DNA from: Polyangia bacterium
GTDB lineage: Bacteria > Myxococcota_A > Polyangia > JAAYKL01
Direction of reading: 5' to 3'
Assembly (NCBI GenBank): GCA_050304755.1
Contig: JBNLED010000113.1
Location: 4,376 to 68,375 of the forward strand
Length of the DNA stretch: 64,000 nucleotides
Under the pieces are notes generated by a model. It saw nothing but the letters and a program-made list of their open reading frames with translations, was not told the origin of the DNA and searched no databases. Shown one piece after another: positions 1 to 64,000 of this stretch (within the stretch, counting starts at the first letter, position 1; each line of letters opens with the position of its first letter). The position numbers and the translations under genes are program-made.

Positions 1-1170
<1,170 letters not shown>

Positions 1171-1243
1171 CCTCTGATGTCCAAGGCCTACCAGGTCGTC
1201 CTCCAGTTCCCCGAACCATTCTAACGGCGATCAGTGGTCGCGG

Positions 1244-1575
1244 GTGGGGGAGACCTACAACGGCACCCCGGTGTACTTCCCCATGGACGGCCTCGGCGTC
1301 ACCCCCGAGAGCGACTACGACGTGGCGCGGATCCCCCCCACTCCTTCGGTCTGCCCGAGGCGCCGGACGTGGACGTCGATGACTGCGTGCTCGGCTACGA
1401 CTGCAACCCCTGCTGGCCCATCGAGTGCGTCACCGGGGATTCGTGGGCGCACGGAGATTGTATGGACGAGAGCGAGGTCGCGGTCTTCCATGCGGAGCGG
1501 CAGAAGTACGGATCGACGTTCAAGCTCTCCCTCGACGGGTTCGGCAACCGACAGAACCGGCGCACGGCCGACTGA
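1244..1575 (+). pseudogene. Decayed fibro-slime-domain gene fragment, split across two frames at a C7 homopolymer (1333-1339)
   Basis: The frame from 1244 gives ...NGTPVYFPMDGLGVTPESDYDVARIPP, which matches the YFPxDG motif. The frame from 1234 continues ...HSFGLPE...VAVFHAERQKYGSTFKLSLDGF, which matches the FHAERQ...SNFHITT C-terminal motif of the intact fibro-slime protein at 26857-27993. The join falls on the run ccccccc, and the fragment is much shorter than an intact domain. Confidence 0.4.
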
Positions 1576-1608
1576 CGGACCACAACGGCAGGATAACCCG
1601 ATTGTGAG

Positions 1609-4600
1609 CTACTGCGGGCAGGCCCCTACGACGATGTCCAGGGCCTCGGGAGGCAGCGGGACTGATGCCTCGAGCACGAAGACGGCTCCGTCTTCCGATA
1701 CGCTGGTGGTCAGACTGTTCGTACCGTGGGCTGTACAGCTTGTGGGATCGCACCAGTTGTCGAGCAGGAGGATTTCAATGTCCATGGCGGGGTCGACATG
1801 ACTCACGGAGATGGTCGCGGTGCCGTTGGCGGAGGGCTCCAAGACCACCACCGCCTCTGGTCCGTCGAACGTCCCGGGACAGGTCGCGTTGTAGGTGTCG
1901 TATTCCCGGTGGCTGAAGAGGTCGATGTCTTCTATCGGGGTGGTGCCGATGACGCATGGGATTTCGTAGGGATCTTCGTAGATTGGGATCCCGCAATCGT
2001 AATCGTTGTAGTAAACCTCCTGGCACTCGTGGATGGTGCAGATGCCGAGGTCGTCGTTGCAGGGTTGGTCATCGTCCGGGATGCAGACACCTTGGTAGCA
2101 GGTGGGCGCGGTGCCGAAGCAGGCGAACCCTTCGTTGCAGGGGGCGCCATCGGGGATCCCTTCATGAACGCCGCACGCCGCCTCGTCCCCGTTCGGCGTG
2201 CAGGGATCCGTGGTACAGGGGTCGCCGTCGTCGCACGGGGGAGACTCACCGGCGACGCAGACACCGTCCATGCACTGGTTCTCTCCATTGCACGGGTCGC
2301 CGTCATCGCAATCCCAGCCATCGACCATGACATCGACAGTACACGAGTCTGTGGTCTCGTTGCATGTCGAGACGGTGCACGGGTTGCCCGTGTCGTCGGT
2401 ACACGGGGAGACGCCGGTGCCGGGATCGACGCAGAGGCTGTTTTGGCACACCCTGGAAATGTCGCCGATGCAGAACTCCGGATCTGTACAGGCCTCTCCG
2501 TCATTGATCGCCGTGTCCACGCACGTGTCGTTCTCCTCGTCGCAGACGGTCTCGGCGCAGTCGAAACAGGTGACCTCCGTACAGGAAGCCGCCGGTGTAT
2601 CCGCACAGGGAGCGCTGGTCGCGGCGCAGCCTCCGGTGTTGTCGCACCGCTCCGGCCCGTTGCAGAACCGGCCGTCGCTGCAGCTCTCCCCCTCGTTGCT
2701 CGGGACGAAGTAGCAGTGGAAATCGACGCCGCACCGGTCCCGAGTGCACGGGTTCCCGTCCTCGCAGTGCGAGGGGCTGCTGCAGCACGCCCCGTCTCCC
2801 TGCGAGCAGCAGATGCCGTTGAGCGTGTTGCAGTTGCCGCCGGCGCAGTCCGTGTCCTCCTCGCAGGTGCCTCGACCGTCTGCGATATCGGCCTCACAGA
2901 GGTCGCCGACGCAATGGAACCCTTCGCCGCACAGCGCATCATCCTCCACGCTGGAGGGGCTGCAGTCATTCTCACAGTGGAACGTTGCGCTGCACGCGAA
3001 GCCGTCACAGTCGTCGACGCCGCTGCAGCACGCTCCGGCGTCACAACAGGTGCCGCTCGACAGGTCGCAGTAACCCGAAAGGCAATCGGTGTTCTCGTCA
3101 CAGGGCGCTCCACCGTTCGGCAGATCCGCGAAGCATGTGCCGCTGTCGCAATGAAAATCGCCGAGCCCTTCGCAGCGCGTATCGTCGTCCCCGGAGTCGC
3201 CGGTGCACGAGATAGCGCATGACCAGGACGCGGTATCGCACAGGTATCCGTCGCAGTCGTCATCGTCGTGACAGCACAAGCCCCCGGAACAGCAGATGCC
3301 GGTCGAGGGGGTGCAGTAGCCGGACTCGCACTCCCGGCCCTCGTCGCAGGGTCCCTGCCCATCGCTGAGCTTGTCCGCGCAGGTCCCGCCGGTGCAGGTG
3401 TCCCCTTCGTTGCACTGCGAATCATCGCTGCAGGTCGTGAAGCACACCTCACTGACCGTCCCCGCCGCGCACGCGTACTCTCCGGTGGGGGCGAACGCAT
3501 CGCAGCGGTCGACCACGGCGCAGCCCCCCTGACCGTCGCACAGCGACTCCCCGGCGCAGAGGTCTCCGTCCAGGGTGTCCGCGGCGCCGCAGGTGCCGAT
3601 GTCGTGATAGACGCACGAGAAGTTGCCGCACGACCGCTGGACGCAGAGCGAGTCGTCGCAGTCCGCCGGGGTGGTGCAGCACTCCCCGGCCGTGCAGCAG
3701 ATACCGCCCTCGCAGTGGTTCGAGTCGCATTCGCCGTTTCCGGCGCACGCCGCTCCGTTCGGCAGCCGGCCCATGGAGACGCACGCCCCGCCCTCACAGA
3801 AATAGCCGTCATTGCAGTCCGTGAGGTTGGCGCAGTCAGGGTTGCACCGCTGCGATACTTCATTGAGACTGCAAGCAAAGCCGCCGTCTGACGCGTAGGC
3901 CCCGCTGCAGGGCGAGACGGACGCACAGTTGCCGAAACCGTCGCAGCGATCGTCCCCGGTGCATCTCTCTCCGAGGTCGTTGTCCACGAAGCCGCAATCG
4001 GTCACGGCGCTATAGTCGCACCGGCTATTTTCGTCGCACCGCCTGGCGTTGCACAGCGTGTCATCGCAGTCCGAGTCCGCTGCGCAGCACTCCCCGGCCG
4101 AGCAACAATAACCGTCGCCGCAGTGGCCCGAGATGCATTCCGCGTCGGCGCTGCAGGCGGCGCCGTTCTCGAGCGTGCCCGGGACGCACTCCTCCGCCTC
4201 GCAGCGGTAGTCGTCGGCGCACTGCGTGGCGTTTCCGCAGGATGTGTAGCACGTTTCCCGGACCTCGTCCTCCGCGCAGACGAACGCCCCGGTCCCGGCG
4301 TAGGGCCCGGCGCATCGGTTGGTGCTGAGGCACTCTCCAAGCCCATTGCACAAGGCCTCTCCCCCGCACCCGTCCGGGTCCTCGGCGCCGCACCAGTAGC
4401 TGCTCGGATTGTACCGGCATTCGTTGTCCGTGCAGGTGTGCTCATTGCAGACGCTGTCGTCGCAATCCGCGGCGGACCGGCAGCACTCTCCCTCGCCGCA
4501 GCAGATCCCGTCGCCGCAGTGACCGGAGGCGCACTCCCCGTTTTCGCTGCACGCCTCTCCGTTCAGCCCCGCTGCCATGCGACAGGTGGAAGAGACACAG

Positions 4601-5343
4601 GTCGCCCCCTCTGCGCAGTTGGTGGCGCCGTTTTGGATGGTACAGTTCGTGTGACAGCCCGCCTCCACCGCGCCCTCTTCGCAGGTGTAGACATCGCTCG
4701 GTGCATAGGGCCCGCAATCCGGAACGGTGACCTCCACGCAGCCGCCGAACCCGTCGCACCGCTGGGCGCCCACGCAGGTGTCGCCCCCCTCCGTGTCCTG
4801 GCTTCCACACCCGAACACCGCCTCGCTGTACATGCACTGCTTGTTGCCGGAGCAGAAATACTGGACGCAGCGGGTGTCATCGCAGTCGTCCGCGTCGCCG
4901 CAGCACTCACCTTCGTCACAGCAGAACCCGTCGCCGCAGTGATTCGAGAAGCACTCGCAGTTATGGTCACAGGGGCTTCCCTGGAGCAGCGTGGGTGTGC
5001 AGACGGTGTCATCGGTGTCTCTATCGGCGGTGTCTGTCGTCTCGGTGTCCAGCGTTTCAGTACCCTGGTCGTCGCCACCGTCCGCGGTGCCGGAGTCCGT
5101 GTCGCTTTTCGGATCGCTCCCCGGGGGAGCCCCGGTGTTCGTCGCTGTATCGCTGATATCGCCCCCGCTGTCGCTGCCCGTATCAACCGTATCATCGGCT
5201 ACGCACTTCTTGTGGCGGCAGATCTCATTATTTTTGCAGTCGGAGTCGATCTTGCATTCAGCACACCCCCAACCGTACAGCGCGACAATACCAGACAGGA
5301 ACAATGGGAGGAGGCCCTTCTCCATCAGGTCGGCATTTTTCAT
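1609..5343 (-). CDS. Giant cysteine-rich secreted lipoprotein-like protein (1244 aa) with about 9 tandem LxNGxxCxxxxxCxSGHCxDGxCCxxGxCCxxxxDCDD modules, DxCNGPERC/CDDGDPCTTDPC-type repeats and a C-terminal PPC-like beta-sandwich; cassette copy 1, small member
   Basis: The ORF is long and uninterrupted. Its N-terminus, MEKGLLPLFLSGIVALYGWGCAEC, resembles a lipoprotein signal, and an alternative start lies at 5325. The cysteine spacing is strongly periodic. It is paralogous to 10398-13667 at both the N- and C-termini (the C-terminus shares ...PAMDIEILLLDNWCDPTSCTAHGTN...). The product is acidic and Asp-rich. Confidence 0.8.
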   Translation of the reverse strand: MKNADLMEKGLLPLFLSGIVALYGWGCAECKIDSDCKNNEICRHKKCVADDTVDTGSDSGGDISDTATNTGAPPGSDPKSDTDSGTADGGDDQGTETLDTETTDTADRDTDDTVCTPTLLQGSPCDHNCECFSNHCGDGFCCDEGECCGDADDCDDTRCVQYFCSGNKQCMYSEAVFGCGSQDTEGGDTCVGAQRCDGFGGCVEVTVPDCGPYAPSDVYTCEEGAVEAGCHTNCTIQNGATNCAEGATCVSSTCRMAAGLNGEACSENGECASGHCGDGICCGEGECCRSAADCDDSVCNEHTCTDNECRYNPSSYWCGAEDPDGCGGEALCNGLGECLSTNRCAGPYAGTGAFVCAEDEVRETCYTSCGNATQCADDYRCEAEECVPGTLENGAACSADAECISGHCGDGYCCSAGECCAADSDCDDTLCNARRCDENSRCDYSAVTDCGFVDNDLGERCTGDDRCDGFGNCASVSPCSGAYASDGGFACSLNEVSQRCNPDCANLTDCNDGYFCEGGACVSMGRLPNGAACAGNGECDSNHCEGGICCTAGECCTTPADCDDSLCVQRSCGNFSCVYHDIGTCGAADTLDGDLCAGESLCDGQGGCAVVDRCDAFAPTGEYACAAGTVSEVCFTTCSDDSQCNEGDTCTGGTCADKLSDGQGPCDEGRECESGYCTPSTGICCSGGLCCHDDDDCDGYLCDTASWSCAISCTGDSGDDDTRCEGLGDFHCDSGTCFADLPNGGAPCDENTDCLSGYCDLSSGTCCDAGACCSGVDDCDGFACSATFHCENDCSPSSVEDDALCGEGFHCVGDLCEADIADGRGTCEEDTDCAGGNCNTLNGICCSQGDGACCSSPSHCEDGNPCTRDRCGVDFHCYFVPSNEGESCSDGRFCNGPERCDNTGGCAATSAPCADTPAASCTEVTCFDCAETVCDEENDTCVDTAINDGEACTDPEFCIGDISRVCQNSLCVDPGTGVSPCTDDTGNPCTVSTCNETTDSCTVDVMVDGWDCDDGDPCNGENQCMDGVCVAGESPPCDDGDPCTTDPCTPNGDEAACGVHEGIPDGAPCNEGFACFGTAPTCYQGVCIPDDDQPCNDDLGICTIHECQEVYYNDYDCGIPIYEDPYEIPCVIGTTPIEDIDLFSHREYDTYNATCPGTFDGPEAVVVLEPSANGTATISVSHVDPAMDIEILLLDNWCDPTSCTAHGTNSLTTSVSEDGAVFVLEASVPLPPEALDIVVGACPQ

Positions 5344-5451
5344 CTCTCGAATCCTTTCAAGGCCATCTCAAAGGACAAAAGTAATGATGACATGGCTCGG
5401 CGGCATATCAATTGAACCCCTGCAGGGCGAGACGCCGAAGCCCCCGGCGTC

Positions 5452-8400
5452 TCATTGATAGGACATTCCTATCGAGAAGTTCCCCTTGTCGTTGTTGTCA
5501 TACCCATCCACCAGCAGGTAGTAGGGCTGACTCAAAGCACTCAAGTCGACCGTGAATTCGGGCATCCCATACCAGCCGCAGCCGTTGTCATTCTGTGCCA
5601 CCATCTGCCCGGCGCAGTTGAACAGGGCCATCTGTCCGTTGAAGGAGCCGGAGCCCCCGTCCCGGCACCCGCTGAACCGCACCCTCGAATCGGTCGAAAC
5701 GTCGATCTGCCACAACTCGTCCTTCCCGCCCCACCCGCCGGAGGTGTCGAAGCGGTTCGACTCGTCGTTGGTGCCGCCGTTGATGTCACTGTCCGGGAGA
5801 AAGCCCGAGCCGTCAGCGTTCACCGTGTAGGCCCCCTCCACCCCATTGCTGTACCAGGCGGTCACGTCGCGGCAGGCGACCGGGCAGGCCCCCTCCCGAA
5901 CGTTGATCCGGTAGTTGCAGTCGTCTCCTGCCGACGGGGTGCAAAGCCGGTTGATCTTCGCGTACTGGGATATCTCGACGAGATAGAGGGTGTTCGGATC
6001 CGCGGTGAACTCCCACTGGACGTTGTCGCCGTGGCTGTCGTGTCGGCAGCCCACGGTGCTGTAGGACTCGTCACAGATTGTGTCGGCGCCGTTCCTGCGT
6101 TTTTTCAACGCCATCACGAGGTCGGCGCCGTCCGCGATGGTCTCATCACTGGAGATACAGTAGGTGGCGCTCCCCTCGAAGGCGTTCCGGTGGATCTTGA
6201 AGTACTCCTGGTTCGGCCACAGCTCCGTGGCGGCGGCATTCTGGTGGCAGCTGCTCCGGCCGGTCCAGCCGCAATCACAACCGTATCCGCCGCAGTCGCC
6301 GCCGCAGGCGTGGAAGCTGTTCACCGTGCTCTCCAGGGTTCCCTGGAAGGTCTCGCCGGTCTCGCCGACGTTGGTGACGTCGTACACCCGGCCGTCGTCG
6401 TTGACCCTGTCGCACGGACCGGCCCACCAGCGCCGTTTCTCGACGGTGACGTAGAAGTTGCCCTGGCTCCCGTCCACGCCGTCGATGAACACGAACACCG
6501 TTTTGGTCGAACCGTCTGTTTCGCCCTTCGGGGAGATGACGGCGCTCGCGATGTAGTTGTAGTCGTCATAGCCGGTATCGTTCGGGGTCGCGGAATCGCA
6601 ATTGAAGGGATCGTGAGGGTAGGACCACATGGCGTCGCAGTCACCCTTGAAGGTCCAGGGATCGTAGCCCGGGCCGCCGGCGCCGGCGCAGATGTCGCAG
6701 CTCGAGCCGTCGTGGTTGTACCCGCGCTTGCACCACTTGTAGCAGTTGTCGTCGGTGCAGGGATCGCAGCACTCCTGTCCGTAGCGCGTGTTCCCGTCAT
6801 CGCGGCACTCGTCCTCTACCACCGGCGGCATGGGATCGTCCTGATAGGGATAGAAGCAGCGCCGGGACTCCACCGCCACGAAGGTCTCGGTGTGGGCGTC
6901 CAAGGTCGGGTTGTTGCCCTCGGGACAGTCGCTCGGAGAGGAGATGTCGGTTTTGATGTACACGCCGATGTCGTAGTCGGCCTCGACCTTCAAGATATAT
7001 GAGTAGAGCTCGAACTCATCGGCCGCGTTGGTCTGGTACTGGAACGCGTAGACGAGATCCCGCCCTTCATAGCCGATCTGATTGCCCGTGAGGTACTCAT
7101 CGCAGTCGCCCCCCTCCGCGTAGTAGTTGTTCTCCGCGCACAAGGTGCTGCCGGTGACCTGCAGGAAATCACCGTCTATTGGGATGGCCCCCAAGTAGGC
7201 CACATGGCCGGTGTCGACGGCGCCCGAGGTAAACAGGTCGGAGCAGAGGTTGTTTCCCGCGGCGTGCCTCGTCGGCGTGCAGGCCCCCGAATCGGTGCAC
7301 TCCCCGTGGAAGCAGTTCGGGGGGAAGTCGGCGACGCTGTAGTCATCGCACGCCGCCCCGGCGCCCAGCGGATCACAAATGCAGCTGCCGTCCGAGCACC
7401 GAACCGTGCCGCAGTCGTTGCAGGCGACCTGGCCCTCGCAGTCGGTATCGGCCACGCAGTCCGGGCAGGGGCTGATGGCCGCGTTGACGCAACCCGTCGT
7501 CGGATTGCAGGTGTCGGTTGTGCAGCGGTTGCCGTCGTCGCAGGCGGCGACCTCCCCCACGCAATCACCGGCGACGCAGGCGTCGTTCAGCGTGCAGGCG
7601 TTGTCGTCATCGCAGCCGAGCGTGTTGTCTACGTGGGTGCACCCGGATGACGGATCGCATGCGTCATCGGTGCACGGATTGTCATCGCTGCAGTCCCGGG
7701 AGATACCCGCACACTCGCCGTCCGCGCAGACATCGTCCGTCGTGCATTTGTCTCCGTCGTCGCAGTCAACGGTGTTGTCCGTGAACACGCAGCCGGCGGC
7801 CGCATCGCAGCTGTCCGTCGTGCAGGGATTTTCGTCATCGCACACAATGCTGGATCCGGTGCAGGCACCGGCGGCGCAGACGTCGTCCTCGGTGCAGGCG
7901 TTCCCGTCATCGCAGAGGCCGGATATGGGGGTGTTGACGCACCCCTCGGCGGCGACGCAGGTGTCGTCGGTGCACGGATTGTCATCGTCACAGTTGACGG
8001 TGTAGCGGTAGGGATCCGGTCCGTTGCCGTCGTCGTAGTCGATGCCCACCTCCTCCGGAGGCCAGTACGTTTCATCCACGACGACCTCGTCGATCTCGAC
8101 GTTCCCGGCGTTGGTCCCGAGGAAGAACTCGGGGCCGAGCCCGCCGCCGTGAAACGTGGCCTCGAAGGATATCAGTTCTACGTTGTCCACATAGACGTGG
8201 ACCATCTCTCCGTCGTAGGACATCACCATCCGGACCCACTCTCCGGGCTCGATGGTGGACGGGACCGACGGTTTCGACCAACCGACGAACTTGTTTCCGT
8301 ACCCCGCCATGATGTTGTTGTCCCGATCGATGCCGAGGTAGAATCGCTTGCCGGCGCCGCTGAAGGCGCCGATGGTCTGGTGCTCTCCCTCGACGCTGTC

Positions 8401-10338
8401 GAACTTGACCCAGAACGCCAGCGTGCTCGTGTCGGCGTTGACGTGGAACCCGGTCCCGGCCTTGCCGACGTTGCTTCCGTTTCCCGGACCGAAGCGGATC
8501 CCCTGGCCGACCTTGCCGGGCACCAGGGACACCTCGTTCTCGGTCGTCGCGGGGTACAGCCCGGCGTGGTCTTTGACGTCTCCGTCGTGGCCGTCCCAGA
8601 AGTCCTCCTCAAAACGCCAGTGAACGATGATGCCGCCACACTCGCCCCCGGAGCATCGGTCGTTCACCGTGCAGAGGTTGAAGTCATCACAGGCCATGGT
8701 GTTCTCGCTGTGCTCGCATCCGAGCTCCGGCGAGCAGAAATCATCGGTGCAGTAGTTACCGTCGTCGCAGTCCGCGACGGTCCCCTGACAGAGGCCGCCG
8801 CTGCACGCGTCCCCCTCGGTGCAGGTGTTCTCGTCATCGCAAGGCGCGGTGATGTTCGAAAAGCGGCAACCCGAGGCAGGGACACAGGTGTCCTCCGTGC
8901 AGTCGTTGTCGTCGTCGCACACCACGTCGGCCGTGCCCGCGCAGACCCCAGCGGTGCAGACGTCGCCCTCCGTGCACTCGTTGCCGTCGTCGCAGGGATC
9001 CGTATTGTCGACGTTGACGCAGCCCAGCACGACGTCGCAGGTATCGTCCGTACAAGGGTTTCCGTCGTCGCAGTCCGGCGCCTCACCGCCGAAGCAGGTC
9101 CCGTCCGAGCAGGTGTCCCCCTCGGTGCAGGCGTTAAAATCATCACAATGAGCGGTGTTGTAAGCGTAGACGCAGCCGGCCGAGCTGTCGCAGCTGTCAT
9201 CCGTACAGTGGTTGCCGTCCGAGCAGTTTCTGGCGGCGCCGCCGCAGACGCCCTCGCCGCAGACGTCGTTGACGGTGCACGCGTCCCCGTCGTTGCACGG
9301 ATCGGTGTTGAAGGTGTAGACGCAGCCGGCGTCGTCGTCGCAGCTGTCGTCCGTGCACGGATTCGCGTCATCGCACTCGGCCACCGACCCGCGGCATTCG
9401 CCGCCGGTGCAGACGTCGTTCTCCGTGCACTCGTTCCCGTCATCGCAGGGGCCGGTGATCGCAGCGTTTCGGCACCCGTCTATCGGATCACACGAGTCCG
9501 CGGTGCAGGGATTGTCGTCGTCGCAGATGGTATCGCTCAGCTCGTGCCGACACTCGCCGGACGCGGTATCGCACTCCTCGACGGTGCAGGCGTCCCCGTC
9601 GTCCGGACAGTCATCGTCTTCGGTGCAGAAGCTGATGAGGCAATCCGCATTGGTCGAGCAGAAGCCGATCTCTCCGAAATCCTCTCCCCTGAGCTGGGGG
9701 TGTACGGGGTAGTTTCCGTCGCAGCACACATAGTCATTGGAAGTGCACACCTCCTCCGGGGAGTGATCGGGATCGCTGCTCTCGCAGCCGCCGAAACAGG
9801 AGCACGTCCGGTATCCGTTGCACCATTTCGGACCGCAGAGCCCGTTGGGGGTGCACAGGCCGTCCGCGCAGTCGTCGTCGGAATCGCACTTGCAAACCCC
9901 GAGGAGCAGGTTGCATTGGCCAAAGGGACAATCGTCGTCCTCGTCGCAAGTGACGCCGTCGTCTTCTGCGTCCTGCATCCAACACTCGGTAATCTGGCCC
10001 GCTTCGCTGCAGCACTCCGTGGCGAGGAGCGCCGGCTCGCGGAATGGGCTCAGTTGAGCGTCGATGTCGTCAAACAGATGATCAACGCTACCGCGCCCTT
10101 CGAGGTATCCTTCCGGTAAGGACGGCGCCGCGTCTTTCTCCCCCTCTCCACCTGCTGGAGGGGGGGCCGGGGGGTGAGGTTCTTCCTGCGGCTCGACCGA
10201 CATCACTTCGTCGGAGCATCCGACAAATACCGAGGTGGTTCCAATAAGCAATAGGCTGCACACCCTTGCGTAGCGTCGGACCCACCCGGGCCGTGAGCGG
10301 GGGGGACCGAGGGTTGCGGTTATGTCTGGAATCACCAT
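5452..10338 (-). CDS. Giant cysteine-rich lipoprotein (about 1628 aa) with CDDGNxCTxDxC-type repeat arrays flanking a LamG/ConA-like domain, followed by an approximately 650-aa C-terminal module with three PPC-like domains; cassette copy 1, large member
   Basis: The start was chosen at ATG 10338 (MVIPDITATLGPPRSRPGWVRRYARVCSLLLIGTTSVFVGCSD, a lipobox). The upstream ORF extension overlaps the 3' end of the neighbouring gene. The LamG-like segment is WVKFDSVEGEHQTIGAFSGAGKRFYLGIDRDN...VYVDNVELISFEATFHGG. The C-terminal PPC-like ending is ...QPYYLLVDGYDNNDKGNFSIGMSYQ. It is paralogous to 13700-19153. Confidence 0.8.
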   Translation of the reverse strand: MVIPDITATLGPPRSRPGWVRRYARVCSLLLIGTTSVFVGCSDEVMSVEPQEEPHPPAPPPAGGEGEKDAAPSLPEGYLEGRGSVDHLFDDIDAQLSPFREPALLATECCSEAGQITECWMQDAEDDGVTCDEDDDCPFGQCNLLLGVCKCDSDDDCADGLCTPNGLCGPKWCNGYRTCSCFGGCESSDPDHSPEEVCTSNDYVCCDGNYPVHPQLRGEDFGEIGFCSTNADCLISFCTEDDDCPDDGDACTVEECDTASGECRHELSDTICDDDNPCTADSCDPIDGCRNAAITGPCDDGNECTENDVCTGGECRGSVAECDDANPCTDDSCDDDAGCVYTFNTDPCNDGDACTVNDVCGEGVCGGAARNCSDGNHCTDDSCDSSAGCVYAYNTAHCDDFNACTEGDTCSDGTCFGGEAPDCDDGNPCTDDTCDVVLGCVNVDNTDPCDDGNECTEGDVCTAGVCAGTADVVCDDDNDCTEDTCVPASGCRFSNITAPCDDENTCTEGDACSGGLCQGTVADCDDGNYCTDDFCSPELGCEHSENTMACDDFNLCTVNDRCSGGECGGIIVHWRFEEDFWDGHDGDVKDHAGLYPATTENEVSLVPGKVGQGIRFGPGNGSNVGKAGTGFHVNADTSTLAFWVKFDSVEGEHQTIGAFSGAGKRFYLGIDRDNNIMAGYGNKFVGWSKPSVPSTIEPGEWVRMVMSYDGEMVHVYVDNVELISFEATFHGGGLGPEFFLGTNAGNVEIDEVVVDETYWPPEEVGIDYDDGNGPDPYRYTVNCDDDNPCTDDTCVAAEGCVNTPISGLCDDGNACTEDDVCAAGACTGSSIVCDDENPCTTDSCDAAAGCVFTDNTVDCDDGDKCTTDDVCADGECAGISRDCSDDNPCTDDACDPSSGCTHVDNTLGCDDDNACTLNDACVAGDCVGEVAACDDGNRCTTDTCNPTTGCVNAAISPCPDCVADTDCEGQVACNDCGTVRCSDGSCICDPLGAGAACDDYSVADFPPNCFHGECTDSGACTPTRHAAGNNLCSDLFTSGAVDTGHVAYLGAIPIDGDFLQVTGSTLCAENNYYAEGGDCDEYLTGNQIGYEGRDLVYAFQYQTNAADEFELYSYILKVEADYDIGVYIKTDISSPSDCPEGNNPTLDAHTETFVAVESRRCFYPYQDDPMPPVVEDECRDDGNTRYGQECCDPCTDDNCYKWCKRGYNHDGSSCDICAGAGGPGYDPWTFKGDCDAMWSYPHDPFNCDSATPNDTGYDDYNYIASAVISPKGETDGSTKTVFVFIDGVDGSQGNFYVTVEKRRWWAGPCDRVNDDGRVYDVTNVGETGETFQGTLESTVNSFHACGGDCGGYGCDCGWTGRSSCHQNAAATELWPNQEYFKIHRNAFEGSATYCISSDETIADGADLVMALKKRRNGADTICDESYSTVGCRHDSHGDNVQWEFTADPNTLYLVEISQYAKINRLCTPSAGDDCNYRINVREGACPVACRDVTAWYSNGVEGAYTVNADGSGFLPDSDINGGTNDESNRFDTSGGWGGKDELWQIDVSTDSRVRFSGCRDGGSGSFNGQMALFNCAGQMVAQNDNGCGWYGMPEFTVDLSALSQPYYLLVDGYDNNDKGNFSIGMSYQ

Positions 10339-10397
10339 ATTCTCCTCCATCACTATCTTTCTTCCAAAAGTCATCCACGCGAAACAGCGCTCAGGGG

Positions 10398-13300
10398 TTA
10401 CGGACATGTCACCGTCACCTCCAGGCTCTCCGGCGTCAGCGCTACAGGGACCTCGAGGACCAAGAAGTGGGTCCCCGGCTGCACCGAAACGGTCAAGGTG
10501 TTCGTTCCGTGATCCGTGCACGTGGACGCGTCGCACCAGTCCGTCAGGTGCAGCACCTCGATGTCCATCGCGGGGGTTACTTCCGAGACTGCGACGGTCA
10601 GGGAACCCGCGGCGTCGACCGCCACGCTGATCACCCCCTCGACGCCGTCCAGAGAAACACCACAGCTCCCCTCGTAGTCGTAGTATTCGCTGCTCTCGAA
10701 ATGGTCCTGGGTCATCGCGGTCTTCCCGCAGGTCGCCGCCACCGGCGCCATCGGCTGCTGCTCGCACTGGATGCCGGACACCATCTCGTAACAAACGTCC
10801 ATCGTACAGAGGCTCCCATCGACGCAGGGGCGGACCTCGGCGGGGACGCATACGCCGAGCTCACAAGTGGCGGCCTCTCCCATACACGGCGCGCCGTCAC
10901 ACGGGTCGCCGTTTTGCTTTGTCGTGTGAGCCCCGCACACCGCGGTGCCGTTGTCGTCGGTGCAGGCGTCGTCGGTGCAGGGGTCTCCGTCCTCACAGGG
11001 GAGCTCATCCGCGTCCTGACACTCGCCGTCCAGACACCGGTTGTCGCCGTTGCAGGGATCGTCATCACAGGGGGTTCCGTCCACCGCCGCGAGCTCGTTG
11101 CATCGGTCGTTGTCTTCGTCGCACGCCAACAAGGTGCAGGGATCGCCCGTCGCTCCAGCACAGGGGGGCGTCCCCGTGCCGGGATCGGCGCACACCCCGC
11201 TCGCGGTGCAGACCTTCGCGACGTCCCCGAGGCAGAACAGGGCGCCCGTACACGCCTCCCCCTGGTTTCTGGGGGTGTAGACGCACTCATCGGCACCCTC
11301 ATCGCAGCTCTCCAGCATGCAGAAGGTGGAGTTGGTGCACGGCGCCGTCCCTTCGGTGCAGACCCCGCCGAAGCAGCGCTCCGGACCGTTGCAGAAGTCG
11401 CCGTCGCTGCAACTGACACCCTCGGGGGCGTCGCTGGTCTGGCATTGGAATCCCGAGGTACACAGATCGACGGAGCACTCGCCACCGAGGTCGCAGTCCG
11501 AAGAATCGGCGCAGCAGTCGCCGCCCTCACAACAGATGCCGCTGACCGAATCGCAGTAACCCGATGCGCAGTCGCCGGCGACGAGACACTCGCTCCCGTT
11601 CGGTTTCCGGGGAAGACAGACCGTCTGGTCGCAGGAATAACCGGCGGCGCACAATTCGTTGTCCCCGGCGCAATCGTCCAGACAACTGAACGCCTCCCCG
11701 CAGAGGAAGCCGCCGCACTCGCTGTCGCTGAGACAGCAATCGCCGGCATCGCAGCAGACGCCGGTCGACACCTCGCAGTGCTCCGAGAGGCAGTCGGTGT
11801 CCTCGAAGCAGAACCGTTCGCCGTTCAGGAGATCGGCGGTGCAGAGGCCCGCGTCGCAGTGGTAATCCCCGAAGTCCGCGCAGTCATCGGCGTCGGTGCA
11901 GGCGGTCAGGCAGGCATCCGTCGCCGGGTCGCAGATGAGGAGAAAGTCGCCGCACTGGCTGTTGTCGTCACAGCAGTAACCGTCGTCGCAGCAGACGCCG
12001 GTCGCCTCGTTGCAGTTTCCGGAGGCGCAGTCCGTGTTGGCATCGCACTGGCTCTCCCCTGAAAGCAAATCCGGAACGCACGCGTCCTGGACACAATGGT
12101 AACTCTCCACGCAGTCGCCGTCGTCGGCGCAGGTGGCCTTGCAGTCGTAGGTGACGGACCCCGGCGCGCACTCGAAGGTATCGCCGATATAGCCGCCCTC
12201 GCACGCCGACAGCGCGACGCAGCCCCCGTTGCCGTCGCAGCGCTGATCGCCCGTGCACGTCTCCCCCTCCGTGAGGTCGAAGGAGGCGCACGCCAGAGGA
12301 TAGTAGCGGCACTGCTTCGAGCCCAGGCAGGAGGCGGTGTCGCAGAGGCGGTCCGCGGTGCAGTCCTCGGCCGAGGCGCAGCACTCTCCGGAGGCGCAGC
12401 AGTACCCGTTATCGCAATGCCCGGAGGCGCATTCGAGGTCGGTCTCACAGGCGTCTCCGTTCCGGAGCGTTCCGGAGACGCAGCCGCCGTCGACACAGGC
12501 GAATCCCGCGGCGCACAGCGCGTCCGAGTCCTCCCCGCCCTCCGCGCAGGACGGCGCGCAAACATATCCGTCGTCTACGAGGCACGCCATCCCGCCGCAG
12601 TCGTCGTCCGAGACGCAACACGCATCTCCCTCACAGCAGATCCCCTTTAGAAGATCGCAGTGATCGGAGCGGCAGTCGGAATCCTCGTCGCACCACACCT
12701 CGCCGTTCGCCAGGTCGTCGTAACACCAACCGTTGTCACAGTGATTGTCTGCAGCGGCGGAGCAACGCGCGTCGCTATCCGCCCCGTCCATGTCGGCGCA
12801 GCTGGTCAGGCAGGAGAAGCTCGTTGCGTCGCAGGCGTAGCGACCGCAATCCCCGTCCCGGATGCAGCAGCTGCCCGATTCGCAGCAGATCGCGCTCGAA
12901 GGATCGCAGTGTCCCGATTCGCAGTCGAGGTTGGCGTCGCAGCCGACCTCTCCGTTGGCCATCCGAACAGCGCACGCGGTGTCGACGCAGGCATAGCCCT
13001 CGTTGCAGTGGGCGTTGCTCGAGCAGGATTCGCGGCAGCTCTCTACGATATTGCCATCGATGCATTCGTAGCTGCCGCTGCCCCCGTACGCTACGGAAAC
13101 GCAGGGTTCAGCGGCGACGCACCCGCCCTCGCCGTCGCACCGGCTGTCGCCGCTGCACGGGGTGTCGGAGGCCTGGTCCAGAGCGCCGCAGGGCAGCAGG
13201 TTGTACTGACAGTGGAAGTTGCCGTCACAGAACGACGCCTCGCAGGTCCGCTCCGGGCAGTCCGAGTTGTCGCCCGGTGTTCCGCAACAATAGCCCTCAT

Positions 13301-13667
13301 CGCAGCAGATCCCGTTCTGGCAGTGGCCGGAGTCGCAGTCCTCGTCGTCGGTGCAGGGGGATCCGTCCGCCCCCGCTTCGATGGTGTCGCCGGCGTCCGG
13401 CGGCGGCGCGTCCGACGCCGAGTCCTCACCGGGCTCTGTCTCCCTGTCGCTCTCTGCGGGCTCCGAGTCCCCGTCGGTGGACTCCGAGGCAGCGGAGCCG
13501 GCATCCTCCTCGGCGGCTCGGCACGATCCCTTTGCGCAGATTTCATCATCGCTGCAGTCCGAATCGGTCTTGCACTCATCGCACCCCAGTAGCCCCACAT
13601 ATGAGAGGCTGAAGGCGATGACCAACGGGCGCCACCATACTCTCGTGGTGCAATCAATACGCTTCAT
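10398..13667 (-). CDS. Giant cysteine-rich lipoprotein (1089 aa) with CxSGHCDxxxxxCCxxGxCC modules; cassette copy 2, small member and paralogue of 1609-5343
   Basis: The N-terminus MKRIDCTTRVWWRPLVIAFSLSYVGLLGCDECKTDSDC carries an LLGC lipobox. An AAGGA ribosome-binding site lies about 8 nt upstream of ATG 13667. The C-terminal beta-sandwich (...TPAMDIEVLHLTDWCDASTCTDHGTN...VTVTCP) is shared with the 1244-aa protein. Confidence 0.8.
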   Translation of the reverse strand: MKRIDCTTRVWWRPLVIAFSLSYVGLLGCDECKTDSDCSDDEICAKGSCRAAEEDAGSAASESTDGDSEPAESDRETEPGEDSASDAPPPDAGDTIEAGADGSPCTDDEDCDSGHCQNGICCDEGYCCGTPGDNSDCPERTCEASFCDGNFHCQYNLLPCGALDQASDTPCSGDSRCDGEGGCVAAEPCVSVAYGGSGSYECIDGNIVESCRESCSSNAHCNEGYACVDTACAVRMANGEVGCDANLDCESGHCDPSSAICCESGSCCIRDGDCGRYACDATSFSCLTSCADMDGADSDARCSAAADNHCDNGWCYDDLANGEVWCDEDSDCRSDHCDLLKGICCEGDACCVSDDDCGGMACLVDDGYVCAPSCAEGGEDSDALCAAGFACVDGGCVSGTLRNGDACETDLECASGHCDNGYCCASGECCASAEDCTADRLCDTASCLGSKQCRYYPLACASFDLTEGETCTGDQRCDGNGGCVALSACEGGYIGDTFECAPGSVTYDCKATCADDGDCVESYHCVQDACVPDLLSGESQCDANTDCASGNCNEATGVCCDDGYCCDDNSQCGDFLLICDPATDACLTACTDADDCADFGDYHCDAGLCTADLLNGERFCFEDTDCLSEHCEVSTGVCCDAGDCCLSDSECGGFLCGEAFSCLDDCAGDNELCAAGYSCDQTVCLPRKPNGSECLVAGDCASGYCDSVSGICCEGGDCCADSSDCDLGGECSVDLCTSGFQCQTSDAPEGVSCSDGDFCNGPERCFGGVCTEGTAPCTNSTFCMLESCDEGADECVYTPRNQGEACTGALFCLGDVAKVCTASGVCADPGTGTPPCAGATGDPCTLLACDEDNDRCNELAAVDGTPCDDDPCNGDNRCLDGECQDADELPCEDGDPCTDDACTDDNGTAVCGAHTTKQNGDPCDGAPCMGEAATCELGVCVPAEVRPCVDGSLCTMDVCYEMVSGIQCEQQPMAPVAATCGKTAMTQDHFESSEYYDYEGSCGVSLDGVEGVISVAVDAAGSLTVAVSEVTPAMDIEVLHLTDWCDASTCTDHGTNTLTVSVQPGTHFLVLEVPVALTPESLEVTVTCP

Positions 13668-13699
13668 AAACAGATCCTTTCACAGCGAGATCCATCGGG

Positions 13700-16600
13700 C
13701 TATAGATTCGGTATCGAATGGTTGACCCCCGTGTACCGCAACTTCACGGTGCGGGATCCGCTCCCTTGGAGCTCGATGACCGTGGCGCAGCTGTCGTCTA
13801 TTCGGTAGTCGGTGGTCAACGCCATCTGGTTGCCGGAGAAGGACTCGTCGTCACTCCTGCCGGAGCAGCTGTTGGACCAATGGAACGGGAGGGGATACTC
13901 GTTCCCGCCGTTTTTGGTTTTCAACCACATAAATTTATTGTTCCAATGCGCGGGATAGTGATCCCGGACCATGACGCAGGCGTCGTTGCTGACCGTAACC
14001 CAGTTGTTTTCCCCCCCCAGGTCGGTGGCGGTGGCCTCGCTGCAGCCGGCGGTGGCCGCGCAGACGCCGCCGGTGCAATCGTCGCTCTCGCAGTCGCTGT
14101 CCACGATGCAGGTCTGGCCCTCCGCGCAGGGGGCGCAGACAGCCCCCCCGCAGTCCACGTCGGTCTCGTCGCCGTTTTGGGTGTAGCTATAGCAGGTGTT
14201 CAGATAGGTCATCGAGATGCCGTAGCTGCCGTCGTCGCGCCAACCGTAGCCGTCCACCAGGAGGTAGTAGGGCTGGCGGGAGATGTACAGATCCGCGGCG
14301 AAGTGGGGCATGCCCCAGCGGCCGCAGCCATCATCGTTCCACATGACCTGGTCGCCCTGGCAATCGAAGAGCGCCATCTGACCGTCGAACCAGCCGTAGC
14401 CCCCGCCCCAGCAGCCGCTGAAGAGCACGTAGGAATTCTCCAGTACATCGATTCTCCAAAGCTCGTCATTGCCGCCCCAGCCCCCGTGGATGTCGTAGTC
14501 GTTAGAGCTATCGCTGGTGTCGCCGTCGACGATGCTGTCCGGGCTGAAGCCGTCTGCCACCCCTTCAACGGTGTAGACACCGTTGACCGCGGCCCCGTAC
14601 CAACTCTGGGGATCGACGCAGTCCGACGGGCAGGGTCCCTCGGTGACGGTGAGCGCGTAGTGGCAGTCGTCGCCCAGCGCGGAGTTGCAGGGCCTGTTGG
14701 TATAGCCCCACTGGGACAGGGAGAAGAGATAGAGCTCCCCGGCGCCGGCGGTGAACTCCCACTCGACGTTGCCGCCCGCGTCGTCGTGGCGGCAGTCGAT
14801 GGGCGTGTAGGCGTCACTGCAGATGGTCAGGGCCTGCGAATCGGTGCGCCGGGCGCCGACGATGGTGAGGTCCGCGGCGTTATCGACTGATTCGTCGGTT
14901 TGGATGCAGTAGGTCTGATCGCCGTCGGCCAGGTTCCGGTGAATCTTGAAGTACTCCCGGTTGGGCCAGAACTCGTTCGCGGCATATCCCCCCTGGTGGC
15001 AGCCGGTGGGGGAGGGCCAAGTGGCGCAGTCGTGCCCGCCGCAGGCGCCGCCGGTGGCGGGCTCGCTGTTCACCACGCCGTCCAGGGTCCCGAGGAAGGT
15101 CTGTCCCGCCGCGCCCACGTCGGTGATGTCGTACACCCGGGTGTCATCGTTGGCCCGGGCGCAGGGGCTCGCCTGGAGGGGCTGTCGTTCCACCGTCAGG
15201 TAGAAGTTTCCGGAGGCGCCGCCGATGCCGTCGATGAAGACGAATATGTGCCGCGGCGAACCGTCCGTGTCTCCCTCGGGTGAGACCGTCGCGACGGCCA
15301 TATATTCGTAGTCGTCGTACTCGGCATCCATCGGCGTCTCGGACTCGCAGTCAAAGGGATCATCCGGGTAGGTCCACAGCGTGTCGCAGTCGCCGGTGTG
15401 GGTCCAGGGATCGTAGCCGGCGCCGCCGGCACCGTCACACATGTCGCAGGAGGTGCCGTCGTTTTCGTACCCGCGCTTGCACCATTTGAAGCCGCAGGAG
15501 GCGCCTTCGATACACGGATCGCAGCACTCCTGATCTCGAAGCGCGTTTCCGTCGAGGGCACACTGCTCCTCGATGGCCGGCGGTGCGACGGTGTTTTTGT
15601 AGGGATAGGCGCACATCTTGGACGAGACCCCGGCGGAGGCCGACGCGTCATCGGCCGGCCGATTCCCCTCCGGGCAATCATTGGCGGTGGAGATGCCCGT
15701 CTCGACATACACACCGACCTCGAAGTTCGCCTGTACTTTAATGACATAGGAATAGAGTTGATAATCGTTCGCGGTATTGGTGGGGTATTCAAAGACATAG
15801 ACGACATCATTGCCGCTGGTCCCCAGATCATTGCCGCTGGTCTTCTCGGTGCATGTATCCGCGATAGAGTTGTAGTTGTTGTTGGCGCAGGTCGTGCTCC
15901 CGGCAATACCCCCGACGGGGACGGTGCCGAGATAGCCTACATGAGAGGTGTTGAGAGACGCGGGGGCGGCGGCGTCGAACAGATCGGAGCAGAGGTTGTT
16001 GTTTGCGGTGTGCGAGACCGGATCACAGGTTCCCGCGCCGTCGCATTCGCCGTCATAGCAGTTGGTCGGGTACAGCAGGTCGTTGTAGTCGATGCAGGCG
16101 CTGTCCGCTGCTTCGTGGTTGCACACACACTCGTTGTCCACGCAGGCCAGCTGACTGCATCCGTCCGGCGGCAGGGGGGTGCCGATACAACCGAGCCCCG
16201 AGTCCGCGCAGTCCGAGACGTCCAGGCAGCAGTCCGCTACCGGCGTATCGTCGCATTCGTAGCTGTTGTCGCCGGTGGATCGGCAGGCGGACGTGTGGCA
16301 GTCGTCCGGCGGGCTGCAGACGGCGTCGTCGCCCTTGACGCACGCGCCGTCGTCGCAGTGGTCGTCCTGCGTGCAGCCGTCCCCGTCAGCGCTGCACGAG
16401 GTGGAGCTGTCGGCCTTCACGGTATCACAGCTGCTGTCGTATGGATTCGATGCGAGGCAGACGCCGGACACGCAGGGCAGGTTGTTCAGACCGGAGCAGT
16501 CCCTTTCGTCACCCAACATGCACTCAGCGCCCACGGCTGGGTCTCCCGAGTCGACGCATTCATCAAGGGTGCAGCCGTCGCCGTCCAGATCGCAGCTTCC

Positions 16601-19153
16601 CGGGGAGGTCGACTTGACGACGGCTTCGCAATGGTAGCTATTGACGCTGTCGTCCACGCACACCGCGGTGTTGCAGTCCGTGTCGACACCGAGCGCGCTC
16701 TCGCAGGCAGCGGCGGTGACGGTGACGCCCTTGACGCACGCGCCGCTGTCGCAGTGGTCATCCCGGGTACAACCGTCGTCGTCGAAATTGCAGGACGCCG
16801 TGACCGGCTCGTCGGTGTTGTTGCATTGATATGTATTCCAGGTGAGCGACTCGCAACTGTCCGCGGTGCATTCATTCCCGTCGGAGCAGGAAACGGTGGA
16901 CACGGGCGTGCAGGTGAGACGCCCGTCGGCGGCGGGCCCCTGGCAGGTCTCTACCGTGCAGCCGCTGTCGTCCAGGTTGCACGGCGCGTCAAGGAGACGG
17001 TCATTGTCATACACGCAATCCCCTGTCCCGGGATCGCAGGTGACGCGGTTGCATTGATCCTCCATGCCGGAGCAGTCCACCGGCGCGTCTGCGACGCAGA
17101 CCCCGGATTGACACGTGTCATTCGGCGTGCAGTCGCTGTTATCCCTGTTGCAGGGAGCCCCTTCGTGGGGTATCGGGTCCCGCTCGCAGTCGCCGGTGGT
17201 CGGGTTGCAGACGCCGGTGTTGCAGGCGTCGTCCATCCCCGAGCAGTCCTTTATCTCCGTGTCCGCGATACATCGGCCGTTTCCATCGCAGGCGTCGTCG
17301 ACCGTGCAGGCGTTGCCGTCCGCGTCGCAGGACGTGCCCGCCACGAGGTAATCGGGCTCGCACTCCCCGGTGGACGGGTTGCAGACGCCGTTTGCGCACG
17401 CGGTGGTTTCACCGGAGCAATCGAGCGGCGGGCCTTTGACGCAGATACCCGAAACGTTGCAGGTATCGACCGTGCAGGGATCGACATCGCAGCCCGCGCC
17501 GGATCGTATCGCGTTCTCACACTCCCCGCTGATGCACGAGTCGGCGGTACAGTCATTCCCGTCGTCGCAGTTCTTTTCCGCGCCGGATCGGCACACGCCG
17601 AAGCCGCCGCCGTCTTGGCAGGTGTCACCCACGGTGCAGGGATCTCCGTCATCGCAGGCCTCCCCGATGAGGTCCGCGTAGGAGAGCGTGCAGTTGTCTT
17701 CGCCGTTCCCATCGATACACGAATACCGGTTGCACTGCAGGTCGTAGCCCTCGGGGTTGTGGGCGGCGCAATCCGTGGAGACAGACGCCTCGAAGCCAGC
17801 GAGGCAGACAATATCGCTGCAGTGGTCCGGGTCGCTGTAGCCGAAGTCAGTCGCGTCCCCGTTCCGCGGCGGGTTCTCGCAGGTCCAGACGATGTGATTC
17901 GGGTCTTCGTCCGTGCAGGCGTCCGGAAAGGTGCACCAGTTGGCGTCGTCACAATCCTGTACTTCTCCGGAAACGCACGCCCCGAATGCGTCGCATCTGT
18001 CGACCGTGCAGGCGTTGTCATCCCCGTTGCACGGGACACCGATGTGATCGGAGGGATCGTGGTGGCAGGCGCCGGCTGCGCAATAGCCCGACTCGCAGGG
18101 GTTCCCCGACGCGTCATCGCAGTGAAGCGTGTCGGACAGGTCCGATCTGGCCACGCAGCGCCCTGAGCCGTCGCATTTTTGAAAGTAGCAGCTCGTCGTA
18201 TCCATATCGTCGCTGCGGGGACCATTGCCGTACCAAGCCGGGTCGACGCCCTGCGGGTTGTCCTCGCAGTCGCCGTTCTCGTTGCTGAAATCCACGGCGC
18301 AGCTGCCGCGGACACACCACTCGACGGCGCAATCGGCGCTGAGCTCACCGGCGAGGTTGTTGCAACCGGGGCTCTCCGGGACATCTCCATCGATGGCGGG
18401 GAACTGACACAAACCGTTCTCGCATCGATTGGCGGTACAGGGATTGCCGTCGTCACAATCGGCTTCGCTGTCGCAATCCTCGTCCCTCATAGCACAGTTT
18501 TCGTTGGCACAGAATCCGAACCCGGCGCCGTCGCTTCGCCGTGGATAGGCCCCCTCACAGCAGTAGCCGGCGTAGCCATTCTGAACATCTTTGCACATCG
18601 ACTCCGGTGAGTCATATCCCGCGATCCCCCCCGGCTTGCAGCCGCCCCAACAGGCGCAGACGAGGAAGCCGTTGCAGTAGGATGGCCCGCACACCCCGAG
18701 GTCGGTGTTGCAGACGCCCTGTCTGGTGTTGCCGTCGTTGCAGTCGGAGTTGCTGCGGCATTCACACAACCCCTGCCCTGAAGGACCGGTCAAATCGTAG
18801 TTGCAGGACTGGTTGTTGGGGCAGCTCTTGTCAGGGGAGCACGTGACGCCGTCGCTATCGGCATCCTCCCACCAGCATCCGGATATCTCTCCGGGTTCGG
18901 TGCAGCACTCTTCATTCGCGAATGGGGTGTGGGAGAGTTGGAATCGCGACAGAGATAATCGTCGATCCTCACGCTGGAGCATCGCCTCACCGGGAACTTC
19001 TGAAATAGTCACCACGGACGCTCCGTCCGGGTCATAAGACGAAGCCGCATCGTCTCGAGGCTCACAGGCGAAGAGCAGGATTATCGATGAGAACACGCAA
19101 AGGGTGATATTTTTAATTGAATGAATCATGACTCCCCATTCCTTGCTTTTCAA
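13700..19153 (-). CDS. Giant cysteine-rich lipoprotein (1817 aa) with CDDGNxCTxDxC-type repeats, three PPC-like domains, and C-terminal Cys-knot and CBM-like beta-sandwich domains; cassette copy 2, large member and paralogue of 5452-10338
   Basis: The N-terminus MKSKEWGVMIHSIKNITLCVFSSIILLFACEP carries an LFAC lipobox, and an alternative start lies at 19129. The N-terminal ECCTEPGEISGCWWEDADSDGVTC block matches ECCSEAGQITECWMQDAEDDGVTC in protein A. The C-terminal approximately 650 aa align with protein A (CCDPC...KWCKRGY..DG(T/S)SCD(M/I)C(D/A)GAGG(A/P)GYDPWT...YYLLVDGYG). An extra approximately 170-aa tail is TCYSYTQNG...CAPCAEGQTC...RYTGVNHSIPNL. Confidence 0.8.
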   Translation of the reverse strand: MKSKEWGVMIHSIKNITLCVFSSIILLFACEPRDDAASSYDPDGASVVTISEVPGEAMLQREDRRLSLSRFQLSHTPFANEECCTEPGEISGCWWEDADSDGVTCSPDKSCPNNQSCNYDLTGPSGQGLCECRSNSDCNDGNTRQGVCNTDLGVCGPSYCNGFLVCACWGGCKPGGIAGYDSPESMCKDVQNGYAGYCCEGAYPRRSDGAGFGFCANENCAMRDEDCDSEADCDDGNPCTANRCENGLCQFPAIDGDVPESPGCNNLAGELSADCAVEWCVRGSCAVDFSNENGDCEDNPQGVDPAWYGNGPRSDDMDTTSCYFQKCDGSGRCVARSDLSDTLHCDDASGNPCESGYCAAGACHHDPSDHIGVPCNGDDNACTVDRCDAFGACVSGEVQDCDDANWCTFPDACTDEDPNHIVWTCENPPRNGDATDFGYSDPDHCSDIVCLAGFEASVSTDCAAHNPEGYDLQCNRYSCIDGNGEDNCTLSYADLIGEACDDGDPCTVGDTCQDGGGFGVCRSGAEKNCDDGNDCTADSCISGECENAIRSGAGCDVDPCTVDTCNVSGICVKGPPLDCSGETTACANGVCNPSTGECEPDYLVAGTSCDADGNACTVDDACDGNGRCIADTEIKDCSGMDDACNTGVCNPTTGDCERDPIPHEGAPCNRDNSDCTPNDTCQSGVCVADAPVDCSGMEDQCNRVTCDPGTGDCVYDNDRLLDAPCNLDDSGCTVETCQGPAADGRLTCTPVSTVSCSDGNECTADSCESLTWNTYQCNNTDEPVTASCNFDDDGCTRDDHCDSGACVKGVTVTAAACESALGVDTDCNTAVCVDDSVNSYHCEAVVKSTSPGSCDLDGDGCTLDECVDSGDPAVGAECMLGDERDCSGLNNLPCVSGVCLASNPYDSSCDTVKADSSTSCSADGDGCTQDDHCDDGACVKGDDAVCSPPDDCHTSACRSTGDNSYECDDTPVADCCLDVSDCADSGLGCIGTPLPPDGCSQLACVDNECVCNHEAADSACIDYNDLLYPTNCYDGECDGAGTCDPVSHTANNNLCSDLFDAAAPASLNTSHVGYLGTVPVGGIAGSTTCANNNYNSIADTCTEKTSGNDLGTSGNDVVYVFEYPTNTANDYQLYSYVIKVQANFEVGVYVETGISTANDCPEGNRPADDASASAGVSSKMCAYPYKNTVAPPAIEEQCALDGNALRDQECCDPCIEGASCGFKWCKRGYENDGTSCDMCDGAGGAGYDPWTHTGDCDTLWTYPDDPFDCESETPMDAEYDDYEYMAVATVSPEGDTDGSPRHIFVFIDGIGGASGNFYLTVERQPLQASPCARANDDTRVYDITDVGAAGQTFLGTLDGVVNSEPATGGACGGHDCATWPSPTGCHQGGYAANEFWPNREYFKIHRNLADGDQTYCIQTDESVDNAADLTIVGARRTDSQALTICSDAYTPIDCRHDDAGGNVEWEFTAGAGELYLFSLSQWGYTNRPCNSALGDDCHYALTVTEGPCPSDCVDPQSWYGAAVNGVYTVEGVADGFSPDSIVDGDTSDSSNDYDIHGGWGGNDELWRIDVLENSYVLFSGCWGGGYGWFDGQMALFDCQGDQVMWNDDGCGRWGMPHFAADLYISRQPYYLLVDGYGWRDDGSYGISMTYLNTCYSYTQNGDETDVDCGGAVCAPCAEGQTCIVDSDCESDDCTGGVCAATAGCSEATATDLGGENNWVTVSNDACVMVRDHYPAHWNNKFMWLKTKNGGNEYPLPFHWSNSCSGRSDDESFSGNQMALTTDYRIDDSCATVIELQGSGSRTVKLRYTGVNHSIPNL

Positions 19154-19275
19154 CTGTGCAATTGGTGCAAAAGATATACCAGGCGATTCGGCTTTTTAAT
19201 GTATTGAAATCATATAAAAATGGGTGTTCGGTTTGATTGGACCGACATTTAATGGCAGAAAAAAATTCCATCTGA

Positions 19276-19287
19276 GTCAATATTGAC
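19276..19287. promoter_or_regulatory. Perfect 12-bp palindrome GTCAATATTGAC in the AT-rich 200-bp island (19154-19353) upstream of the giant-protein gene block
   Basis: The palindrome is read directly from the sequence. It lies about 125-150 bp upstream of the first gene of the minus-strand block, in the only AT-rich stretch of this 19-kb region. A GTGCAAttgGTGCAA direct repeat at 19165-19179 lies nearby. Confidence 0.35.
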
Positions 19288-19353
19288 CCCAAAATGGTCC
19301 AAGTGTAAAAGTGGGATGTGCTTCAGATCCCCAAGGGTATGTAGCAGCCCTCA

Positions 19354-20064
19354 TTACTCTCTACAGCAGAGAACGCCCCCATAGGAGCCATCTGATTTTG
19401 TTACGTTAGCCGCCTCTTGGTAGCCATCATCTCCACATTCCCAGGGGGGTGTCTCGAGGCTGCCGCACAAGTTGTGACTGAAGACGTTCAATGGGCTGCA
19501 GGTTCCCCCATCAGGAGCGTCGCCGAGATCTCCGCAGCCGAAAACATCGTTGTTCCCTGCATCATCACAGCGCATGTTTCCCGAACCGGTTTGTCGTGTG
19601 ATGAAGATCATCTCGGGATCCCCCGTCACTGTCGCGCCGTCACATCCGGTGGCGCTGTTCGATGCGACCTCATCATTGCTGGTACAGACATGCCAACCCG
19701 GCGCACACAGATCCGAGACGTTGCATCCGGTTCCGTCGGAATTCTCGGCATCGTCGCCTGTTCCCCCGCACGAGGGCGCCACTACCGTAACCACCCCCGG
19801 CGTATCCCATGCACCGGAGCGGCCCGCTATATCGGGATAGGTATCGATATCAATGAAGCCCTCGCGTTCTCCATCAGCGCAACCGAGGGGGGTGCAGACG
19901 CCGCCGACACACTCTTCGCCGCTCGAGCAGATGTCTCCGGCATCGCCGCCGATCTCGCCGCAACCGGAGTCCCCATCGGAGTCCCCATCGGAATCGCCGT
20001 CGGAGTCACCGTCGAAGAAAAGAGTACCGACAATAGATAACGTCTCGGTCATTTTAGACTCCAT
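19354..20064 (-). CDS. Cys-rich secreted protein with a (DGDS)n acidic repeat, of unknown function
   Basis: The ORF has an AAGGA ribosome-binding site 8 nt upstream of ATG 20064. The product begins MESKMTETLSIVGTLFFDGDSDGDSDGDSDGDSGCGE... and contains numerous Cys and Gly residues. Confidence 0.55.
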   Translation of the reverse strand: MESKMTETLSIVGTLFFDGDSDGDSDGDSDGDSGCGEIGGDAGDICSSGEECVGGVCTPLGCADGEREGFIDIDTYPDIAGRSGAWDTPGVVTVVAPSCGGTGDDAENSDGTGCNVSDLCAPGWHVCTSNDEVASNSATGCDGATVTGDPEMIFITRQTGSGNMRCDDAGNNDVFGCGDLGDAPDGGTCSPLNVFSHNLCGSLETPPWECGDDGYQEAANVTKSDGSYGGVLCCRE

Positions 20065-20119
20065 GGGTAGTGTTCCTTTACAATCAGTGTGACTGTAAAA
20101 TTTCACCAGCACAAGATTA

Positions 20120-20590
20120 AATCAATCTGCCTTTTAGTGCAAGCCAAAAGGACGAAACTTTTACCAGTAATTTCAAAAATGTGCGAAGTGCCACCAGGAC
20201 TCTGAGGGCTCAGCGGGTCACCCACGCCTGCCACCCCCAGCCCCGCTTCGCCGTTGGCGAGGAACGCCAACCGGTGATCGTACGCGATGGCGAGCCCGTT
20301 GGCCGTCTCCCCCCCGCAGGCAGCAGGCCGAGGAGAGACATCGAGGGGATATCGTAGATGAGCAGCCCCGCTTCGCCCCCGTTCACATACAGGGTATCCC
20401 GAACCCGCCACCCCCAGGTCGGCGCGCCGCCGCCGCTCATCGACTCGGTGGCAGTGAGCGAGGGATTCGAGAAGTCGGCGACGTGATCGAGCCGGAAGGG
20501 ATTCCCGGAGACGATCAGGAGATCCCATCGTCGGGCCCTCGGGTCTCTCCTCGTTGAAACGCAGCTGATAAGGCCTACACTATATAGCAC
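20120..20590 (-). pseudogene. Frameshifted remnant of an LVIVD-repeat (beta-propeller) protein gene
   Basis: Two minus-strand frames each carry LVIVD-like units: TLYVNGGEAGLLIYDI and GLAIAYDHRLAFLANGEAGLGVAGVGDPLSPQ. Neither frame has a plausible start or full length. The fragment sits in a gap between convergent and divergent genes. Confidence 0.35.
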
Positions 20591-20628
20591 GGCCGGTTGC
20601 CTTACGGTGAACCGTTCCGGTATGGCAA

Positions 20629-21600
20629 ATGAAACTGCTCTCGTCCATTGCTGTTTGCGTCATTCGGGGGATTCTTCTTCTCCAAGCCGGATGTTCCCTC
20701 GAGCCCACAGAGGGGCACTTTGTTTGTCGTGACGAGACCGACTGTCCGGCAAACTGGCGCTGTGTCAAAGGTGCCTGCTATTCATCGAAGTTTCTGTCCA
20801 AATCGGAAGAGTTCAGTACAGACTTTGGGGACGTGGATGCCGACGTTGACGTGGATACTGACGGTGACGTGGATACTGACGGTGATGCGGATGCCGACAG
20901 CGATATTGATGCAGATGGGGACGTCGACGGTGACACCGGTTCTGACCTTGAGAGTGATATCGGGAGCGATGGGGATACCGACACGGATGGGGATGCTGAC
21001 GCGGATGGAGACACCGACAGCGACGCGGATGCCGATGGGGATATCGACAGCGATACAATCACCGATGTCGGGACTGGATCTGGAATGGCAGCGTGTTCCC
21101 GCTCCTGCATGCCGCTGTCCGACTGCGAGACACTGAACGGGACGGCCGTGGACGATGCGGTCTGCGAAACAGGGGCCTGCTGCAATCTAAGCGACCTCGA
21201 CCCGGCGGACTTTGACCAGTTCTGCACCGAGGGCGACTGCGGCGGGGACTGCGGGAATAAGGGCTGCAGCTCGTACTGCAATACCGATCAGAGCTGTCAA
21301 CTCGGCTGCGACGAGGGCGAGTGCATCTTGGTGAGCGCCGGGAGCGGCGAGAGCGGGATTGTCTGCGACAAGAAGGGGTGCCTGATCGCGAACTTCGGTT
21401 CCGGCGATATGGGCAGTATTTCGTGCGCCAAGGGCAATTGCACCGTCTATTGTCTTGGCGACGGAGGATGTGCCATCCTTGACTGCGAGGGCGGAGGATG
21501 CGCCATCGAGGGGTGCCCGGGTGAGGTGGAACCCTGCGGAGATAAGAACGGACTGATCTGTGGGATGAGCTGTCCTTTTGTGGCTCATCACGACCTGTAG
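20629..21600 (+). CDS. Lipoprotein with an acidic (D-x)n repeat linker and a C-terminal Cys/Gly-rich domain
   Basis: The N-terminus MKLLSSIAVCVIRGILLLQAGCS carries a lipobox. The repeat is DVDADVDVDTDGDVDTDGDADADSD.... The C-terminus is CxxGxC-rich (GDCGGDCGNKGCSSYCNTDQSCQLGCDEGEC). Confidence 0.65.
   Translation: MKLLSSIAVCVIRGILLLQAGCSLEPTEGHFVCRDETDCPANWRCVKGACYSSKFLSKSEEFSTDFGDVDADVDVDTDGDVDTDGDADADSDIDADGDVDGDTGSDLESDIGSDGDTDTDGDADADGDTDSDADADGDIDSDTITDVGTGSGMAACSRSCMPLSDCETLNGTAVDDAVCETGACCNLSDLDPADFDQFCTEGDCGGDCGNKGCSSYCNTDQSCQLGCDEGECILVSAGSGESGIVCDKKGCLIANFGSGDMGSISCAKGNCTVYCLGDGGCAILDCEGGGCAIEGCPGEVEPCGDKNGLICGMSCPFVAHHDL
20830..21060 (+). repeat. Coding tandem GAC/GAT-rich repeat encoding (D-T/V/A/G)n
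   Basis: The 6-12-nt periodicity (gatactgacggtgacgtg...) is visible directly in the sequence. Confidence 0.6.
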
Positions 21601-21626
21601 CTTGTCAACAATATCATATTGCCTGA

Positions 21627-21646
21627 CCGTCCATCGCCTTGGACGG
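21627..21646 (+). terminator. Hairpin CCGTCCA-tcgcct-TGGACGG, 27 nt downstream of the 20629-21600 stop; no T-tract follows
   Basis: A 7-bp perfect inverted repeat is seen in the sequence. A CCCC-TTC-GGGG (UUCG-like) hairpin also lies at about 21768-21778. Confidence 0.25.
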
Positions 21647-21966
21647 CGAAGGGGTCGTTAGCGATCGCTCGGTTTCGCAGGGCCCTGATAAAACATACTT
21701 GTTTTATAATTACTCTCATGTCTCACGTGTAAAACGCTTTTGTTTTACTAAATTGACACCTGACCCTCGCCCCTTCGGGGTCGATACGGACGACGACGCC
21801 GACGCCTGCCTCGTCATCGATTCATGAATCCTGGACGGCGTCGCCTCATCGAGCAGCGGCAGCGGCTCCTGCGGTTGTCAGGCCGTGGGGCAGCGCGCGC
21901 CTCGAATCAACGTCGTGAGAGCGTTACACGGGCTCCTCGGGGTATTCTAATCGGCTCGTAAATCGC

Positions 21967-23520
21967 TCAGCCCGGCGGCAGGCAGCCGAACACGAAGTCG
22001 ACGCGCTCCGTCTGTCCGTGCTTCAGGCGCTCGCAGGAGGCGGGGCAGAGCTCGGCGGTCAGGCACTGCTCGAGGGGCGTACTGAAGTCCGGCGCCGCCG
22101 TCATCCCCTTCCAGTACCACCCCTCCCCGGCGCCGCACTCGGAGGCCACGCCCCGCGCCGGGATATCCCGCGCGACATCGCCGTCCCGCTCCCTCGCCGC
22201 CACCAGGTTGCATCCCTTGGTGACCCCCGGCTGGCCCGGGACCGCCTCCCACGCCATGTGAAAGACGCAGGGGGTGGCCTCGGCGACGATCTCGTCGAAC
22301 GCTTCCGTCACGGCGGCGGGATCGGCGGCAGCGAAATAGTCCCGCTCGCCGTCGGCGCTGCCGCTGTTGGCGAGGGCGGTCATCACCTGCGAGAAAGCGG
22401 CCACCTCACCGACACCGACGACGAAGGTCTCGATCCCCATCTCGTCGAGCAGCCGCTCGATCGCGGCGGTGGCGCAGGCGTCGTCCACGCACTGGACCGG
22501 ATGGACCGGGGGGCTGCCGTCCAGAAGGCCGGTCGTACAGGTGTCCTTGTTCAGCGAGTCGTTGCAGTTGGGGGGACCGTCCGTCACGAGCAGAACGGAG
22601 GTCGGATTCTCCGATATCGTTTCGGGGAGGAGGAGCAGGTGTTCCTCCAGTGCCCACAGGAGGGAGTCGCAGATGGGGGCACCGCCGCAGGTGTCCAGCG
22701 TCATGAGATAATCCCGAATCAACGCGCCGTTGTTCAACCCCAGCGGCACCGGGATCTGATTGGCGGGAACGCATCGATCCATTATGTCGGAATCATCGCC
22801 GGGAATACAGTCGATGGACGGGAAGGGGATGAGCCCGAAGTTGATCCGGGTGTCCAGAGAGGTGACCATCTCCGACAGGGCCTCATCGACGATATGCTCG
22901 TAGGTGGAATCGCCAAAGGTAGACTGACTCATCGAAAGCGATCGATCGAGGAGGATCAGCAGGTTGATCTCCTGAAGCGCGACGGCCTGCGGAATGGCGC
23001 GACACCCTGCAGTGTCCGTGTCCGTGTCCGCGTCCGTATCCGCGTCCGTATCGACATCCGTATCCGCGTCCGTATCCGCGTCCGTATCCGCGTCCGTATC
23101 GACATCCGTATCCGCGTCGGTGTCCGCATCCGTGTCCCCGTCGGTGTCCACATCCGTGTCCCCGTCGGTGTCCACATCCGTGTCCCCGTCGGTGTCTACA
23201 TCCGTATCCGCGTCCGTGTCCACATCCGTATCCGCATCCGTATCCGCGTCCGTGTCCGCGTCCGTGTCCGCGTCCGTTCCGATCTCCGTGTCCATCTCCC
23301 CGGAGGCGACACAGGTTGCGGTTCCGAGGACCGTGGTGCATGCCATATCCTGGACTAAGCAGTCGTCCCAGTCCGTCCAGACGCCGTCGTCACACCGCTG
23401 GATCAGGTCACCGGCGCAACGGGTCTCCTCGTCCTCGCAATCCCCCGAGAGATCCACCGATCGGGTACACGCCGCGATCGTCAAGAGGACTATAGTCAAT
23501 GTTCCGATTCTTATGGTCAT
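21967..23520 (-). CDS. von Willebrand factor type A (vWA) domain lipoprotein with an acidic (DTDA/DTDV)n repeat
   Basis: The N-terminus MTIRIGTLTIVLLTIAAC carries a lipobox, and a GGAGG ribosome-binding site lies upstream of ATG 23520. The MIDAS motif is LLILLDRSLSMS (DxSxS), and a typical vWA body follows (VLLVTDGPPN). Confidence 0.8.
   Translation of the reverse strand: MTIRIGTLTIVLLTIAACTRSVDLSGDCEDEETRCAGDLIQRCDDGVWTDWDDCLVQDMACTTVLGTATCVASGEMDTEIGTDADTDADTDADTDADTDVDTDADTDVDTDGDTDVDTDGDTDVDTDGDTDADTDADTDVDTDADTDADTDADTDVDTDADTDADTDTDTAGCRAIPQAVALQEINLLILLDRSLSMSQSTFGDSTYEHIVDEALSEMVTSLDTRINFGLIPFPSIDCIPGDDSDIMDRCVPANQIPVPLGLNNGALIRDYLMTLDTCGGAPICDSLLWALEEHLLLLPETISENPTSVLLVTDGPPNCNDSLNKDTCTTGLLDGSPPVHPVQCVDDACATAAIERLLDEMGIETFVVGVGEVAAFSQVMTALANSGSADGERDYFAAADPAAVTEAFDEIVAEATPCVFHMAWEAVPGQPGVTKGCNLVAARERDGDVARDIPARGVASECGAGEGWYWKGMTAAPDFSTPLEQCLTAELCPASCERLKHGQTERVDFVFGCLPPG
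22990..23300 (-). repeat. Coding tandem 12-nt-unit repeat (gtccgtatccgc...) encoding (DTDADTDV)n
   Basis: The repeat is a direct sequence observation. Confidence 0.6.
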
Positions 23521-23850
23521 TTCACCCTCCCAAAAAACGCGACCTGTACGGTTGGAGTCCACTCATTCTTGTCCACCGCAATTGCGCCCCTCGAAGTCAA
23601 CCGAACCGGTCGAAAATTGGTTTCGCGATATCGCGCCGAGCCTATCTCACGAGCTGAAGCCTCAGAATCTGATGATACCATAATTCCAATGCTCTAGTAT
23701 TCAAACGTTCACGGTGTACCTCGAGCCACCACGGCTTTCGACGATCTCCTGTAAAATCCAAAAAAAGCCGGTTAAATTGGAAACTTTTTCGGCGATCCGT
23801 CCGAGAAGGAGGGCATGGCAAGAACCGCATCAACTTTCAGGGAGGTTTCC

Positions 23851-24795
23851 ATGTCCGAAAAACACATCAACATCATCGCCTGGCTGCTCCTGGCCGCGGC
23901 GCTCACCGCGTGCGCTTCCCGCAAGCCCCCGGAGGTGCTCTACGCGTCGGACGCCCTCTATCGGAAGAACCCTATCCGCAACGTCGCGGTGTGGGTGGAG
24001 ACCGAGGTGCGCTTCCCCCGCTGGGAGAACAAGGGCGCCATCGGCTACAGGGCGAGCCGGGGGGCCGCGGAGAAGGCCGCCCCCACCGTGTCCGCCGTCC
24101 TGATGGGCAAAGGGTATGCCGTCGTGGCGGCCAAGGCGGCGGCGGTGAGCTATCCGGCGCCGGTGGCCTTTCGCAACGAAGCCGGCGAAAGATGGGTGAT
24201 CGATTCCAAGGTGGAGGGCAAGTCCTGGACCGTCCCCCTGAACGAGCCGGTGTACGTCTTCGACGAGTCGTTCGGAACGCCGGAGACCGCCCGGTGTGTG
24301 CAGCTTCTCTCCGAGAGCGAGAGCCTCGCCCACTTCCGCCAGGACTATCGGGAGCGGGGGCTCGACCGGTCGGTGGCCGCCCGGCTGGCCCGGGAGACCG
24401 GCGCCGACACCCTGTGCCGGGTGTTCGTCTTCGGAAACACCACCACCGGCGGACGGAAGACGGCCAACGCCTTCATGAACGCCATTCCCTACGTCTCCGC
24501 CAGGGACGATGACCTGACCACGGCGCGCGTCTCGTGCTACGGCGCAAGTGACGGTGGGCTGGTCTTCTCCAATGAGGTCATGCTGGCGAGCAACCCGACG
24601 CTGCCGCTCCCCATGCTCTTCGAGACCCTGCTCGAACACCTTCCGGACGCGAACGAGCCCATGGATCCGACGGTCGTGCTCGCGCGGCTTCAACCGCCCG
24701 GCACGACGATCCTGGTGGATCCCTACCCCACCGTGTCCGCTCCCCCCGCTCCCGCGGAGACCGCCGCCGCCGAGGCGCCGGACGATGGCGAATGA
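23851..24795 (+). CDS. Lipoprotein of unknown function
   Basis: An AGGGAGG ribosome-binding site lies 6 nt upstream of ATG 23851. The N-terminus MSEKHINIIAWLLLAAALTACAS carries a lipobox. No recognised domain was found. Confidence 0.6.
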   Translation: MSEKHINIIAWLLLAAALTACASRKPPEVLYASDALYRKNPIRNVAVWVETEVRFPRWENKGAIGYRASRGAAEKAAPTVSAVLMGKGYAVVAAKAAAVSYPAPVAFRNEAGERWVIDSKVEGKSWTVPLNEPVYVFDESFGTPETARCVQLLSESESLAHFRQDYRERGLDRSVAARLARETGADTLCRVFVFGNTTTGGRKTANAFMNAIPYVSARDDDLTTARVSCYGASDGGLVFSNEVMLASNPTLPLPMLFETLLEHLPDANEPMDPTVVLARLQPPGTTILVDPYPTVSAPPAPAETAAAEAPDDGE

Positions 24796-24921
24796 GTTTC
24801 GTCTGTAGGTGCCCCTTGAGGGTGCCCGCGTCTGGGGGGTTTACTTGTAAGCCCCCTATTTCACCGGCCTCAAAAAAATGCTATCCTCTTGTAATATCAA
24901 ACCCGAAAAGAAAGGACTGGC

Positions 24922-26433
24922 ATGTCAAAGATAGGGTGGATGTTAATAGTTATTATAATGATCGGCTGGACGGCGGGTTGCGGCAGCGAGAACGGCGGCG
25001 CTGACAACAACGACGTTGATTCCGCGGCGGATGGGGACGCGGACGGGGACGCGGACGGGGACGCGGATGGAGACGGCGATGGAGACGGTGATGGGGACAC
25101 CGATACGGACGCCGACACCGATACCGACGCGGACACCGATACCGACGCGGACACCGATACCGACGCGGACACCGATACCGACGCGGACACCGATACCGAC
25201 GCAGATACTGACGCCGACACCGACACCGACGCGGACACCGATACCGACGCGGACACCGATACCGACGCAGATACTGACGCCGATACCGATACCGACGCGG
25301 ATACCGATACCGACGCGGACACCGATACCGACACGGACACCGATAGCGACGCCGATACCGACGCGGACAGCGACGGTGACGCTGATGCGGATACCGACGC
25401 CGATACCGACGCAGACACCGACACGGACACCGACGGGGAGTGCTCCAATGTGGGCGACGACGCCAACCCGGATCGGATCTGTATCCGGGGAAAGGCCTAC
25501 TACATGAACGGGATCAACGTGGCATGGGACCAATGGGACGGGGACCTGACGGGCTACAACGCAGCCAATTTCGAAGCGATGTTCGCCACCCTGGAGAGCT
25601 CCGGCGCCAACGCCGTCCGCTGGTGGTGGTTTACCGACGGCCTGTATCAGCTCTCGTATGACGGCCACATCGTTCAACCCCTGGCCCAGGAGATCTTCGA
25701 CAACCTCGACGTCGCGTTCGACGCGGCGGCCGCGCACGGCGTGCTCATCATGCCCTGCCTGCTGTCGTTCGACATCTCCAACTCCGGCATGACGTTCCTC
25801 GTGACCGAGGACGAGGCCCTGGACGCGTTCAACGAGCGGGTGGTGACCCCCATCGTGGAGCGCTACACCGACCATGACGGCATGGGAATCTGGGAGATCA
25901 TGAACGAGCCGGACTGGCTTCTCGAGAGCGAGGGCGGCGAGGTCTCGATGGCGGCCCTGCAGCGATTCCACGGGAAGACGGCGGCGGCCATCCACGCCGC
26001 GGATTCGGACGCTGTCGTCACCACGGGCATGGGGATGTTCAAGTACATGGTCGAAGGGGGGAACGCCGTTTCCGATGAGGCGCTGCAGGATGCCGCCGAC
26101 GGTGATCCCCTCGCCTTCTTCGATGTCTACCAGACCCACTACTACCCCTGGCAGCACGGCTCGGGGTGGAGCTATGAGCCCTGGATCAACACCAGCAGCG
26201 ATTGGCTCCCCTACGGCAAGCCGGTCATCATCGGCGAGTTCCCCTGCAAGGGGGAGCCCGGCGTATGGAGCAGCATGGAGATGCACACCGAGTCGGTTAC
26301 CCAGGGCTACGCGGGCACCTTCTGCTGGGCCTACTTCGACAACCGGGCCGACGACGAGGGGTACTGGCCGGACGCGAGGCCCGGCATCGAGGCCATCGCG
26401 GATCTCATTCCGGAGGCCATCACCGGCGAGTAG
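24922..26433 (+). CDS. Glycoside hydrolase family 5-like lipoprotein (mannanase/cellulase-type) with an N-terminal ([10 protein letters not shown])n acidic repeat
   Basis: An AAAGGA ribosome-binding site precedes the start. The N-terminus [22 protein letters not shown] carries a lipobox. The GH5 signatures are the acid/base motif IWEIMNEP and the nucleophile motif IIGEFP, with a preceding NAVRWW block. Confidence 0.8.
25028..25437 (+). repeat. Coding tandem repeat, unit about 18 nt (gacaccgataccgacgcg = DTDTDA), about 20 copies
   Basis: The near-perfect direct repeats are visible in the sequence. Confidence 0.7.
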
Positions 26434-26445
26434 AGAGGTCTGTCT

Positions 26446-26742
26446 TTACGGTCGCCAGGCGTACGGGGGAGGGATGTTGATATCTTCGATAACGGCGTTC
26501 GGCGCGTCGTAGTCCAGCAGGCCCTTGTAAGATCCTTCGTTCTTGTTCTCGAGGTAAACGATATCGCCGTAGAGCACCGCCGTGCCCGCGACCCCGGAGA
26601 CGCCGGTCTGGCCGTCATAATGATCGATGGGGAGATAGGTGGCCCTCACCTCCGCGTCGTCGGTCACCATAAACTCAGCGCTGTTCATGACCGTCAATCC
26701 GCCCACCACGGCGTTGCCGGAGACATCTGACAACCGCTGCAT
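26446..26742 (-). CDS. Small hypothetical protein (98 aa)
   Basis: The ORF fits exactly between the converging GH5 and fibro-slime genes, and its composition is non-repetitive. No homology was recognised. Confidence 0.3.
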   Translation of the reverse strand: MQRLSDVSGNAVVGGLTVMNSAEFMVTDDAEVRATYLPIDHYDGQTGVSGVAGTAVLYGDIVYLENKNEGSYKGLLDYDAPNAVIEDINIPPPYAWRP

Positions 26743-26856
26743 CCCGCCTGTCGGCGTTGCTCGTCGGTCAAATACCCCCAGTATTCTCCACTCCTCGCGC
26801 CTTGCCGGACGGGCGCAGCGATTGCCAGCTTGGTAACTTTATTTTGACCAGAGACC

Positions 26857-27993
26857 TTACACCACGATGACGGGGATGAGGCAGTCGATGTTGGTGGTGA
26901 TGTGGAAGTTGGACTCCGACGGCTGGCGCTCGGCGTGGAAGATGTCCATGGTGTAGCTCCCGCCGGCGGTCATGCCGATCTCCGCCGCGAGCTCGTCCAT
27001 ATCGATGGTCCCCGTCGTCTCGATGTGAACGCCCCCGAGGTCCATGGCCAGGTACCCGTCGATGAACACCCAGAGATCGTCGTCGCCGGTGAAGCTGAAC
27101 ACCTGGCCCAGCTCGTAGACGAACCGCATGTGGATCTCGGTGGTGAAGTAGTAGTTGTGGGCCTGGTACTCGTTGGTCCACCCCTCGTCGTCGGCCACCG
27201 GGTAGTAGTCGTTGTTGCGGTACTCGAAGAGATCGTCCCCCACGACCGTGAGCGGGAGCTCCCGCTCGAAGGTGTAGTTGATCCCATCGATCGAGCGGTA
27301 CCACTGATCGAAGGTCTCGGCGCTCGTGATGCTGACGTGCCCGTCCGCGCTCCCGATGCTCGAGGCGAATTCCGGCTTCTGGTCCACGCCGAGCTGCGTC
27401 TCGACGAGCCCGGTGGCCAGCGCACAGCAATGGTCACCGAAATCCTCGTGCTGATACGAAAAATCGCGGACCACCGCCTTCAGCATGGGCTCGCACTCCT
27501 CCGCTCCGCTGTCCGGTCCCGCGTCGGCGTCCACGTCCGCGTCTACGTCGGAATCCACATCCGTATCGACGTCCGTGTCCACGTCGGTGTCCACATCCGT
27601 ATCGGTATCCGTATCCCCGTCCGTATCGGTATCGGTGTCCGCGTCCCCGTCCATGTCCGTATCCGTGTCCCCGTCCATGTCCGTATCCGTGTCCCCATCC
27701 GCGTCCGAGTCGCTGTCGCCATCCGTGTCGGCGTCCGAGTCGCTGTCGCTGTCCGCGTCGGTATCCGTATCTCCGTCCGCATCGACATCCGAGTCGCCGT
27801 CACTGTCGGCGTCGCCCTCCGCGCCCGGTTCCCCCGATCCCGTATCGGCGGTCTCCGCGTCGTCGGGATCGGAGCCGGAGGGGGGAACGTAGGCCTCTCG
27901 TACGATGTTGGGAACTGTTGTATCGGAGCACCCGAGCCCCAGAATCACCGCGAGACTCATCCCCGCTATTACATTCATGGCAAGTCGTATCAT
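26857..27993 (-). CDS. Fibro-slime domain lipoprotein with an acidic (DxDxD)n repeat
   Basis: The start was chosen at ATG 27993 (MIRLAMNVIAGMSLAVILGLGCSD, a lipobox). The fibro-slime (PA14-like) motifs are NDYYPVADDEGW...HNYYFTTE...FSFTGDDDLWVFIDGYLAMDLGGVH...YTMDIFHAERQPSESNFHITTNI. Confidence 0.8.
   Translation of the reverse strand: MIRLAMNVIAGMSLAVILGLGCSDTTVPNIVREAYVPPSGSDPDDAETADTGSGEPGAEGDADSDGDSDVDADGDTDTDADSDSDSDADTDGDSDSDADGDTDTDMDGDTDTDMDGDADTDTDTDGDTDTDTDVDTDVDTDVDTDVDSDVDADVDADAGPDSGAEECEPMLKAVVRDFSYQHEDFGDHCCALATGLVETQLGVDQKPEFASSIGSADGHVSITSAETFDQWYRSIDGINYTFERELPLTVVGDDLFEYRNNDYYPVADDEGWTNEYQAHNYYFTTEIHMRFVYELGQVFSFTGDDDLWVFIDGYLAMDLGGVHIETTGTIDMDELAAEIGMTAGGSYTMDIFHAERQPSESNFHITTNIDCLIPVIVV
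27530..27830 (-). repeat. Coding tandem GAC-rich repeat encoding (DSD/DTD/DVD)n
   Basis: The repeat is a direct sequence observation. Confidence 0.6.
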
Positions 27994-28061
27994 TACATCG
28001 AACAGTATATACGATATGGGCCGCGGATATCTAATACAAACCTCTGTCCAGGCGACGGCCT

Positions 28062-29120
28062 TCACCCGGGGAGGGTGTCGGCGCCCGCGCAGCCGCCGGG
28101 GGACAACGGTCGCCGGGTGTGGGGACCGCAGTGACATCGCGGCCCGAGCCTGCACCGCGGCGGCGCCTCCGAGGCGGCGCCTTCCGGTGGCGCAGAGCGG
28201 GCATCGCCCCCGAGGCCGGCGTTTCGCAGCGCCGCGGCCCGCTCCCGTATCCGCTCCGATCGGGTACGCCGGAGGTCCCGGGCCAGGCCGACCGCCCAGA
28301 GCGCGCGGATGAGCCACTTGGTGGGATCCCACTGCCACCACCGCACGCCGTTGCGATAGTCGCCGGGAAAGGCGTGATGAAAGTTATGGTACCCCTCGCC
28401 GAAGGTCAGCAGGGCGAGGACGGGATTGTCCCTGGCGGTGTTCTTCTCCGAATACGGCCGGGCGCCCCATTTGTGGGCCAGGGAGTTGATGAGGAAGGTG
28501 GTCTGGTGGCACACCACGAGGCGCAGAAACCCGACGAGGATCAGCGCGCCCGGGATGTCGCCGATGATCGCGCCGACGGCGATGGGGACGAGGAGGTTCA
28601 GCGCGACGCCGAGCCGGAGGTAGAAGCGGTGTTGAAACCGGACCACGGGATCCGCCATCAGATCCTTCACGTTGGAGAAATCGAGGGGCGCGCTCGGATA
28701 GTCCCGGAGCATCCACCCCATGTGGGAGAACCAGAACCCCCGCCGGGCGGAGTACGGATCCCGATCGTTGTCATCCACGTAGCGGTGGTGACGCCGGTGG
28801 TCCGAGGCCCACTTGAGGATCGAGTTCTGTAGGGCGAACGCGCCGCCCAGCGCGAACAGCAGGCGGACGACGAAACCGGCCCGGAAGGTCTTGTGGGACC
28901 AGAGGCGGTGGTACCCGGCGGTGATGGAGAGGTTGTTGAGCGCGGCGAACAGGGCGAACATCCCCCAGGTCGCACCGTCGAACCCGTGATACCACCCGTA
29001 CCAGGGGACCGCCACCGCGGTGACGAGCAGCGTTCCGGCGAACGTGATGATGACCTCCCAGCGCCTGGGCGCGGCGGCGAAGGCGCGGGATGAAAGCGCG
29101 CTACGGGTTTCCTGTGACAT
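28062..29120 (-). CDS. Acyl-CoA/acyl-lipid delta-9-type fatty acid desaturase (membrane di-iron protein), with an approximately 60-aa Arg/Pro-rich C-terminal extension
   Basis: The three histidine boxes are HRLWSH, HRRHH and HNFHHAFP. Four hydrophobic helices are present. Confidence 0.8.
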   Translation of the reverse strand: MSQETRSALSSRAFAAAPRRWEVIITFAGTLLVTAVAVPWYGWYHGFDGATWGMFALFAALNNLSITAGYHRLWSHKTFRAGFVVRLLFALGGAFALQNSILKWASDHRRHHRYVDDNDRDPYSARRGFWFSHMGWMLRDYPSAPLDFSNVKDLMADPVVRFQHRFYLRLGVALNLLVPIAVGAIIGDIPGALILVGFLRLVVCHQTTFLINSLAHKWGARPYSEKNTARDNPVLALLTFGEGYHNFHHAFPGDYRNGVRWWQWDPTKWLIRALWAVGLARDLRRTRSERIRERAAALRNAGLGGDARSAPPEGAASEAPPRCRLGPRCHCGPHTRRPLSPGGCAGADTLPG

Positions 29121-29269
29121 GAGAACACGTCCTTTCTTCGAGACACACCGGAGGCAGGCTCCCGTGTCGTCAAGGTGAATCGTCGCAGCCCCCGGTCATG
29201 GAATTGTCATCCGCCGTCGAATCCGGGGAATCGAAGTGTCGAGGCTTCGAACGAGCTCCAGGACACGAC

Positions 29270-30778
29270 CTACAGTGTAAAAGTGTACTTGACAGTGACA
29301 TCCCTCGAGGATTGGGGAAAGCGCGCGGACCGGACCGCGTCGGTGGCGCATCGGCCGATCTTGCTCCCGGCGAGCGCCCCGGTGGCGAAGGCCTTGGACA
29401 CCCGACCGTTTCGGGCGATGGTGACGGCCATGACGATGGCGCCCTCCCCTTGACCGCAGCGCTTCACCTGATCGGCCACCCGGCGCATTCCCGATTGGAC
29501 GTCCGCCCGTGTCAGCGGCCCTTCCTTTCCGTCCGCCGTTTCTTTTTTCGACGGGGCGCGCTTCATGGGGGAGGATGCTACGGGCGACTTTTCCGACGAC
29601 GCCTTGGCGCGAATCCCCAGCAGGGCGTCCAGATCATCGATCGCCTGGACTTTCACCGGTGCCGGTTTCGGGTCCGGCGGGGGAGCGTTTCGAGACGGGC
29701 GGCCGCCTCTGCGGCTTTGGTGACAGGGGCGTGTGCCGTCCGGTCCGCCCGCCTTCGCGCAGGCAAGGCCGCTTTTCGACTCGGCGCCACGGCCTCCTTC
29801 GAGCGAGGGGTCCGCGTCGATGCTCGAATCGTCCTCGGTTGCGTCGCGGTCATTCCGGGCCGCCCGAACCAGGGCGAGCTCCCGGCGGGTCTCCTCGAGC
29901 TCCTTTCTCAGCTGGTAGACGGGCTCGGGGGTCGACTCGGCGAGCAGCGTGACCAATTGGTCGTATCGGTTCTGGAGCTCCAGGATCTGCCGCGCCGCCA
30001 GCGCCTCCGACTCGTCGTCGGCGTTCGATTCGAGAAGAAAAATCGCTCCGACAGCGACGGACACCGCGACGGCGAGCCCCGCCCCGACGAGCCCCCACCG
30101 CCGTCCGTTCGAGAGCGGCGCGACGCTCGGCAGCAGCGGCCCAGACCACCATTCCGAATCCACCGGGGGCGGTTTCACCGGCGGCGGCGGCGTGCTGGAG
30201 GTGAGCGCGTGGATGTCCGACATGGCGTCGGCGACCTCGTCCTCTATTTTGTACGGGCTGGTCGAGAGGTGCTGGCGCATGATGTTCTGGCCGACCATGG
30301 AAAACAGGACAGAGTCTTCGTTCCGCCGCGCCGCGGCCGAAGGAGGCGCCCCGCCCGACCGGCGGGGGGGCGATTTCGATGCGACACCGACATCGAAACT
30401 GATGAGCTCCCCCATATCATCGTCGAGGTCGTACTGATCGAGGTCAACATACAATTTCAGGTCTTCGTCGGCCTCGTCCGATGATGCGCTCTTCCGATCC
30501 ATCCGCCGCCCCTCCTTCTCCGAGCGATCGGACAGTCCGTCCGTACGGGAATTCCGTCTACTGCTCATCGCGCTGGCCACTTCATCGAGCACCTCTCTTT
30601 GCTGTTCGGGTGCAAGCGCCCTGTTCAAATCGATGAGGTTCTCGGAACCGCCCGTTTCGCCCTTTCCCATATCAGAATGACGGCTCATTCCCGCCATACC
30701 GGATGTTTTCAGATGGTCCTCACTCATCTCTTGTATCGATTTTTCAGCCCCTGCATTTCCCTTATTATGGCTAGTCAA
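29270..30778 (-). CDS. Single-pass membrane protein with a C-terminal AgmX/TonB-C-like domain
   Basis: The transmembrane segment is WGLVGAGLAVAVSVAVGAIFLL. A Pro-rich linker (PPPDPKPAPVKV) follows. The C-terminal approximately 90 aa (GAIVMAVTIARNGRVSKAFATG...VTVKYTFTL) resembles the TonB/AgmX C-terminal fold. Confidence 0.5.
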   Translation of the reverse strand: MTSHNKGNAGAEKSIQEMSEDHLKTSGMAGMSRHSDMGKGETGGSENLIDLNRALAPEQQREVLDEVASAMSSRRNSRTDGLSDRSEKEGRRMDRKSASSDEADEDLKLYVDLDQYDLDDDMGELISFDVGVASKSPPRRSGGAPPSAAARRNEDSVLFSMVGQNIMRQHLSTSPYKIEDEVADAMSDIHALTSSTPPPPVKPPPVDSEWWSGPLLPSVAPLSNGRRWGLVGAGLAVAVSVAVGAIFLLESNADDESEALAARQILELQNRYDQLVTLLAESTPEPVYQLRKELEETRRELALVRAARNDRDATEDDSSIDADPSLEGGRGAESKSGLACAKAGGPDGTRPCHQSRRGGRPSRNAPPPDPKPAPVKVQAIDDLDALLGIRAKASSEKSPVASSPMKRAPSKKETADGKEGPLTRADVQSGMRRVADQVKRCGQGEGAIVMAVTIARNGRVSKAFATGALAGSKIGRCATDAVRSARFPQSSRDVTVKYTFTL

Positions 30779-31002
30779 TCGACCTTGGTTAACAGATCAG
30801 ATTTTTTGGACCGTTCACGAGAGGTATTTATCGATTTGATGGGAAATCGAACGATTCAATCGGCTTATGGCGAACGCGATGTTTTCGTCCGGCCATAGGG
30901 AGGAGGAGGAGCGCGTTTGTCGAGAGTGAAAACGATACGTCTTCGCTGGAATCCCGCTTGTTCTCTGGGCGCGGACGGGCGGGAGCGCTCCCTGTTTCCG
31001 TT

Positions 31003-31034
31003 TTGATGAAGGCAGCGGCAAATTAGTATACAAT
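31003..31034 (+). promoter_or_regulatory. Candidate sigma70-type promoter TTGATG-N18-TATACAAT upstream of the kinase gene
   Basis: The motif was read directly from the intergenic sequence. It lies about 55 nt upstream of the GTG start at 31089. Confidence 0.3.
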
Positions 31035-31088
31035 ATCGGAGGTCACGGCATCGATGAGGCCGGTGACAGAGAAAAGGCGGGAGCCGCG

Positions 31089-32756
31089 GTGAAACAGAAG
31101 ACGATCACCCATTCGTGCGTACAGGAGACGGTCCCCCGGCGACCGCCCGACGGCGGGTTCCGATCCGAGCTCTCCTCCGGCATGATCATCGATGAACGCT
31201 ATGAGCTCATCGACTCCCTCGGCCAGGGGGGGATGTCGGAGGTCTTCTCCGCGATGCACCTCACCCTCCGGGAGCCCCGGGCCCTCAAAGTGCTCCCCCA
31301 ATCCTGTGGGGACGACGAGCTGGCGGTTGAGCGATTCACCCGGGAGGCCCGCACCACGGTCCGGCTCAAGCACCCGAACATCGTGGAGGTGAGCGACGCG
31401 GGGGTGGATCAGGCGGGGCACCGCTTCATCGTCATGGAGCTCCTCCGGGGCGAGACCCTCGCCAATTGGATGAAGCGCACCCCCGTGGCGGATCGCGGGG
31501 AGGCCTATATCCGGGAGGTGCTGACCCTGCTGCTCGCGGTCTGCGAGGGGGTGACGGCCATCCACACGGAGGGAGTGCTCCATCGGGATCTGAAACCCTC
31601 CAATATCTTTCTCCACCGGGACGAGGAGGGGCACGTATGCCCGAAGATCCTGGACTTCGGCATCGCCCGGGATCTTCGGTTGGGGGAGGACAAGCTCACC
31701 GTCGCGGGCCAGATCACCGGCAGCATCGACTACGTGTCGCCGGAGCAGATGGAGGAGAAGGAGCCTGACTTCCGGGCCGATGTCTATTCCCTCGGGGTCG
31801 TGTTGTACAACGCCCTCACCGGGGCGACCCCCATGGGGGACACCACCCGGGCCATGATCGTGGTGCGCTCCGTCGACCACAACTACCGGATCATTCCGCC
31901 CAGCCGGCACAACGGGCAGGTGCCGCGATACCTGGATCGCATCACCGCCAAGGCCCTCGAGCGGAACCCGGACAAACGCTACGCCACCGTGAAGGAGCTC
32001 GCCGAGGCCATCGCGCCGCTCCCCGTCATGCACCCGGTGGCGCAGGAGCGCGTCGTCCCGAAGCGCCGGCCCCTGGTCTGGGCCGCGGTCACCGCGGTGC
32101 TCCTGGCGGTCACCGCGGGAGGGGGGCATCTGTGGCTCCAGCGGAGGCACGGACCCCGGGCCGCGGTCGGCGCGCCGTTGAAGACCCCTCCGGTCATCGC
32201 GGCGGACGCCCGGTCTCCGGTTTCAAAGACGCCGATCGCCAAGCCGCCGAGCCCGGAGGCGCCGACGCCGGGAGCCGTCTCGCCCCTCCAATCCCCCGTC
32301 GAACAGGAGCCGCCGCGGCGGACGCCGACGGCCCCTCGTCAGCGTCACCGCGCCATGAAGCCCCCATCATCGAAGCGGGACGCGCCGGACGTGGAGGACC
32401 TCGTAAACGAAGGGTACGCCGAGCTCGGGAACACGAACTACCGAACCGCCGCCGCCCTGTTCGAGCAGGCCGTTGATCAGAACCCGAGGGCGGCCCGCGC
32501 CTGGTTCGGCCTGGCCAGGGTCGCCTTTGAGAACCGGGAGTACACGACAGCCCTCGACAAGATCGACCGGGCGATCCGGTATCGGGATCAGGCGCGGTGG
32601 CGGATCTTCCGGGGGGAGATTCTCCTCGCGAAGGGGGACCGGGACGCCGCCGCCGAAGAGTGGCGACGGGTGCTCGACCGCTCCCCGGAGGACTCGCGGG
32701 CTCGGAAGGTGGCCAACAACCACCTCCGGAAAATCGGCGCGTCGTCGGGAGAGTAA
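31089..32756 (+). CDS. Hanks-type Ser/Thr protein kinase with a C-terminal TPR region
   Basis: The kinase motifs are GQGGMSEV (Gly loop), ALKVL, HRDLKPSNIF, DFGIAR and SPEQ. A transmembrane segment is LVWAAVTAVLLAVTAG. The C-terminal TPR-like segment is AAALFEQAVDQNPRAARAWFGLA.... An alternative start lies at 31182. Confidence 0.85.
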   Translation: MKQKTITHSCVQETVPRRPPDGGFRSELSSGMIIDERYELIDSLGQGGMSEVFSAMHLTLREPRALKVLPQSCGDDELAVERFTREARTTVRLKHPNIVEVSDAGVDQAGHRFIVMELLRGETLANWMKRTPVADRGEAYIREVLTLLLAVCEGVTAIHTEGVLHRDLKPSNIFLHRDEEGHVCPKILDFGIARDLRLGEDKLTVAGQITGSIDYVSPEQMEEKEPDFRADVYSLGVVLYNALTGATPMGDTTRAMIVVRSVDHNYRIIPPSRHNGQVPRYLDRITAKALERNPDKRYATVKELAEAIAPLPVMHPVAQERVVPKRRPLVWAAVTAVLLAVTAGGGHLWLQRRHGPRAAVGAPLKTPPVIAADARSPVSKTPIAKPPSPEAPTPGAVSPLQSPVEQEPPRRTPTAPRQRHRAMKPPSSKRDAPDVEDLVNEGYAELGNTNYRTAAALFEQAVDQNPRAARAWFGLARVAFENREYTTALDKIDRAIRYRDQARWRIFRGEILLAKGDRDAAAEEWRRVLDRSPEDSRARKVANNHLRKIGASSGE

Positions 32757-32757
32757 C

Positions 32758-33612
32758 GTGAGGAAGTTTTCTGGAATACTGTGCGCCTTTCTTCCTCTGC
32801 TGCTCGTCAGCGCCCCCGCGGCGGCCGGGGACATGGGGATCTTCATCGGGACCTATCACGACATCTGGGAAGACGACACCAACGAAGAGCGGGCGGACAT
32901 GGTGGCGGAGAGCCTGCTGAGGGCCGCTGGCCGCGCCGGTCTCGCCGCCGTGCTCCGGGAGACGTGCGCGGACAAGATCTGCATGGCGGAGGTGGTGGCG
33001 GGGCCCACCCTGGACTTCGGCGCTGTGGCGGACGTGGAGGCCTCGGATGCAAGCTACGAGATCACCATCGAGCTCTTTCCGGCGGTGAGCGGCGAGCGGT
33101 TCTCGTCATCCGGAGCGTTCGCCGATGTCCTGCAGGAGATCGAGGAGCGGGCCAAGGGGCTGTTCTCCTACATCGCCGCGGAGATGGCGAGAAAGGCGGA
33201 CGCGGCGCAGGAGACCCGCGCCCCCGGCCCGGCCGTCACAGCGGCCCCTCCGCCGTCGAGCTCCCCCGGGAAGGCGCCCCGTCGAAAGCGGATCGCGGCG
33301 CACTACTGGTGGGGCGCCCTGGGCATCACCGCCGCGCTCACGGCGGGCTGGGGCGCGCTCGAGATCACGGTACACCAGCGATACAAGGCCCTCGAGCGGG
33401 GGAGCGGCGACCCGGGCTACTGGCGTCGATCGAAATCGCTGCAGATAGCGGCCCGAGCGCTCTTCACCGCTGCCGCCACCGCCGCCGCGGCGACCTTCGT
33501 GATGTTGTTTCTCACCGACTTCGAGCGCCGGAAAAGAGACCGCAGACAGGTCCGCTGGGCCCCCGCGCCGGTCGAAAACGGCGGTCTCTTCGTTCTGGAA
33601 GGACGCTTCTGA
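32758..33612 (+). CDS. Exported hypothetical protein
   Basis: GTG 32758 immediately follows the kinase stop codon. The signal peptide is MRKFSGILCAFLPLLLVSAPAAAG. A C-terminal transmembrane segment is present. Confidence 0.5.
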   Translation: MRKFSGILCAFLPLLLVSAPAAAGDMGIFIGTYHDIWEDDTNEERADMVAESLLRAAGRAGLAAVLRETCADKICMAEVVAGPTLDFGAVADVEASDASYEITIELFPAVSGERFSSSGAFADVLQEIEERAKGLFSYIAAEMARKADAAQETRAPGPAVTAAPPPSSSPGKAPRRKRIAAHYWWGALGITAALTAGWGALEITVHQRYKALERGSGDPGYWRRSKSLQIAARALFTAAATAAAATFVMLFLTDFERRKRDRRQVRWAPAPVENGGLFVLEGRF

Positions 33613-33785
33613 TGGCCGCCCGGTTTCGATGGCTGCTCGCGGGCGCGTGCGCGCTCTGGTTTTCGGGGTGCGGCACCTTCGGCGATGACTTCGATGACGT
33701 GAGACCGGAGCATCGGGCCGAAGCAACGGACGCTGACGGGATCGACGGGGGCCTCGACGCGGATCGCGACGCCGGCCGGGAGTGA
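33612..33785 (+). CDS. Small lipoprotein (57 aa)
   Basis: The ATG overlaps the upstream stop codon (tgATGg). The N-terminus is MAARFRWLLAGACALWFSGCGTF. Confidence 0.3.
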   Translation: MAARFRWLLAGACALWFSGCGTFGDDFDDVRPEHRAEATDADGIDGGLDADRDAGRE

Positions 33786-33879
33786 CGCGGCATCTCCAGT
33801 TTCCAGAATCGCGAAGGGGAAGACGGGGACCGGACGGAAAGAGCGTGACAACCCCCCGGGAACGGGTAAATATCTGCGG

Positions 33880-34464
33880 ATGTCATTTCGGCCGACAATC
33901 AATATTAGGGTCAACTATTGGATATCGCTGTGCCTCGGGCTGCCGCTCATCGTCCCGCTCCTCGGCTGCGCGGAAGCGGACGGCGCCGATCCCTACGCCC
34001 TCTTCAAGACCTTCGAGCAACAGGATGGCCTGTACCGATTCCGTTATCTCTCCCCCCCCTGGAAGCTACTGGAGGACGACGAAGAAGCCGATCGCCAGCG
34101 CCTGGCCATCGCCCCTGAAGCGGGCGACCGGGACGACGATCCCGACGACGACTCCCTCGACGCCCGGATGGTGATGGTCGTCGAGCGGCTGGAGGTCGGG
34201 ACGGTCCGGGACGCGGTGGCGGCGGATGTGGTCGAGTGGTCGGGGCGGGCGGAGGTCTCTCCGTTTTATACCTTCACGAGCACCAACGGAGCGGTGGGCC
34301 TCAGGATCGAAGCGGTGTTCCCGGATCGACGGTCGGTCTGCATATATCACCGGCTGGCGAACGGCCAGGCGGCCGTGATGCGGGTGACCGCCCGGGAGCG
34401 GTTGGACACGCCGGACATGACGCGCCTCTTCCGGGGATTCGAGCCGATGGGGATGGAACGATGA
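33880..34464 (+). CDS. Lipoprotein of unknown function
   Basis: The N-terminus MSFRPTINIRVNYWISLCLGLPLIVPLLGCAE carries a lipobox. Confidence 0.55.
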   Translation: MSFRPTINIRVNYWISLCLGLPLIVPLLGCAEADGADPYALFKTFEQQDGLYRFRYLSPPWKLLEDDEEADRQRLAIAPEAGDRDDDPDDDSLDARMVMVVERLEVGTVRDAVAADVVEWSGRAEVSPFYTFTSTNGAVGLRIEAVFPDRRSVCIYHRLANGQAAVMRVTARERLDTPDMTRLFRGFEPMGMER

Positions 34465-35432
34465 AGAGCGCGATCTCCCGCATCTGCCCGGCGATCCTGT
34501 TTGTGATGCTGATCGACGAAGGGGTCTCGGCCGAGGGGCGGGTCGTCTGTCCGATCTGCGGCGAGACCTTCGAAGACACAACGGAGGAGTGTCCGAATGA
34601 CGGCGCCAATCTCAAGATCGTCGGGGTCCCCGCCGAGACGGACGATACCGAGACGCCTTCGGAAGACTCCGACGAGGAGGCCTCAGGGGAAAGCCGGCGG
34701 CATCCCATCAAGTACAAACGGCACGACAAGGGCGGTGAACGTCAGCCCGCGGAGCGTCCCGAGAGCGGATACTCCGATCGGATCAGCCGCATCCCCGGAG
34801 ACAAGCGATACGCCGCGGAGCCGAAGTCGGCGCCCTCGGCCACCGGGGAGTCGCCGGAGCCCTTTCAGACGGCGCGGGACGAGGAAATCCGTTCGAGGTT
34901 CGAGGACCGGAGACAGGCGTTGATGAGGCAACGACGGGTCGAGACCGAGAGACGGGGGCGAGGGAAGAAAGGGCCGCCCCGCCCCCTGGACAGCATGGGC
35001 GCCCCCCTCACCTCTCTCGGATTTCGGATATTCTGGATGGCCGAAGGGAACGATCCGGGGCCGGTGGGGGCGGCCGAAATCGACATCAATCTCCAGAAAA
35101 ACAGGTTTCGAGCCGGCGTTTCGGCCCTGCTCGGAATGCGCGATTTGGAGGACCGAAACGAATTGCTGTTTCTAGGAAACATCGTCGCAGGCATTCAGTT
35201 TCCGAAACGTTTTTCGCCCCACATTCTGGTAAAAGGCGGCCTCGGATGGTCGAAAACGGAACGATTCTCCACGGACCAGCTCTATCTGGTCACCTCTCTC
35301 GGAGCGGAAGTCGGGGTGGACGCGTGGGTCACCCGGTGGATCGCCGTCTCCCCCAGCATGGGGTACATGCGATGCACCATGGGTGACGCCTACTGGCACA
35401 GCTTCACGGGAAAATTATCCATCGGATTCTGA
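34461..35432 (+). CDS. Exported protein with an acidic linker and a C-terminal beta-rich domain
   Basis: The start ATG overlaps the upstream stop codon in an ATGA arrangement. The signal peptide is MKSAISRICPAILFVMLIDEGVSA. Confidence 0.5.
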   Translation: MKSAISRICPAILFVMLIDEGVSAEGRVVCPICGETFEDTTEECPNDGANLKIVGVPAETDDTETPSEDSDEEASGESRRHPIKYKRHDKGGERQPAERPESGYSDRISRIPGDKRYAAEPKSAPSATGESPEPFQTARDEEIRSRFEDRRQALMRQRRVETERRGRGKKGPPRPLDSMGAPLTSLGFRIFWMAEGNDPGPVGAAEIDINLQKNRFRAGVSALLGMRDLEDRNELLFLGNIVAGIQFPKRFSPHILVKGGLGWSKTERFSTDQLYLVTSLGAEVGVDAWVTRWIAVSPSMGYMRCTMGDAYWHSFTGKLSIGF

Positions 35433-35518
35433 CACTTTCGTGTGGCTCCTTTTTAATCATGTAAATTCAAATAGATACAGTTATTCTAATTAGAGTATTA
35501 GAATTCTAGACGAAAAAC

Positions 35519-35546
35519 TTGACAGAAGCCATCAATCCCCTATATT
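35519..35546 (+). promoter_or_regulatory. Near-consensus sigma70 promoter TTGACA-N16-TATATT, about 125 nt upstream of dnaG; inverted repeat TTCTAA-N8-TTAGAA at 35484-35503
   Basis: The motifs were read directly from the sequence. The interval is AT-rich. Confidence 0.35.
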
Positions 35547-35671
35547 TCAGCGGTTTCTTTCGAGGAGGTGCGGTGCTCACTCTCTTAATATCCGAAAGCA
35601 CAGAGAAAAATATACGCGAATTGGGGCGATGGGGAAATCGCGTTTTCTTCAAAACGGTTTGAGGGTAGAAT

Positions 35672-37441
35672 TTGATTCCCGATTCGAAGATCGCCGAAAT
35701 TAGGGAGCGAGCAGATATCGCGGAGATTATTGGCGAATACGTCACACTCCGCCGTGCCGGCGCCAACCTGAAGGGGGTCTGCCCGTTCCACGCCGACTCG
35801 GACCCGTCATTCAATGTCAACCCCGCCCGGCAGTTCTTCCACTGCTTCGGGTGCAGCGTTTCGGGGGATGTCTTCAGCTTCGTTACCCGTATCGAGGGCA
35901 TCGATTTCTATGAGGCCGTCCGTCGGCTGGCGGGCCGCTACGGGGTCTCCCTGCCGACCCCTCAGGTTTCGGACAAGGCGCGGACCCAGGCCGAAAAGGC
36001 GAACCAGGCCCGGAAGCGTCGATACTACATCCTGGAGGAGGCGGCCGCCTTCTTCGAGGCGAGCCTCAAAACGCCGCAGGGGGCGATCGCCCGGGAGGCC
36101 CTCGAAAAACGCGGGGTGGATGACGAAACCGCGGCCCGGTTCCGCCTCGGATACGCGCCGGACGCCTGGTCCGGGCTCATCGATTTCTTTCAACGAAAAC
36201 AAGTATCTCCGAGGGAGCTGGAGACGGTGGGACTGGCGCTGCCGAGGAAGAGCGGCAGTGGCTACTACGACCGGTTCAGGAACCGGCTGATGTTCACCGT
36301 CACCGATCCCACGGGGCGGCCCATCGCCTTCTCCGGACGGGCGCTGAGCCCGGAGGACGCGGAGCGGGGGGCCAAGTACATCAACTCCCCCGAGACCGAG
36401 GAGTACAAGAAGGGGCAGGTGCTCTATGGGCTCCACCAGGCGCGGGTGCCGCTCAGCAAGAGCGGCGTGGCCATCCTCGTAGAGGGCAACTTCGACGTGG
36501 TCTCCCTCTCCGGCGCGGGAATCGAGAACGTGGTCGCCCCCCTCGGAACCGCCCTCACCGCGGAGCAGTCCATGCTGCTGCGGCGGCGGGTGGAGAGCGC
36601 GGTGGTGATGTTCGACGGCGACAACGCGGGAAGAAAGGCCGCGGCTCGCGCGTTTCAGGTGCTGGCGAAGGCCTCCCTCGCCAGCTATACGGCGCCGTTG
36701 CCGGCGGGAGAGGATCCGGACAGCCTGGTGCGCAGCATCGGGCGGGAGGGGGTTGAAAGAATAATCTCGGGGAAGGTCGGCCTATTGGACCAGATTATTT
36801 CAGATACCGTCGCGGCATGTGACGGCAGCGCCCAGGACAGGGCCCGTCGCATCGAGAAGCTCAAGCCCTTCATCGACGCATTGACCTCCATGGTCGAAAA
36901 GGATCTCTATCGAGGGAAGATCGCGGAGGCTTTCGGCGTGGAAAACCGCGTTGTCTTCAGAGCCCTGAGCGGGAGTCGGCCATCCGACACCCCCCCGTCG
37001 GAGCACCTCAAGAGGGATCTGCCGGGCAAATCGGAGGAGCGAGAGCTCATCGGCCTGCTCCTCGATTTTCCGACCTTACTGGAACGAGTACAGAACGAGG
37101 GGATCGTCCGGCTCATCTCCACCCCCCCGATCAAGCGGGCGGTGGAGCGGATGGTGGCGCTCTCGGAAACCCGCGCGGCGTCCGTGTCCGATCTCATCGA
37201 GGCGGCGGAAGACGCCGTCACCGGCGCGTGGATCGCGGAGCGGGCGTTGGTCTGCCATTACGAGGACGAGGAAAAAGCCCTCCAGGCGTTCTCAGAGACA
37301 GCAGTGAAGCTGACCCAGAAACCGATAAAGGAGCAAATCCGGGAGCTGGACCAGCAGATACGGCTGGCCAGCTCCAACGGCGATGACAACCGTGTCCTCG
37401 AATTGTCCAGAAAAAAAGCTGATCTTCGGGGGTTATATTGA
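35672..37441 (+). CDS. dnaG: DNA primase
   Basis: The start is TTG with a GAGGG ribosome-binding site. The zinc ribbon is CPFHADSDPSFNVNPARQFFHCFGC. The TOPRIM region is ILVEGNFDVVSL and MFDGDNAGRKA. Confidence 0.9.
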   Translation: MIPDSKIAEIRERADIAEIIGEYVTLRRAGANLKGVCPFHADSDPSFNVNPARQFFHCFGCSVSGDVFSFVTRIEGIDFYEAVRRLAGRYGVSLPTPQVSDKARTQAEKANQARKRRYYILEEAAAFFEASLKTPQGAIAREALEKRGVDDETAARFRLGYAPDAWSGLIDFFQRKQVSPRELETVGLALPRKSGSGYYDRFRNRLMFTVTDPTGRPIAFSGRALSPEDAERGAKYINSPETEEYKKGQVLYGLHQARVPLSKSGVAILVEGNFDVVSLSGAGIENVVAPLGTALTAEQSMLLRRRVESAVVMFDGDNAGRKAAARAFQVLAKASLASYTAPLPAGEDPDSLVRSIGREGVERIISGKVGLLDQIISDTVAACDGSAQDRARRIEKLKPFIDALTSMVEKDLYRGKIAEAFGVENRVVFRALSGSRPSDTPPSEHLKRDLPGKSEERELIGLLLDFPTLLERVQNEGIVRLISTPPIKRAVERMVALSETRAASVSDLIEAAEDAVTGAWIAERALVCHYEDEEKALQAFSETAVKLTQKPIKEQIRELDQQIRLASSNGDDNRVLELSRKKADLRGLY

Positions 37442-37503
37442 TATTCGAGCCAAATATTTGACCGAGGCGCGTCCTCGGACTAGACCAAGCAAGAGGCTTG
37501 TGA

Positions 37504-39351
<1,848 letters not shown>

Positions 39352-39355
39352 GCCA

Positions 39356-40759
39356 ATGACACTCTCAGACGAACACTTTCACGACGAATGCGGGGTATTC
39401 GCCATCGTGGGGAACCCCGAAGCCTCAAATCTCGCCTATCTCGGGCTCCACGGGCTGCAGCACCGCGGCCAGGAGAGCGCCGGGATGGTCACCTCCGACG
39501 GCAGCCGGCTCCACGCCTACCGGCGGATGGGGCTCGTGGGGGACATCTTCTCCCCCGAGGTCCTCGGCCGGCTTCCGGGAGACCGGGCCATCGGCCACGT
39601 GCGCTACTCCACCGCCGGCGGGACGGAGCTCTACAACGCCCAGCCGTTCATCGTCCACTTCGGCAAGGGGTCCATCGCGGTGGCCCACAACGGCAACCTG
39701 ACCAACGCCATCATGCTCCGGGAGGAGATGGAGCGGCTCGGCGCCATCTTCCAGTCCACTACCGACACCGAGGTGCTCGTGCACCTCATCGCCCGCTCCG
39801 GGGCCAACATGATGGACGCCATCAGCTACGCCCTCTACCGGGCCCACGGATCGTACTCCATCCTCTTCATGACCGAGAAGCTCCTCGTGGCGGCGCGGGA
39901 TCCCTACGGCATCCGGCCCCTCTGCCTGGGCCGGCTCGGGGACGGCTGGGTGCTCTCGTCGGAGTCGGTGGCGTTCGATCTCATCGGCGCGACCTTCGAG
40001 CGGGACGTGGTCCCCGGAGAATTCCTGGTATTCAAGGAGAACGGGGAGCCGGAGAGTCTCCGTCCCTTCCCCGAGCGCCCCTGCCGCGTCTGCCTGTTCG
40101 AGTACGTCTACTTCGCGCGGCCGGACAGCATCATCGACGGGCGCTCTGTCTACCACTCGCGCAAGGAGATGGGCCGCATCCTGGCGGAGGAGTCCAAGGT
40201 GGAGGCGGATATCGTCATCGCGGTGCCGGACTCGGGGACCGCGGCCGCCCTGGGGTTTGCGGAGGCCGCCGGGATCCCCTTCGAGCTGGGGCTCATCCGG
40301 AGCCACTACGTGGGCCGAACCTTCATCGAGCCCAAGCAGTCCATCCGCAACTTCGGCGTCCTCCTCAAGCTGAACCCCTCCCAATCCGTGCTGAACAACA
40401 AGCGGGTGGTGGTGGTGGACGACTCGCTGGTCCGGGGCACCACGTCGCGGAAGATCGTCGAGAACCTCCGGCGAGCCGGCGCACGGGAGGTGCACTTCCG
40501 CGTCAGCTCCCCCCCCATCAAGCACTCCTGCCGTTACGGCATCGACACCCCCACGGATGAGGAGCTCATCGCCAACACCACGTCCGTCGAGGAGATCAAG
40601 GATATCATCGGCGTCGATTCCCTGGCCTACCTCTCCCAGGACGGGCTCAAGCGCGCGGTGGGGGGCGACGGCTTCTGCACCGCCTGCTTCGACGGCGACT
40701 ACCCCATCGACTTCCCCGATCAGGGGCGAAAGCTCCAGCTCCGGTTCGAGGGGCTGTAA
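39356..40759 (+). CDS. purF: Amidophosphoribosyltransferase
   Basis: The N-terminal nucleophile Cys motif is [19 protein letters not shown]. The PRT motif is [19 protein letters not shown]. The C-terminal segment is Cys-rich. The gene starts 4 nt after the rpoD stop codon. Confidence 0.88.
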
Positions 40760-40776
40760 GACTTCCTTTTAAGTCT
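40759..40776. terminator. Short hairpin AGACTT-cctttt-AAGTCT between the convergent purF and alcohol dehydrogenase genes
   Basis: A 6-bp inverted repeat overlaps the purF stop codon. The stem is weak. Confidence 0.2.
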
Positions 40777-40789
40777 GTTCGAAGGGGTC

Positions 40790-41944
40790 TCACAGACAAC
40801 ACCTGTAGATGGTCTCTATCAGCGGCTCGGTGTAATCGGTCATCCGCCGCTGGACAAACGCGCGGGACGCCAGCCGGACCAGCCGGTCGATATCCGGGCT
40901 CGGGGTTCCGGCTTCGGCGAAGGTCACCGGGGTGCCGATGTGCCGGTAGTAGCGACGGAGGGCCTCCGCGAGCGCCTCCGGAGAGCCCGTCTCTCCGAAC
41001 ACCGCCTCGAAGAAGCGACCGATGCGCCTTTCGTGCCGCTCGCCGACCACCCGGATCCACGCGGGGATGACCACGGAGAGCCCGGCGCCGTGGGGCATGT
41101 CGTAGACGGCGCTCATCGGCATCTCCAACGCATGGCAGGGCATGGAGGGATCGGGGATACCGGCCTGACAGATGCCGCTCCAGCCCAGGGTGGCCGCCCA
41201 CATGAACGCCGCCCGGGCGTCGTAGTCGTCGGGGCGCGCCAGGAGGGTCTCCATGGCCTCCACGGTGCCCCGGGCCACCCCCTCGATGAGGTTGTCCTGC
41301 ATCGGCAGCCGTTCGGCGGGGGTGGTGAAGTAGGCCTCCATCACGTGGGAGAGGATATCCGTGCAGGCGAAGGCGGTCTGCCGCGGCGGCAGGGAGAAGG
41401 TGGTCTCGGGGTCGAGGAACGACACCCGGGGGTTCAGCACGCCGGGGCAGACCAGGGCGTTCTTCTCCGCGGTCTCCTCGTTGGTCACGACGGTGATGCC
41501 GTTCATCTCCGAGCCGGTGGCGGGGAGGGTGAGTACGGCGACCAGCGGGAGAGGGGATTTGGGCGCGGCCCGTCCGGCGAAGAGCTCCCAGACATCCGCC
41601 CGAATCCCGGTCCCCGCGGCGATGGCCTTGGCCTCGTCGATGACGCTGCCGCCGCCGACCCCGCACACCCCGTCCACGCTCTCGGCCCGCGCCGTCTCGA
41701 TGCCCGCCCGCACATGGGAGAGCACCGGGTTTCCGCGGACCCCGGGGTGCTCCACGACGGTGACGCCGCGACTCTTCAGCGAGGTCGCCACGGTCTCGTA
41801 CACTCCGTTTCTATGGATGCTCCCGCCGCCGTAGACCAGCAGGACCTTCTTTACGCCGAGACGCCTGAGGGCGATCCCGAGGCGGGGGATCACCCCCCGG
41901 CCGAACTGGATCTCCGTCGGGTTGACATAGGTGAACGGTTTCAT
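40790..41944 (-). CDS. Iron-containing (group III) alcohol dehydrogenase
   Basis: The product MKPFTYVNPTEIQFGRGV... has a Gly-rich NAD motif (GGGSVIDEAKAIAAG) and His-rich metal-site motifs. The length of 384 aa is typical. Confidence 0.8.
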   Translation of the reverse strand: MKPFTYVNPTEIQFGRGVIPRLGIALRRLGVKKVLLVYGGGSIHRNGVYETVATSLKSRGVTVVEHPGVRGNPVLSHVRAGIETARAESVDGVCGVGGGSVIDEAKAIAAGTGIRADVWELFAGRAAPKSPLPLVAVLTLPATGSEMNGITVVTNEETAEKNALVCPGVLNPRVSFLDPETTFSLPPRQTAFACTDILSHVMEAYFTTPAERLPMQDNLIEGVARGTVEAMETLLARPDDYDARAAFMWAATLGWSGICQAGIPDPSMPCHALEMPMSAVYDMPHGAGLSVVIPAWIRVVGERHERRIGRFFEAVFGETGSPEALAEALRRYYRHIGTPVTFAEAGTPSPDIDRLVRLASRAFVQRRMTDYTEPLIETIYRCCL

Positions 41945-44900
41945 CGATTCCTCCCTTCCTGGTCGAGTCGTGTCATCATCTTCTGCAGGCCGTACCGGGA
42001 GACGCCGAGGAGCTTGGCCGCGGCGGTCTGGTTTCCCTCGGTTCGCTTGAGGGCGGCGGCGATGAGGCGCCGCTTCAGACGATCCACCTGCCGGGACATA
42101 TCGAGATCGATAGTGGCCTCCGAGAGGCGGCTGACGTCGGAGACGATCTCCTCCGAGAGGTGGGAGAAGTCGATGACATCGCCCGAGAGCACCAACGCCC
42201 GGATGATCTCGTTCTCCAGCTGTCGGACATTTCCGGGCCAGTGGAAGTCCATGAGGGCTTCGATGGCCGCCTTGGAGATCTGCTTCCGTTTCCGGCCGCG
42301 GTGCTTCTGAATGAAGTGGTCCGCCAGGAGGGGAATATCCTCCCGCCGCTTTCGGAGCGGGGGCAGCTCGATGCGGATGACGTTCAGCCGGTAGAAGAGA
42401 TCCTCCCGGAATGATCCCTGCTTAACCCGGGCCTGCAGACCCATGTTGGACGCCACCAGGATGCGCACGTCCACCCGAACGGTCCGGGCGCCGCCCACGG
42501 GGCGCACCTCGCCGTCCTGGAGCACGCGGAGCAGCTTGGTCTGCATGGAGAGGGGCATCTCGGCGATCTCGTCCAGAAACAGGGTCCCGCCGTCGGCCTC
42601 GACGAAGAGCCCCCGGTTGTCGGAGACCGCGCCGGTGAACGCCCCCTTGACGTGGCCGAACAGCACCGACTCCAGCAGGGTCTCGGGGATGGCCGCACAG
42701 TTCTCCGCCACGAAGGCCTTCCGCTTCCTTCGCCCGTTGAAGTGGATGGCCCGGGCCGCCAGCTCCTTGCCTGTACCGGACTCCCCTTCGAGGATCACCG
42801 GGACATCCCCGTCCACCACCTTGTCGAGCACGCGGAACACCTCGGCCATGGGCTTGGATCGGGCGACGATATCATCGTACCGGTACTTGGTGATCAGCTC
42901 GTCCGTGCGCTTCTCCAGCTCCCCGCGGACCCTGGCGAGCTCCCCCTCCCGGGTCTTCAGCTCGGACTCCAGCTCCCGGTTCAGCCGCTCGATGCGCTGC
43001 TGCCGCTGGCGGTTCTCCGCCCTCAGGCGAGCGTTGGTGAGGGCGATGGCCGCCTGGGTGGCCAGGGCCTCCAGGAGCGCGATGCGCCCGTCGTCGAAGC
43101 GCCCCCCGCGCCGGCTGTCGAGATAGATCGTGCCGATGACGGTCCCCCTGACCCGGAGGGGAACCGCGACGATGTACCGGAGGTTCAGGTTGACCACGCT
43201 CAACCGGTCGTGGAACCGCTCGTCCTCCGACGCGTCGGTGGTGAGCACCGGCTCCCCGAGGGTGAAGGCCCGCTTCGCCACAGTTCGTGAGAAGCTCCGC
43301 TCCCCCGGGACGAGGGACTGCTGATCCATGTTCCGCGCGCTTCGGACCTCGAGGTCGTCCGCGCCGTTGACGATGAGCAGGAAGCCCCGCTCTGCGCCCG
43401 TGATATCGACGGCCGCGTCCATGATCATGTCGAGAAGCCGCCCCACACGGACCTCCGAATTGAGGCGCGCGTTGATTCGGACCAGGTGCTCCCAGCTCGC
43501 CTCGAAGGGCGACTTGGAGGCGGCGCTGTCGGTATCCGCGATCATCTTCATCTCCTTGAGCAGTGAGGTCTCCTCCGGGCGGTGGATCGCCGGAGTCTGC
43601 GCCCGTGTCCAGTGAATGAGCTGCACCGCCGACCGGGCCAGGGCGCCGGCGTGATCGGAGAGGCGGAGCTTCGAGGCGCACCGCGCGGCGGTGACGAAAG
43701 CCCTCACATGGTCCGATCGCAGGGGCTCCCCGGGAGCCGGGAGCGAATCGAACAGCGCGTCGAACGCGGGCCGCGGCTCTCCGGCGCCGAGGAGGGCCGC
43801 CTCGACCATCAGCCGCCGGTGCTCCAGGTGGAGAAAGGGGGCTTCGTCCCGACCGGCGGTCACCTGGGCGAGCCACTCGGAGGCCCGGCGGCGATCCCCC
43901 TGCTTCAGCCCCAGGGCGGCGAGGTGCAGCCGGCTGGTGGCGAGCTCCTGGGCAGCCCCGGCCTTCGAGGCGACCGCCTCTGCCTCGGAGAGGACGGTCT
44001 TCGCGGCCTTGAGCTTCCCGAGGTGAATCAGTACGTCCCCTTGCACACAGAGCGCCAGGGCCAGCGCCCGCCGGTCGTCCGAGCGCTTCGCGTCCGCCAC
44101 GGACCGTCCCGAGGCCGACTGGGCCGTGTCGACATCCCCGATGCGCAACAGGAGCTCCGCGTAGTTCGCCCCGGCCCGGGCGATCTCCGAGGGACGACCG
44201 ATGATCCGCAGCATCCTGAGACCGCTCCGGTAGGCCGCGAGGGCGTCCGGGATGCGGCCCAGCTCCGTCAGGGCCGCCGCGAGGTTCACCGCATAGGTCG
44301 CGCCGCCGTGGCGGTCTCCGGCCCGCTCAGCCAGGTCCAGGGCCGCCTGATAGCTCGCGAGGGCCCGATGCCACTTTCCGGCGGTATGGAACACCATCCC
44401 GAGGAGCCCGTTGAACCGCGCCAGCGTTCTGAGATCCCCGAGGGTCACGGCGATGTCCAGCCCGGCTTCGAAGAGCGCCCGGGCCTGCTCGGTCTCTCCC
44501 CGGGCGAGGGCGATGAGTCCGCGGGTGGAGAGGGCGCCTGTGCGGACCGGATCGGCGGCCCGAAGGTCATCAATCCCCTCGAGAAGGACGGCGGCGGCGG
44601 CGAGGTCTCCGCTGTCGAAGGCGGTCCTGGCGGCGATGGCCCGGGCCTCCGCCGCGACCTCCGCGGACCTCGACCGCATGAGGTCGTCGAGCAGGGACGC
44701 GGCCTCATCGGCGGCGCCGGCCAGTCTAAGGGCCGCCGCGCGCTCGAGGGTGGCCCTCGGCGCCAGGGCGCCGCCCCGCTCCTCGACCTCGCGGGCCAGC
44801 GAGATGGCCCGATCGTATTGGCCGGTCTGTCGGCACACCTTCGCGAGCTCGGTCTGCACCGCGCTCCGCTCTTCGGGCGGAAGCGCCATCCCGGCGAGCA

Positions 44901-46971
44901 GGGTCAGCTGGTCCGCCGCCCCCAGGAGGTCCCCCGAGGCCCGCAGCACCGCGGCCCCCGCCCTCGCGAATTCCGCGGCCTTCTCCGTCATCCCGGCCTG
45001 GGCGGCGTATCGGGCCAGCCGGCCCGGATCGCGAAAGGGGCGTCGCTCCAGAACAGCGAGGACGGCGGTGCTCAACGCGCGGGTGCGCGACGGGGTGAGG
45101 GTCCGTCTGAGTCCGGCGGCGACCAGCCTCTTGAGGATGAGCTCGCCGTCATTCCGGTGGAGCCATCCCTTCCGTTCCAGCTCGCGAATCGCTGAAAAGA
45201 GATCGTCGACTTCCTTTATATTGGCGATTATTGCGAGCTCATCGCCGGTGGCGGGACCGTCCAGCACCGCGAGAGACTCCGCGACGGCCAGCGCCGGAGC
45301 AGAGAGCCCCTCCAGAAATCCCTCGAGGATCAGGTCATCCAGGGTATCGGACAGATCCAACGACTCGAGGCTCTTAGCCGCGACTATCCCGTCCGGCCGG
45401 AGCGCCAGGAGCGCCGCCAGAGCGGCCTCCGTGAGCAGCGGAAGCCCCCCGGTCATCTGATGGAGACGCTCCGCCATGCGATCATCGGGAGCCCGCCCCA
45501 GCGCGTGGCGGATGATCGCTCGTTCGTCATCCGCGCCAAGCGGCGACACCGGAATCCGCGCCGGCCCACCGCCCGGCTCGGCGGTGTCGCGGTCGGAGGT
45601 ATCCCGACGCTCCGCGGCGATGGCCAGCGCTTCCCCGTCCGCAGGCAGCCCGTTCAGCCGCCGGATCAGCTCCCCCACCAGAGGAGAATCCCCGTCTTCA
45701 ATCAGCACCGCGCTCGGGTGCTTCAGCCGGAGCAGGGTGTCCGCGATCTCCGCCAGAAGGGCGTCGTGCCCCGGCTCCCCGGCGCGCTTCTCGTCCGAGA
45801 CCACGCCGCTGATCCAGGTGGACAGATGGTGCAAAGAGCCTCCCCGCGAGGGGGCAATCCGCCGCATCAGCTCCCGGAGGGAGCCCGAGAAGAAGCTCAT
45901 GGGCCTGTCCCCGTTTCTGACCGCCGCCAGTTGGGCCTCCACCACCGCCGCGCGGAAGAGTCGGGTCTTGCCGACGCCGGGAGCCCCCGCCAGCCACAGG
46001 GTTCGGGTCGTTCGGTGGTCGTCGTCCGAAGAGGCCGCGCCTTCCAGCCATTTCACGAGGAGGGAGAGCTCCCCGTCTCTCCCCACCAGGTTCGGAGAGC
46101 GAACGCGGGCCGCCCGGGTGGTGGGGGTGGCGGTGTCGCTGGCCGCATCGATGAGCTCGGTCCGCTGGTCGTCCCCGAGCACCCCGGCCCCCGCGGCTCG
46201 GGCCAATGCGAGGAGGGTCTCCCGCGCGGATTGGGGGCGCCGCTCCGGCAGCGGATGGACAAGCTTCGCGGTCAGCTCCCAGAGCTTCGCGGGGACATGT
46301 GCCGGCGCGGGCCCGATGGGTCCGGCCACCAAGGGCGGCGCCTCTCCGGTTAGGAGCTCCCGAAGGGTGACGCCGAGGCTGAACAGGTCGGAGCGCTCGT
46401 CGAAGAAGCCATGGAGGGCCTCCGGGGGAGTGTACCCCAGGGTGCCCGCCCTGAGCCCGTCGAGGGCATCCTTGTGCGTCGAGAGGCCGAGGTCGATAAG
46501 CTTGACGAGCTTTCCGCCGTTCCCCACCAGGATGTTCGAGGGTTTGACGTCCCGGTGGAGCAGGCCGTGTCCGTGGATGAGCTCCAGGGCCCGTGCCACC
46601 GCCACGCAGAGCGCGGCCGCCCGGGCGGGGCGTTCCGCCTTCGGCAGGCCGGAGAACTGAAGCTGGCACGATTCTCCCGGGACGAGCTCCTGGGTGAAGA
46701 ACACCGCGCCCTTCGGGATGGTCAGCGCGCCGTCAATCGACTGAACGACATCGAGATCGTACACCCGGGCGAGGTGAGGGTGCTCGAGCCGCTTGGCCTG
46801 CGCGAACTCGAATCGGAACAGGGACTCCATCGACGCCTCGTGGAGCACCTTGAGCGCCACCCGTTCGTTCCCACCGAGAGTATCCTCCACCGCCAGCACC
46901 ATCGCCTGGGCGCCCCTGCCGAGCTCACGGACGACCCGGTATCGATGGTTGATGATGTCGCTTTTGCTCAT
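41941..46971 (-). CDS. Multidomain regulator (about 1676 aa) with an N-terminal Ser/Thr kinase, an AAA/NACHT-like P-loop, a TPR-rich region, a GAF domain, a sigma-54-interaction AAA+ domain and a Fis-type HTH
   Basis: The start ATG 46971 has a GAGGA ribosome-binding site. The kinase motifs are ELGRGAQAMV, ALKVL, HRDVKPSNILV and DLGLS. The P-loop is WLAGAPGVGKTRLF. The sigma-54 module contains VLILGESGTGKELAARAIH, GAFTGA, GTLFLDEI and FREDLFYRLNV. The HTH is NQTAAAKLLGVSRYGLQKMM. Confidence 0.8.
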   Translation of the reverse strand: MSKSDIINHRYRVVRELGRGAQAMVLAVEDTLGGNERVALKVLHEASMESLFRFEFAQAKRLEHPHLARVYDLDVVQSIDGALTIPKGAVFFTQELVPGESCQLQFSGLPKAERPARAAALCVAVARALELIHGHGLLHRDVKPSNILVGNGGKLVKLIDLGLSTHKDALDGLRAGTLGYTPPEALHGFFDERSDLFSLGVTLRELLTGEAPPLVAGPIGPAPAHVPAKLWELTAKLVHPLPERRPQSARETLLALARAAGAGVLGDDQRTELIDAASDTATPTTRAARVRSPNLVGRDGELSLLVKWLEGAASSDDDHRTTRTLWLAGAPGVGKTRLFRAAVVEAQLAAVRNGDRPMSFFSGSLRELMRRIAPSRGGSLHHLSTWISGVVSDEKRAGEPGHDALLAEIADTLLRLKHPSAVLIEDGDSPLVGELIRRLNGLPADGEALAIAAERRDTSDRDTAEPGGGPARIPVSPLGADDERAIIRHALGRAPDDRMAERLHQMTGGLPLLTEAALAALLALRPDGIVAAKSLESLDLSDTLDDLILEGFLEGLSAPALAVAESLAVLDGPATGDELAIIANIKEVDDLFSAIRELERKGWLHRNDGELILKRLVAAGLRRTLTPSRTRALSTAVLAVLERRPFRDPGRLARYAAQAGMTEKAAEFARAGAAVLRASGDLLGAADQLTLLAGMALPPEERSAVQTELAKVCRQTGQYDRAISLAREVEERGGALAPRATLERAAALRLAGAADEAASLLDDLMRSRSAEVAAEARAIAARTAFDSGDLAAAAVLLEGIDDLRAADPVRTGALSTRGLIALARGETEQARALFEAGLDIAVTLGDLRTLARFNGLLGMVFHTAGKWHRALASYQAALDLAERAGDRHGGATYAVNLAAALTELGRIPDALAAYRSGLRMLRIIGRPSEIARAGANYAELLLRIGDVDTAQSASGRSVADAKRSDDRRALALALCVQGDVLIHLGKLKAAKTVLSEAEAVASKAGAAQELATSRLHLAALGLKQGDRRRASEWLAQVTAGRDEAPFLHLEHRRLMVEAALLGAGEPRPAFDALFDSLPAPGEPLRSDHVRAFVTAARCASKLRLSDHAGALARSAVQLIHWTRAQTPAIHRPEETSLLKEMKMIADTDSAASKSPFEASWEHLVRINARLNSEVRVGRLLDMIMDAAVDITGAERGFLLIVNGADDLEVRSARNMDQQSLVPGERSFSRTVAKRAFTLGEPVLTTDASEDERFHDRLSVVNLNLRYIVAVPLRVRGTVIGTIYLDSRRGGRFDDGRIALLEALATQAAIALTNARLRAENRQRQQRIERLNRELESELKTREGELARVRGELEKRTDELITKYRYDDIVARSKPMAEVFRVLDKVVDGDVPVILEGESGTGKELAARAIHFNGRRKRKAFVAENCAAIPETLLESVLFGHVKGAFTGAVSDNRGLFVEADGGTLFLDEIAEMPLSMQTKLLRVLQDGEVRPVGGARTVRVDVRILVASNMGLQARVKQGSFREDLFYRLNVIRIELPPLRKRREDIPLLADHFIQKHRGRKRKQISKAAIEALMDFHWPGNVRQLENEIIRALVLSGDVIDFSHLSEEIVSDVSRLSEATIDLDMSRQVDRLKRRLIAAALKRTEGNQTAAAKLLGVSRYGLQKMMTRLDQEGRNR

Positions 46972-47211
46972 CGATTCCTCTGACTGATGCGCACCCATCA
47001 AATAGCAACTTTGTTGCCATAGACTCCAGCAAGTTGACGCTAAACTCATTATAAAGACAAGATAACGAATATCAAACGATTGAATGACACCAGACCCGAA
47101 TGCATGGCAACTGGATTGTCACACCCGACGGATCCTCGGCCATTGTCCCCGGATTCCGCAATCGACCCCAGCCGCCTTGTGGACGGCTTCCCCCGATGAT
47201 ACACAAGTTTT

Positions 47212-47721
47212 ATGGGAATTATAAAATCAGTCAACGGGGTGACCCCTCAGGTCGAAGCGGGCGTCTATGTCGACGAAACCGCGGTCCTCATCGGCGACGT
47301 TCATATCGCCGCGGGGGCGAGCATCTGGCCCCACGCGGTGCTTCGGGGAGATGTGGGCCCTATCCGGATCGGCGCGCGGAGCAATATCCAGGACCTCTCG
47401 ATGGTGCACTGCACCGAGGACTATTCGGAGACCGTCATCGGGGAGGAGGTCACTGTGGGGCACCGGGTGATCCTCCACGGTTGTACGGTGCGGGACCGAT
47501 CCCTCATCGGCATGGGCGCCATCCTCATGGACCGGGCGGTGGTTCAGGAGAACGTGGTGGTGGCCGCCGGCGCTGTGGTGCTGGAAAACGCGGTGCTCGA
47601 GAGCGGGTATCTCTACGCCGGCATCCCGGCGAAGCGGATCAAGCCCCTGTCGGAGAACCAGCTTCAATCCCTGGCAAAGAGCGCCGCCCACTACGTTCAT
47701 TACAAAAGCTGGTATTCGTAA
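47212..47721 (+). CDS. Gamma-class carbonic anhydrase family / hexapeptide-repeat (left-handed beta-helix) protein
   Basis: Hexapeptide repeats and a His triad are present. VHCTEDYSETVIGEEVTVGHRVILHGCTV is typical of YrdA/PaaY-like proteins. Confidence 0.75.
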   Translation: MGIIKSVNGVTPQVEAGVYVDETAVLIGDVHIAAGASIWPHAVLRGDVGPIRIGARSNIQDLSMVHCTEDYSETVIGEEVTVGHRVILHGCTVRDRSLIGMGAILMDRAVVQENVVVAAGAVVLENAVLESGYLYAGIPAKRIKPLSENQLQSLAKSAAHYVHYKSWYS

Positions 47722-47744
47722 ATCATTTCAGAAATGGAGGTATC

Positions 47745-48830
47745 ATGAGGTATCGAATGTCGAAGAGGGGAGCCTCGGCCACCGTCGTCCCGCTCCGGAG
47801 TCGGAGCGCGCAATTCATCATCATGGTGGTGCTCGTCGGTTGCTCGCAGCCCGAACCGGCGCCGATCCCTGCCGCGGGGAGCGCCCCGGCCGTTCCCGCG
47901 GCCCCGGCGGCGGCGATCCCCCCGCCGGCGGTTCCGGCGCCTGGCGCTCAACCGACGCCCGTTCCCGGCATGCCGGCGCCAGGAGTCCAGCTGACGGCCG
48001 TTCCCGGCGTTCCGTCACCTGAAGTCCAGCCGACCACCGCGCCGGCGGGGACCGCGGAGTTGATGCCGGTGAGCCTCGTGGACACCATCGCATACGATCC
48101 CCACGAGATCGGGAAGGCCGTCGCCTACCTCGATGATGACAAGAAGGGGATGTCCGTCAAAGACTGGATCGCCGCTCGGGTGAAGCGCGCGAAGCAGGGG
48201 GCCCCGGAGCTCGTCCGCATCCCCGTGGCCCACCAGTGTGCCGGCTGGGGGTGTGAGTGTCCGACCCACTACATCGGAACCGACGCCAGCTCGGAGGGGG
48301 CGGCCTGGCTGGAGCTGACCACCGGCCCCCACGCGCGGATCCCCGCGGATCCGGGGCGGGACGGATTCGTGCGGGTCGCCGACGGGGTCTTCACCGGAAA
48401 GACCTCGAAGGAGAAATGGGAGGCGGACGGAGAGGTCCACGCGACCTACAAGCTTTACGGGTTTCATGTCCTCCGGTCTCGCCCCTACAAGGAGGGAAAG
48501 GATGATGCGCTCAGGTTGCTGCTCGGCGGGGAGGAGAACCGACGGGCGGTTCCGGCGCTCGGTGACGATCGGCCGTGGCTCGCCATCGCCGCCTCGATCC
48601 CCTATGGGACGCCGAAATCCTCCGAGAAGGTGCAGCGGTTGATCGATCGATTAAAGGAGAAGGGGTTCGGCGAAGCCGCCTATCTCGACAGCCGGAGCGC
48701 GCCGCTCCTCTTCTGCTGCTTTCACATCGTCACCGCCGGCCGGTTCCGGACGAGCAAGGAGGCCCAGACGGCCCAAAAGCAGCTCAAGTCCGCGGGGTTC
48801 AAGGACGCCTATTTCCGGCGGGGATGGTGA
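47745..48830 (+). CDS. Lipoprotein with a Pro/Ala-rich repeat linker and a C-terminal SPOR-like domain
   Basis: A GGAGG ribosome-binding site lies 4 nt upstream of ATG 47745. The N-terminus MRYRMSKRG...FIIMVVLVGCSQ carries a lipobox. The linker is (PAxP)n. The C-terminus LLFCCFHIVTAGRFRTSKEAQTAQKQLKSAGFKDAYF is SPOR-like. Confidence 0.6.
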   Translation: MRYRMSKRGASATVVPLRSRSAQFIIMVVLVGCSQPEPAPIPAAGSAPAVPAAPAAAIPPPAVPAPGAQPTPVPGMPAPGVQLTAVPGVPSPEVQPTTAPAGTAELMPVSLVDTIAYDPHEIGKAVAYLDDDKKGMSVKDWIAARVKRAKQGAPELVRIPVAHQCAGWGCECPTHYIGTDASSEGAAWLELTTGPHARIPADPGRDGFVRVADGVFTGKTSKEKWEADGEVHATYKLYGFHVLRSRPYKEGKDDALRLLLGGEENRRAVPALGDDRPWLAIAASIPYGTPKSSEKVQRLIDRLKEKGFGEAAYLDSRSAPLLFCCFHIVTAGRFRTSKEAQTAQKQLKSAGFKDAYFRRGW

Positions 48831-48835
48831 GATAA

Positions 48836-49990
48836 TCAGGGAAACCGCACGCCGAAGACGACGTCCATCCCGAAGCCGGATCCGAACCGGATGCTCCGCC
48901 CCATCTGCTCCGAGACGAAGTCCGTGGCCATCTGATTCCGGTCGTATCCCTCGGGGAGCTCGTCCTGGTGCTCCGCCATCCACAGATCGATTTCATATTG
49001 ATTGTCCGCATACCAGCTCTCGAAGTCCGCCCGGGTGTCGGCGTGCTCGAGCCCCCCCCGAAGCGAGGGGTCCATCGTGTCGAAGGCCTCCGGGAGGGCC
49101 GGGGGGGTGCGCACCCCCGTGGCGCCGGCCATGAGCCCCACCTCGAAGAGCAGCGCCACGTGTCTGCCCACATATACGCTGAAGCCGATGGGGAACCGGC
49201 CGTAGATCTCCGTGCCGTACATGACCTCGTCCCCGAAGAGGTAGGTCCCGCGGAAGCCGGCGCCGATGTGGGGGTAGAATCGCTTGACGGCGAACCGGTA
49301 GACGATGGTCAGCTCGCCGCCCACCACCTGGATGCTGGCCCCCGCCGCATCCTTGCTGAAGTCGAGCCCCGAGAGGTTGACGCCGGGGTGAATGCCGCCG
49401 AACTCCATGGCGTAGAGGGGGGCGATTTCGAAGCCGAGGCCATCACCGCCGAGATCGAAGTGCAGCTTGGCAGTGAGGCCGTTTCGCGTCTCCACCGTGG
49501 CCTTCATCCCGTTGAACTCCATCTCGCTCTTTGGGAAGAAGAGGTAGCCGATCTGGGGCGATACGGTGAACCACGGGAAGATCGGCTTCGGTTGCTGCGC
49601 CTCCTTCGGAGGGACGCGGGGCGGTTCGGGCTCACCCATGGACTGCGCTTCGGGACGCGGCGCCGACGCGGGGGAGGCAGCCTCCGCCGGCGGGGGCTGC
49701 GGTGGATAATAGGCCTCGGGGGGAAGCACCACCCCCAGGAACTCGCTCTCCGCGGCCGGGGGCGGGGCGCTCGGCGGCTCAACCACCGGATGTTCCGGTG
49801 CCGCTTCGGAGGTCTCCGGTGCCGCTTCGCCGGCGGGGGGCTGCGGACTCATCTCGGCTTCGGTTGCCGGCCCTTCAGGCGCCTCGCCGGGGAGCTCCAC
49901 GCCGCTGAACCCTTCATCCGCATTCAACGGCGGGCAGATGATCATGGCGGACACAGAAAGGAGCATCATCCCGAAGCATCGTGCATTCAT
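48836..49990 (-). CDS. Secreted protein with a Pro-rich linker and a C-terminal beta-rich domain (possible outer-membrane protein)
   Basis: The signal peptide is MNARCFGMMLLSVSAMIICPPLNA. The Pro-rich segment is PPQPPPAEAASPASAPRPE. The C-terminal half has alternating hydrophobic residues. Confidence 0.5.
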   Translation of the reverse strand: MNARCFGMMLLSVSAMIICPPLNADEGFSGVELPGEAPEGPATEAEMSPQPPAGEAAPETSEAAPEHPVVEPPSAPPPAAESEFLGVVLPPEAYYPPQPPPAEAASPASAPRPEAQSMGEPEPPRVPPKEAQQPKPIFPWFTVSPQIGYLFFPKSEMEFNGMKATVETRNGLTAKLHFDLGGDGLGFEIAPLYAMEFGGIHPGVNLSGLDFSKDAAGASIQVVGGELTIVYRFAVKRFYPHIGAGFRGTYLFGDEVMYGTEIYGRFPIGFSVYVGRHVALLFEVGLMAGATGVRTPPALPEAFDTMDPSLRGGLEHADTRADFESWYADNQYEIDLWMAEHQDELPEGYDRNQMATDFVSEQMGRSIRFGSGFGMDVVFGVRFP

Positions 49991-50148
49991 CTGCCGTCAT
50001 TCCCTCCTCTAGTGGTAGGGAAGATATACGTGATAATCGGGCAGAGGACCAGCCCAATCGGCGGCCGTTCGGCGGTAGAAGTTTTCCCCTATTCTGGTAT
50101 ATTGGGGGGTCTTCGAGCAACGAGCCATGCCAAAGTACGGAGGTAGAG

Positions 50149-50961
50149 ATGTGCGCCTTTGTAAACCAGCGGGAGTACGAGAACAGAAGCTGGACCCGGG
50201 AGTGCCAGGGGGTCACCTCCGACGGCAGCTACTGGTACATCTCCAGCAACAACGAAGACGCGAGGGGGGTGCACCGCTTCGCTATGGATATGACCCACCG
50301 GACGTTCGTCAGCCTGGCGGGGGCCGGCGGCGACCATCTGGGGGATATCGACTACCACGACGGCAGCCTCTATTGCGCGATGGAGCGGCCGCGGCTGCTG
50401 GTGGTGCTCCCGACCGCGCGGTTCGAGGTCCCGGACGCGGGCGTCTCGGTGGTCGAGCTGGAAGGAAGCGACGGCGGCGCCCCACCGCAGGGCAACAGCA
50501 TGCCCTGGTGTGCCGTGCACCGGAACGGGCTGCTCTACAGCTCGGGGTTCGGCAGGGAGGCGGATCCGGTGCGCGTCGTCCACGCCTATCGTCGCGGCGA
50601 CGGCGGGGCCTACCGCCATGTGCCAGAGAAGGACATCGTCCTCGACACCGAGGTGACCCGCATCCAGGGGGGCTGCTTCTCTGCGAACGGGCTGCTGCTC
50701 TCCTCTGATGCAACCGACGACATCATCGCCTTCGGGCTGACGCCCACTCAAAGCGGCGGGATGAGCGGCGCGGCCCTTCATCGAGAGCCGATCCGCAAGG
50801 AGAGCCGGCGTCACGAGGAGGTGGAGGGGATCGCCTACCTCGAGAACTGCCGCTTCGCGGGGGAGCTCAGCAACGTGCACCTCATCCTGCTGGACAACGA
50901 CTTCGCCGACCGGGACGACATCTTCTTCAAGCACTTCCGGATCGACAGCCCGTATCTCTGA
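50149..50961 (+). CDS. Hypothetical protein
   Basis: A GGAGG ribosome-binding site lies 6 nt upstream of ATG 50149. The product is 270 aa with no recognised domain. Confidence 0.45.
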   Translation: MCAFVNQREYENRSWTRECQGVTSDGSYWYISSNNEDARGVHRFAMDMTHRTFVSLAGAGGDHLGDIDYHDGSLYCAMERPRLLVVLPTARFEVPDAGVSVVELEGSDGGAPPQGNSMPWCAVHRNGLLYSSGFGREADPVRVVHAYRRGDGGAYRHVPEKDIVLDTEVTRIQGGCFSANGLLLSSDATDDIIAFGLTPTQSGGMSGAALHREPIRKESRRHEEVEGIAYLENCRFAGELSNVHLILLDNDFADRDDIFFKHFRIDSPYL

Positions 50962-50977
50962 ATCCGTTCGGACGGGC

Positions 50978-51616
50978 CTACCGCGGCACCGCCAGGAAAG
51001 CGTACCCCGAGAGTATCGACCGGATCTCCGCCGCCCGCTGATGCGCCGCGAGCTGACGGGTAATCTCCTCGAGCATGCCCGGCGCGTAGCGGACGTGGAA
51101 CAGGCCGAGCCACCGGACCATGAGCGCCCGTAAGGGGCGAGGCCAGCGCGCCTGATCCCAGAAGTCGACCGCGAACAGGCCCCCCCTCGGGGTGAGATCG
51201 GCGAGGGCCGCGGCGACGGCGCCCCGCCAGTCGGGGATCATCGAGAGGGAGTAGGAGAAGAAGATCTTGTCGAAGCCGGCGCCAAGCCCGAAGCGCGCCT
51301 TGTGGTCCGGAGCCTCGGCCAGGCCCCGGATCACCCGGATGCGATCCTCGAGGCCGGCCCGGGTGATGCTGCGGCGGGCGGTGGCGAGCATCTCGGCGGA
51401 GGCGTCCAGCCCGAAGAGGCGGGCCCCCGGGTGCCGCCCCGCGATGCGGATCAGGTTCCGGGCCGTCCCGCAGCCCACCTCCAGCACCCGATCGCCGTCC
51501 TTGATATCCATGGCGTCGAGGAGTGCGTCCCGCCCGAACAGGAAGAGCCGGCGGGTGGCGTCGTAGAAATGACGCTGATAGCGGTATATCCGATCCATGG
51601 TGTCGGCGTGGCTCAC
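50978..51616 (-). CDS. Class I SAM-dependent methyltransferase
   Basis: Motif I is VLEVGCGTARN. The post-I acidic motif is FGLDASAEM. The length of 212 aa fits a UbiE/COQ5-like fold. Confidence 0.75.
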   Translation of the reverse strand: MSHADTMDRIYRYQRHFYDATRRLFLFGRDALLDAMDIKDGDRVLEVGCGTARNLIRIAGRHPGARLFGLDASAEMLATARRSITRAGLEDRIRVIRGLAEAPDHKARFGLGAGFDKIFFSYSLSMIPDWRGAVAAALADLTPRGGLFAVDFWDQARWPRPLRALMVRWLGLFHVRYAPGMLEEITRQLAAHQRAAEIRSILSGYAFLAVPR

Positions 51617-51625
51617 GGGGGCTCC

Positions 51626-52303
51626 TCAAAGGGTCCTGAGCAGCACGTAGACCGCGCCGGTGCCGCCGTCGTAAGGACGGGCGGAGGTGTAGGCCAACAC
51701 CTTCTTGCCGATGGCGCCGCGGGTCAGCCAGGCCGCCAGCTTGGTCTTCAGGACGGGGATATTGTCCTTGGATCCGAGCCCCCGTCCGTGCACGATGAGC
51801 ACGCACTTCAGGCTCCGCCGCACGCTGTCCCGGATGAATCCCCCCACCTTCTCCCGTGCCTGATCCCGGTTGAGGCCGTGCAGATCGAGGTGGGCCTGGA
51901 AGGAGAACTCCCCCCGGCGGAGGCGCCGGATGAGCCGCCGATCGACGCCCTTCTGGGCCGCCTCGATGTACTCGCTGGTGTCGGCGAAGTCGAACTCCGC
52001 CACCCCGTGGACCAGCTCGTCCAGGTGGCGCATCACCAGCGCCTCCTCGTCGGCCTCGACGAGCATGGGCCGGGGCCTGGACGGTTTCTCCGCCAGCGCG
52101 ATTTTCTTCATGGGCACCACGCCGGCCATGGCCATCGCCAGCGCGTCGTCATCATCCAGAGGGGGCGGCTCGGTTTCGGGCGCGGGCTCGGGCTCGGGCG
52201 TCGGCGCGGGCCCCGACGCCGGCAGATCGACGGCGATCCCCTTGAAGGGGCGGTGGGTGAACTTCTGCTCCCCCTGCTTTCGTTTGTTCTTCTTCCTGGC
52301 CAT
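51626..52303 (-). CDS. Smr domain-containing protein
   Basis: The C-terminal Smr motif is LDLHGLNRDQAREKV...LIVHGRGLGSK..VLKTKLAAWL. Confidence 0.7.
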   Translation of the reverse strand: MARKKNKRKQGEQKFTHRPFKGIAVDLPASGPAPTPEPEPAPETEPPPLDDDDALAMAMAGVVPMKKIALAEKPSRPRPMLVEADEEALVMRHLDELVHGVAEFDFADTSEYIEAAQKGVDRRLIRRLRRGEFSFQAHLDLHGLNRDQAREKVGGFIRDSVRRSLKCVLIVHGRGLGSKDNIPVLKTKLAAWLTRGAIGKKVLAYTSARPYDGGTGAVYVLLRTL

Positions 52304-52484
52304 CGCCGATGTCGTCTCCGCCGGGGTATTCTTTCCAGCTTACCCTATTTCGCGATTTCGTGCAGAGGGGAATCCGGTCGAACGGCTCACAGGTCCGCCA
52401 TGGCCCACACGAGGAAATGCCCCTCGACTATTTGACGCTATCCCCTATAATACCCGTAAATTTTTTGCAGGGGAGGATGGTAAG

Positions 52485-53297
52485 ATGACGATTGTCACGA
52501 TTTCAAGAGGCTCTTTCAGTATGGGAAGAGCCGTCGCCGAGAAGGCGGCGAAGCGCCTCGGGTTCGAGTGCCTCAGCAGGGATGTGTTGCTGGAGGCGAG
52601 TGACAAGTTCAACATCCCCGAGATCAAGCTCGTGAACGCCATCATCGATACCCCGTCGCTCCTCAACCGGTTCACCCACGGACAGGAGAGCTACATCGCG
52701 TACATCCAGAGCGCCCTGACCCGTCACCTCTGCAAGGACAACATCGTCTATCACGGCCTCGCCGGACACGTGTTTCTCAAGGAAGTATCCCACGTGCTCA
52801 AGGTGTGCATCGTCGCGAACCTCGAGACCCGGGTCGCCAACCTGATGGAGAGCGAGGAGGTGACTGAGCGGGAGGCCGCCACGTGGATCTCCAAGGTGGA
52901 CAAGGAACGGCGGAAGTGGACGCAGCAGCTGTACGGGGTCGACCCGTGGGATCCCCTGCTCTACGACCTCGTCATCAAGATTGACCGGTTCGATATAGAT
53001 GATGTCGTAGAGACCATTTACCAATCCGCGCGGCTTCCCCGATTCCGGACAACCAAGGAGTCCCAGCTCGGCTTGGAGGATCTGGCCCTCGCATGCGAAA
53101 TCAAGGCCGAGCTCCTCGGCAAACATCCCGGGATATCGGTCACCAGCACCGGCGGCAACGTGATCCTGTACGTGGACACGGGGGATCACAACGCCCGCCG
53201 GCTCAAGGGCAGCGTGAACAACCTCAGGACAAAGGTAAAGGGCATCAATAATATAGAGATTCACGAGGGCGCGCCGTCCCCGCCCGGGGCCGTGTAA
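52485..53297 (+). CDS. Cytidylate kinase-like family protein
   Basis: A GGGAGG ribosome-binding site lies 6 nt upstream of ATG 52485. A TATAAT hexamer lies at 52446-52451. The product MTIVTISRGSFSMGRAVAEKAAKRLGFECL.. has the architecture of the AAA_28/cytidylate-kinase-like family. Confidence 0.6.
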   Translation: MTIVTISRGSFSMGRAVAEKAAKRLGFECLSRDVLLEASDKFNIPEIKLVNAIIDTPSLLNRFTHGQESYIAYIQSALTRHLCKDNIVYHGLAGHVFLKEVSHVLKVCIVANLETRVANLMESEEVTEREAATWISKVDKERRKWTQQLYGVDPWDPLLYDLVIKIDRFDIDDVVETIYQSARLPRFRTTKESQLGLEDLALACEIKAELLGKHPGISVTSTGGNVILYVDTGDHNARRLKGSVNNLRTKVKGINNIEIHEGAPSPPGAV

Positions 53298-53390
53298 CGC
53301 CGGATGTTCTCCGTTCAGTGTCAGGAGGTTCCCGCGGTTTCGTTTTGCAGCGTCACGCTGTTCCGGCACCGGCAGATTTCGAGGTAAGCG

Positions 53391-56300
53391 ATGTCGATTC
53401 TAAAGCGCGTCTTTCCCTTCCTCACCTGGTTCGAGAAGTACACCCTTGCCACGCTCCGCGCCGACTTCATTTCCGGCCTGACCGTCGCCCTGGTGCTGGT
53501 TCCCCAGTCCATGGCGTATGCCCAGCTGGCCGGCCTTCCGGCGTACTACGGCCTGTACGCCGCCTTCCTCCCGCCGGTGATCGCGAGCCTCTTCGGATCC
53601 AGCCGGCAGCTGGCCACCGGACCGGTGGCCGTGGTCTCCCTGATGACCTCGGCCTCCCTCGAGCCCCTCGCCACCGCCGGGAGCGAGCAGTTCATCGCCT
53701 ACGCCCTGCTGCTGGCCCTGATGGTGGGCGTGTTCCAGTTCTCCCTGGGCATCCTGAAGCTCGGCGTGGTGGTCAACTTCCTGTCCCACCCGGTGGTCAA
53801 CGGGTTTACCAACGCGGCAGCGCTCATCATCGCCACCTCGCAGCTCTCGAAGATCTTCGGCGTGTACGTGGACAAGGCCCCGCACCACTACGAGACCATC
53901 TACCGCATCTTCCTGGCGGCGGTCCACTACCTCCACTGGCCCACTTTGGCCATGGCCACCCTCTCCTTCCTCACCATGATCGCGCTCCGCCGCGTCAACA
54001 AGCGCATCCCCCAGGTGCTCATCGCGGTGGTCATCACCACGGTCATCGCCTGGGTCGCGGGCTTCGAGCAAAACGCGGTCGTCGGCGCGGGTCGAATTGA
54101 ATCCCCCGAGGTGAGGACGCTCATCGATCGCTTCAACGAGGCCGTCCACGCCCGCGAGGTGTTCGAGATCCAACGGGGCGAGGACAAGAAGACCTGGACC
54201 GCTCTCACGACGGATCGGCGGGAGCTGTGCGCGCGGTGTCACGACGCCCCGGACATGGCGCATCTCAACGGCGGGATACACTCGACCGCCGCCGCCCACG
54301 AGAAGGAGCTCCTCGTGCTGCACGATCTGGCCGGTCTGTTCGACGATCACATCGCGCACGTCAAGCAAACCATCTCCGCCCGCCGCGGCGAGCTCCGCGC
54401 CCTGCTGCTGGAGCGCGCGACCGCCGAGGACGGCCCGCGATTCTATCTCCCGGGGGAAGCGCCCGAGGATCTCCCGGTGGACGGCGCCTGGCGGATCGCC
54501 GTAGGGGACAAGCCCCTGAACCCCGAGGCGCTGAAGCTCGCCGGCGGCGGCGCCGTGGTGGGGAGCATCCCCGAGGGGTTGCCCGGATTCAAGAAGCCCG
54601 TCCTCGACTGGAATATCATCGGCGAGCTGGCGGCGGCGGCGATCATCATCTCGCTGCTCGGCTTCATGGAGGCCATCTCCATCGCCAAGGCCATGGCCGC
54701 CCGGACCCGGCAGAAGCTCGATCCCAACCAGGAGCTCATCGGGCAGGGGCTGGCCAACATCCTCGGCTGCTTCGGCCAGAGCTACGCGGTGTCGGGATCC
54801 TTCTCCCGATCGGCGGTCAACTTCCAGTCCGGGGGGCGGACCGGTGTGTCCAACGTCTTCTCGAGCCTCTTCGTGATGGTGGTGCTCCTCTTCCTGTCGA
54901 AGGGCCTCTACCACCTCCCCCAGGCGGTGCTCGCCTCGGTCATCATGATGGCGGTCTTCGGGCTCATCAACGTCGGCGGCTTCGTCCATGCCTGGCGGAC
55001 CAGCCGGTTCGACGGCGCGGTGACCCTCATCACCTTCGTCGGCACCTTCGTCTTCGCCCCCCACCTCGAGTGGGGCATCTGCATCGGCGTGGTGCTCTCC
55101 CTCGGCGGGTACCTCTACCGCACCATGCGGCCCAAGGTCATCACCCTCGCCCCCCACCGGGACGGGGCGATGATGGACATCAAACGGCACGGGCTCAAGA
55201 GCTGCCGCCACATCGCCGTGGTGGGCTTCGACGGCCCGCTCAACTTCGCCAGCACCAACTACCTGGAGAGCGCCATCCTCTCCCGCGTCCTGAAGTTCCC
55301 GGAGCTGAAGCACCTGCTCATCTCGGGCAACGGCGTCAGCGAAATCGACGCCTCCGGGGAGGAGACCCTCCGGAACCTGGTGGACAACCTCACCGACACG
55401 GGCTGCGCGGTCTCCTTCTCCGGTTTCTCCGACAAGATCATCGACGTCCTCAAGCGATCCCACTTCTATGATCGGGTCGGGGAGGGGAGCTTCTTCCGGA
55501 ACCGCGCCCAGGCCATCGCGGCGATCTACCCGGCGGCCCACGCCGACAGCCAGGAGGAGGAGTGCCCCTACCGGCTGATCATGCCGCCCCTGGTGGAGCT
55601 GTCGCTGCACGAGGACGGATCGCTGCGGAACGCGGAGCATCACCTCCTGCGCACCTGCCGCCACATCACGGTGCTCCGCTTCGACGGGCCGTTGACCTTC
55701 GCCAACGCCGCCTACATGGAGCAGGAGATCCTCGCCAGCCTGACGGACCGGCCGTCCATCAGCCACGTGCTGCTCGTGGCCCACAGCATCAACCGCATCG
55801 ACGACTCCGGCGCCGAGAAGCTGGGGGAGCTCGTCACCCGCCTTCGGAAGGACGGCTACGCGGTCGCCTTCAGCGGGCTCAAGGAGGAGGTCGTCCACGT
55901 CCTCGAGCGCACCCGTGTGGCCGAGGTCATCGGCTTGGAGAACCTGTTCCCGACGCAGGTGGTGGCGGTCGCGGGGATCTACGCCCGCGCCCATATGGGC
56001 TCCTCCGAGACGGACTGCCCCCTCGTGGACCTCTCTCACCGGCTCACCGAGCTGTCGCTCACCGAGAGCGGGAGCCTCAGAAGCGCCGAACGGCTCGGGC
56101 TCGGGCTGTGCCGCCATATCGCCGTGCTCCGGTTCGACGGGCCGCTGCCCCTCTCCCACTTCAGGGCGAGCCAGTCCGAGTTCATCCGATGGGCCAAGAC
56201 GAGGCCGGAGGTGGAGAACATCGTCTTCGCGGGGCAGGCCCTCGACAAGATGGATCGCGTCGAGGCCGAGAACCTGGCGGCCCTCGTGGCCGCGGTCCGG

Positions 56301-56960
56301 GAGGCCGGCTACCGCGTCTCCCTGACCGGCTTCTCCGAGCGGGCCCTCGAGGCGCTCACCCGGAGCCGGGTCATCGAGTCCATCGGCATCGACTCCTTCT
56401 ACCACTCCGAGGCCCTGGCCATCGCAAAGATGTTCACTGACGCCCACACCAGCGACGAGAACGAGTCGTGCCCGCTGAGGGGGCTGCTCCCCAAGCTGGT
56501 GGAGGTATCGAAGCACGACGACGGGTCGTTCAGGTGCGCGAGCCGCAATCACCTGGCGCTATGCCGCCGCATCGCGGTGATTCGGTTCGAGGGGATCCTT
56601 AACTTCTCGACCTTCAGGTACTTCGAGAAGGCGCTCCGCGAGATCATCAACGCGCGATCGTCCGTCAATCATCTGGTGATCGCCCTGCACTCGATGAGCG
56701 GACTGGATGTCAGCGCGGCCGAGGAGCTGCTGCTCCTCCTCGAACGTTTGAGGAGAGAGGGCTACCGGGTCGGCATCAGCGGCCTGAAGGACGACGACCT
56801 GGAGACCCTGCTGCGGGCCAACCAGGGCGACCCCATCGGCGGTGAGGTGATCTTTCCGAGCCAGGCCATCGCCATCGAGCGCCTCCACGCCGAGGCGCAC
56901 CGGAACTCGGACGAGGCCCCCTGCCCTCTCCTCGAGGTCGTTCCGGCGCCGGCGGAGTAG
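53391..56960 (+). CDS. SulP/SLC26-family anion transporter (1189 aa) with an approximately 180-aa insertion in the membrane core and four tandem C-terminal STAS domains
   Basis: The SulP N-terminus is FISGLTVALVLVPQSMAYAQLAGLPAYYGLYAAF. Multiple transmembrane segments are present. Four repeats of the type CRHIAV(V/L)(G/R)FDGPLNFA...G(Y/C)AV(A/S)(F/L)SG(F/L)... each end in AHxxS(D/Q)EExCPL. Confidence 0.85.
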   Translation: MSILKRVFPFLTWFEKYTLATLRADFISGLTVALVLVPQSMAYAQLAGLPAYYGLYAAFLPPVIASLFGSSRQLATGPVAVVSLMTSASLEPLATAGSEQFIAYALLLALMVGVFQFSLGILKLGVVVNFLSHPVVNGFTNAAALIIATSQLSKIFGVYVDKAPHHYETIYRIFLAAVHYLHWPTLAMATLSFLTMIALRRVNKRIPQVLIAVVITTVIAWVAGFEQNAVVGAGRIESPEVRTLIDRFNEAVHAREVFEIQRGEDKKTWTALTTDRRELCARCHDAPDMAHLNGGIHSTAAAHEKELLVLHDLAGLFDDHIAHVKQTISARRGELRALLLERATAEDGPRFYLPGEAPEDLPVDGAWRIAVGDKPLNPEALKLAGGGAVVGSIPEGLPGFKKPVLDWNIIGELAAAAIIISLLGFMEAISIAKAMAARTRQKLDPNQELIGQGLANILGCFGQSYAVSGSFSRSAVNFQSGGRTGVSNVFSSLFVMVVLLFLSKGLYHLPQAVLASVIMMAVFGLINVGGFVHAWRTSRFDGAVTLITFVGTFVFAPHLEWGICIGVVLSLGGYLYRTMRPKVITLAPHRDGAMMDIKRHGLKSCRHIAVVGFDGPLNFASTNYLESAILSRVLKFPELKHLLISGNGVSEIDASGEETLRNLVDNLTDTGCAVSFSGFSDKIIDVLKRSHFYDRVGEGSFFRNRAQAIAAIYPAAHADSQEEECPYRLIMPPLVELSLHEDGSLRNAEHHLLRTCRHITVLRFDGPLTFANAAYMEQEILASLTDRPSISHVLLVAHSINRIDDSGAEKLGELVTRLRKDGYAVAFSGLKEEVVHVLERTRVAEVIGLENLFPTQVVAVAGIYARAHMGSSETDCPLVDLSHRLTELSLTESGSLRSAERLGLGLCRHIAVLRFDGPLPLSHFRASQSEFIRWAKTRPEVENIVFAGQALDKMDRVEAENLAALVAAVREAGYRVSLTGFSERALEALTRSRVIESIGIDSFYHSEALAIAKMFTDAHTSDENESCPLRGLLPKLVEVSKHDDGSFRCASRNHLALCRRIAVIRFEGILNFSTFRYFEKALREIINARSSVNHLVIALHSMSGLDVSAAEELLLLLERLRREGYRVGISGLKDDDLETLLRANQGDPIGGEVIFPSQAIAIERLHAEAHRNSDEAPCPLLEVVPAPAE

Positions 56961-56974
56961 GTTACCAGGTTAGG

Positions 56975-58891
56975 TTACCACCCCAGCTCGGCCTCGAGAC
57001 GCTCGGCGAGGGTGTCGGCCATGGCCCGATGGGCGGCGAGATCCGGGTGGCCGTCACATCCCGACCAGTTGATGGCCCCGAGCTCGATCTTCTCCACGTT
57101 GGCGTCCCCCAGGTCGGCGATGATCTCATCAATCTCGTCGCTGAAGGCATCGCCCGCCGTGTTGACGGCGCAGAGGATGTAGGCGTCGGGATAGTAGCCC
57201 CGAAGGCGGGTCACGAATGCCACGTACGCCTCGATATAAGTGTCGCGGTCGACACCGCCGGCGAAATCATTGGTGCCGAGATTGATGACGATGGCGTCGG
57301 GGATGTAGTCGGCGTAGTCCCAGCTGGTCTGGCTGTCCTCGGGGAGGGCGTAGCCGTAGAGGTCCGGCAACAGGTTCTCGGTGCCGCCGTCCGTGTTCGC
57401 CGCCATCCCGTTCCCTGACCACGCCTCCACATGGGCGACGGCCCCCAGCTGCCGCGCCGCCAACGGGCCGTAGGCCGCCGACCCGATCTCGGTGGCCGCG
57501 GAGAACGGGCAGCCGTCATTACCGTAGCCCGCCGATATGGAGTCGCCGATGATCTCGATTCTCCGGCTGAAGGGCGGGGGGGACTCGATGAGGCGTCCGT
57601 TCTCGGCCGCGAACCCGTGGAACCTGACGACGCCGAACATCGCCTCCGGATTTCGATAGAGCTGGACATCGTGCTCCCCCGCCGACAGGTCCTCGGCGAC
57701 GCGGTAGGTCTGCGGGGTCGGATCGCTGCTCCACTCCCACCCCTCGGTGGTGATCTCGGTATACGGCTCGCCGTCGAGCACGACCTGAAACGTGATGGCG
57801 CCAGCGCCGGAGAGCTGAACGTCCAGCGCGTCCCCCTCGAAGCGCACGCCGAACCCGCAGTTCGACCACGCGCACCCCGGGGCGTCCGGATCGCGCCGGT
57901 CGAAACGACCGAAGTAGTGAACCTCCGCGGTCGGGCCGAGGTCGGACGTGTCGGTATCGATTTCCGTGTCGGGGATCTCCGTATCGGGGATCTCCGTATC
58001 GGGATTCTCCGTGTCAGTGATGTCTGTGTCGGGAATGTCCTCCGTGTCGGGGACATCCTCCGTGTCGGGAACGTCCTCCGTGTCCCCCACAGCACCCTCG
58101 GTCAGGAAGATATCATCCAAATCGACGACGACCCGCCCCTCACCGCTGTACAGAATGATTCCGGCGACCTGGGACAGGTCCACATCTTGCGAGACCGATG
58201 AGATATCAATATCAAAGGCCTGGTAGTCACCCTCGAGCTCGAGGGTCACCGACGATCCGAAGTTATATTCCGCCCCGCTCACGAAGACGAGCGCCAGCGA
58301 CACATCGGCCGCCGGCTCGCCCTTGGCCCGCATCGACAAACGGGTCGCCGCGGTCCAGTCCCTCGTCTCGTGCGAATAGAAGTAATACACCACCGCGCCC
58401 CAACCGTCCGAGGTGACCACGTCTGCCCGGAGGTGGTTGGGGGCGGAATACGGATCCTCGTCGCTCTCGGAGATACTCGAGCTGCCGTCCCATGCCTCGC
58501 CCGAGGCGTAGGGGACCGTCTCGCCGTCGTAGAGTATCGTCCCGGTGGGGGGCGCCGCCGTATCCCGCCCGGAGTCACCGACTTCATCCGAGTCGACCGA
58601 ATCGGTCTCCTCGGGATTGTCGGTCTCCTCGGGGATATCGGTCTCCTCGGGATTGTCGGTCTCCCCGTCAGGGGTGTCGGTCTCCGCGTCAGGGGTGTCG
58701 GTTTCCGCGTCGGGGACGTCAGTAGCGCCCGGGTCGTCGCTCTCCTCATCGGTCTCCTCATCGACCGAATCACCTCCCGGGTTCCCAACGGATTCACTCT
58801 CCGAGGCGCTGTCCGTGTCGGTGTCAACGTCTCCCTGGTCGTCATTGCATCCGAGCATCAGCAGAAGCACGATTGTCCAAAGACATTTCAT
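56975..58891 (-). CDS. SGNH/GDSL-type hydrolase lipoprotein (carbohydrate esterase-like) with two acidic (ETDxP/EDVPDT)n repeat tracts and an N-terminal beta-sandwich
   Basis: The start ATG 58891 gives MKCLWTIVLLLMLGCND, which carries a lipobox. The GDS block is IEIIGDSISAGYGN. The catalytic DxxH is CDGHPD. An INLGTNDF block is also present. Confidence 0.75.
   Translation of the reverse strand: MKCLWTIVLLLMLGCNDDQGDVDTDTDSASESESVGNPGGDSVDEETDEESDDPGATDVPDAETDTPDAETDTPDGETDNPEETDIPEETDNPEETDSVDSDEVGDSGRDTAAPPTGTILYDGETVPYASGEAWDGSSSISESDEDPYSAPNHLRADVVTSDGWGAVVYYFYSHETRDWTAATRLSMRAKGEPAADVSLALVFVSGAEYNFGSSVTLELEGDYQAFDIDISSVSQDVDLSQVAGIILYSGEGRVVVDLDDIFLTEGAVGDTEDVPDTEDVPDTEDIPDTDITDTENPDTEIPDTEIPDTEIDTDTSDLGPTAEVHYFGRFDRRDPDAPGCAWSNCGFGVRFEGDALDVQLSGAGAITFQVVLDGEPYTEITTEGWEWSSDPTPQTYRVAEDLSAGEHDVQLYRNPEAMFGVVRFHGFAAENGRLIESPPPFSRRIEIIGDSISAGYGNDGCPFSAATEIGSAAYGPLAARQLGAVAHVEAWSGNGMAANTDGGTENLLPDLYGYALPEDSQTSWDYADYIPDAIVINLGTNDFAGGVDRDTYIEAYVAFVTRLRGYYPDAYILCAVNTAGDAFSDEIDEIIADLGDANVEKIELGAINWSGCDGHPDLAAHRAMADTLAERLEAELGW
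57945..58085 (-). repeat. Coding tandem 15-18-nt repeat (ggggatctccgtatc...) encoding (PDTEI/EDVPDT)n
   Basis: The repeat is a direct sequence observation. Confidence 0.6.
58590..58730 (-). repeat. Coding tandem approximately 21-nt repeat (gtcggtctcctcgggattgtc...) encoding (ETDxPEETDxP)n
   Basis: The repeat is a direct sequence observation. Confidence 0.6.
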
Positions 58892-59163
58892 AGCGGATCC
58901 TTTCTTTCCAAATGAACGGGTCAGGAATTCGGCCATTAGGGAACAGCGGACAACAAGACTCCAGAAACCTGTCTTTCCGTTCATAAATTGAATATCATCT
59001 ATTGATTACACTTGAAACAGAAAAATCTTACAACACCACCCGTGCCCCCTGGGCTTACACCCTAGGATGCCCTGGGATGCACCCAGCCACGGGTGAGTCC
59101 ACGCAGTCCAATGATGTCCAATGGCTAGTGCCCCCTCTGAAGCCTGTACAGGTCGAAGAGAGT

Positions 59164-59502
59164 CTATTGGAAGCCCATGTCCCCACCGCACTCGCTGTTG
59201 CACTCACCGCTCTCGTACTCTTCACAGGAAACATCGAGAATGCAATCGGCACACTCTTCCGGATCCGACAGCATCCTCAGGCCCGTCCTACAGAGGCTCT
59301 CGCATTCGGGAGTATCGCCCTGGTTCTGACAGTCACACGAACGCTCGCAGGCCTCCTCGATCGAGGCCGATCCGTTGCCGTTTTCGTTCCCCCCGCCAAA
59401 GTCGTCGTCGCCGTAGTCCCCGTCTCCCCTGCATCCCGAAGCCAGAAAACAAAAACAGAGCCCCCCCACCGCAACGGCCGACCAGCTGTGAAAACACTTC
59501 AT
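59164..59502 (-). CDS. Small Cys-rich lipoprotein (113 aa)
   Basis: An AAGGAGG ribosome-binding site lies 6 nt upstream of ATG 59502. The N-terminus MKCFHSWSAVAVGGLCFCFLASGC carries a lipobox. The mature part has about 12 Cys residues in an acidic context (CERSCDCQNQGDTPECESLC). Confidence 0.55.
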   Translation of the reverse strand: MKCFHSWSAVAVGGLCFCFLASGCRGDGDYGDDDFGGGNENGNGSASIEEACERSCDCQNQGDTPECESLCRTGLRMLSDPEECADCILDVSCEEYESGECNSECGGDMGFQ

Positions 59503-59615
59503 CTCATGCCTCCTTGGAAGTATCAAATCAACCCATCCGATTATCGCCTGCTTTCCGACGCCGATCAAGCACGTCCGAACCGGTATGGATCAACCTCGAA
59601 TCGGGCGAAGATGGC

Positions 59616-60956
59616 TCACATCTCGATGCCGTGTTTCTTCATCTTCCGCCACAGGGTGGTTCGGCTGATACCGAGTGAGCGCGCTGTCTCCCCCACATGT
59701 CCACCCGCGTCCACCAGGGCCTTCCGGATGACTTCGGCCTCGGCCGAGGCGAGCCCGGTGGGGGGCTTCACGGCGCCGCCTTCCCTGTCGACGCGGTCGT
59801 TCACCCGGATATCCTCGGGCAGGTGGTCCATCTCGATCGTGTCCCCGTGGCTCAAGACGAAGCCGTACTCGATGATGTTCTCCAGCTCCCGGACGTTGCC
59901 GGGGAAGGCGTATCGCATGAGGAACGCCATGACCTCCGAGGAGACCCCCAGGATATTCTTCCCGCGCTTGATGTTGAACCGCTGGACGAAGTGATCCACC
60001 AGCAGCGGGATGTCCCCGCGGCGCTCCGAGAGGGGGGGGATGTTCATGCGCACCACCGCGAGCCTGAAGTAGAGATCATCCCGGAACTCCCCCTGGGCCA
60101 CCAGGTCGGAGAGCTTTCGGTTGGTGGCCGCCACCACCCGGACGTCCGCCCGCACCGATCGGACGCCGCCGAGGGGCTCGTACTCCCGCTCCTGGAGCAC
60201 CCGGAGCAGCTTCACCTGAGTGGCGAGGGGCAGCTCGCTCACCTCATCGAAGAAGATGGTGCCCCCTTCGGCGCGGGCGATACGGCCGGGTTTGTCCTGC
60301 TTGGCGTCCGTGAACGCCCCCCGCGTGTACCCGAAGAGCTCGGACTCGAAGAGGTTGGTGGGGAGGGTGCCGGAGTTCACCACGATATAGGGGGCCTTGC
60401 GCCGGGTGCTCAGGTTGTGCACCGCCCGGGCGATGAGCTCCTTCCCCGATCCGCTGGGCCCCTCGATGAGCACCGTGGCGTCGCTCTCCGCAATGTCGGG
60501 CAGGATGCGGAACATCTTCTGGAACGCCTCGCTCTTGCCCACGATATCCTCGAAGGTGTACTGGTGGGTGATCTCCCTTCTCAGCTGTTCGATGGCGGAC
60601 TTGTCCCGGAAGGTCTCCACCGCTCCAACCATATTACCGTCGCTGTCGTACATCGCGGCGGTGCTCACGCTGATCGGCACGGAGCGCCCGCGACTGTTCA
60701 GGATTCGCGCGGGCAGGTCGATCTGCTCCAGGCCCGTCTCGAGGGTCTGCCGGATGGCGCAGCCGGCCTCGCAGATGTTGGCGTGGAATACATCCGCGCA
60801 GCGCTTTCCCATGGCGCGGTCCTTGGGCACCCCGGTGATCCGCTCGGCGGCCCGGTTGAAGGAGGTGATCCGCCAATTCCGATCGACCGTAAACACACCG
60901 TCCGCCACGGAGTTCAGGATGGTTTCGAAGAATTGTCGCTCTTTTTCCGTGCTCAT
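59616..60956 (-). CDS. Sigma-54-dependent Fis-family transcriptional regulator with an N-terminal PAS domain
   Basis: The PAS segment is ILNSVADGVFTVDRNWRITSFNRAAERITG. The AAA+ sigma-54 module is VLIEGPSGSGKELIARAVH, GAFTDA and GGTIFFDEV. The C-terminal HTH is ETARSLGISRTTLWRKMKK. Confidence 0.88.
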   Translation of the reverse strand: MSTEKERQFFETILNSVADGVFTVDRNWRITSFNRAAERITGVPKDRAMGKRCADVFHANICEAGCAIRQTLETGLEQIDLPARILNSRGRSVPISVSTAAMYDSDGNMVGAVETFRDKSAIEQLRREITHQYTFEDIVGKSEAFQKMFRILPDIAESDATVLIEGPSGSGKELIARAVHNLSTRRKAPYIVVNSGTLPTNLFESELFGYTRGAFTDAKQDKPGRIARAEGGTIFFDEVSELPLATQVKLLRVLQEREYEPLGGVRSVRADVRVVAATNRKLSDLVAQGEFRDDLYFRLAVVRMNIPPLSERRGDIPLLVDHFVQRFNIKRGKNILGVSSEVMAFLMRYAFPGNVRELENIIEYGFVLSHGDTIEMDHLPEDIRVNDRVDREGGAVKPPTGLASAEAEVIRKALVDAGGHVGETARSLGISRTTLWRKMKKHGIEM

Positions 60957-61092
60957 CTATGGGGCCCCCGGAATATAAATCAGCAGAAGTCGAGGAGATC
61001 GCGCTTTCATGATAATGGGATAACATTGATGAGTATAAACGCAACACCCATGCCATGGTAACACACGCAAAGAGCGCCCGCCCGGGGAAGAC

Positions 61093-61863
61093 TCACTCGT
61101 CGCGTCGCGCCACGGCGGGATCGAGGAGGTGGGTGGGGTGAATATTCTTGAGGGCGCCGAGCATGGAGTGCTTGAGCCCGGGATACTGCCGATCCAGATC
61201 CCGGAGCAGGGCCTCGATCAGGAGGCGGTGGTGGTTCGTCTGTTGGTCGCAGAGCCCGCAGGGCACGATGGGGAAGCCCACGAGCCCGCTCAGGCGGATG
61301 AGGTCATCCTCGGGGATCTCCACCATGGGTCTGATGACCTCGAGGTCCCCCGCGTTGGTGCGGTATCGGGCGGGCATGGCCTGGAGGGTGCCGGCGAAGA
61401 ACAGGTTGAGGAGCAGGGTGGAGAGGGCATCCTCCCGGTGGTGGCCGAGGGCCACCTTGTTGCAACCGAGTCGCCGCGCCGTGGTGTAGAGCACCCCCCG
61501 CCGGAGCCGGGAGCAGATGGCGCATGGGGTCTCCCCGGGCCGGAGATGGCGCTTGACGATGGAGAAAGTGTCCTCCTCCACGAGCTCGAACCGAAGGTCC
61601 TGCCGCCCCATCCACTCGATGAGGGGCGTCGGGTCCACCCCGGGCTGCCCCTGACTCACATGGCAGGCGATGAGCTCCAGCCGAAAGGGCAGCCGCCTGA
61701 CCAGACGGGAGAGCAGATAGATGAGGCCGTAGCTGTCCTTCCCGCCGCTCAACGCCACCAGCACCCGGTCGTCCGGTGCGAGCACGCCATAGCGGATGCT
61801 GGTCTCCGCGATCCGTCGGGTCAGACGCTTTTCGAGCCTTACAAGTTGTCTCTCCCGTTCCAT
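61093..61863 (-). CDS. ttcA: tRNA 2-thiocytidine(32) synthetase
   Basis: The PP-loop is VLVALSGGKDSYGL. The paired CxxC motifs are CAICSRLRRG and CGLCDQ. The length of 256 aa is typical. Confidence 0.8.
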   Translation of the reverse strand: MERERQLVRLEKRLTRRIAETSIRYGVLAPDDRVLVALSGGKDSYGLIYLLSRLVRRLPFRLELIACHVSQGQPGVDPTPLIEWMGRQDLRFELVEEDTFSIVKRHLRPGETPCAICSRLRRGVLYTTARRLGCNKVALGHHREDALSTLLLNLFFAGTLQAMPARYRTNAGDLEVIRPMVEIPEDDLIRLSGLVGFPIVPCGLCDQQTNHHRLLIEALLRDLDRQYPGLKHSMLGALKNIHPTHLLDPAVARRDE

Positions 61864-62014
61864 GTGTCCTCGTTCGCCGCTTCTCGCCGACAGCCGGGAG
61901 AGTCTGCCTCAAAAGGGGCACCCTGGTCCATCCATTTCGGGTTCTACAAAACCCCCGTTTTCTGAAATAATCATCGGGAATCGCCGTATCCGTTACCGGC
62001 ACGAGACATGACCT

Positions 62015-62602
62015 GTGACACAACACGCTCTAAAACAGACCGAAATCGAAACCGAGATCATCCGTGCGGCCTTTGGCGGCGACGGCCGGGCGTTTCACCA
62101 AATCGTGAAACGATACCAGGGGCCGGTCTACAACCTCTGCTACCGGTTCACCCAAACGGACGCGGAGGACGCGGCCCAGGAGACCTTCGTGAAGGCGTTC
62201 CTCAACCGGAGGCGCTTCGACCCCGCACGACCGCTCCTCCCGTGGCTGCTCACCATCGCGAGGCGGCTCTGCATCGACCGGTCCAGGCGGAGGGGACCGC
62301 GGTTTCACGACCTTCTGGACGACGAACGCCTGGCGGACGACGGAATCCCGGCGGACGATCGGCTGGACCAGAAGGAGACGGTCTCCCTGCTCTCAAAGGC
62401 CCTCGATACCCTGCCGGAGGGACAACGGGAGGCGGTTGTGCTACACCATGTGGAGGGCCTCGCCTACAAGGAGGTAGCCGAGGTCCTGGAGGTCCCCATG
62501 GGCACGGTGATGACCTGGCTCCATCGGGGACGCGCCCGATTGGAGGCGTGTGTGAATGAGATGAAGCAAGGTGGATCACTCGAGAGGGGAGGAATGGGAT
62601 GA
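62015..62602 (+). CDS. ECF-subfamily RNA polymerase sigma-70 factor
   Basis: Region 2 is YQGPVYNLCYRFTQTDAEDAAQETFVKAF. Region 4 is LPEGQREAVVLHHVEGLAYKEVAEVLEVPMGTVMTWLHRGRARL. Confidence 0.85.
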   Translation: MTQHALKQTEIETEIIRAAFGGDGRAFHQIVKRYQGPVYNLCYRFTQTDAEDAAQETFVKAFLNRRRFDPARPLLPWLLTIARRLCIDRSRRRGPRFHDLLDDERLADDGIPADDRLDQKETVSLLSKALDTLPEGQREAVVLHHVEGLAYKEVAEVLEVPMGTVMTWLHRGRARLEACVNEMKQGGSLERGGMG

Positions 62603-63003
62603 ACGACCGGAGGAAATCCGAGCCCGGCGCCGAGGAATTCGCCCGCGCGCTCATCGCCGTCGCATCGCGGCCGCTCCCCGGTGACTTCGCCCGCCGGACC
62701 ACCGCCCGTTTCGAGGCGACGGTCGCCAAACGCCGACGCCGGCGGCTCATCATCGCCATCACCACTACCTGTCTGCTCGGAATGGCGGGGGCCTGGGCGC
62801 TGCTCCTGGACGCCTTCGGGCTGACCGGAGCGATTCGGGACAGCCTCATCGATACCGCGGTGGTCATGGACTCCCTCATGACCCTCTGGTCCCACCTCCC
62901 CACCATGGGAGTTCTGTTCAGCGTCGGGTTGATGGCCCTGGTGCTCCTTAACTACGCCCTGCTCTCCAAGCTCGGCAACGGCGCGGGACAATTGGACCGG
63001 TAG
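62599..63003 (+). CDS. Putative membrane anti-sigma factor
   Basis: The start codon overlaps the sigma-factor stop codon in an ATGA arrangement. An N-terminal cytoplasmic segment is followed by transmembrane helices (LIIAITTTCLLGMAGAWALLL; VLFSVGLMALVLL). Confidence 0.5.
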   Translation: MNDRRKSEPGAEEFARALIAVASRPLPGDFARRTTARFEATVAKRRRRRLIIAITTTCLLGMAGAWALLLDAFGLTGAIRDSLIDTAVVMDSLMTLWSHLPTMGVLFSVGLMALVLLNYALLSKLGNGAGQLDR

Positions 63004-63135
63004 AATTCGATCCCCGAGTAAGAGCGATCTGTCCTGATTGGGGCGACCGGTCCTCATCGAGTACATGACCCCTTTTCGCCGCGGAAGTATTTCGTTACTA
63101 CTACAACTGGTTTACATTAAGGGGGAAAGGCGACC

Positions 63136-64000
63136 GTGAAAAAAGACAAGCCCAAAGTCCTCATCGTCGATGACCGGGATCGATACGTGGAGCTGGCCCA
63201 CGCCCTGCTGCGGGATTATGAGTACGCGACCCGGTGTGAGCTCGCCGGGCCCTGCTGGGAGTGTCCGGCAAGGGAGGGGTGCATTCTCACCCACGCCCAT
63301 GACTGGGCCGAAACCGCTCAGGCGCTGGATCGGCATCCGGATGTGGACGTGGTGCTCCTCGATTTGACCTTCGACCTTCCGGAGGAGCGTCTCATTATGA
63401 CCGACGGCGGGCTGTCCCGTAGCCGGCGGCTCCAGGGCATCGAAATCCTCAAGCGGCTGAGGGAGCGCCACGGCGATCTGCCGGTGGTGCTCATGACCTC
63501 CATGGAGGAGCTCCGGTTCGAGGACGCCGCCGAGTCCCTCGAGGTGGACGAGTTCGCGGTGATGGCCGGGGCGGATGCCTTCGACGCCAGGGCCGTGGGG
63601 ATGCTGGTGGAGCGAATCCTGGCGCGGAAGGCCGAGGTCCGGGGGGCGTCGACCTATCGGTTCGGCGGCTCATCGGAGATGAAGCGGATCCGCTCGGACG
63701 CCCTGAATCTGGCCAGGACCTCCCTGCCCATGCTGATCACCGGGGAGCCCGGCACCGGAAAGAGCGCCCTCGCCGAGCAGGAGATCCACCCCGCCACCGG
63801 CCGGGACGGCCCCTTCGTAGCGTTGGATCTCGGCGCCATCCCCGAGACCCTCATGGCCGCCGAGCTGTTCGGCAGCGCGAGGGGGGCTTTCAGCGGCGCC
63901 GTGGATCGGGCCGGCGCCTTCGAGCACGCGGCCGGTGGGACGATATTCCTCGACGAGATCGGAAACCTCCCCCTGGAGGTCCAGCGGATGCTGCTGGTGA
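63136..64000 (+). CDS. Sigma-54-dependent response regulator (NtrC family); 5' part, continuing beyond the window
   Basis: The start is GTG 63136 with an AAGG ribosome-binding site. The receiver-like N-terminus is KVLIVDDRDRYVELA...VVLLDL...LPVVLMTSM. The AAA+ module contains PMLITGEPGTGKSALAE, GAFSGA and GGTIFLDEIGNLPLEVQ. Confidence 0.75.
   Translation, partial: MKKDKPKVLIVDDRDRYVELAHALLRDYEYATRCELAGPCWECPAREGCILTHAHDWAETAQALDRHPDVDVVLLDLTFDLPEERLIMTDGGLSRSRRLQGIEILKRLRERHGDLPVVLMTSMEELRFEDAAESLEVDEFAVMAGADAFDARAVGMLVERILARKAEVRGASTYRFGGSSEMKRIRSDALNLARTSLPMLITGEPGTGKSALAEQEIHPATGRDGPFVALDLGAIPETLMAAELFGSARGAFSGAVDRAGAFEHAAGGTIFLDEIGNLPLEVQRMLLV

Follow-up and report, generated by a model that had tools for sequence, protein, structure and literature searches.

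Among described systems, the tethers of Gram-negative lipoproteins (E. coli RcsF, Pal and NlpD, and the surface lipoproteins of Borrelia and Neisseria) lie between a Cys with its sorting residues and a globular domain, have no predicted structure, and are poorly conserved in length and sequence between orthologues. Approximately half of the E. coli outer-membrane lipoproteins carry disordered linkers of >22 aa that are needed for Lol-dependent sorting, and for which artificial GS linkers can substitute when long enough (10.1101/2021.01.05.425367). The SDR/R region of the staphylococcal Clf/Sdr adhesins is a run of alternating Asp-x dipeptides that is tens to hundreds long; in these Gram-positive proteins, which are anchored to the wall by LPXTG, the repeat lies on the C-terminal side of the ligand domain and x is only Ser, glycosylated by the adjacent SdgA/SdgB. 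These SD repeats are encoded by 18-nt GAY TCN GAY TCN GAY AGY units. They have been proposed to project the functional domain from its anchor point (PMC3794999). In Bacteroidota, the LES, a short acidic motif (C-S-(D/E)2 or K-(D/E)2 at +2 to +5), is both necessary and sufficient for surface exposure and vesicle packing of lipoproteins (PMC5080379, PMC6222051). Finally, the interdomain linkers of CAZymes (Pro/Thr or Ser/Gly boxes) join catalytic and binding modules, are hypervariable between orthologues, and are classically neutral and rich in Pro, Thr and Ser.

Asp-x tracts in neighbouring lipoprotein genes

The window, a 64,000-nucleotide stretch of a Polyangia genome, encodes strict (Asp-x)n runs in four neighbouring genes, with ORF translation giving 36 and 30 residues in gene A, 88 in B, 136 in C and ∼98–100 in D. 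Since the longest D-x run reached by chance was 12–16 aa in 2000 residue shuffles per protein, and since the frame continues into the C-terminal domains, the in-frame repeats that had been noticed in these lipoprotein genes are real. The genes, together with two others (E and F) that had been counted with them, are as follows:

19354..20112, − strand: gene E, Cys-rich protein (ORF)
20629..21600, + strand: gene A, lipoprotein candidate (ORF, SPII-like signal)
20830..21057, + strand: acidic segment of gene A, aa 68–143 (76 aa), net charge −36 (ORF translation, composition)
21967..23520, − strand: gene B, VWA-like lipoprotein (ORF, lipobox TIAA/C, Cys18)
23011..23298, − strand: acidic segment of gene B, aa 75–170, net charge −47 (translation, TRF)
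24922..26433, + strand: gene C, lipoprotein of GH5 endo-beta-1,4-mannanase type (ORF, lipobox WTAG/C, Cys20)
24982..25434, + strand: putative tether of gene C, aa 21–171 (151 aa), net charge −72 (composition, AF2, TRF)
26857..27993, − strand: gene D, fibro-slime/PA14-like lipoprotein (ORF, lipobox LGLG/C, SPII signal)
27499..27927, − strand: putative tether of gene D, aa 23–165 (∼143 aa), net charge −59 (composition, TRF)
56975..58891, − strand: gene F, lipoprotein with CE2_N and SGNH esterase domains (profile hits, lipobox LMLG/C)
58538–58846 and 57923–58096, − strand: acidic Pro-containing linkers of gene F, ETDxP/DTExxP (TRF 15/18/21-nt arrays)

Lipobox-type signal peptides are present in genes A, B, C, D and F by a pattern-based criterion (positive n-region, hydrophobic h-region and [LVI][ASTVI][GAS]C), with gene A (LLQAG/C, Cys22) having a non-canonical Gln at −3. 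The sequence-only reading had counted at least six genes with 60–140 aa of repeat, which holds for A, B, C and D but not for the other two. Gene E contains only (DGDS)4, 16 aa at 19966–20013, and had no family hit in Pfam or NCBIfam; because it has no recognisable signal peptide or lipobox, its membership in the lipoprotein set is without support. Gene F carries a different linker, with a period of 5–6 residues and a longest strict D-x run of 8 aa. The placement of the tracts directly after the lipobox likewise stood in part: it applies to gene C, where the run (25030–25437) starts ∼16 aa past the Cys, to gene F, where a short DVDTDTDS stretch comes straight after the lipobox, and roughly to gene D, where the run (27520–27819) begins ∼40 aa past the Cys. 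In genes A (runs at 20830–20937 and 20968–21057) and B (run at 23011–23274), a Cys-rich module of 45–70 aa intervenes.

The acidic segments of genes A–D have net charges of −36 to −72 and are without Lys or Arg. Across 194 dipeptides, GA occupies the first two positions of the acidic codon in every case and C or T the third position in 193, such that Asp outnumbers Glu 193:1, while the x codon is free to vary (Thr > Ala > Gly > Ser). At the DNA level, TRF found arrays of 12/18/24/30/36-nt units at the tract positions, all unit sizes being multiples of 3 nt: 18-nt arrays in gene A (65–86% matches), 12/24-nt units in B (80–86% matches) and 24/30/36-nt units in D. Exact internal repeats of 71, 46 (gene B) and 30 nt (gene D) are offset by one unit. 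With 65–91% matches overall, however, the arrays are not the near-perfect repeats originally described. The 18-nt unit of gene C, GACACCGATACCGACGCG, gave 18 matches in the tract at ≤2 mismatches against 0.03 expected, and where about 20 copies had been reported, 5 are exact and 13 near-exact (in register, ≤2 mismatches), within 25096–25353.

Cargo domains and the linkers of their homologues

The domain types first assigned to these genes were recovered for GH5 (gene C), fibro-slime (gene D) and SGNH (gene F), and only weakly for vWA (gene B). The (beta/alpha)8 domain of gene C (aa ∼180–503) contains the NEP and GEF motifs (WEIMNEPDW, VIIGEFPC), and a phmmer search of PDB sequences hit 5y6t (E = 7e-23), 3vup and 2c0h. 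When its AF2 model was searched with Foldseek, the top 16 matches were all GH5 beta-mannanases (TM 0.75–0.79, target-normalised). Pfam PF00150 fell short of E ≤ 0.01 in gene C itself, yet is precomputed on 8 homologues. On this sequence and model evidence, the cargo of gene C is assigned to glycoside hydrolase family 5 as a predicted beta-mannanase. The gene D domain (26884–27159) matches TIGR02148 (E = 4.7e-29, 100.7 bits versus a cut-off of 45) and PA14 (E = 4e-7, 30.3 bits versus 24), and its predicted cargo is a fibro-slime domain. In gene B, a Cys-rich module, the D-x tract and a VWA-like domain follow one another, with the Pfam VWA score below cut-off (18.3 bits versus 23.8, E = 0.0028) although a DRSLS MIDAS-type motif is present; the match to NCBIfam CglB is partial (35.6 bits versus a cut-off of 200), and there was no PDB sequence hit. 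Gene A is arranged similarly, as a small Cys-rich module, the acidic tract and a C-terminal Cys-rich domain without a family match (no Pfam hit); its N-terminal Cys module recurs at another locus (L117), there ahead of a 108-aa (DT)n tract.

Homologues of these domains almost all retain the lipobox and differ in the linker. The 42 GH5 homologues of gene C that were fetched are 49–75% identical, apart from one distant member at 31%, and, with a domain of ∼325 aa, vary in protein length between 318 and 533 aa. Almost every full-length member carries a lipobox, and the low-complexity linker behind it is unrelated, being rich in G/S/T, rich in DDT or built of PMPSGDP repeats. For the gene D domain, 106 of 120 homologues combine a lipobox with a linker of 20–99 aa (median 52 aa, T/G/S/D/A-rich), and only 5 of the 120 contain a D-x run of ≥12 aa. 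In the gene B homologue at 1537–2751 of locus L087 (33% identity), the lipobox is accompanied by a DT/GT linker that is shorter and irregular.

We also scanned 185,579 species genomes for (D-x)16, where taxonomic proportions describe the sample of matches listed. Among these, 60 of 115 loci are in Myxococcota-labelled genomes (∼36 genomes), and the architecture is also present in complete long-read chromosomes such as OZ245034.1. A lipobox Cys lies ≤80 aa upstream of the tract (median 16.5 aa) in 64 of the 76 listed Myxococcota tract ORFs, compared with 19 of 110 neighbouring ORFs (Fisher p = 2e-20). The cargo of 56 Myxococcota tract proteins consists mostly of enzymes for extracellular polymers (CBM6/35/13, GH43, GH2, GH53, arabinofuranosidase, rhamnogalacturonan lyase, pectinesterase, PETase-like, PhoD and 5′-nucleotidase). 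The layout of lipobox, ∼16 residues, (D-x)n and exo-enzyme is thus common in Myxococcota. The D-x linker being a lineage-wide property, found in many unrelated lipoproteins, sharing it is uninformative on co-regulation, and the proposal that the window genes form one coordinated secretome set is not supported: their orientations alternate and they fall into at least four transcription units.

Probable tethers and the alternatives

The (Asp-x)n tracts probably serve as tethers, intrinsically disordered and strongly polyanionic. The linker or stalk role suggested at the outset gained support, as orthologous domains keep the lipobox with unrelated low-complexity linkers of 0–200 aa and AlphaFold2 predicts residues 16–171 of gene C as structureless (pLDDT 35–50, no DSSP elements) ahead of a confident TIM barrel at 180–503, although low AF2 confidence is weak evidence of disorder where the regional alignment is uninformative. 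The gene C tether has no Lys or Arg and no large hydrophobic residues, and the gene D linker, at well over 22 residues, is predicted from its composition to be disordered. In their position, lack of predicted structure and poor conservation of length and sequence, the tracts resemble the Gram-negative tethers, but they are far longer (143–151 aa in C and D versus the >22 aa threshold in E. coli), strictly periodic and ∼50% Asp, encoded by tandem DNA repeats, and placed between domains in A and B. The ETDxP linkers of gene F and the G/S/T linkers of the gene C homologues are of the CAZyme kind, for which strict Asp alternation and extreme charge would be unusual.

Judging by the signal peptides, the proteins would be exported and lipidated via the usual lipobox pathway. 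In genes C and D the tract would then link the lipidated N-terminal Cys to the globular domain, while in A and B it would link the small Cys-rich N-terminal module to the C-terminal domain; in these two, the ‘lipoprotein tether’ is strictly an interdomain linker because the tract lies away from the lipid anchor. An unstructured, protease-poor and self-repelling Asp-x chain of 143–151 residues (charge −59 to −72 in C and D) could act as a flexible spacer, so that the enzyme or binding domain would cross the envelope or surface layer and reach polymeric substrates at a distance from the membrane. Lipoprotein sorting may benefit as well, as it does from the disordered linkers of E. coli outer-membrane lipoproteins. 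Surface or vesicle display would fit the type of cargo. Each tract was presumably born in place by tandem duplication of 12–36-nt in-frame units followed by divergence, with every other residue held as Asp by selection and x free to drift between Thr, Ala, Gly, Ser and Val.

The 193:1 preference for Asp over Glu exceeds what a pure charge-and-disorder spacer needs, and may point to something specific to Asp, for example cation binding, a preferred conformation or a modification. Cation or mineral binding, in which the Asp side chains would hold Ca2+/Mg2+, metal or mineral surfaces, is possible, if doubtful. The tract might then serve as a bridge from the protein to LPS or exopolysaccharide, as a stiffener of the stalk, or as a cation store or scavenger, and a spacer role could exist alongside. 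The (Asp-Y)n of mollusc shell matrix proteins and the (DSS)n of phosphophoryn bind Ca2+, and the near-exclusive use of Asp, the net charge with no Lys or Arg, and the 3–9 DxDxDG-like strings per gene would suit such a role. However, these strings arise automatically from D-x alternation when x is Gly, no thrombospondin type 3 (TSP_3), EF-hand or RTX model of Pfam/NCBIfam matched at E ≤ 0.01, and orthologous domains work with uncharged G/S/T-rich linkers, so cation binding is unnecessary for cargo function.

It is unlikely that the tracts exist mainly as contingency loci, for slipped-strand length or antigenic variation with exchange between genes. The exact internal repeats of 30–71 nt one unit apart point to recent local duplication, every unit is a multiple of 3 nt, tract lengths differ within each homologous pair (48/60, 82/62, 50/26 and 144/22 aa), and in the closest analogue, the staphylococcal SD-repeat regions, length varies between strains. 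In-frame slippage, as first suggested, is therefore plausible, but strain-level variation was not seen: three assemblies are 100% identical over the tracts, and the collections searched yielded no close relative. Unit identity of just 65–91% would also damp slippage, and with unit sizes never frameshifting there is no on/off switching. The recombination between genes that had been proposed finds no support in the DNA, since the longest identical stretch between tracts of different genes is 9–21 nt and Thr is preferentially ACC in gene C but ACG in B and D; with at most 21 identical bases between genes, the tracts grew independently.

A role as a sorting signal seems quite unlikely. The tie of (D-x)n to the lipobox in Myxococcota (64/76 versus 19/110 among the matches listed), the extracellular-polymer cargo, and a D/E at +3/+4 in 33–39% of the Myxococcota D-x lipoproteins listed recall the acidic LES that directs surface exposure in Bacteroidota, where a negative segment likewise follows the lipidated Cys in lipoproteins that are exposed at the surface and degrade glycans (PMC5080379, PMC6222051). 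The LES, however, comprises 4–5 residues fixed at +2 to +6 and is position-critical (+2 to +5), whereas the tracts comprise 66–136 residues and start 16–70 past the Cys (median 16; 45–70 in A and B). Starting from the Cys, the genes read CSLEPT (A), CTRSVD (B), CGSENG (C), CSDTTV (D) and CNDDQG (F). Identity with the LES was rejected, as (D/E)2 at +3/+4 occurs in 13 of 64 Myxococcota D-x lipoproteins among the matches listed (controls 2/19) and in the window in F only. Most homologues of C and D, moreover, lack an acidic linker and retain the lipobox.

It is improbable that throughout Myxococcota the Asp-specific repeat forms a module with its own function in lipoproteins displayed on the surface or on vesicles, beyond being one acceptable linker composition among many; by analogy with the Bacteroidota LES, such a module might work as a polyanionic brush bridged by cations, or as the element recognised by a surface-export or vesicle-loading route yet to be discovered. 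The very strong lipobox association, the extracellular cargo and the 193:1 ratio of Asp to Glu are observations that would fit it.

Likeness to the staphylococcal proteins is a separate matter. The only NCBIfam hits to the tracts are MSCRAMM SdrC/SdrD/ClfA/ClfB (E 1e-10 to 1e-26), and the staphylococcal 18-nt units are comparable to the GAC ACC GAT ACC GAC GCG of the tracts. We rejected this assignment, as the scores (37–91 bits) are far below the cut-offs of 999–2500; the matches are confined to the repeat region, and the likeness is compositional, without homology. The tract proteins have no LPXTG and are anchored by an N-terminal lipobox, x is mostly Thr rather than Ser, and the scanned window genes yielded no glycosyltransferase.

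The weakest alternative, that the tracts are assembly artefacts (a risk raised at the outset, as low-complexity repeats are known to cause short-read misassembly and the source is a metagenome-assembled genome) or non-coding repeats in a fortuitous frame, has almost no likelihood, because tracts B, C and D are matched at 100% identity by a MAG contig (GCA_050303475.1, 6778 bp) and tract D also by the Logan assembly of SRR36185838, each tract sits in frame with a signal peptide before it and a recognised domain after it, and the architecture recurs in ∼36 other genomes among the matches listed, some of them complete long-read chromosomes.

Implications for Myxococcota lipoproteins

The best explanation is that a hypervariable tether is common in uncultured and marine Myxococcota, and that the tract is one of its compositional states. 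Rather than being peculiar to this gene cluster, the D-x linker is an ordinary linker in a form typical of the lineage; the Asp-x tracts reveal no new molecular system. Annotators should expect spurious ‘MSCRAMM adhesin’ profile hits and inflated low-complexity matches from such tracts. If the tether reading is true, a lipobox followed by ∼10–25 residues and (Asp-x)n would be a simple signature for candidate surface-tethered or vesicle-borne exo-enzymes of uncultured Myxococcota, and display engineering would gain a series of naturally occurring polyanionic spacers whose period is defined.

Alternating Asp-x tracts and the proteins that carry them

To locate the tracts we used six-frame translation, which places runs of strictly alternating Asp-x dipeptides in four genes, A to D, in frames that run on into recognisable domains.

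20830-20937 and 20968-21057, forward strand: Asp-x runs of gene A (20629-21600), 36 and 30 residues
23011-23274, reverse strand: Asp-x run of gene B (21967-23520), 88 residues
25030-25437, forward strand: Asp-x run of gene C (24922-26433), 136 residues
27520-27819, reverse strand: Asp-x run of gene D (26857-27993), 98-100 residues

When the residues of each protein were shuffled 2000 times, no Asp-x run was ever longer than 16. The sequence-only reading had counted at least six lipoprotein genes with such tracts, and four of these (A-D) stand, with a fifth only loosely related. Gene F (56975-58891, reverse strand) has acidic, Pro-containing linkers with a 5-6-residue period at 58538-58846 and 57923-58096, and its longest strict Asp-x run is 8 residues. 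Gene E (19354-20112, reverse strand) carries (DGDS)4, 16 residues in all. Lipobox-type signal peptides are present in genes A, B, C, D and F; one was looked for in gene E and not found. The tract was also said to follow the lipobox directly, which does not apply to genes A and B, where a Cys-rich module of 45-70 residues stands between the two. The linkers of gene F mix Asp and Glu freely (25 D/16 E in the first, 15 D/8 E in the second).

Gene C ends in a 325-residue GH5 endo-beta-mannanase-type barrel, which matches 5y6t (E=7e-23), 3vup and 2c0h in the PDB by sequence, retains the NEP and GEF motifs, and in its AF2 model finds only GH5 mannanases as top Foldseek matches. Gene D encodes a fibro-slime/PA14 domain (TIGR02148, 100.7 bits) and gene F CE2_N plus SGNH, so that the GH5, fibro-slime and SGNH assignments made earlier are borne out. 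The vWA assignment of gene B is weaker, being below the Pfam cut-off, though a DRSLS MIDAS-type motif is present; gene A gave no family match.

That the tracts could be an assembly artefact had been raised as a risk. They are in frame, tracts B, C and D recur identically in a second MAG assembly (contig JBNLBU010000403.1 of GCA_050303475.1, 100% identical to window 22344-29121), tract D is also identical in an independent Logan assembly (SRR36185838, identical to 26832-29121), and many other genomes, complete chromosomes among them, show the same architecture, all of which dismisses this explanation. ORFs read across the tracts on the opposite strand or in other frames, (VS)n and (RV/RI)n, are mirror images of the Asp-x frame, lack signal peptides and domains, and were not taken as coding.

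A probable variable tether with a record of local duplication

Orthologous domains keep the lipobox while their linkers vary, which supports the earlier proposal of a linker or stalk. For gene C we fetched 42 of 45 catalytic-domain homologues, all but one 49-75% identical, which are 318-533 aa long around a domain of ~325 aa. Nearly all full-length members open with a lipobox and continue into a low-complexity stretch of mutually unrelated composition, mostly G/S/T-rich, DDT- or DDS-rich in three homologues (P0001, P0023, P0036), and with PMPSGDP repeats in another (P0030). A lipobox and a linker of 20-99 residues (median 52), rich in T, G, S, D and A, are likewise found in 106 of the 120 homologues of gene D, only 5 of which have an Asp-x run of at least 12 residues, and a VWA homologue of gene B in another genome (locus L087) has a lipobox and then a shorter, irregular DT/GT linker. 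AF2 models residues 16-171 of gene C at pLDDT 35-50 with no secondary structure. A conserved domain with a spacer free to vary is the signature of a tether, and the Asp-x form is most likely one state of this variable tether.

At the DNA level, TRF arrays at the tracts have periods of 12, 18, 24, 30 and 36 nt with 65-91% matches. The 18-mer reported as about 20 near-perfect copies in gene C proved less regular, with 5 exact copies and 13 in-register copies at up to 2 mismatches between 25096 and 25353 (0.03 expected by chance). Exact repeats offset by one unit reach 71 nt in tract C, 46 in B, 30 in D and 21 in A, and are traces of recent local duplication; since every unit size is divisible by three, the tracts can change length only in frame. 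Recombination between genes had also been suggested. The longest string common to the tracts of two genes is 9-21 nt, and Thr is encoded by ACC in C and by ACG in B and D, so the tracts expanded independently, and no recent gene conversion between the window's tracts was seen by string comparison or codon choice.

Among 194 dipeptides in tracts A-D, the first two positions of the acidic codon are always GA and the third is C or T in 193 (Asp:Glu 193:1), whereas every position of the x codon is variable, which argues that Asp itself, and not merely an acidic residue, is maintained. GAG is common in other genes of the genome despite this ratio. Selection against perfect repeats through raised GAT use was considered and rejected, as the shift is small (GAC fraction 0.61 in the tracts, 0.70 in the background and 0.69 elsewhere in the same genes).

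The four homologous pairs found among the fetched loci have unequal tract lengths throughout (48/60, 82/62, 50/26 and 144/22 aa). Exact-protein look-ups for strain variants gave only the identical copies in GCA_050303475.1 and Logan SRR36185838, and the closest relatives by GH5 domain reached 75% in the protein search and 68% in the metagenome scan.

Distribution and genomic setting

Scanning one genome per species (185,579 species) for the pattern (GAY RBN)16 returned at least 115 loci, and among the matches listed at least 60 come from at least about 36 Myxococcota-type genomes (labelled Myxococcota, Polyangia, Nannocystaceae, Enhygromyxa, Kofleriaceae or 'Deltaproteobacteria' MAG). Myxococcota make up a few per cent of the species in this collection. 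Among the matches listed, 64 of the 76 Myxococcota ORFs with (D-x)≥12 have a lipobox-type Cys at most 80 residues upstream (median distance 16.5 residues), compared with 19/110 tract-free neighbouring coding-like ORFs (Fisher p = 2e-20) and 13/54 in other taxa. The x residues in these matches are mainly T (822), A (485), G (451) and S (314).

Post-tract domains among the matches listed belong mostly to enzymes that act on extracellular polymers and phosphate esters: CBM6, CBM35, CBM13, GH43, GH2, GH53, arabinofuranosidase, rhamnogalacturonan lyase, pectinesterase, PETase-like proteins, PhoD, 5'-nucleotidase and metallophosphoesterases. Since such substrates do not enter the periplasm, this is an indirect argument for surface or vesicle display of the Asp-x lipoproteins.

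Six loci from Alpha-, Beta- and Gammaproteobacteria (L005, L007, L011, L013, L045, L088) carry (DA)n/(DG)n tracts of great length, the longest among the matches listed having 1053 aa (Phyllobacterium phragmitis). These lie in large non-lipoproteins, directly after a Gly/Ala-rich hydrophobic segment, and appear to be a different architecture from the Myxococcota lipoproteins.

The window comes from the chromosome of an uncultured Myxococcota bacterium and carries pnp, dnaG, rpoD, purF-like, Ser/Thr kinase and kinase-sigma54-activator fusion genes. Its RpoD is 75-79% identical to MAG proteins labelled 'Deltaproteobacteria', 'Myxococcota' or 'Polyangia', and the nearest matches named to family are Anaeromyxobacteraceae and Polyangiaceae MAGs at ~60%; fibro-slime homologues of gene D in Nannocystis/Pseudenhygromyxa further support this placement. 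In the nearest RpoD relatives (L131 and L132, 83-86% identical) the dnaG-rpoD-purF order is kept and the lipoprotein cluster is absent at the syntenic place, where other genes, a kinase-sigma54 activator and a pilQ-like secretin, are found instead (compared with window 30000-41000). In L132 an Asp-x protein begins 2.3 kb downstream of rpoD.

GC drops from ~0.65 to 0.58 across 18000-22000, and genes A and E, unlike their neighbours, have GC3 below 0.72; this patch may have been acquired more recently or may evolve faster. A small ORF (26446-26838, reverse strand, 98-130 aa, GC3 0.75) lies between genes C and D, which are convergent; it is annotated as a gene in GCA_050303475.1, with no family match on record. 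The 1189-aa product of 53391-56960 (forward strand) has two Sulfate_transp and three STAS stretches and resembles a SulP transporter that has been fused or duplicated internally.

On the reverse strand, 1609-19153 encodes a tandem series of four giant Cys-rich candidate lipoproteins (1089-1817 aa). The product of 5452-10851 contains 9 Dicty_CTDC repeats together with a Laminin_G_3 domain, and those of 1609-5325 and 10398-13667 begin with a lipobox and a CxxCKxDSDC...C knot, after which comes an irregular, acidic linker of S/T/D/G. The small Cys module after the lipobox of gene A (20692-20829, CSLEPTEGHFVCRDETDCPANWRCVKGACY) recurs in a Polyangia MAG (L117, 481-1119, CSLTPQEGQFSCLTDEDCPDGWVCNSEGDGHCY), where it is followed by a (DT)n tract of 108 aa and, at the C-terminus, by a short module with CC that resembles those of gene A and L087.

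Known systems and coordination

The shared linker had been taken to mark one coordinated secretome set. The order and orientation are E-, A+, B-, an unrelated lipoprotein and C+, D-, and the alternation across these five genes argues against one operon. This type of linker is used throughout the lineage, so its presence in several genes gives no evidence for a coordinated set.

A match to the lipoprotein export signal of Bacteroidota, which is acidic, short and position-fixed (PMC5080379, PMC6222051), is absent from the window genes except loosely in gene F, and an LES-like motif beside the Cys was rejected as a weak signal. The profile search against Pfam/NCBIfam matched none of the established families of calcium-binding repeats. 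In sequence, the tracts come nearest to the Ser-Asp region of staphylococcal Clf/Sdr adhesins, which SdgA/SdgB glycosylate and for which a role in spanning the cell wall has been proposed (PMC3794999); the NCBIfam matches to Clf/Sdr models reflect composition and score far under the cut-off. As a functional category, the tracts stand closest to the disordered N-terminal linkers of Gram-negative lipoproteins, which in E. coli are needed for Lol-dependent sorting and can be substituted by artificial linkers of adequate length (10.1101/2021.01.05.425367). When the literature was searched, repeat strings such as DTDTDT turned up solely as deoxynucleotide notation, and nothing relevant on myxobacterial Asp-rich lipoprotein repeats or low-complexity linkers appeared in the searchable literature, an absence that is no proof of novelty.

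The tracts are most likely a polyanionic, repeat-encoded form of the tether or interdomain linker of lipoproteins, one that is typical of uncultured Myxococcota. The feature is real, statistically extreme and mechanistically ordinary, and its Asp-specificity and tight coupling to the lipobox leave some room for a more specific role.

What the first reader, a model, noticed from the sequence alone, without database searches (positions are those of the whole stretch)
41941..46971. Ser/Thr kinase fused to a complete sigma-54 enhancer-binding protein through an AAA/TPR/GAF scaffold in a 1,676-aa single polypeptide
Hanks kinases fused to AAA+TPR scaffolds usually end in LuxR-type or no DNA-binding output. 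Here the C-terminus is a bona fide sigma-54 activator AAA+ domain (GESGTGKE, GAFTGA) followed by a Fis HTH. A GAF domain takes the place normally occupied by the receiver domain. This would couple eukaryote-like kinase signalling directly to sigma-54 promoter activation in one protein, with no two-component phosphorelay.
Basis: partly seen in the sequence, partly recalled or inferred. Interest (0 to 1): 0.65.

Follow-up and report, generated by a model that had tools for sequence, protein, structure and literature searches.

The report
Kinase–STAND–GAF–sigma-54 activator fusion protein
The giant gene is real and encodes one protein joining an apparently active Ser/Thr kinase, a MalT-like molecular switch and a complete sigma-54 transcription activator, but this architecture is already common in public myxobacterial-type genomes and noted in the literature, though nobody has tested how it works.

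Summary
One uninterrupted minus-strand ORF (41941-46971, 1,676 aa; possibly 1,685 aa from ATG 46998) encodes Pkinase, a MalT-like STAND NTPase, TPR, GAF, a sigma-54 AAA+ domain (GESGTGKE, GAFTGA) and HTH_8.

It is not an assembly artefact. At least 20 full-length orthologues (45-57% identity, 1,654-1,698 aa) have the same order, and all 120 listed relatives but one carry both a kinase and a sigma-54 domain.

It is not new. Sorangium and Polyangia genomes carry it, annotated "sigma 54-interacting transcriptional regulator". A 2025 review describes kinase-COG3899-FhlA architectures. No experimental study was found.

Both enzymatic ends look functional: the kinase catalytic residues are canonical in 113 of 120 relatives, and GAFTGA or GSFTGA is present in 109 of 120.

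The target regulon is unknown and neighbouring genes are not conserved. The sigma-54-like match upstream of the gene is not conserved either.

What is conserved is a pair of CAAC-N3-GTTG palindromes about 100 bp apart in front of the orthologues. I read these as a likely autoregulatory operator.

The mechanism (STAND/GAF-gated hexamer assembly, kinase as feedback or second output) is inferred. Verdict: new member of a known but uncharacterised kind; moderate interest.

The parts
41941..46971 (-). Whole ORF, 1,676 aa (alternative start ATG 46998 gives 1,685 aa)
   Evidence: Searches show no internal stop. It is identical to P0001 and has full-length orthologues. GC3 is 0.87.
46162..46941 (-). 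Hanks-type Ser/Thr kinase domain (residues about 11-270). Key residues: K41, E55, HRD 139-141, N146, DLG 160-162, T177, E184, R245.
   Evidence: Pfam Pkinase 90 bits. K41, E55, H139, D141, D160, E184 and R245 are invariant in 23 orthologues; N146 and T177 are >=90% conserved. K/D/N/D is canonical in 113 of 120 relatives.
44872..46089 (-). STAND nucleotide-binding oligomerisation module (residues about 295-700: P-loop NTPase, helical domain, winged helix). Walker A GAPGVGKT 329-336; Walker B VLIEDGD.
   Evidence: AAA_16 scores 27.7 bits here (below the cut-off) but 35-63 bits, above it, in five orthologue-clade relatives. The AF2 model has pLDDT 89.4. Top Foldseek hit is MalT 8bob_C (E 2e-8, TM 0.55), followed by Avs3, Apaf-1, PH0952 and CED-4.
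43522..44871 (-). TPR sensor superhelix (residues about 701-1150)
   Evidence: TPR_MalT 47.2 bits and TPR_12. The AF2 model of residues 270-1170 has pLDDT 86.8 and shows regular helix pairs. Top hit is the STAND-TPR protein 6mfv (E 1.1e-14).
43039..43440 (-). GAF domain (residues 1178-1311)
   Evidence: GAF, GAF_2 and GAF_3 at 53-70 bits. It aligns to the NifA GAF domain in 9qq6.
42871..43038 (-). Charged helical linker, about 56 aa (residues 1312-1367), probably a coiled coil
   Evidence: Read directly from the sequence and conserved in orthologues. No coiled-coil predictor was run, so this is an inference.
42130..42870 (-). Sigma-54 interaction AAA+ domain plus lid (residues 1368-1614). Motifs: GESGTGKE 1396-1403, GAFTGA 1443-1448, Walker B D1467/E1468.
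   Evidence: Sigma54_activat 221 bits and AAA_lid_14 76 bits. The motifs are conserved in 23 orthologues (all invariant except A1444, >=90%). PDB hits are ZraR, NtrC1, FleQ and PspF.
41980..42072 (-). Fis-type HTH_8 DNA-binding domain (residues 1634-1664)
   Evidence: HTH_8 33.1 bits, above the cut-off of 22. The recognition helix LG(L/V)SR(Y/F)GLQKM is nearly identical across the orthologue clade.
47006..47016 (.). Box 2: palindrome CAAC-N3-GTTG (extended form ATGGCAAC-AAA-GTTGCTAT, 47002-47021), 34 nt upstream of ATG 46971
   Evidence: The same motif lies at -13 to -16 from the start codon in 8 of 9 orthologous loci, and it is non-coding there.
47108..47118 (.). Box 1: a second copy of the palindrome (CAAT-CCA-GTTG), 102 bp upstream of box 2
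   Evidence: the repeat finder family D1. Orthologues carry CCAAC-N3-GTTGACA at -110 to -118, overlapping a TTGACA -35-like hexamer.
47048..47075 (-). Sigma-70-like promoter TTGATA-16-TATAAT (11 of 12 positions)
   Evidence: 3 sites found against 0.5 expected in shuffles. This is a consensus match only.
47005..47019 (-). Sigma-54-like match TGGCAACAAAGTTGC (1 mismatch), coincident with box 2
   Evidence: The GG/GC dinucleotides are not conserved in orthologues, and in them the start codon follows immediately. It is probably not a conserved sigma-54 promoter.
40790..41944 (-). Downstream iron-containing alcohol dehydrogenase gene. Its start overlaps the stop of the big gene (ATGA) and it has its own GGGAGGAA Shine-Dalgarno sequence.
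   Evidence: Fe-ADH 147.6 bits and the sequence itself. It is not found next to the orthologues.

Best explanation
The gene encodes a cytoplasmic one-polypeptide signalling hub. It belongs to an old, conserved family found mainly in Polyangia/Sorangium-type Myxococcota.

Output module (the last ~500 residues). This is a complete NifA/FhlA-type enhancer-binding protein: GAF, helical linker, sigma-54 AAA+ domain with GAFTGA, and a Fis-type HTH. It should bind DNA, assemble into a ring, hydrolyse ATP and remodel sigma-54 RNA polymerase into an open complex.

Input modules. Upstream lie a MalT-like STAND NTPase with a ~450-residue TPR sensor and, at the N-terminus, a catalytically competent Hanks kinase.

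Proposed working, all inferred:
1. In the resting state the ADP-bound closed STAND module and the GAF/linker dimer keep the sigma-54 AAA+ domains from forming a ring.
2. An unknown ligand binds the TPR and/or GAF sensor. This opens the STAND module, allows nucleotide exchange and drives oligomerisation.
3. Oligomerisation raises the local concentration of the AAA+ domains, so the ring assembles at the enhancer. It also brings the kinase domains together, so they trans-autophosphorylate.
4. The kinase then acts as feedback on its own protein or as a second, post-translational output.
5. The protein probably regulates its own gene through two CAAC-N3-GTTG palindromes about 100 bp apart in its promoter and leader.

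Shown here: the intact ORF, the domain folds, the integrity and conservation of the motifs, and the conserved palindromes. Inferred: every regulatory step, the ligand, the kinase substrates and the sigma-54 regulon.
For: - Intact ORF and domain order.
- The C-terminal module aligns to solved NifA over residues 1162-1659 (E 4.5e-76) and to ZraR, NtrC1 and PspF.
- In 23 orthologues, GESGTGKE, GAFTGA, D1467/E1468, the conserved arginines, the kinase residues K41/E55/D141/D160/E184/R245 and the STAND Walker A glycines G329/G332/G334 are invariant or >=90% conserved.
- Across 120 relatives, 113 keep canonical K/D/N/D and 109 keep GAFTGA or GSFTGA, so both ends are under purifying selection.
- AF2 models are confident (pLDDT 86.8 and 89.4). 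The best folds are MalT 8bob (TM 0.55), the STAND-TPR protein 6mfv, Avs3 and Apaf-1.
- The scaffold sequence matches over its whole length only proteins of ~1,650-1,715 aa or fragments of them; the six such proteins scanned with Pfam all show this same architecture.
- The palindrome pair is conserved in position in 10 loci, although their flanking genes differ, and it is missing from two relatives at 35-37% identity.
- Precedent: M. xanthus PexR is a GAF-AAA+-HTH bEBP. Its GAF domain inhibits the AAA+ domain, and it binds interrupted palindromes both over a sigmaA promoter (repression) and upstream of a sigma-54 promoter (activation) (PMC12754779).
Against: - No sigma-54 gene lies in the window and no convincing target promoter was found. 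TGGCAC-N5-TTGC matches are no more frequent than chance.
- No neighbouring gene is conserved that would point to a regulon.
- Nothing shows that the kinase and the bEBP module communicate.
- STAND oligomers and bEBP hexamers may have incompatible symmetry.
- The palindromes could be bound by another conserved regulator. Box 1 partly coincides with a -35 hexamer and box 2 with the Shine-Dalgarno/start region in orthologues, which could explain part of their conservation.
- AAA_16 is below the Pfam cut-off in this particular protein.
Confidence: 0.6

Rival explanations
1. The kinase is the obligatory switch: autophosphorylation, or phosphorylation in cis of the GAF/linker/AAA+ region, replaces receiver-domain phosphorylation and turns the sigma-54 activator on. 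The STAND-TPR region serves only as a scaffold.
For: The kinase catalytic set is invariant and the fusion is stably inherited. From general knowledge, not checked here: Ser/Thr kinases act in trans on FHA-containing enhancer-binding proteins in Myxococcus (Jelsbak et al. 2005).
Against: The STAND Walker A motif and the sensor TPRs are also conserved, which argues for an active switch rather than an inert scaffold. No conserved Ser/Thr acceptor stands out in the linker, and there is no FHA domain. In 72 of 120 relatives the HRD motif is HGD (non-RD), a type that usually does not depend on activation-loop phosphorylation.
Confidence: 0.25
2. The C-terminal module works mainly as a DNA anchor or repressor, independently of sigma-54 (as with TyrR, or PexR at ahpC). 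It tethers a kinase/STAND machine to specific loci.
For: The conserved palindromes overlap a sigma-70-type -35 box and the translation start, which are positions typical of repression rather than activation. PexR provides a precedent for dual behaviour.
Against: GAFTGA, Walker A/B and the arginine fingers are strictly conserved. That would not be expected if contact with sigma-54 and ATP hydrolysis were dispensable.
Confidence: 0.1
3. It is an antiviral STAND (Avs-like) or other conflict system, with the kinase as effector.
For: Avs3 is the second-best fold match for the NOD. Kinase-domain hits to PD-T4-6, Mad6 and MkoA models appear in PADLOC.
Against: - The PADLOC hits cover only the generic kinase or bEBP domains, and no system-level partner is present.
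- MalT is the better fold match.
- Orthologues are single genes in housekeeping neighbourhoods (dnaG-rpoD-purF, rpsP-rimM-trmD), with no defence-island context.
- There is no nuclease, protease or TIR effector domain.
Confidence: 0.03
4. It is an assembly or sequencing artefact that joins two adjacent genes.
For: None was found. The window comes from a metagenome-type contig whose read coverage cannot be inspected.
Against: More than 20 independent assemblies give the same full-length protein with the same length and domain order, including complete Sorangium genomes.
Confidence: 0.01

Closest known systems
GAF-type bacterial enhancer-binding proteins (NifA, FhlA, NorR, M. xanthus PexR)
   Same: The last ~500 residues have the same GAF-linker-AAA+(GAFTGA)-HTH_8 order. 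The best solved relative is NifA 9qq6 (E 4.5e-76). The best NCBIfam hit is nifA at 356 bits. The GAF domain is expected to inhibit the AAA+ domain, as in NorR and PexR.
   Different: It scores below every equivalog cut-off, so it is not NifA, FhlA or NorR itself. It carries about 1,170 extra N-terminal residues (kinase, STAND, TPR). The GAF ligand is unknown.
MalT-type STAND NTPases (E. coli MalT; Pyrococcus PH0952, 6mfv)
   Same: The NOD fold (P-loop, helical domain, winged helix) is followed by a TPR/SUPR sensor. Foldseek gives 8bob E 2e-8 with TM 0.55 and 6mfv E 1.1e-14. TPR_MalT is above its cut-off.
   Different: The output is a sigma-54 AAA+ activator instead of a LuxR HTH. There is also an N-terminal kinase and an intervening GAF domain.
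Mycobacterium tuberculosis PknK-type kinases (kinase + MalT-like region)
   Same: An N-terminal Hanks kinase is followed by a MalT-like ATPase/TPR region (described in PMC1262709). JGI labels several family members 'PknK'.
   Different: PknK has no GAF-sigma-54-HTH output.
Cyanobacterial 'dual protein kinases' (HstK type: Ser/Thr kinase ... GAF-HisKA-HATPase)
   Same: A kinase at the N-terminus and a GAF domain in front of the output module, in one giant cytoplasmic protein (PMC1262709).
   Different: There the output is a histidine kinase; here it is a sigma-54 activator. No HisKA or HATPase_c domain was found.
CP1 family of bacterial Ser/Thr (pseudo)kinases linked to COG3899, often with FhlA or PAS (PMC12599244; bioRxiv 10.1101/2025.01.12.632604)
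   Same: The described architecture, kinase-COG3899 ATPase-FhlA (GAF-sigma-54-HTH), without a transmembrane segment, matches this protein.
   Different: About 40% of CP1 members are pseudokinases. This protein and 113 of 120 relatives keep all catalytic residues. Whether its kinase domain carries the CP1-specific constraint residues could not be tested.
Myxococcus xanthus FHA-domain enhancer-binding proteins controlled by Ser/Thr kinases in trans
   Same: The same logic: Hanks-kinase signalling feeding sigma-54 activators in myxobacteria. This comes from my own knowledge of Jelsbak, Givskov & Kaiser 2005 and was not checked here. Cascades of EBPs are cited.
   Different: Here the kinase and the activator are one polypeptide, and there is no FHA domain.

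Membership tests
Sigma-54 enhancer-binding proteins (bEBP; PF00158) | AAA+ domain with Walker A GxxGxGK and Walker B DE | tested here: met
   Sigma54_activat 221 bits. GESGTGKE 1396-1403 and D1467/E1468 are invariant in 23 orthologues.
Sigma-54 enhancer-binding proteins (bEBP; PF00158) | GAFTGA loop that contacts sigma-54 | tested here: met
   GAFTGA at residues 1443-1448. GAFTGA or GSFTGA is present in 109 of 120 relatives.
Sigma-54 enhancer-binding proteins (bEBP; PF00158) | C-terminal Fis-type HTH for enhancer binding | tested here: met
   HTH_8 33.1 bits against a cut-off of 22.
Sigma-54 enhancer-binding proteins (bEBP; PF00158) | rpoN in the genome and a sigma-54 target promoter with an upstream enhancer | tested here: inconclusive
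   No RpoN box lies in the window. Only two matches with <=1 mismatch occur in 64 kb, against 3.2 expected. One is upstream of this gene but is not conserved. The other is upstream of a second bEBP gene. The rest of the genome is not available.
NifA (TIGR01817 equivalog) | Score above the equivalog cut-off | tested here: not met
   356.2 bits against a cut-off of 528.85. It is NifA-like in architecture only.
Hanks-type Ser/Thr protein kinases | Catalytic residues: Gly-loop, VAIK Lys, alphaC Glu, HRD Asp, catalytic-loop Asn, DFG Asp, APE Glu | tested here: met
   G20, K41, E55, H139-R140-D141, N146, D160 (as DLG), E184 and R245, all invariant except N146 (>=90%) in 23 orthologues. Pkinase 90 bits.
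Hanks-type Ser/Thr protein kinases | Phosphotransfer activity | not testable with these tools
   Needs an in vitro kinase assay.
STAND NTPases (MalT-like) | P-loop NTPase + helical domain + winged-helix NOD | tested here: met
   AF2 model of residues 285-700, pLDDT 89.4. Foldseek hits: MalT 8bob_C (E 2e-8, TMq 0.55), Avs3, Apaf-1, 6mfv and CED-4. Walker A glycines G329/G332/G334 are invariant and K335 is >=90% conserved. AAA_16 is below the cut-off here (27.7 against 32.6) but above it in the orthologues P0127, P0129, P0158, P0167 and P0223.
STAND NTPases (MalT-like) | C-terminal repeat sensor domain | tested here: met
   TPR_MalT 47.2 bits against a cut-off of 45. The model shows a TPR superhelix, and the top fold hit is 6mfv.
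STAND NTPases (MalT-like) | Ligand-induced, nucleotide-dependent oligomerisation | not testable with these tools
   Needs biochemistry.
CP1 bacterial STK family (bSTK atlas) | Kinase physically linked to a COG3899 ATPase, often with FhlA or PAS, and no transmembrane segment | tested here: met
   The architecture matches the description in PMC12599244.
CP1 bacterial STK family (bSTK atlas) | Family-specific constraint residues in the kinase domain | not testable with these tools
   Neither the constraint patterns nor the family model is available here.
HstK-type dual kinases | C-terminal HisKA + HATPase_c | tested here: not met
   No HisKA or HATPase_c hit.
Avs / antiviral STAND defence systems | Effector domain (nuclease, protease, TIR etc.) and a match to a defence model over the STAND/sensor region | tested here: not met
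   PADLOC hits cover only the kinase or bEBP domains. Pfam finds no effector domain.

The most novel reading that the evidence does not exclude
The family is a self-contained, autoregulated signalling device in which two different oligomerising ATPase engines sit in one chain. Ligand-driven assembly of a MalT-like STAND module licenses ring formation of a sigma-54 AAA+ activator. This would be a mode of bEBP control not yet described, distinct from phosphorylation, GAF/PAS ligand binding and anti-activators. The same assembly would fire a Hanks kinase as a parallel post-translational output. The conserved CAAC-N3-GTTG pair would be its own enhancer or operator, and so the key to finding its regulon.
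Probability: 0.25. Interest if true: 0.6.

Novelty: new member of a known kind. Interest (0 to 1): 0.35.

Why it matters
If the kinase, the STAND switch and the sigma-54 activator really talk to each other within one chain, this family would be a natural example of eukaryote-like kinase and NLR/MalT-like signalling wired directly to sigma-54 transcription. It would also add a new way of gating enhancer-binding proteins.

The family is abundant in Sorangium and Polyangia, organisms known for huge kinomes and natural products, yet no member has been studied. The conserved palindrome pair found here gives a concrete, cheap entry point: it supplies a candidate binding site for EMSA and for genome scans.

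As a discovery, though, the architecture itself is already in the databases and has been mentioned in print. The value lies in characterising it, not in its existence.

Tried and rejected
1. Sigma-54 promoters in the window. TGGCAC-N5-TTGC gives 35 hits with <=2 mismatches against 48 expected, and 2 hits with <=1 mismatch against 3.2 expected. There is no enrichment. The hit upstream of the gene coincides with a palindrome, and its GG/GC dinucleotides are not conserved in orthologues. In the orthologues the start codon also follows too closely for a sigma-54 start site. I rejected it as a conserved promoter.

2. Synteny to find targets. Twelve related loci were examined. No downstream or upstream gene is conserved, and the Fe-ADH is specific to this genome. 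An ECF-sigma/FecR pair lies near three orthologues, and dnaG-rpoD-purF lies near one orthologue and near the window gene.

3. The genome-contig scan was swamped by generic Acidobacteriota bEBPs through the MDFHWPGN pattern. It gave only one full-length relative (L001), and the source genome is not in that collection.

4. The word-indexed search with the scaffold alone found nothing useful because of the low-complexity Ala-rich TPRs. The exhaustive representative search replaced it.

5. A 90-sequence alignment failed.

7. Perez et al. 2008 (myxobacterial kinome) is not held. I recall that the So ce56 genome papers mention kinase-EBP fusions, but I could not verify this.

8. The exact look-up of P0001, RpoD and Fe-ADH returned no organism names, and the look-up of encoding contigs had no record of P0001.

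9. Rfam found nothing in the leader.

10. The defence-system reading was rejected.

11. Other exact CAAC-N3-GTTG sites in the window (7767, 25008) lie inside genes, so they do not point to targets.

Full report

Yes. The six-frame ORF list shows one open frame, 41941..47049, on the minus strand. Its translation has no internal stop. A protein with exactly this sequence is already in NCBI-derived data (P0001, on a 78.9-kb contig).

Pfam confirms the proposed domain order:
- Pkinase 11-212
- AAA_16 295-455 (weak, 27.7 bits, below the gathering score)
- TPR_MalT 817-1069 and TPR_12
- GAF 1178-1311
- Sigma54_activat 1368-1535 (221 bits)
- AAA_lid_14 1540-1614
- HTH_8 1634-1664

Third-position GC is 0.87 over the whole frame, as in neighbouring genes.

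It fails. Nineteen proteins of 1,654-1,698 aa from independent assemblies align end to end at 45-57% identity. Read coverage itself could not be inspected.

The start codon is slightly uncertain. ATG 47049 overlaps the -10 hexamer of a strong sigma-70-like promoter (TTGATA-16-TATAAT, 11 of 12). ATG 46998 (MGAHQSEES-MSKSD...) lies at the same distance from a conserved upstream palindrome as the orthologues' start codons, but it has no Shine-Dalgarno sequence.

**2. What the parts are**

*C-terminal module.* Residues 1162-1659 align to solved NifA (9qq6_C, E 4.5e-76). The AAA+ core aligns to ZraR, NtrC1, FleQ and PspF. NCBIfam ranks nifA first, but at 356 bits against a cut-off of 529, so this is a NifA/FhlA-type GAF-bEBP and not NifA itself. 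GESGTGKE, GAFTGA and Walker B D1467/E1468 are conserved in 23 orthologues (all invariant except A1444, >=90%). Between GAF and AAA+ lies a ~56-residue charged helical segment (residues 1312-1367). I read it as a coiled-coil linker, which is an inference from the sequence.

*Middle region.* The sequence alone finds only TPR proteins in the PDB, so I modelled it.
- Residues 270-1170 gave pLDDT 86.8 and pTM 0.79. Foldseek's best hit was the STAND-TPR protein PH0952 (6mfv, E 1.1e-14), followed by Avs3.
- The NOD alone (residues 285-700) gave pLDDT 89.4. Its best match was E. coli MalT (8bob_C, E 2e-8, TM 0.55), followed by Avs3, Apaf-1, 6mfv and CED-4.
- With the invariant Walker A glycines (G329, G332, G334; K335 >=90%) and an hhhhED Walker B, this is a MalT-like STAND NTPase with a TPR sensor.

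*Kinase.* G20, K41, E55, H139-R140-D141, N146, D160 (as DLG), T177, E184 and R245 are invariant or nearly so in the orthologue set. Across the 120 best relatives, 113 keep the canonical K/D/N/D set and 109 keep GAFTGA or GSFTGA. Both enzymatic ends are therefore under purifying selection, and the kinase is predicted to be active rather than a pseudokinase.

**3. How common is it, and is it known?**

The word-indexed search returned 242 proteins with E <= 1e-20. Of the 120 listed, all but one (P0110) carry both a kinase (Pkinase/PK_Tyr_Ser-Thr) and a Sigma54_activat domain. Nearly all also have GAF and HTH_8, at lengths of about 1,350-2,090 aa.

They include more than 20 cultured Sorangium species, where NCBI names them "sigma 54-interacting transcriptional regulator". 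They also include Polyangia, Nannocystaceae and Sandaracinus MAGs and a few Planctomycetes. JGI names some of them "PknK".

An exhaustive phmmer search with the scaffold alone (residues 270-1170) against 1.84 billion representatives found only about 16 clusters that match over its whole length. All are ~1,650-1,715 aa or fragments. The six I scanned have the same architecture. This scaffold was therefore seen only inside this fusion, which is old and stably inherited.

In the literature, a 2025 review of bacterial pseudokinases states that CP1-family kinases are always linked to a COG3899 ATPase and frequently to FhlA (that is, GAF-sigma-54-HTH) or PAS (PMC12599244). It builds on the bSTK atlas preprint. 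Krupa & Srinivasan (2005) describe the related PknK (kinase-MalT) and cyanobacterial kinase-GAF-histidine-kinase proteins.

I found no experimental work on any kinase-sigma-54 fusion. The architecture is catalogued but uncharacterised.

**4. Surroundings**

Downstream, an iron-containing alcohol dehydrogenase gene (40790-41944) starts inside the stop codon of the big gene (ATGA) and has its own GGGAGGAA Shine-Dalgarno sequence. In this genome the two genes are probably co-transcribed.

Further on lie purF, rpoD and dnaG on the other strand. Upstream and divergent is a poorly supported ORF with a weak SPOR hit.

In twelve related loci, no neighbour is conserved. The Fe-ADH is unique to this genome. 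One orthologue also sits beside dnaG-rpoD-purF, and three lie near an ECF-sigma/FecR pair. Synteny therefore gives no regulon. PADLOC gives only domain-level hits, so a defence role is unlikely.

**5. Promoters and a conserved operator**

TGGCAC-N5-TTGC is not enriched in the window.

The only two matches with <=1 mismatch both lie just upstream of, and co-oriented with, the two bEBP genes of the window:
- 47019-47005, before this gene.
- 61055-61041, about 85 nt before a PAS-sigma-54-HTH gene at 59616-60956.

The second looks like a genuine candidate. The first coincides with a palindrome, and comparison with orthologues shows that the palindrome is what is conserved, not the GG/GC dinucleotides. 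In the orthologues the start codon follows within 1-7 nt, which leaves no room for a sigma-54 start site.

The conserved element is CAAC-N3-GTTG (extended form ATGGCAAC-N3-GTTGCCAT), and it occurs twice.
- Box 2 lies at -13 to -16 from the start codon.
- Box 1 lies at -110 to -118, overlapping a TTGACA -35-like hexamer.
- The spacing between the boxes is 96-102 bp.
- Both boxes occur in 7 of 9 orthologous loci, and one box in each of the other two.
- In the window the two copies are 47108-47118 and 47006-47016, 102 bp apart. The repeat finder detected them independently.

Over about 210 kb of window and locus sequence, 14 of 21 exact occurrences lie within 300 nt upstream of this gene family, where about 0.2 per locus is expected. 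Box 2 is non-coding in the orthologues.

Two relatives at 35-37% identity, and L001 at about 40%, lack the exact motif. No Rfam family matches the leader.

The flanking genes differ between loci, and the HTH recognition helix is nearly identical within the clade. The simplest reading is therefore autoregulation by the protein's own HTH. M. xanthus PexR is a precedent: it binds interrupted palindromes over a sigmaA promoter and upstream of a sigma-54 promoter (PMC12754779). A different conserved regulator is not excluded. Part of the conservation may also reflect the -35 hexamer and the Shine-Dalgarno/start region.

**6. Mechanism**

Shown:
- one intact polypeptide;
- a kinase with a complete catalytic set;
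- a MalT-like STAND NOD with an intact P-loop and a TPR sensor;
- a complete GAF-bEBP with GAFTGA and an HTH;
- purifying selection on all of these;
- a conserved palindrome pair in the promoter and leader.

Inferred, and my preferred model:
1. The STAND/TPR module and the GAF-linker keep the sigma-54 AAA+ domain unassembled.
2. An unknown ligand opens the STAND module and drives oligomerisation.
3. This assembles the AAA+ ring at enhancer DNA and juxtaposes the kinase domains for trans-autophosphorylation.
4. The kinase then serves as feedback or as a second output.
5. The protein represses or tunes its own promoter through the two boxes.

It remains possible, but it is not favoured. The STAND switch is equally conserved, no acceptor site or FHA domain is evident, and 72 of 120 relatives are non-RD (HGD) kinases.

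**7. Verdict**

It is a new member of a catalogued, widespread but experimentally untouched architecture, not a new kind of system.

Interest is moderate (0.35). A specialist in myxobacterial signalling would not be surprised that it exists. However, the family is a good, testable model for direct coupling of a Hanks kinase, a STAND switch and sigma-54, and the conserved operator found here offers a practical handle.

Noticed in passing
window 47002-47019 and 47104-47121; L081-L088 and L091 upstream regions: A pair of CAAC-N3-GTTG palindromes (extended form ATGGCAAC-N3-GTTGCCAT) lies about 100 bp apart upstream of the gene. Their positions are conserved in orthologues at >=45% identity even though the flanking genes differ. 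The motif is absent from relatives at 35-37% identity. It is a candidate autoregulatory operator or enhancer.
   Followed up: partly
window 59616-60956 (-) and 61041-61055 (-): A second, small enhancer-binding protein (PAS, Sigma54_activat with a GAFTDA variant loop, HTH_8). The best sigma-54 promoter match of the window (TGGCATGGGTGTTGC) lies about 85 nt upstream of its start. This suggests a sigma-54-dependent bEBP gene, as in myxobacterial EBP cascades.
   Followed up: partly
window 46998 vs 46971: The database start (ATG 46971) may be 9 codons short. ATG 46998 (MGAHQSEES...) has the same spacing to box 2 as the orthologues' start codons, and two orthologues also begin with MG. However, only ATG 46971 has a Shine-Dalgarno sequence.
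   Followed up: partly
window 40790-41944 (-): An iron-containing alcohol dehydrogenase gene overlaps the stop codon of the big gene (ATGA). This pairing was not found in any of the twelve related loci examined.
   Followed up: yes
window 35672-40759 (+); L084 573-5692: A dnaG-rpoD-purF cluster lies next to the gene. The same cluster lies next to one orthologue (P0007), but on the opposite side and in the opposite orientation. This indicates local rearrangement around a shared neighbourhood.
   Followed up: partly
window 1609-19153 (-): Four consecutive giant ORFs (1,244, 1,799, 1,089 and 1,817 aa) have high GC3 and almost no Pfam hits. The exception is 5452-10851, which has Dictyostelium-type CTDC repeats and a Laminin_G_3 domain. 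GC drops to 0.58 at 18-22 kb, just beyond them.
   Followed up: no
window 53391-56960 (+): An unusually long (1,189 aa) SulP-family protein with two Sulfate_transp stretches and three STAS stretches. It looks like a tandem fusion or duplication.
   Followed up: no
window 31089-32756 (+): A separate Ser/Thr kinase with C-terminal TPRs (555 aa), consistent with a kinase-rich Myxococcota-type genome.
   Followed up: no
family-wide (P0001-P0120): The HRD motif is HGD (non-RD) in 72 of 120 family members, but HRD in the clade containing the window protein. P0110 lacks the kinase catalytic residues and carries a GGDEF domain instead.
   Followed up: no

Follow-up and report, generated by a model that had tools for sequence, protein, structure and literature searches.

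A SulP/SLC26 transporter with four tandem STAS units, each carrying a conserved Cys/His/Cys-Pro candidate metal site

The window, a 64,000-nucleotide stretch of DNA from a Polyangia bacterium (GCA_050304755.1, JBNLED010000113.1:4376-68375), encodes a 1189-residue SulP/SLC26 transporter (53391..56960, + strand) whose membrane domain is followed by four STAS units in tandem. Every unit carries a strictly conserved set of Cys, His and Cys-Pro residues that points to a metal site, and the gene lies beside a conserved partner gene. The best explanation of the protein as a whole, to which we give about an even chance, is that each unit holds a metal centre and that the STAS array serves as a partner-docking scaffold on the transporter.

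Architecture, transport core and periplasmic insert

The reading frame is unbroken, with a GC3 of 0.94. Pfam places PF00916 (Sulfate_transp) at 339.8 bits (cut-off 23.2; E = 2e-101) and finds four separate PF01740 STAS stretches (E = 6e-41), and TIGR00815 (sulP) reaches 528 bits (cut-off 380). A sequence-only reading of this DNA had proposed a 1189-residue SulP protein with four tandem STAS domains, and the profile search bears this out, with four STAS stretches and not one. The AF2 model of the whole protein (pLDDT 80.6) matches approximately 45 SLC26 structures at E < 1e-10 in Foldseek. Its membrane fold is the 7+7 inverted repeat of the UraA type and aligns well with the membrane domains of SLC26Dg and BicA (target-normalised TM-scores of 0.81-0.86; 5iof 0.86, 6ki1 0.81). 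The NCBIfam equivalog cut-offs for DauA (score 283 against 614) and BicA (151 against 880) are not reached. The protein is a genuine and, as judged from its sequence, probably functional SulP/SLC26 oxyanion transporter.

The transport core comprises TM1-TM7 (residues 1-226; 53391..54068, + strand), placed by Pfam profile positions 1-224 and by alignment to 7lhv, and TM8-TM14 (residues 387-579; 54549..55127, + strand), placed by the same alignment together with residue mapping and conservation. With AtSULTR4;1 as the reference, the mapped residues put the substrate site on TM1 and TM10 and the acidic coupling residue on TM8. Gln39 and Tyr43 are the counterparts of the sulfate-site residues Q112 and Y116 and are 100% conserved, while Glu427, Ser472 and Arg473 correspond to E347, S392 and R393 and are kept in 77 of 80 homologues and in every one of 70 single-STAS forms. 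All five tested sulfate/proton residues are therefore present, at 96-100% conservation. The core is predicted to be sulfate-type and cation-coupled, the substrate being read from these five residues only.

The Pfam match is interrupted between TM7 and TM8 by an insert of approximately 160 residues (residues 227-386; 54069..54548, + strand). Modelled alone with AF2, the insert is predicted to fold as a helical hairpin with a small β-sheet (pLDDT 86, pTM 0.76), for which Foldseek returns no PDB match at E 0.001 or better. A periplasmic location is predicted from the topology of the 7+7 fold and from four Lys/Arg residues in the TM6-7 loop (positive-inside rule). The whole subfamily has the insert, which comes in two lengths, short and long. 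In passing, and apart from the STAS question, an invariant CxxCH motif was seen at the hairpin tip (Cys280, Cys283 and His284; 54228..54242, + strand); it is present in 80 of 80 four-STAS homologues and in 39 of 39 sequences of one further alignment. His311 (54321..54323, + strand) was gained together with this motif, and the short-insert forms have neither. In searches for similarity to cytochrome c families, the Pfam Cytochrom_NNT match (E = 0.22) falls under the cut-off and Foldseek gives no cytochrome fold match.

In its transporter fold, in the retained AtSULTR4;1 sulfate/proton residues and in the SulP type of its STAS units, the protein resembles one-STAS SulP/SLC26 members (AtSULTR4;1, SLC26Dg, BicA, DauA, Rv1739c and prestin). 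It differs from them in having four STAS units (two to six in relatives) where one is the norm, in the TM7-TM8 hairpin insert, in a C-terminal Cys/His/Cys-Pro extension of the STAS domain and in its gene linkage to a PF13189/phosphorelay module. The marks of the subfamily are the periplasmic hairpin insert together with a 151-residue STAS module whose C-terminal tail is folded back on the domain.

The STAS array and its linked genes

The start motifs of the units (residues 605, 756, 907 and 1058) and their end motifs (residues 716, 867, 1018 and 1169) give a period of exactly 151 residues, in agreement with the copies of about 150 residues first proposed. Unit 1 spans residues 580-730 (55128..55580; candidate ligands Cys605, His717 and Cys725-Pro726), unit 2 residues 731-881 (55581..56033; Cys756, His868 and Cys876-Pro877; pLDDT 82-91), unit 3 residues 882-1032 (56034..56486; Cys907, His1019 and Cys1027-Pro1028) and unit 4 residues 1033-1183 (56487..56939; Cys1058, His1170 and Cys1178-Pro1179), all on the + strand, and a six-residue tail follows unit 4. 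The four can be aligned with no gaps and are 31-40% identical (shuffled controls 7 ± 2%, maximum 15%), and unit-against-unit BLAST gives E values of 1e-23 to 8e-41. The DNA of the units is only 51-59% identical, which indicates an old duplication and not assembly collapse or expansion. Each unit is a SulP-type STAS domain, and in Foldseek the STAS domain of chicken prestin matches with an r.m.s.d. of 1.9 Å.

The 120 best homologues are all multi-STAS proteins, with two units in four proteins, three in 25, four in 84, five in four and six in three. The architecture recurs in over 100 clusters of homologues drawn from independent assemblies, some on contigs of 2-3 Mb; Acidobacteriota, Myxococcota and Planctomycetota MAGs are among the named sources. 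Across the homologues, units at the same position share an identity of 0.45-0.57, against 0.31-0.42 across positions, and the units are thus orthologous by position. All 72 single-copy STAS units compared match position 1 best, which marks unit 1 as the ancestral, transporter-proximal STAS and the counterpart of the single STAS in relatives of about 710 residues. Position 1 alone conserves a D-A-S-G-E loop, at 96-100%; in units 2-4 the Ser and Gly of this canonical loop are lost, with Ser reaching at most 24%, and Arg32 (unit numbering) is 99-100% conserved. In one branch of the subfamily, an old tandem duplication of the whole 151-residue module gave arrays of two to six units.

Single-STAS members are approximately 705-750 residues long, and many come from Desulfobacterota, Nitrospirota and Ignavibacteria (for example Desulforhabdus sp. 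TSK and Desulfosudis oleivorans). They share with the four-STAS protein the 151-residue module with its Cys25, His137 and Cys145-Pro-Leu, the insert scaffold and the neighbouring genes, but they have a single unit, and in most of them there is an additional Cys (CPLxxVC) and the insert is short and lacks CxxCH. The genes of their operon all point the same way, in the order SulP, PF13189-receiver, histidine kinase, receiver, DHp-like protein, receiver. These members possibly correspond to SulP clade Ai, described as '700-900 aa' (Marietou et al., 2018; PMC5840216), and to DVU1999.

In the window, a PF13189 (cytidylate-kinase-like) gene of 270 residues (52485..53297, + strand; Pfam E = 4e-41) lies 93 bp upstream of the SulP gene. 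The gap contains no + strand terminator, and the two genes are therefore probably co-transcribed; a weak promoter-like site (52424..52451, + strand), found by consensus scan only, precedes the PF13189 gene. The encoded protein has a degenerate Walker A in place of the canonical one and a BON-related C-terminal part, and it aligns end to end with a PF13189-BON-CBS protein of a related locus (L002; E = 6e-49), where the BON match is found. Of 88 sources, 74 have PF13189 homologues and 60 the DHp-like protein, and gene order is kept across the homologous loci. The SulP locus of relatives has further links, to a dCache histidine kinase and two receiver proteins, and most PF13189 proteins of relatives carry a receiver domain; across 53 loci a median of 21 bp separates the SulP stop from the PF13189-receiver start. 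In three relatives (P0035, L023 and L025) a receiver is fused to the STAS tail, and the best match of the fused receiver of L025 is the 143-residue receiver of the module (E = 3e-29).

The SulP locus of the window has no histidine kinase or receiver genes; where they would stand there is a CE2/GDSL esterase gene. The phosphorelay link of the 1189-residue protein is consequently by homology only. Its closest relatives (L088 and L090) likewise have PF13189 upstream, together with a convergent phosphorelay operon. A search of the neighbourhood for anti-sigma or kinase partners had been suggested; it yielded no anti-sigma kinase, and what it brought up instead was the PF13189 gene and, in relatives, the dCache histidine kinase and receivers. 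The PF13189 gene is the conserved partner of the SulP subfamily. This linkage shows a shared function, as distinct from physical docking on the STAS units. No description of a Cys/His-bearing multi-STAS SulP protein beside a dedicated signalling cluster was found in the literature searched.

The extra STAS units could instead be a spacer or oligomerisation stalk with structural zinc and no regulatory partner, the gene linkage reflecting co-regulation. The loss of the canonical STAS interaction loop in units 2-4, the variable copy number and the phosphorelay-free SulP locus of the window's genome would all fit such a passive role. However, position-specific conservation is upheld across phyla, Arg32 is kept almost without exception in units 2-4, and both the receiver-STAS tail fusions in three lineages and the operon-level coupling to PF13189 count against it. 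We consider a purely passive stalk unlikely.

The Cys/His/Cys-Pro site in each unit

In 448 aligned STAS units from the 120 best homologues, Cys25, His137, Cys145 and Pro146 are 100% conserved, and the same four positions are 97-100% conserved in 72 single-copy units. The spacing is C-x111-H-x7-CP, residue 147 is Leu, Phe or Tyr, and Glu142 is near-invariant. Unit 3 is the most divergent position, with only 18 columns conserved at 90% or more, yet its Cys, His and Cys-Pro are conserved at 100%. The C-terminal Cys/His/Cys-Pro extension is present in no solved STAS structure. The invariant His and Cys noticed in the sequence-only reading are thus confirmed throughout the family. Two details of that reading need correction: unit 1 ends in CPY and not in the CPL given for every copy, and the His/Cys-Pro motif was rightly picked out but the Cys of the 'CRHI' start motif belongs to the same set, a link that had been overlooked.

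Direct coupling analysis (DCA; Meff 421) recovers the known β-sheet contacts of the STAS unit and also couples the flanks of the site (columns 27-140 at rank 3, 8-147 at rank 6, 23-144 and 26-142). Among diverse representatives, Cys25 and Cys145 are both present in 65, both absent in 36 and present singly in 16. The covariation of their flanks and their joint gain and loss suggest that the two residues lie close together. An additional Cys at +6 is found in 51 of 69 single-copy forms (74%) and never in array units; other branches carry CxxCPWxxxC, and Cys3His or Cys4 variants occur among relatives, some with His137 replaced. Taken with the covariation and the joint gain and loss, these third and fourth Cys residues in relatives point to Cys25, His137 and Cys145 as a candidate metal site, most likely of the Zn type. 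The repeated metal- or redox-responsive site proposed earlier is therefore a reasonable reading that Cys25 strengthens.

A metal-free thiol switch, in which a reversible Cys25-Cys145 disulfide would lock or free the C-terminal tail in response to oxidants, is an alternative reading. The two Cys residues are the most persistent pair, gained and lost jointly with co-varying flanks, and sulfate reducers or other anaerobes make up many of the host lineages. A disulfide, however, leaves the invariant His137, the near-invariant Glu142 and the third and fourth Cys of relatives without an explanation, and this alternative seems rather doubtful to us.

The site has also been weighed as a haem sensor. 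An invariant Pro146 after Cys145, followed by Leu, Phe or Tyr, with His137 eight residues upstream, resembles a haem-regulatory (CP) motif, so that transient haem binding, with Cys and His as axial ligands, could make transport responsive to haem or gases, and these proteins also have the CxxCH that is invariant in their periplasmic insert. Flexible segments are the usual setting of CP motifs, whereas the tail loops bearing Cys-Pro are modelled by AF2 as ordered (pLDDT 85-89). Cys25, invariant and co-varying with Cys145, would be superfluous for a haem site, the exchange of His137 and the added Cys in relatives are a better fit to Zn or Fe-S, and the literature searched yielded no link between STAS domains and haem-regulatory motifs. 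A haem sensor is accordingly quite improbable.

The metal-centre reading would place Zn(II), or possibly an Fe-S centre, between Cys25, His137 and Cys145 of each unit, clamping the tail onto the β1-β2 hairpin and perhaps rendering the domain sensitive to metals or oxidants. The array units have only three invariant candidate ligands, and unit 4 has no following unit as a donor; the fourth ligand would be the extra Cys in single-copy relatives and perhaps Glu142 or a neighbouring His in the arrays. ZAS anti-sigma factors are zinc-containing proteins with an HxxxCxxC motif. What the STAS units have in common with these and the CP-motif proteins is a cytoplasmic regulatory domain with a few Cys and His residues that never vary, and a Cys-Pro dipeptide; they differ from them in the C-x111-H-x7-CP spacing, in a site built from both ends of the STAS domain and in showing no kinship of sequence or fold.

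Possible role of the array

The array had been likened to an anti-sigma-antagonist partner-switching hub, a candidate that the evidence does not support. It would have the four units act like SpoIIAA/RsbV, being phosphorylated by and sequestering a GHKL anti-sigma kinase and so coupling transport to sigma activity. The units share the STAS fold of SpoIIAA/RsbV, unit 1 retains the D-x-S-G loop (as D-A-S-G-E), and alignment to a SpoIIAA sequence that we take as the reference puts the phospho-Ser presumably at unit column 75; an ECF sigma gene also lies 5 kb away (62015..62602). Against this, the weak TIGR00377 match scores 47 against a cut-off of 53.45 in one stretch only, and the phospho-loop is confined to unit 1 of an array that, unlike SpoIIAA/RsbV, is tandem and membrane-tethered. 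Near the SulP gene in the window and in approximately 90 homologous loci there is neither an RsbW/SpoIIAB-type kinase nor a PP2C phosphatase nor an anti-sigma gene, and the ECF sigma gene is missing from the other homologous loci examined. With the phospho-loop in one unit and no anti-sigma kinase or phosphatase nearby, partner switching is unsupported and highly improbable. Tandem repeats can be mis-assembled, but an assembly or gene-calling artefact that fused or duplicated STAS-coding DNA has a negligible chance given the diverged repeats, the continuous frame at high GC3 and the same architecture in over 100 independent clusters, including those on megabase contigs.

The multivalent regulatory platform suggested at the outset is plausible. 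As a cytoplasmic docking scaffold, the array would offer eight STAS domains per SLC26 dimer, through which the transporter might be controlled by, or report to, its conserved genomic partners: the pseudo-kinase-like PF13189 protein encoded upstream and, in relatives, the dCache histidine kinase, the two single-domain receivers and the DHp-like protein. DctA-DcuS and BceAB-BceS are pairs of a transporter and a sensor kinase that sense together. The resemblance to them lies in a transporter gene closely joined to a two-component system with an extracytoplasmic (dCache) sensor and without an evident DNA-binding output. This subfamily differs from those pairs in that the connection apparently runs through the PF13189 protein and single-domain receivers, with the STAS units as the likely interface. 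Such wiring of PF13189, receiver and STAS is not described in the literature searched.

A more far-reaching possibility, which we regard as distinctly unlikely, is that the protein is an SLC26 'transceptor', in which a covalently bound c-type haem at the hairpin tip (CxxCH with His311) would be combined with a metal centre in all four STAS units and with docking of PF13189 and receiver proteins to a phosphorelay without transcriptional output. If this were true, oxyanion transport and a phosphorelay would both be coupled to the redox or metal state of the two sides of the membrane, a signalling architecture that would be new for any SLC26 protein.

Four tandem STAS units on a SulP transporter

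The transporter gene (53391..56960, + strand) is an uninterrupted open reading frame encoding 1189 amino acids, with a strong third-position GC bias (GC3 of 0.94) and a ribosome-binding site, GAGG, 8 nt 5' of the ATG. Pfam identifies a SulP membrane domain (PF00916; E = 2e-101) followed by four separate PF01740 stretches (E = 6e-41), in agreement with the four STAS copies proposed in a sequence-only reading of the DNA. The motifs with which that reading had the copies begin and end were located at residues 605, 756, 907 and 1058 and at residues 716, 867, 1018 and 1169, respectively. The protein scores above the cut-off of the generic NCBIfam sulP model (528 bits against 380) and under those of both the DauA and the BicA equivalog models.

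The repeat period of the tail is exactly 151 residues, and units 1–4 span residues 580–730, 731–881, 882–1032 and 1033–1183 (together nt 55128..56939, + strand). A self-BLAST of the whole tail returned the identity match only and not the repeats, which were established by ungapped alignment, unit-by-unit BLAST and HMMs. The four units align without gaps at 31–40% identity (7 ± 2% for shuffled sequences), with pairwise BLAST E values of 1e-23 to 8e-41. Their DNA identity is just 51–59%, and the duplication is therefore old. Misassembly is ruled out by this low identity together with the presence of the same architecture in database homologues, and we regard the four-STAS architecture as near certain.

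The best 120 database matches are all SulP proteins with several STAS units. A unit HMM counts two units in four of them, three in 25, four in 84, five in four and six in three, with a unit length of 151 residues throughout. Some of these homologues come from contigs of 2–3 Mb, and their database names are merely generic ('SulP family inorganic anion transporter', 'STAS domain-containing protein'). When 1.84 billion cluster representatives were searched exhaustively, the full-length multi-STAS proteins all fell in one 50%-identity cluster; the family is therefore compact in sequence despite its spread over several phyla. A search of other genomes had been proposed, and a reference-genome scan located multi-STAS proteins in MAGs that bear the labels Acidobacteriota (Thermoanaerobaculia, Holophagae), Myxococcota, Chondromyces, Planctomycetales and 'Deltaproteobacteria'. 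Two proteins for which an exhaustive profile search listed 13 and 18 'stretches' are spurious as STAS arrays, P0172 being a leucine-rich-repeat protein and P0269 having zero Pfam matches; short multi-unit matches, P0121 among them, are SulP gene fragments.

The same scan also returned 72 relatives of about 705–750 residues with one copy of the same 151-residue unit. These come from Desulfobacterota, Nitrospirota, Ignavibacteria and other groups; a few are from cultured strains, and cultured sulfate reducers are among the hosts. A candidate single-STAS member is DVU1999 of Desulfovibrio vulgaris. Comparison of the unit sequences indicates that the units are orthologous by position: identity is 0.45–0.57 for units at the same position versus 0.31–0.42 for different positions. 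Every single-copy unit finds its best match in position 1, the three-unit proteins consist of position types 1-2-4 or 1-2-3, and the additional units of five- and six-unit proteins, from which the position-3 type is absent, resemble positions 2 and 4. No report of multi- or tandem-STAS SulP proteins was found in the searchable literature, where 'two STAS domains' always means one in each protomer of a dimer.

Transport core and predicted periplasmic insert

Of the solved relatives, AtSULTR4;1, a H+/sulfate symporter from plants, matches best (E = 2e-80); of its tested residues, Q112, Y116, S392 and R393 lie around sulfate and E347 acts in proton coupling (PMC8298490). The equivalents here, Q39, Y43, S472, R473 and E427, are 96–100% conserved in the family and are present in all single-STAS forms. 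With these five residues kept, the core looks like a working, cation-coupled transporter of a sulfate-type oxyanion, a substrate predicted from the residues.

An insert of about 160 residues between TM7 and TM8 (54069..54548, + strand) splits the Pfam membrane-domain match and is predicted to be periplasmic from the 7+7 fold topology and the positive-inside rule. It is modelled as a long helical hairpin with a small β-sheet (pLDDT 86, pTM 0.76), for which the PDB holds no significant fold match. The scaffold is common to the whole subfamily, and the tip of the hairpin carries 26 additional residues in the multi-STAS proteins and in some single-STAS forms of 745 residues. This tip contains an invariant CxxCH (54228..54242, + strand), gained jointly with His311 (54321..54323, + strand). 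The motif may bind haem c covalently, form a Zn knuckle or form a disulfide; for haem, the motif and its predicted location are the evidence. None of the other 32 predicted proteins of the window contains CxxCH, and the window is thus uninformative on cytochrome c capacity.

A conserved Cys/His/Cys-Pro site in each unit

The sequence-only reading had singled out an invariant His and Cys in each copy as a possible metal- or redox-responsive site. Numbered by column within one unit, these are His137 and Cys145, and both hold without change throughout 448 STAS units, as do Cys25 (the Cys of 'CRHI') and Pro146; Glu142 is 91% conserved. The single-copy relatives show the same signature (Cys25 100%, His137 97%, Cys145-Pro146-Leu147 100%). 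No solved STAS structure has the Cys25, His137 and Cys145-Pro146 residues. Their proximity was assessed indirectly, by direct coupling analysis (DCA) and by the co-occurrence of Cys25 and Cys145. Mean-field DCA of 602 units (effective number 421) returns the expected β-sheet contacts (29–59, 30–63, 31–66, 61–95, 64–96 and 65–98) and couples the flanks of Cys25 with those of Cys145, at columns 27–140 (rank 3), 8–147 (rank 6), 23–144 and 26–142. Across diverse representatives the two cysteines are gained and lost jointly, with both in 65, neither in 36 and one alone in 16. In an AF2 model His137 sits where the last helix ends, and the Cys-Pro loop is modelled with confidence (pLDDT 85–89).

Variation around the site points to a plastic set of candidate ligands. 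In 74% of single-copy forms an additional Cys at +6 (CPLxxVC) completes a Cys3His set; this Cys never occurs in arrays, and in other branches His137 is replaced or CxxCPWxxxC is present. His9 is conserved in 86–96% of units that are preceded by another unit, in 61% of position-1 units and in 39% of single-copy forms. A metal centre, of Zn type or Fe-S, is a better fit to this conservation pattern than is a disulfide by itself or a haem-regulatory CP motif, and a search of the literature for STAS domains with haem-regulatory motifs gave nothing relevant. We consider it reasonably probable that this is a metal site of some kind.

Candidate partners of the STAS array

A gene for a PF13189 'cytidylate-kinase-like' protein (52485..53297, + strand) lies on the same strand 93 bp 5' of the SulP gene, with a predicted promoter-like site 5' of it and no terminator found in the intervening gap. 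Homologues of it accompany the transporter in 74 of 88 sources, and a protein of ~230 residues in 60 of 88, despite the shortness of many contigs. Single-STAS genomes arrange the genes as SulP, a PF13189–receiver fusion, a dCache histidine kinase, a ~123-residue receiver, the ~230-residue protein and a receiver of ~143 residues, with a median of 21 bp between the SulP stop and the PF13189 start. The multi-STAS genomes have the genes of the same module alongside as a convergent operon, and the homologues closest to the window's protein (69–73% identity) combine a receiver-less PF13189 gene upstream with a convergent phosphorelay operon. In the window the place of this operon is taken by a CE2/GDSL esterase gene (56975..58984, − strand), whose product is a predicted lipoprotein of 669 residues in which long acidic Asp/Thr/Glu/Pro repeats (for example DTEDVPDTEDIPDTD) precede CE2_N and GDSL esterase domains.

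The PF13189 proteins are missing the Walker A GK[ST] motif, at the place of which the consensus is a degenerate 'GSFCxxxE'; their middle part is BON-related, and a C-terminal receiver is usually present. For the C-terminal part of the protein encoded in the window Pfam calls no BON domain, and a BON-related part is suggested there solely by homology: the corresponding region of a homologue does score as BON. The ~230-residue protein has a HisKA-type H-box, 'SHELKN', and no member of the SulP-linked module has a DNA-binding output domain. The searchable literature holds nothing functional on PF13189 and nothing on cytidylate-kinase-like proteins that carry a receiver or STAS domain, and the module appears to be uncharacterised.

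In three homologues the STAS tail ends in a fused receiver: P0035 (1323 residues, four STAS units) and the single-STAS proteins of loci L023 (637..3079) and L025 (8001..10589). The L025 receiver is closest to the 143-residue receiver of the module (E = 3e-29). As 'Rosetta-stone' evidence, these fusions suggest the STAS tail as the point at which the phosphorelay acts. At L006, the locus of a six-STAS homologue, the PF13189 and phosphorelay genes are all absent. An arsenic-resistance-like cluster (2969..6373; ArsR-type regulators, an ArsC-like LMW phosphatase, a methyltransferase and an SBF/ACR3-type carrier) lies beside the six-STAS gene, possibly by coincidence.

A partner-switching hub, a role also proposed from sequence, is unsupported. 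The SpoIIAA-type phospho-loop D-A-S-G-E is 96–100% conserved only in position 1 and the single-copy forms, its Ser and Gly are gone from positions 2–4, and the score against the anti-sigma-antagonist model TIGR00377 is under the cut-off. The suggested search for anti-sigma or kinase partners found no RsbW/SpoIIAB-type kinase, PP2C phosphatase or anti-sigma factor near the transporter gene, in the window or in about 90 homologous loci. Downstream of the transporter the window encodes a PAS sigma-54 activator (59616..60956, − strand), an ECF sigma factor followed by a short ORF for a possible anti-sigma factor (62015..63003, + strand) and a receiver sigma-54 activator (63136..64000, + strand). 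The two activators and the ECF sigma factor are probably unrelated to the transporter because they do not recur in the homologous loci.

Elsewhere in the window, a protein of 1702 residues (41941..47049, − strand) joins a eukaryote-like kinase and an enhancer-binding protein on one chain (N-terminal Ser/Thr protein kinase, AAA_16, TPR/MalT-like repeats, GAF, sigma-54 activator AAA+ and HTH_8). Very large ORFs of 1244, 1799 and 1817 residues with coding-like GC3 lie at 1609..5343, 5452..10851 and 13700..19153 (all − strand). The stretches at 11.6–13.7 kb and 19.2–22.0 kb are without a confident gene call, and the GC content falls to 0.58 at 18–22 kb.

Docking and a metal site form our preferred reading. 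In the mechanism that we propose, a putative metal centre in each STAS unit would fasten the tail of that unit, and the array would form a docking scaffold for PF13189 and receiver proteins, through which transport might be regulated or reported on. Our confidence in this combined picture is evenly balanced; regulatory docking on the array is a tentative proposal, which we place just short of an even chance.

Human disease genes and the sulfate transporters of plants belong to the SLC26/SulP family, and STAS is the least understood part of its proteins. How STAS controls transport remains unresolved (PMC8298490). The SulP/SLC26 and STAS families are already known; the tandem array, the Cys/His/Cys-Pro extension of STAS, the periplasmic hairpin and the linkage to PF13189 and a phosphorelay appear to be undescribed. 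The subfamily offers three natural handles on STAS function, namely a copy number that varies from 1 to 6, a mutable, invariant Cys/His/Cys-Pro site in each copy and adjoining conserved candidate partners, with the receiver–STAS fusion of three lineages. The single-copy members in cultured sulfate reducers make the hypotheses open to genetics. If the periplasmic CxxCH binds haem, this would to our knowledge be the first haem-bearing SLC26 protein, and metal binding or redox sensing at the STAS site, if it occurs, would represent a new gating of anion uptake, possibly of sulfate, in anaerobes.
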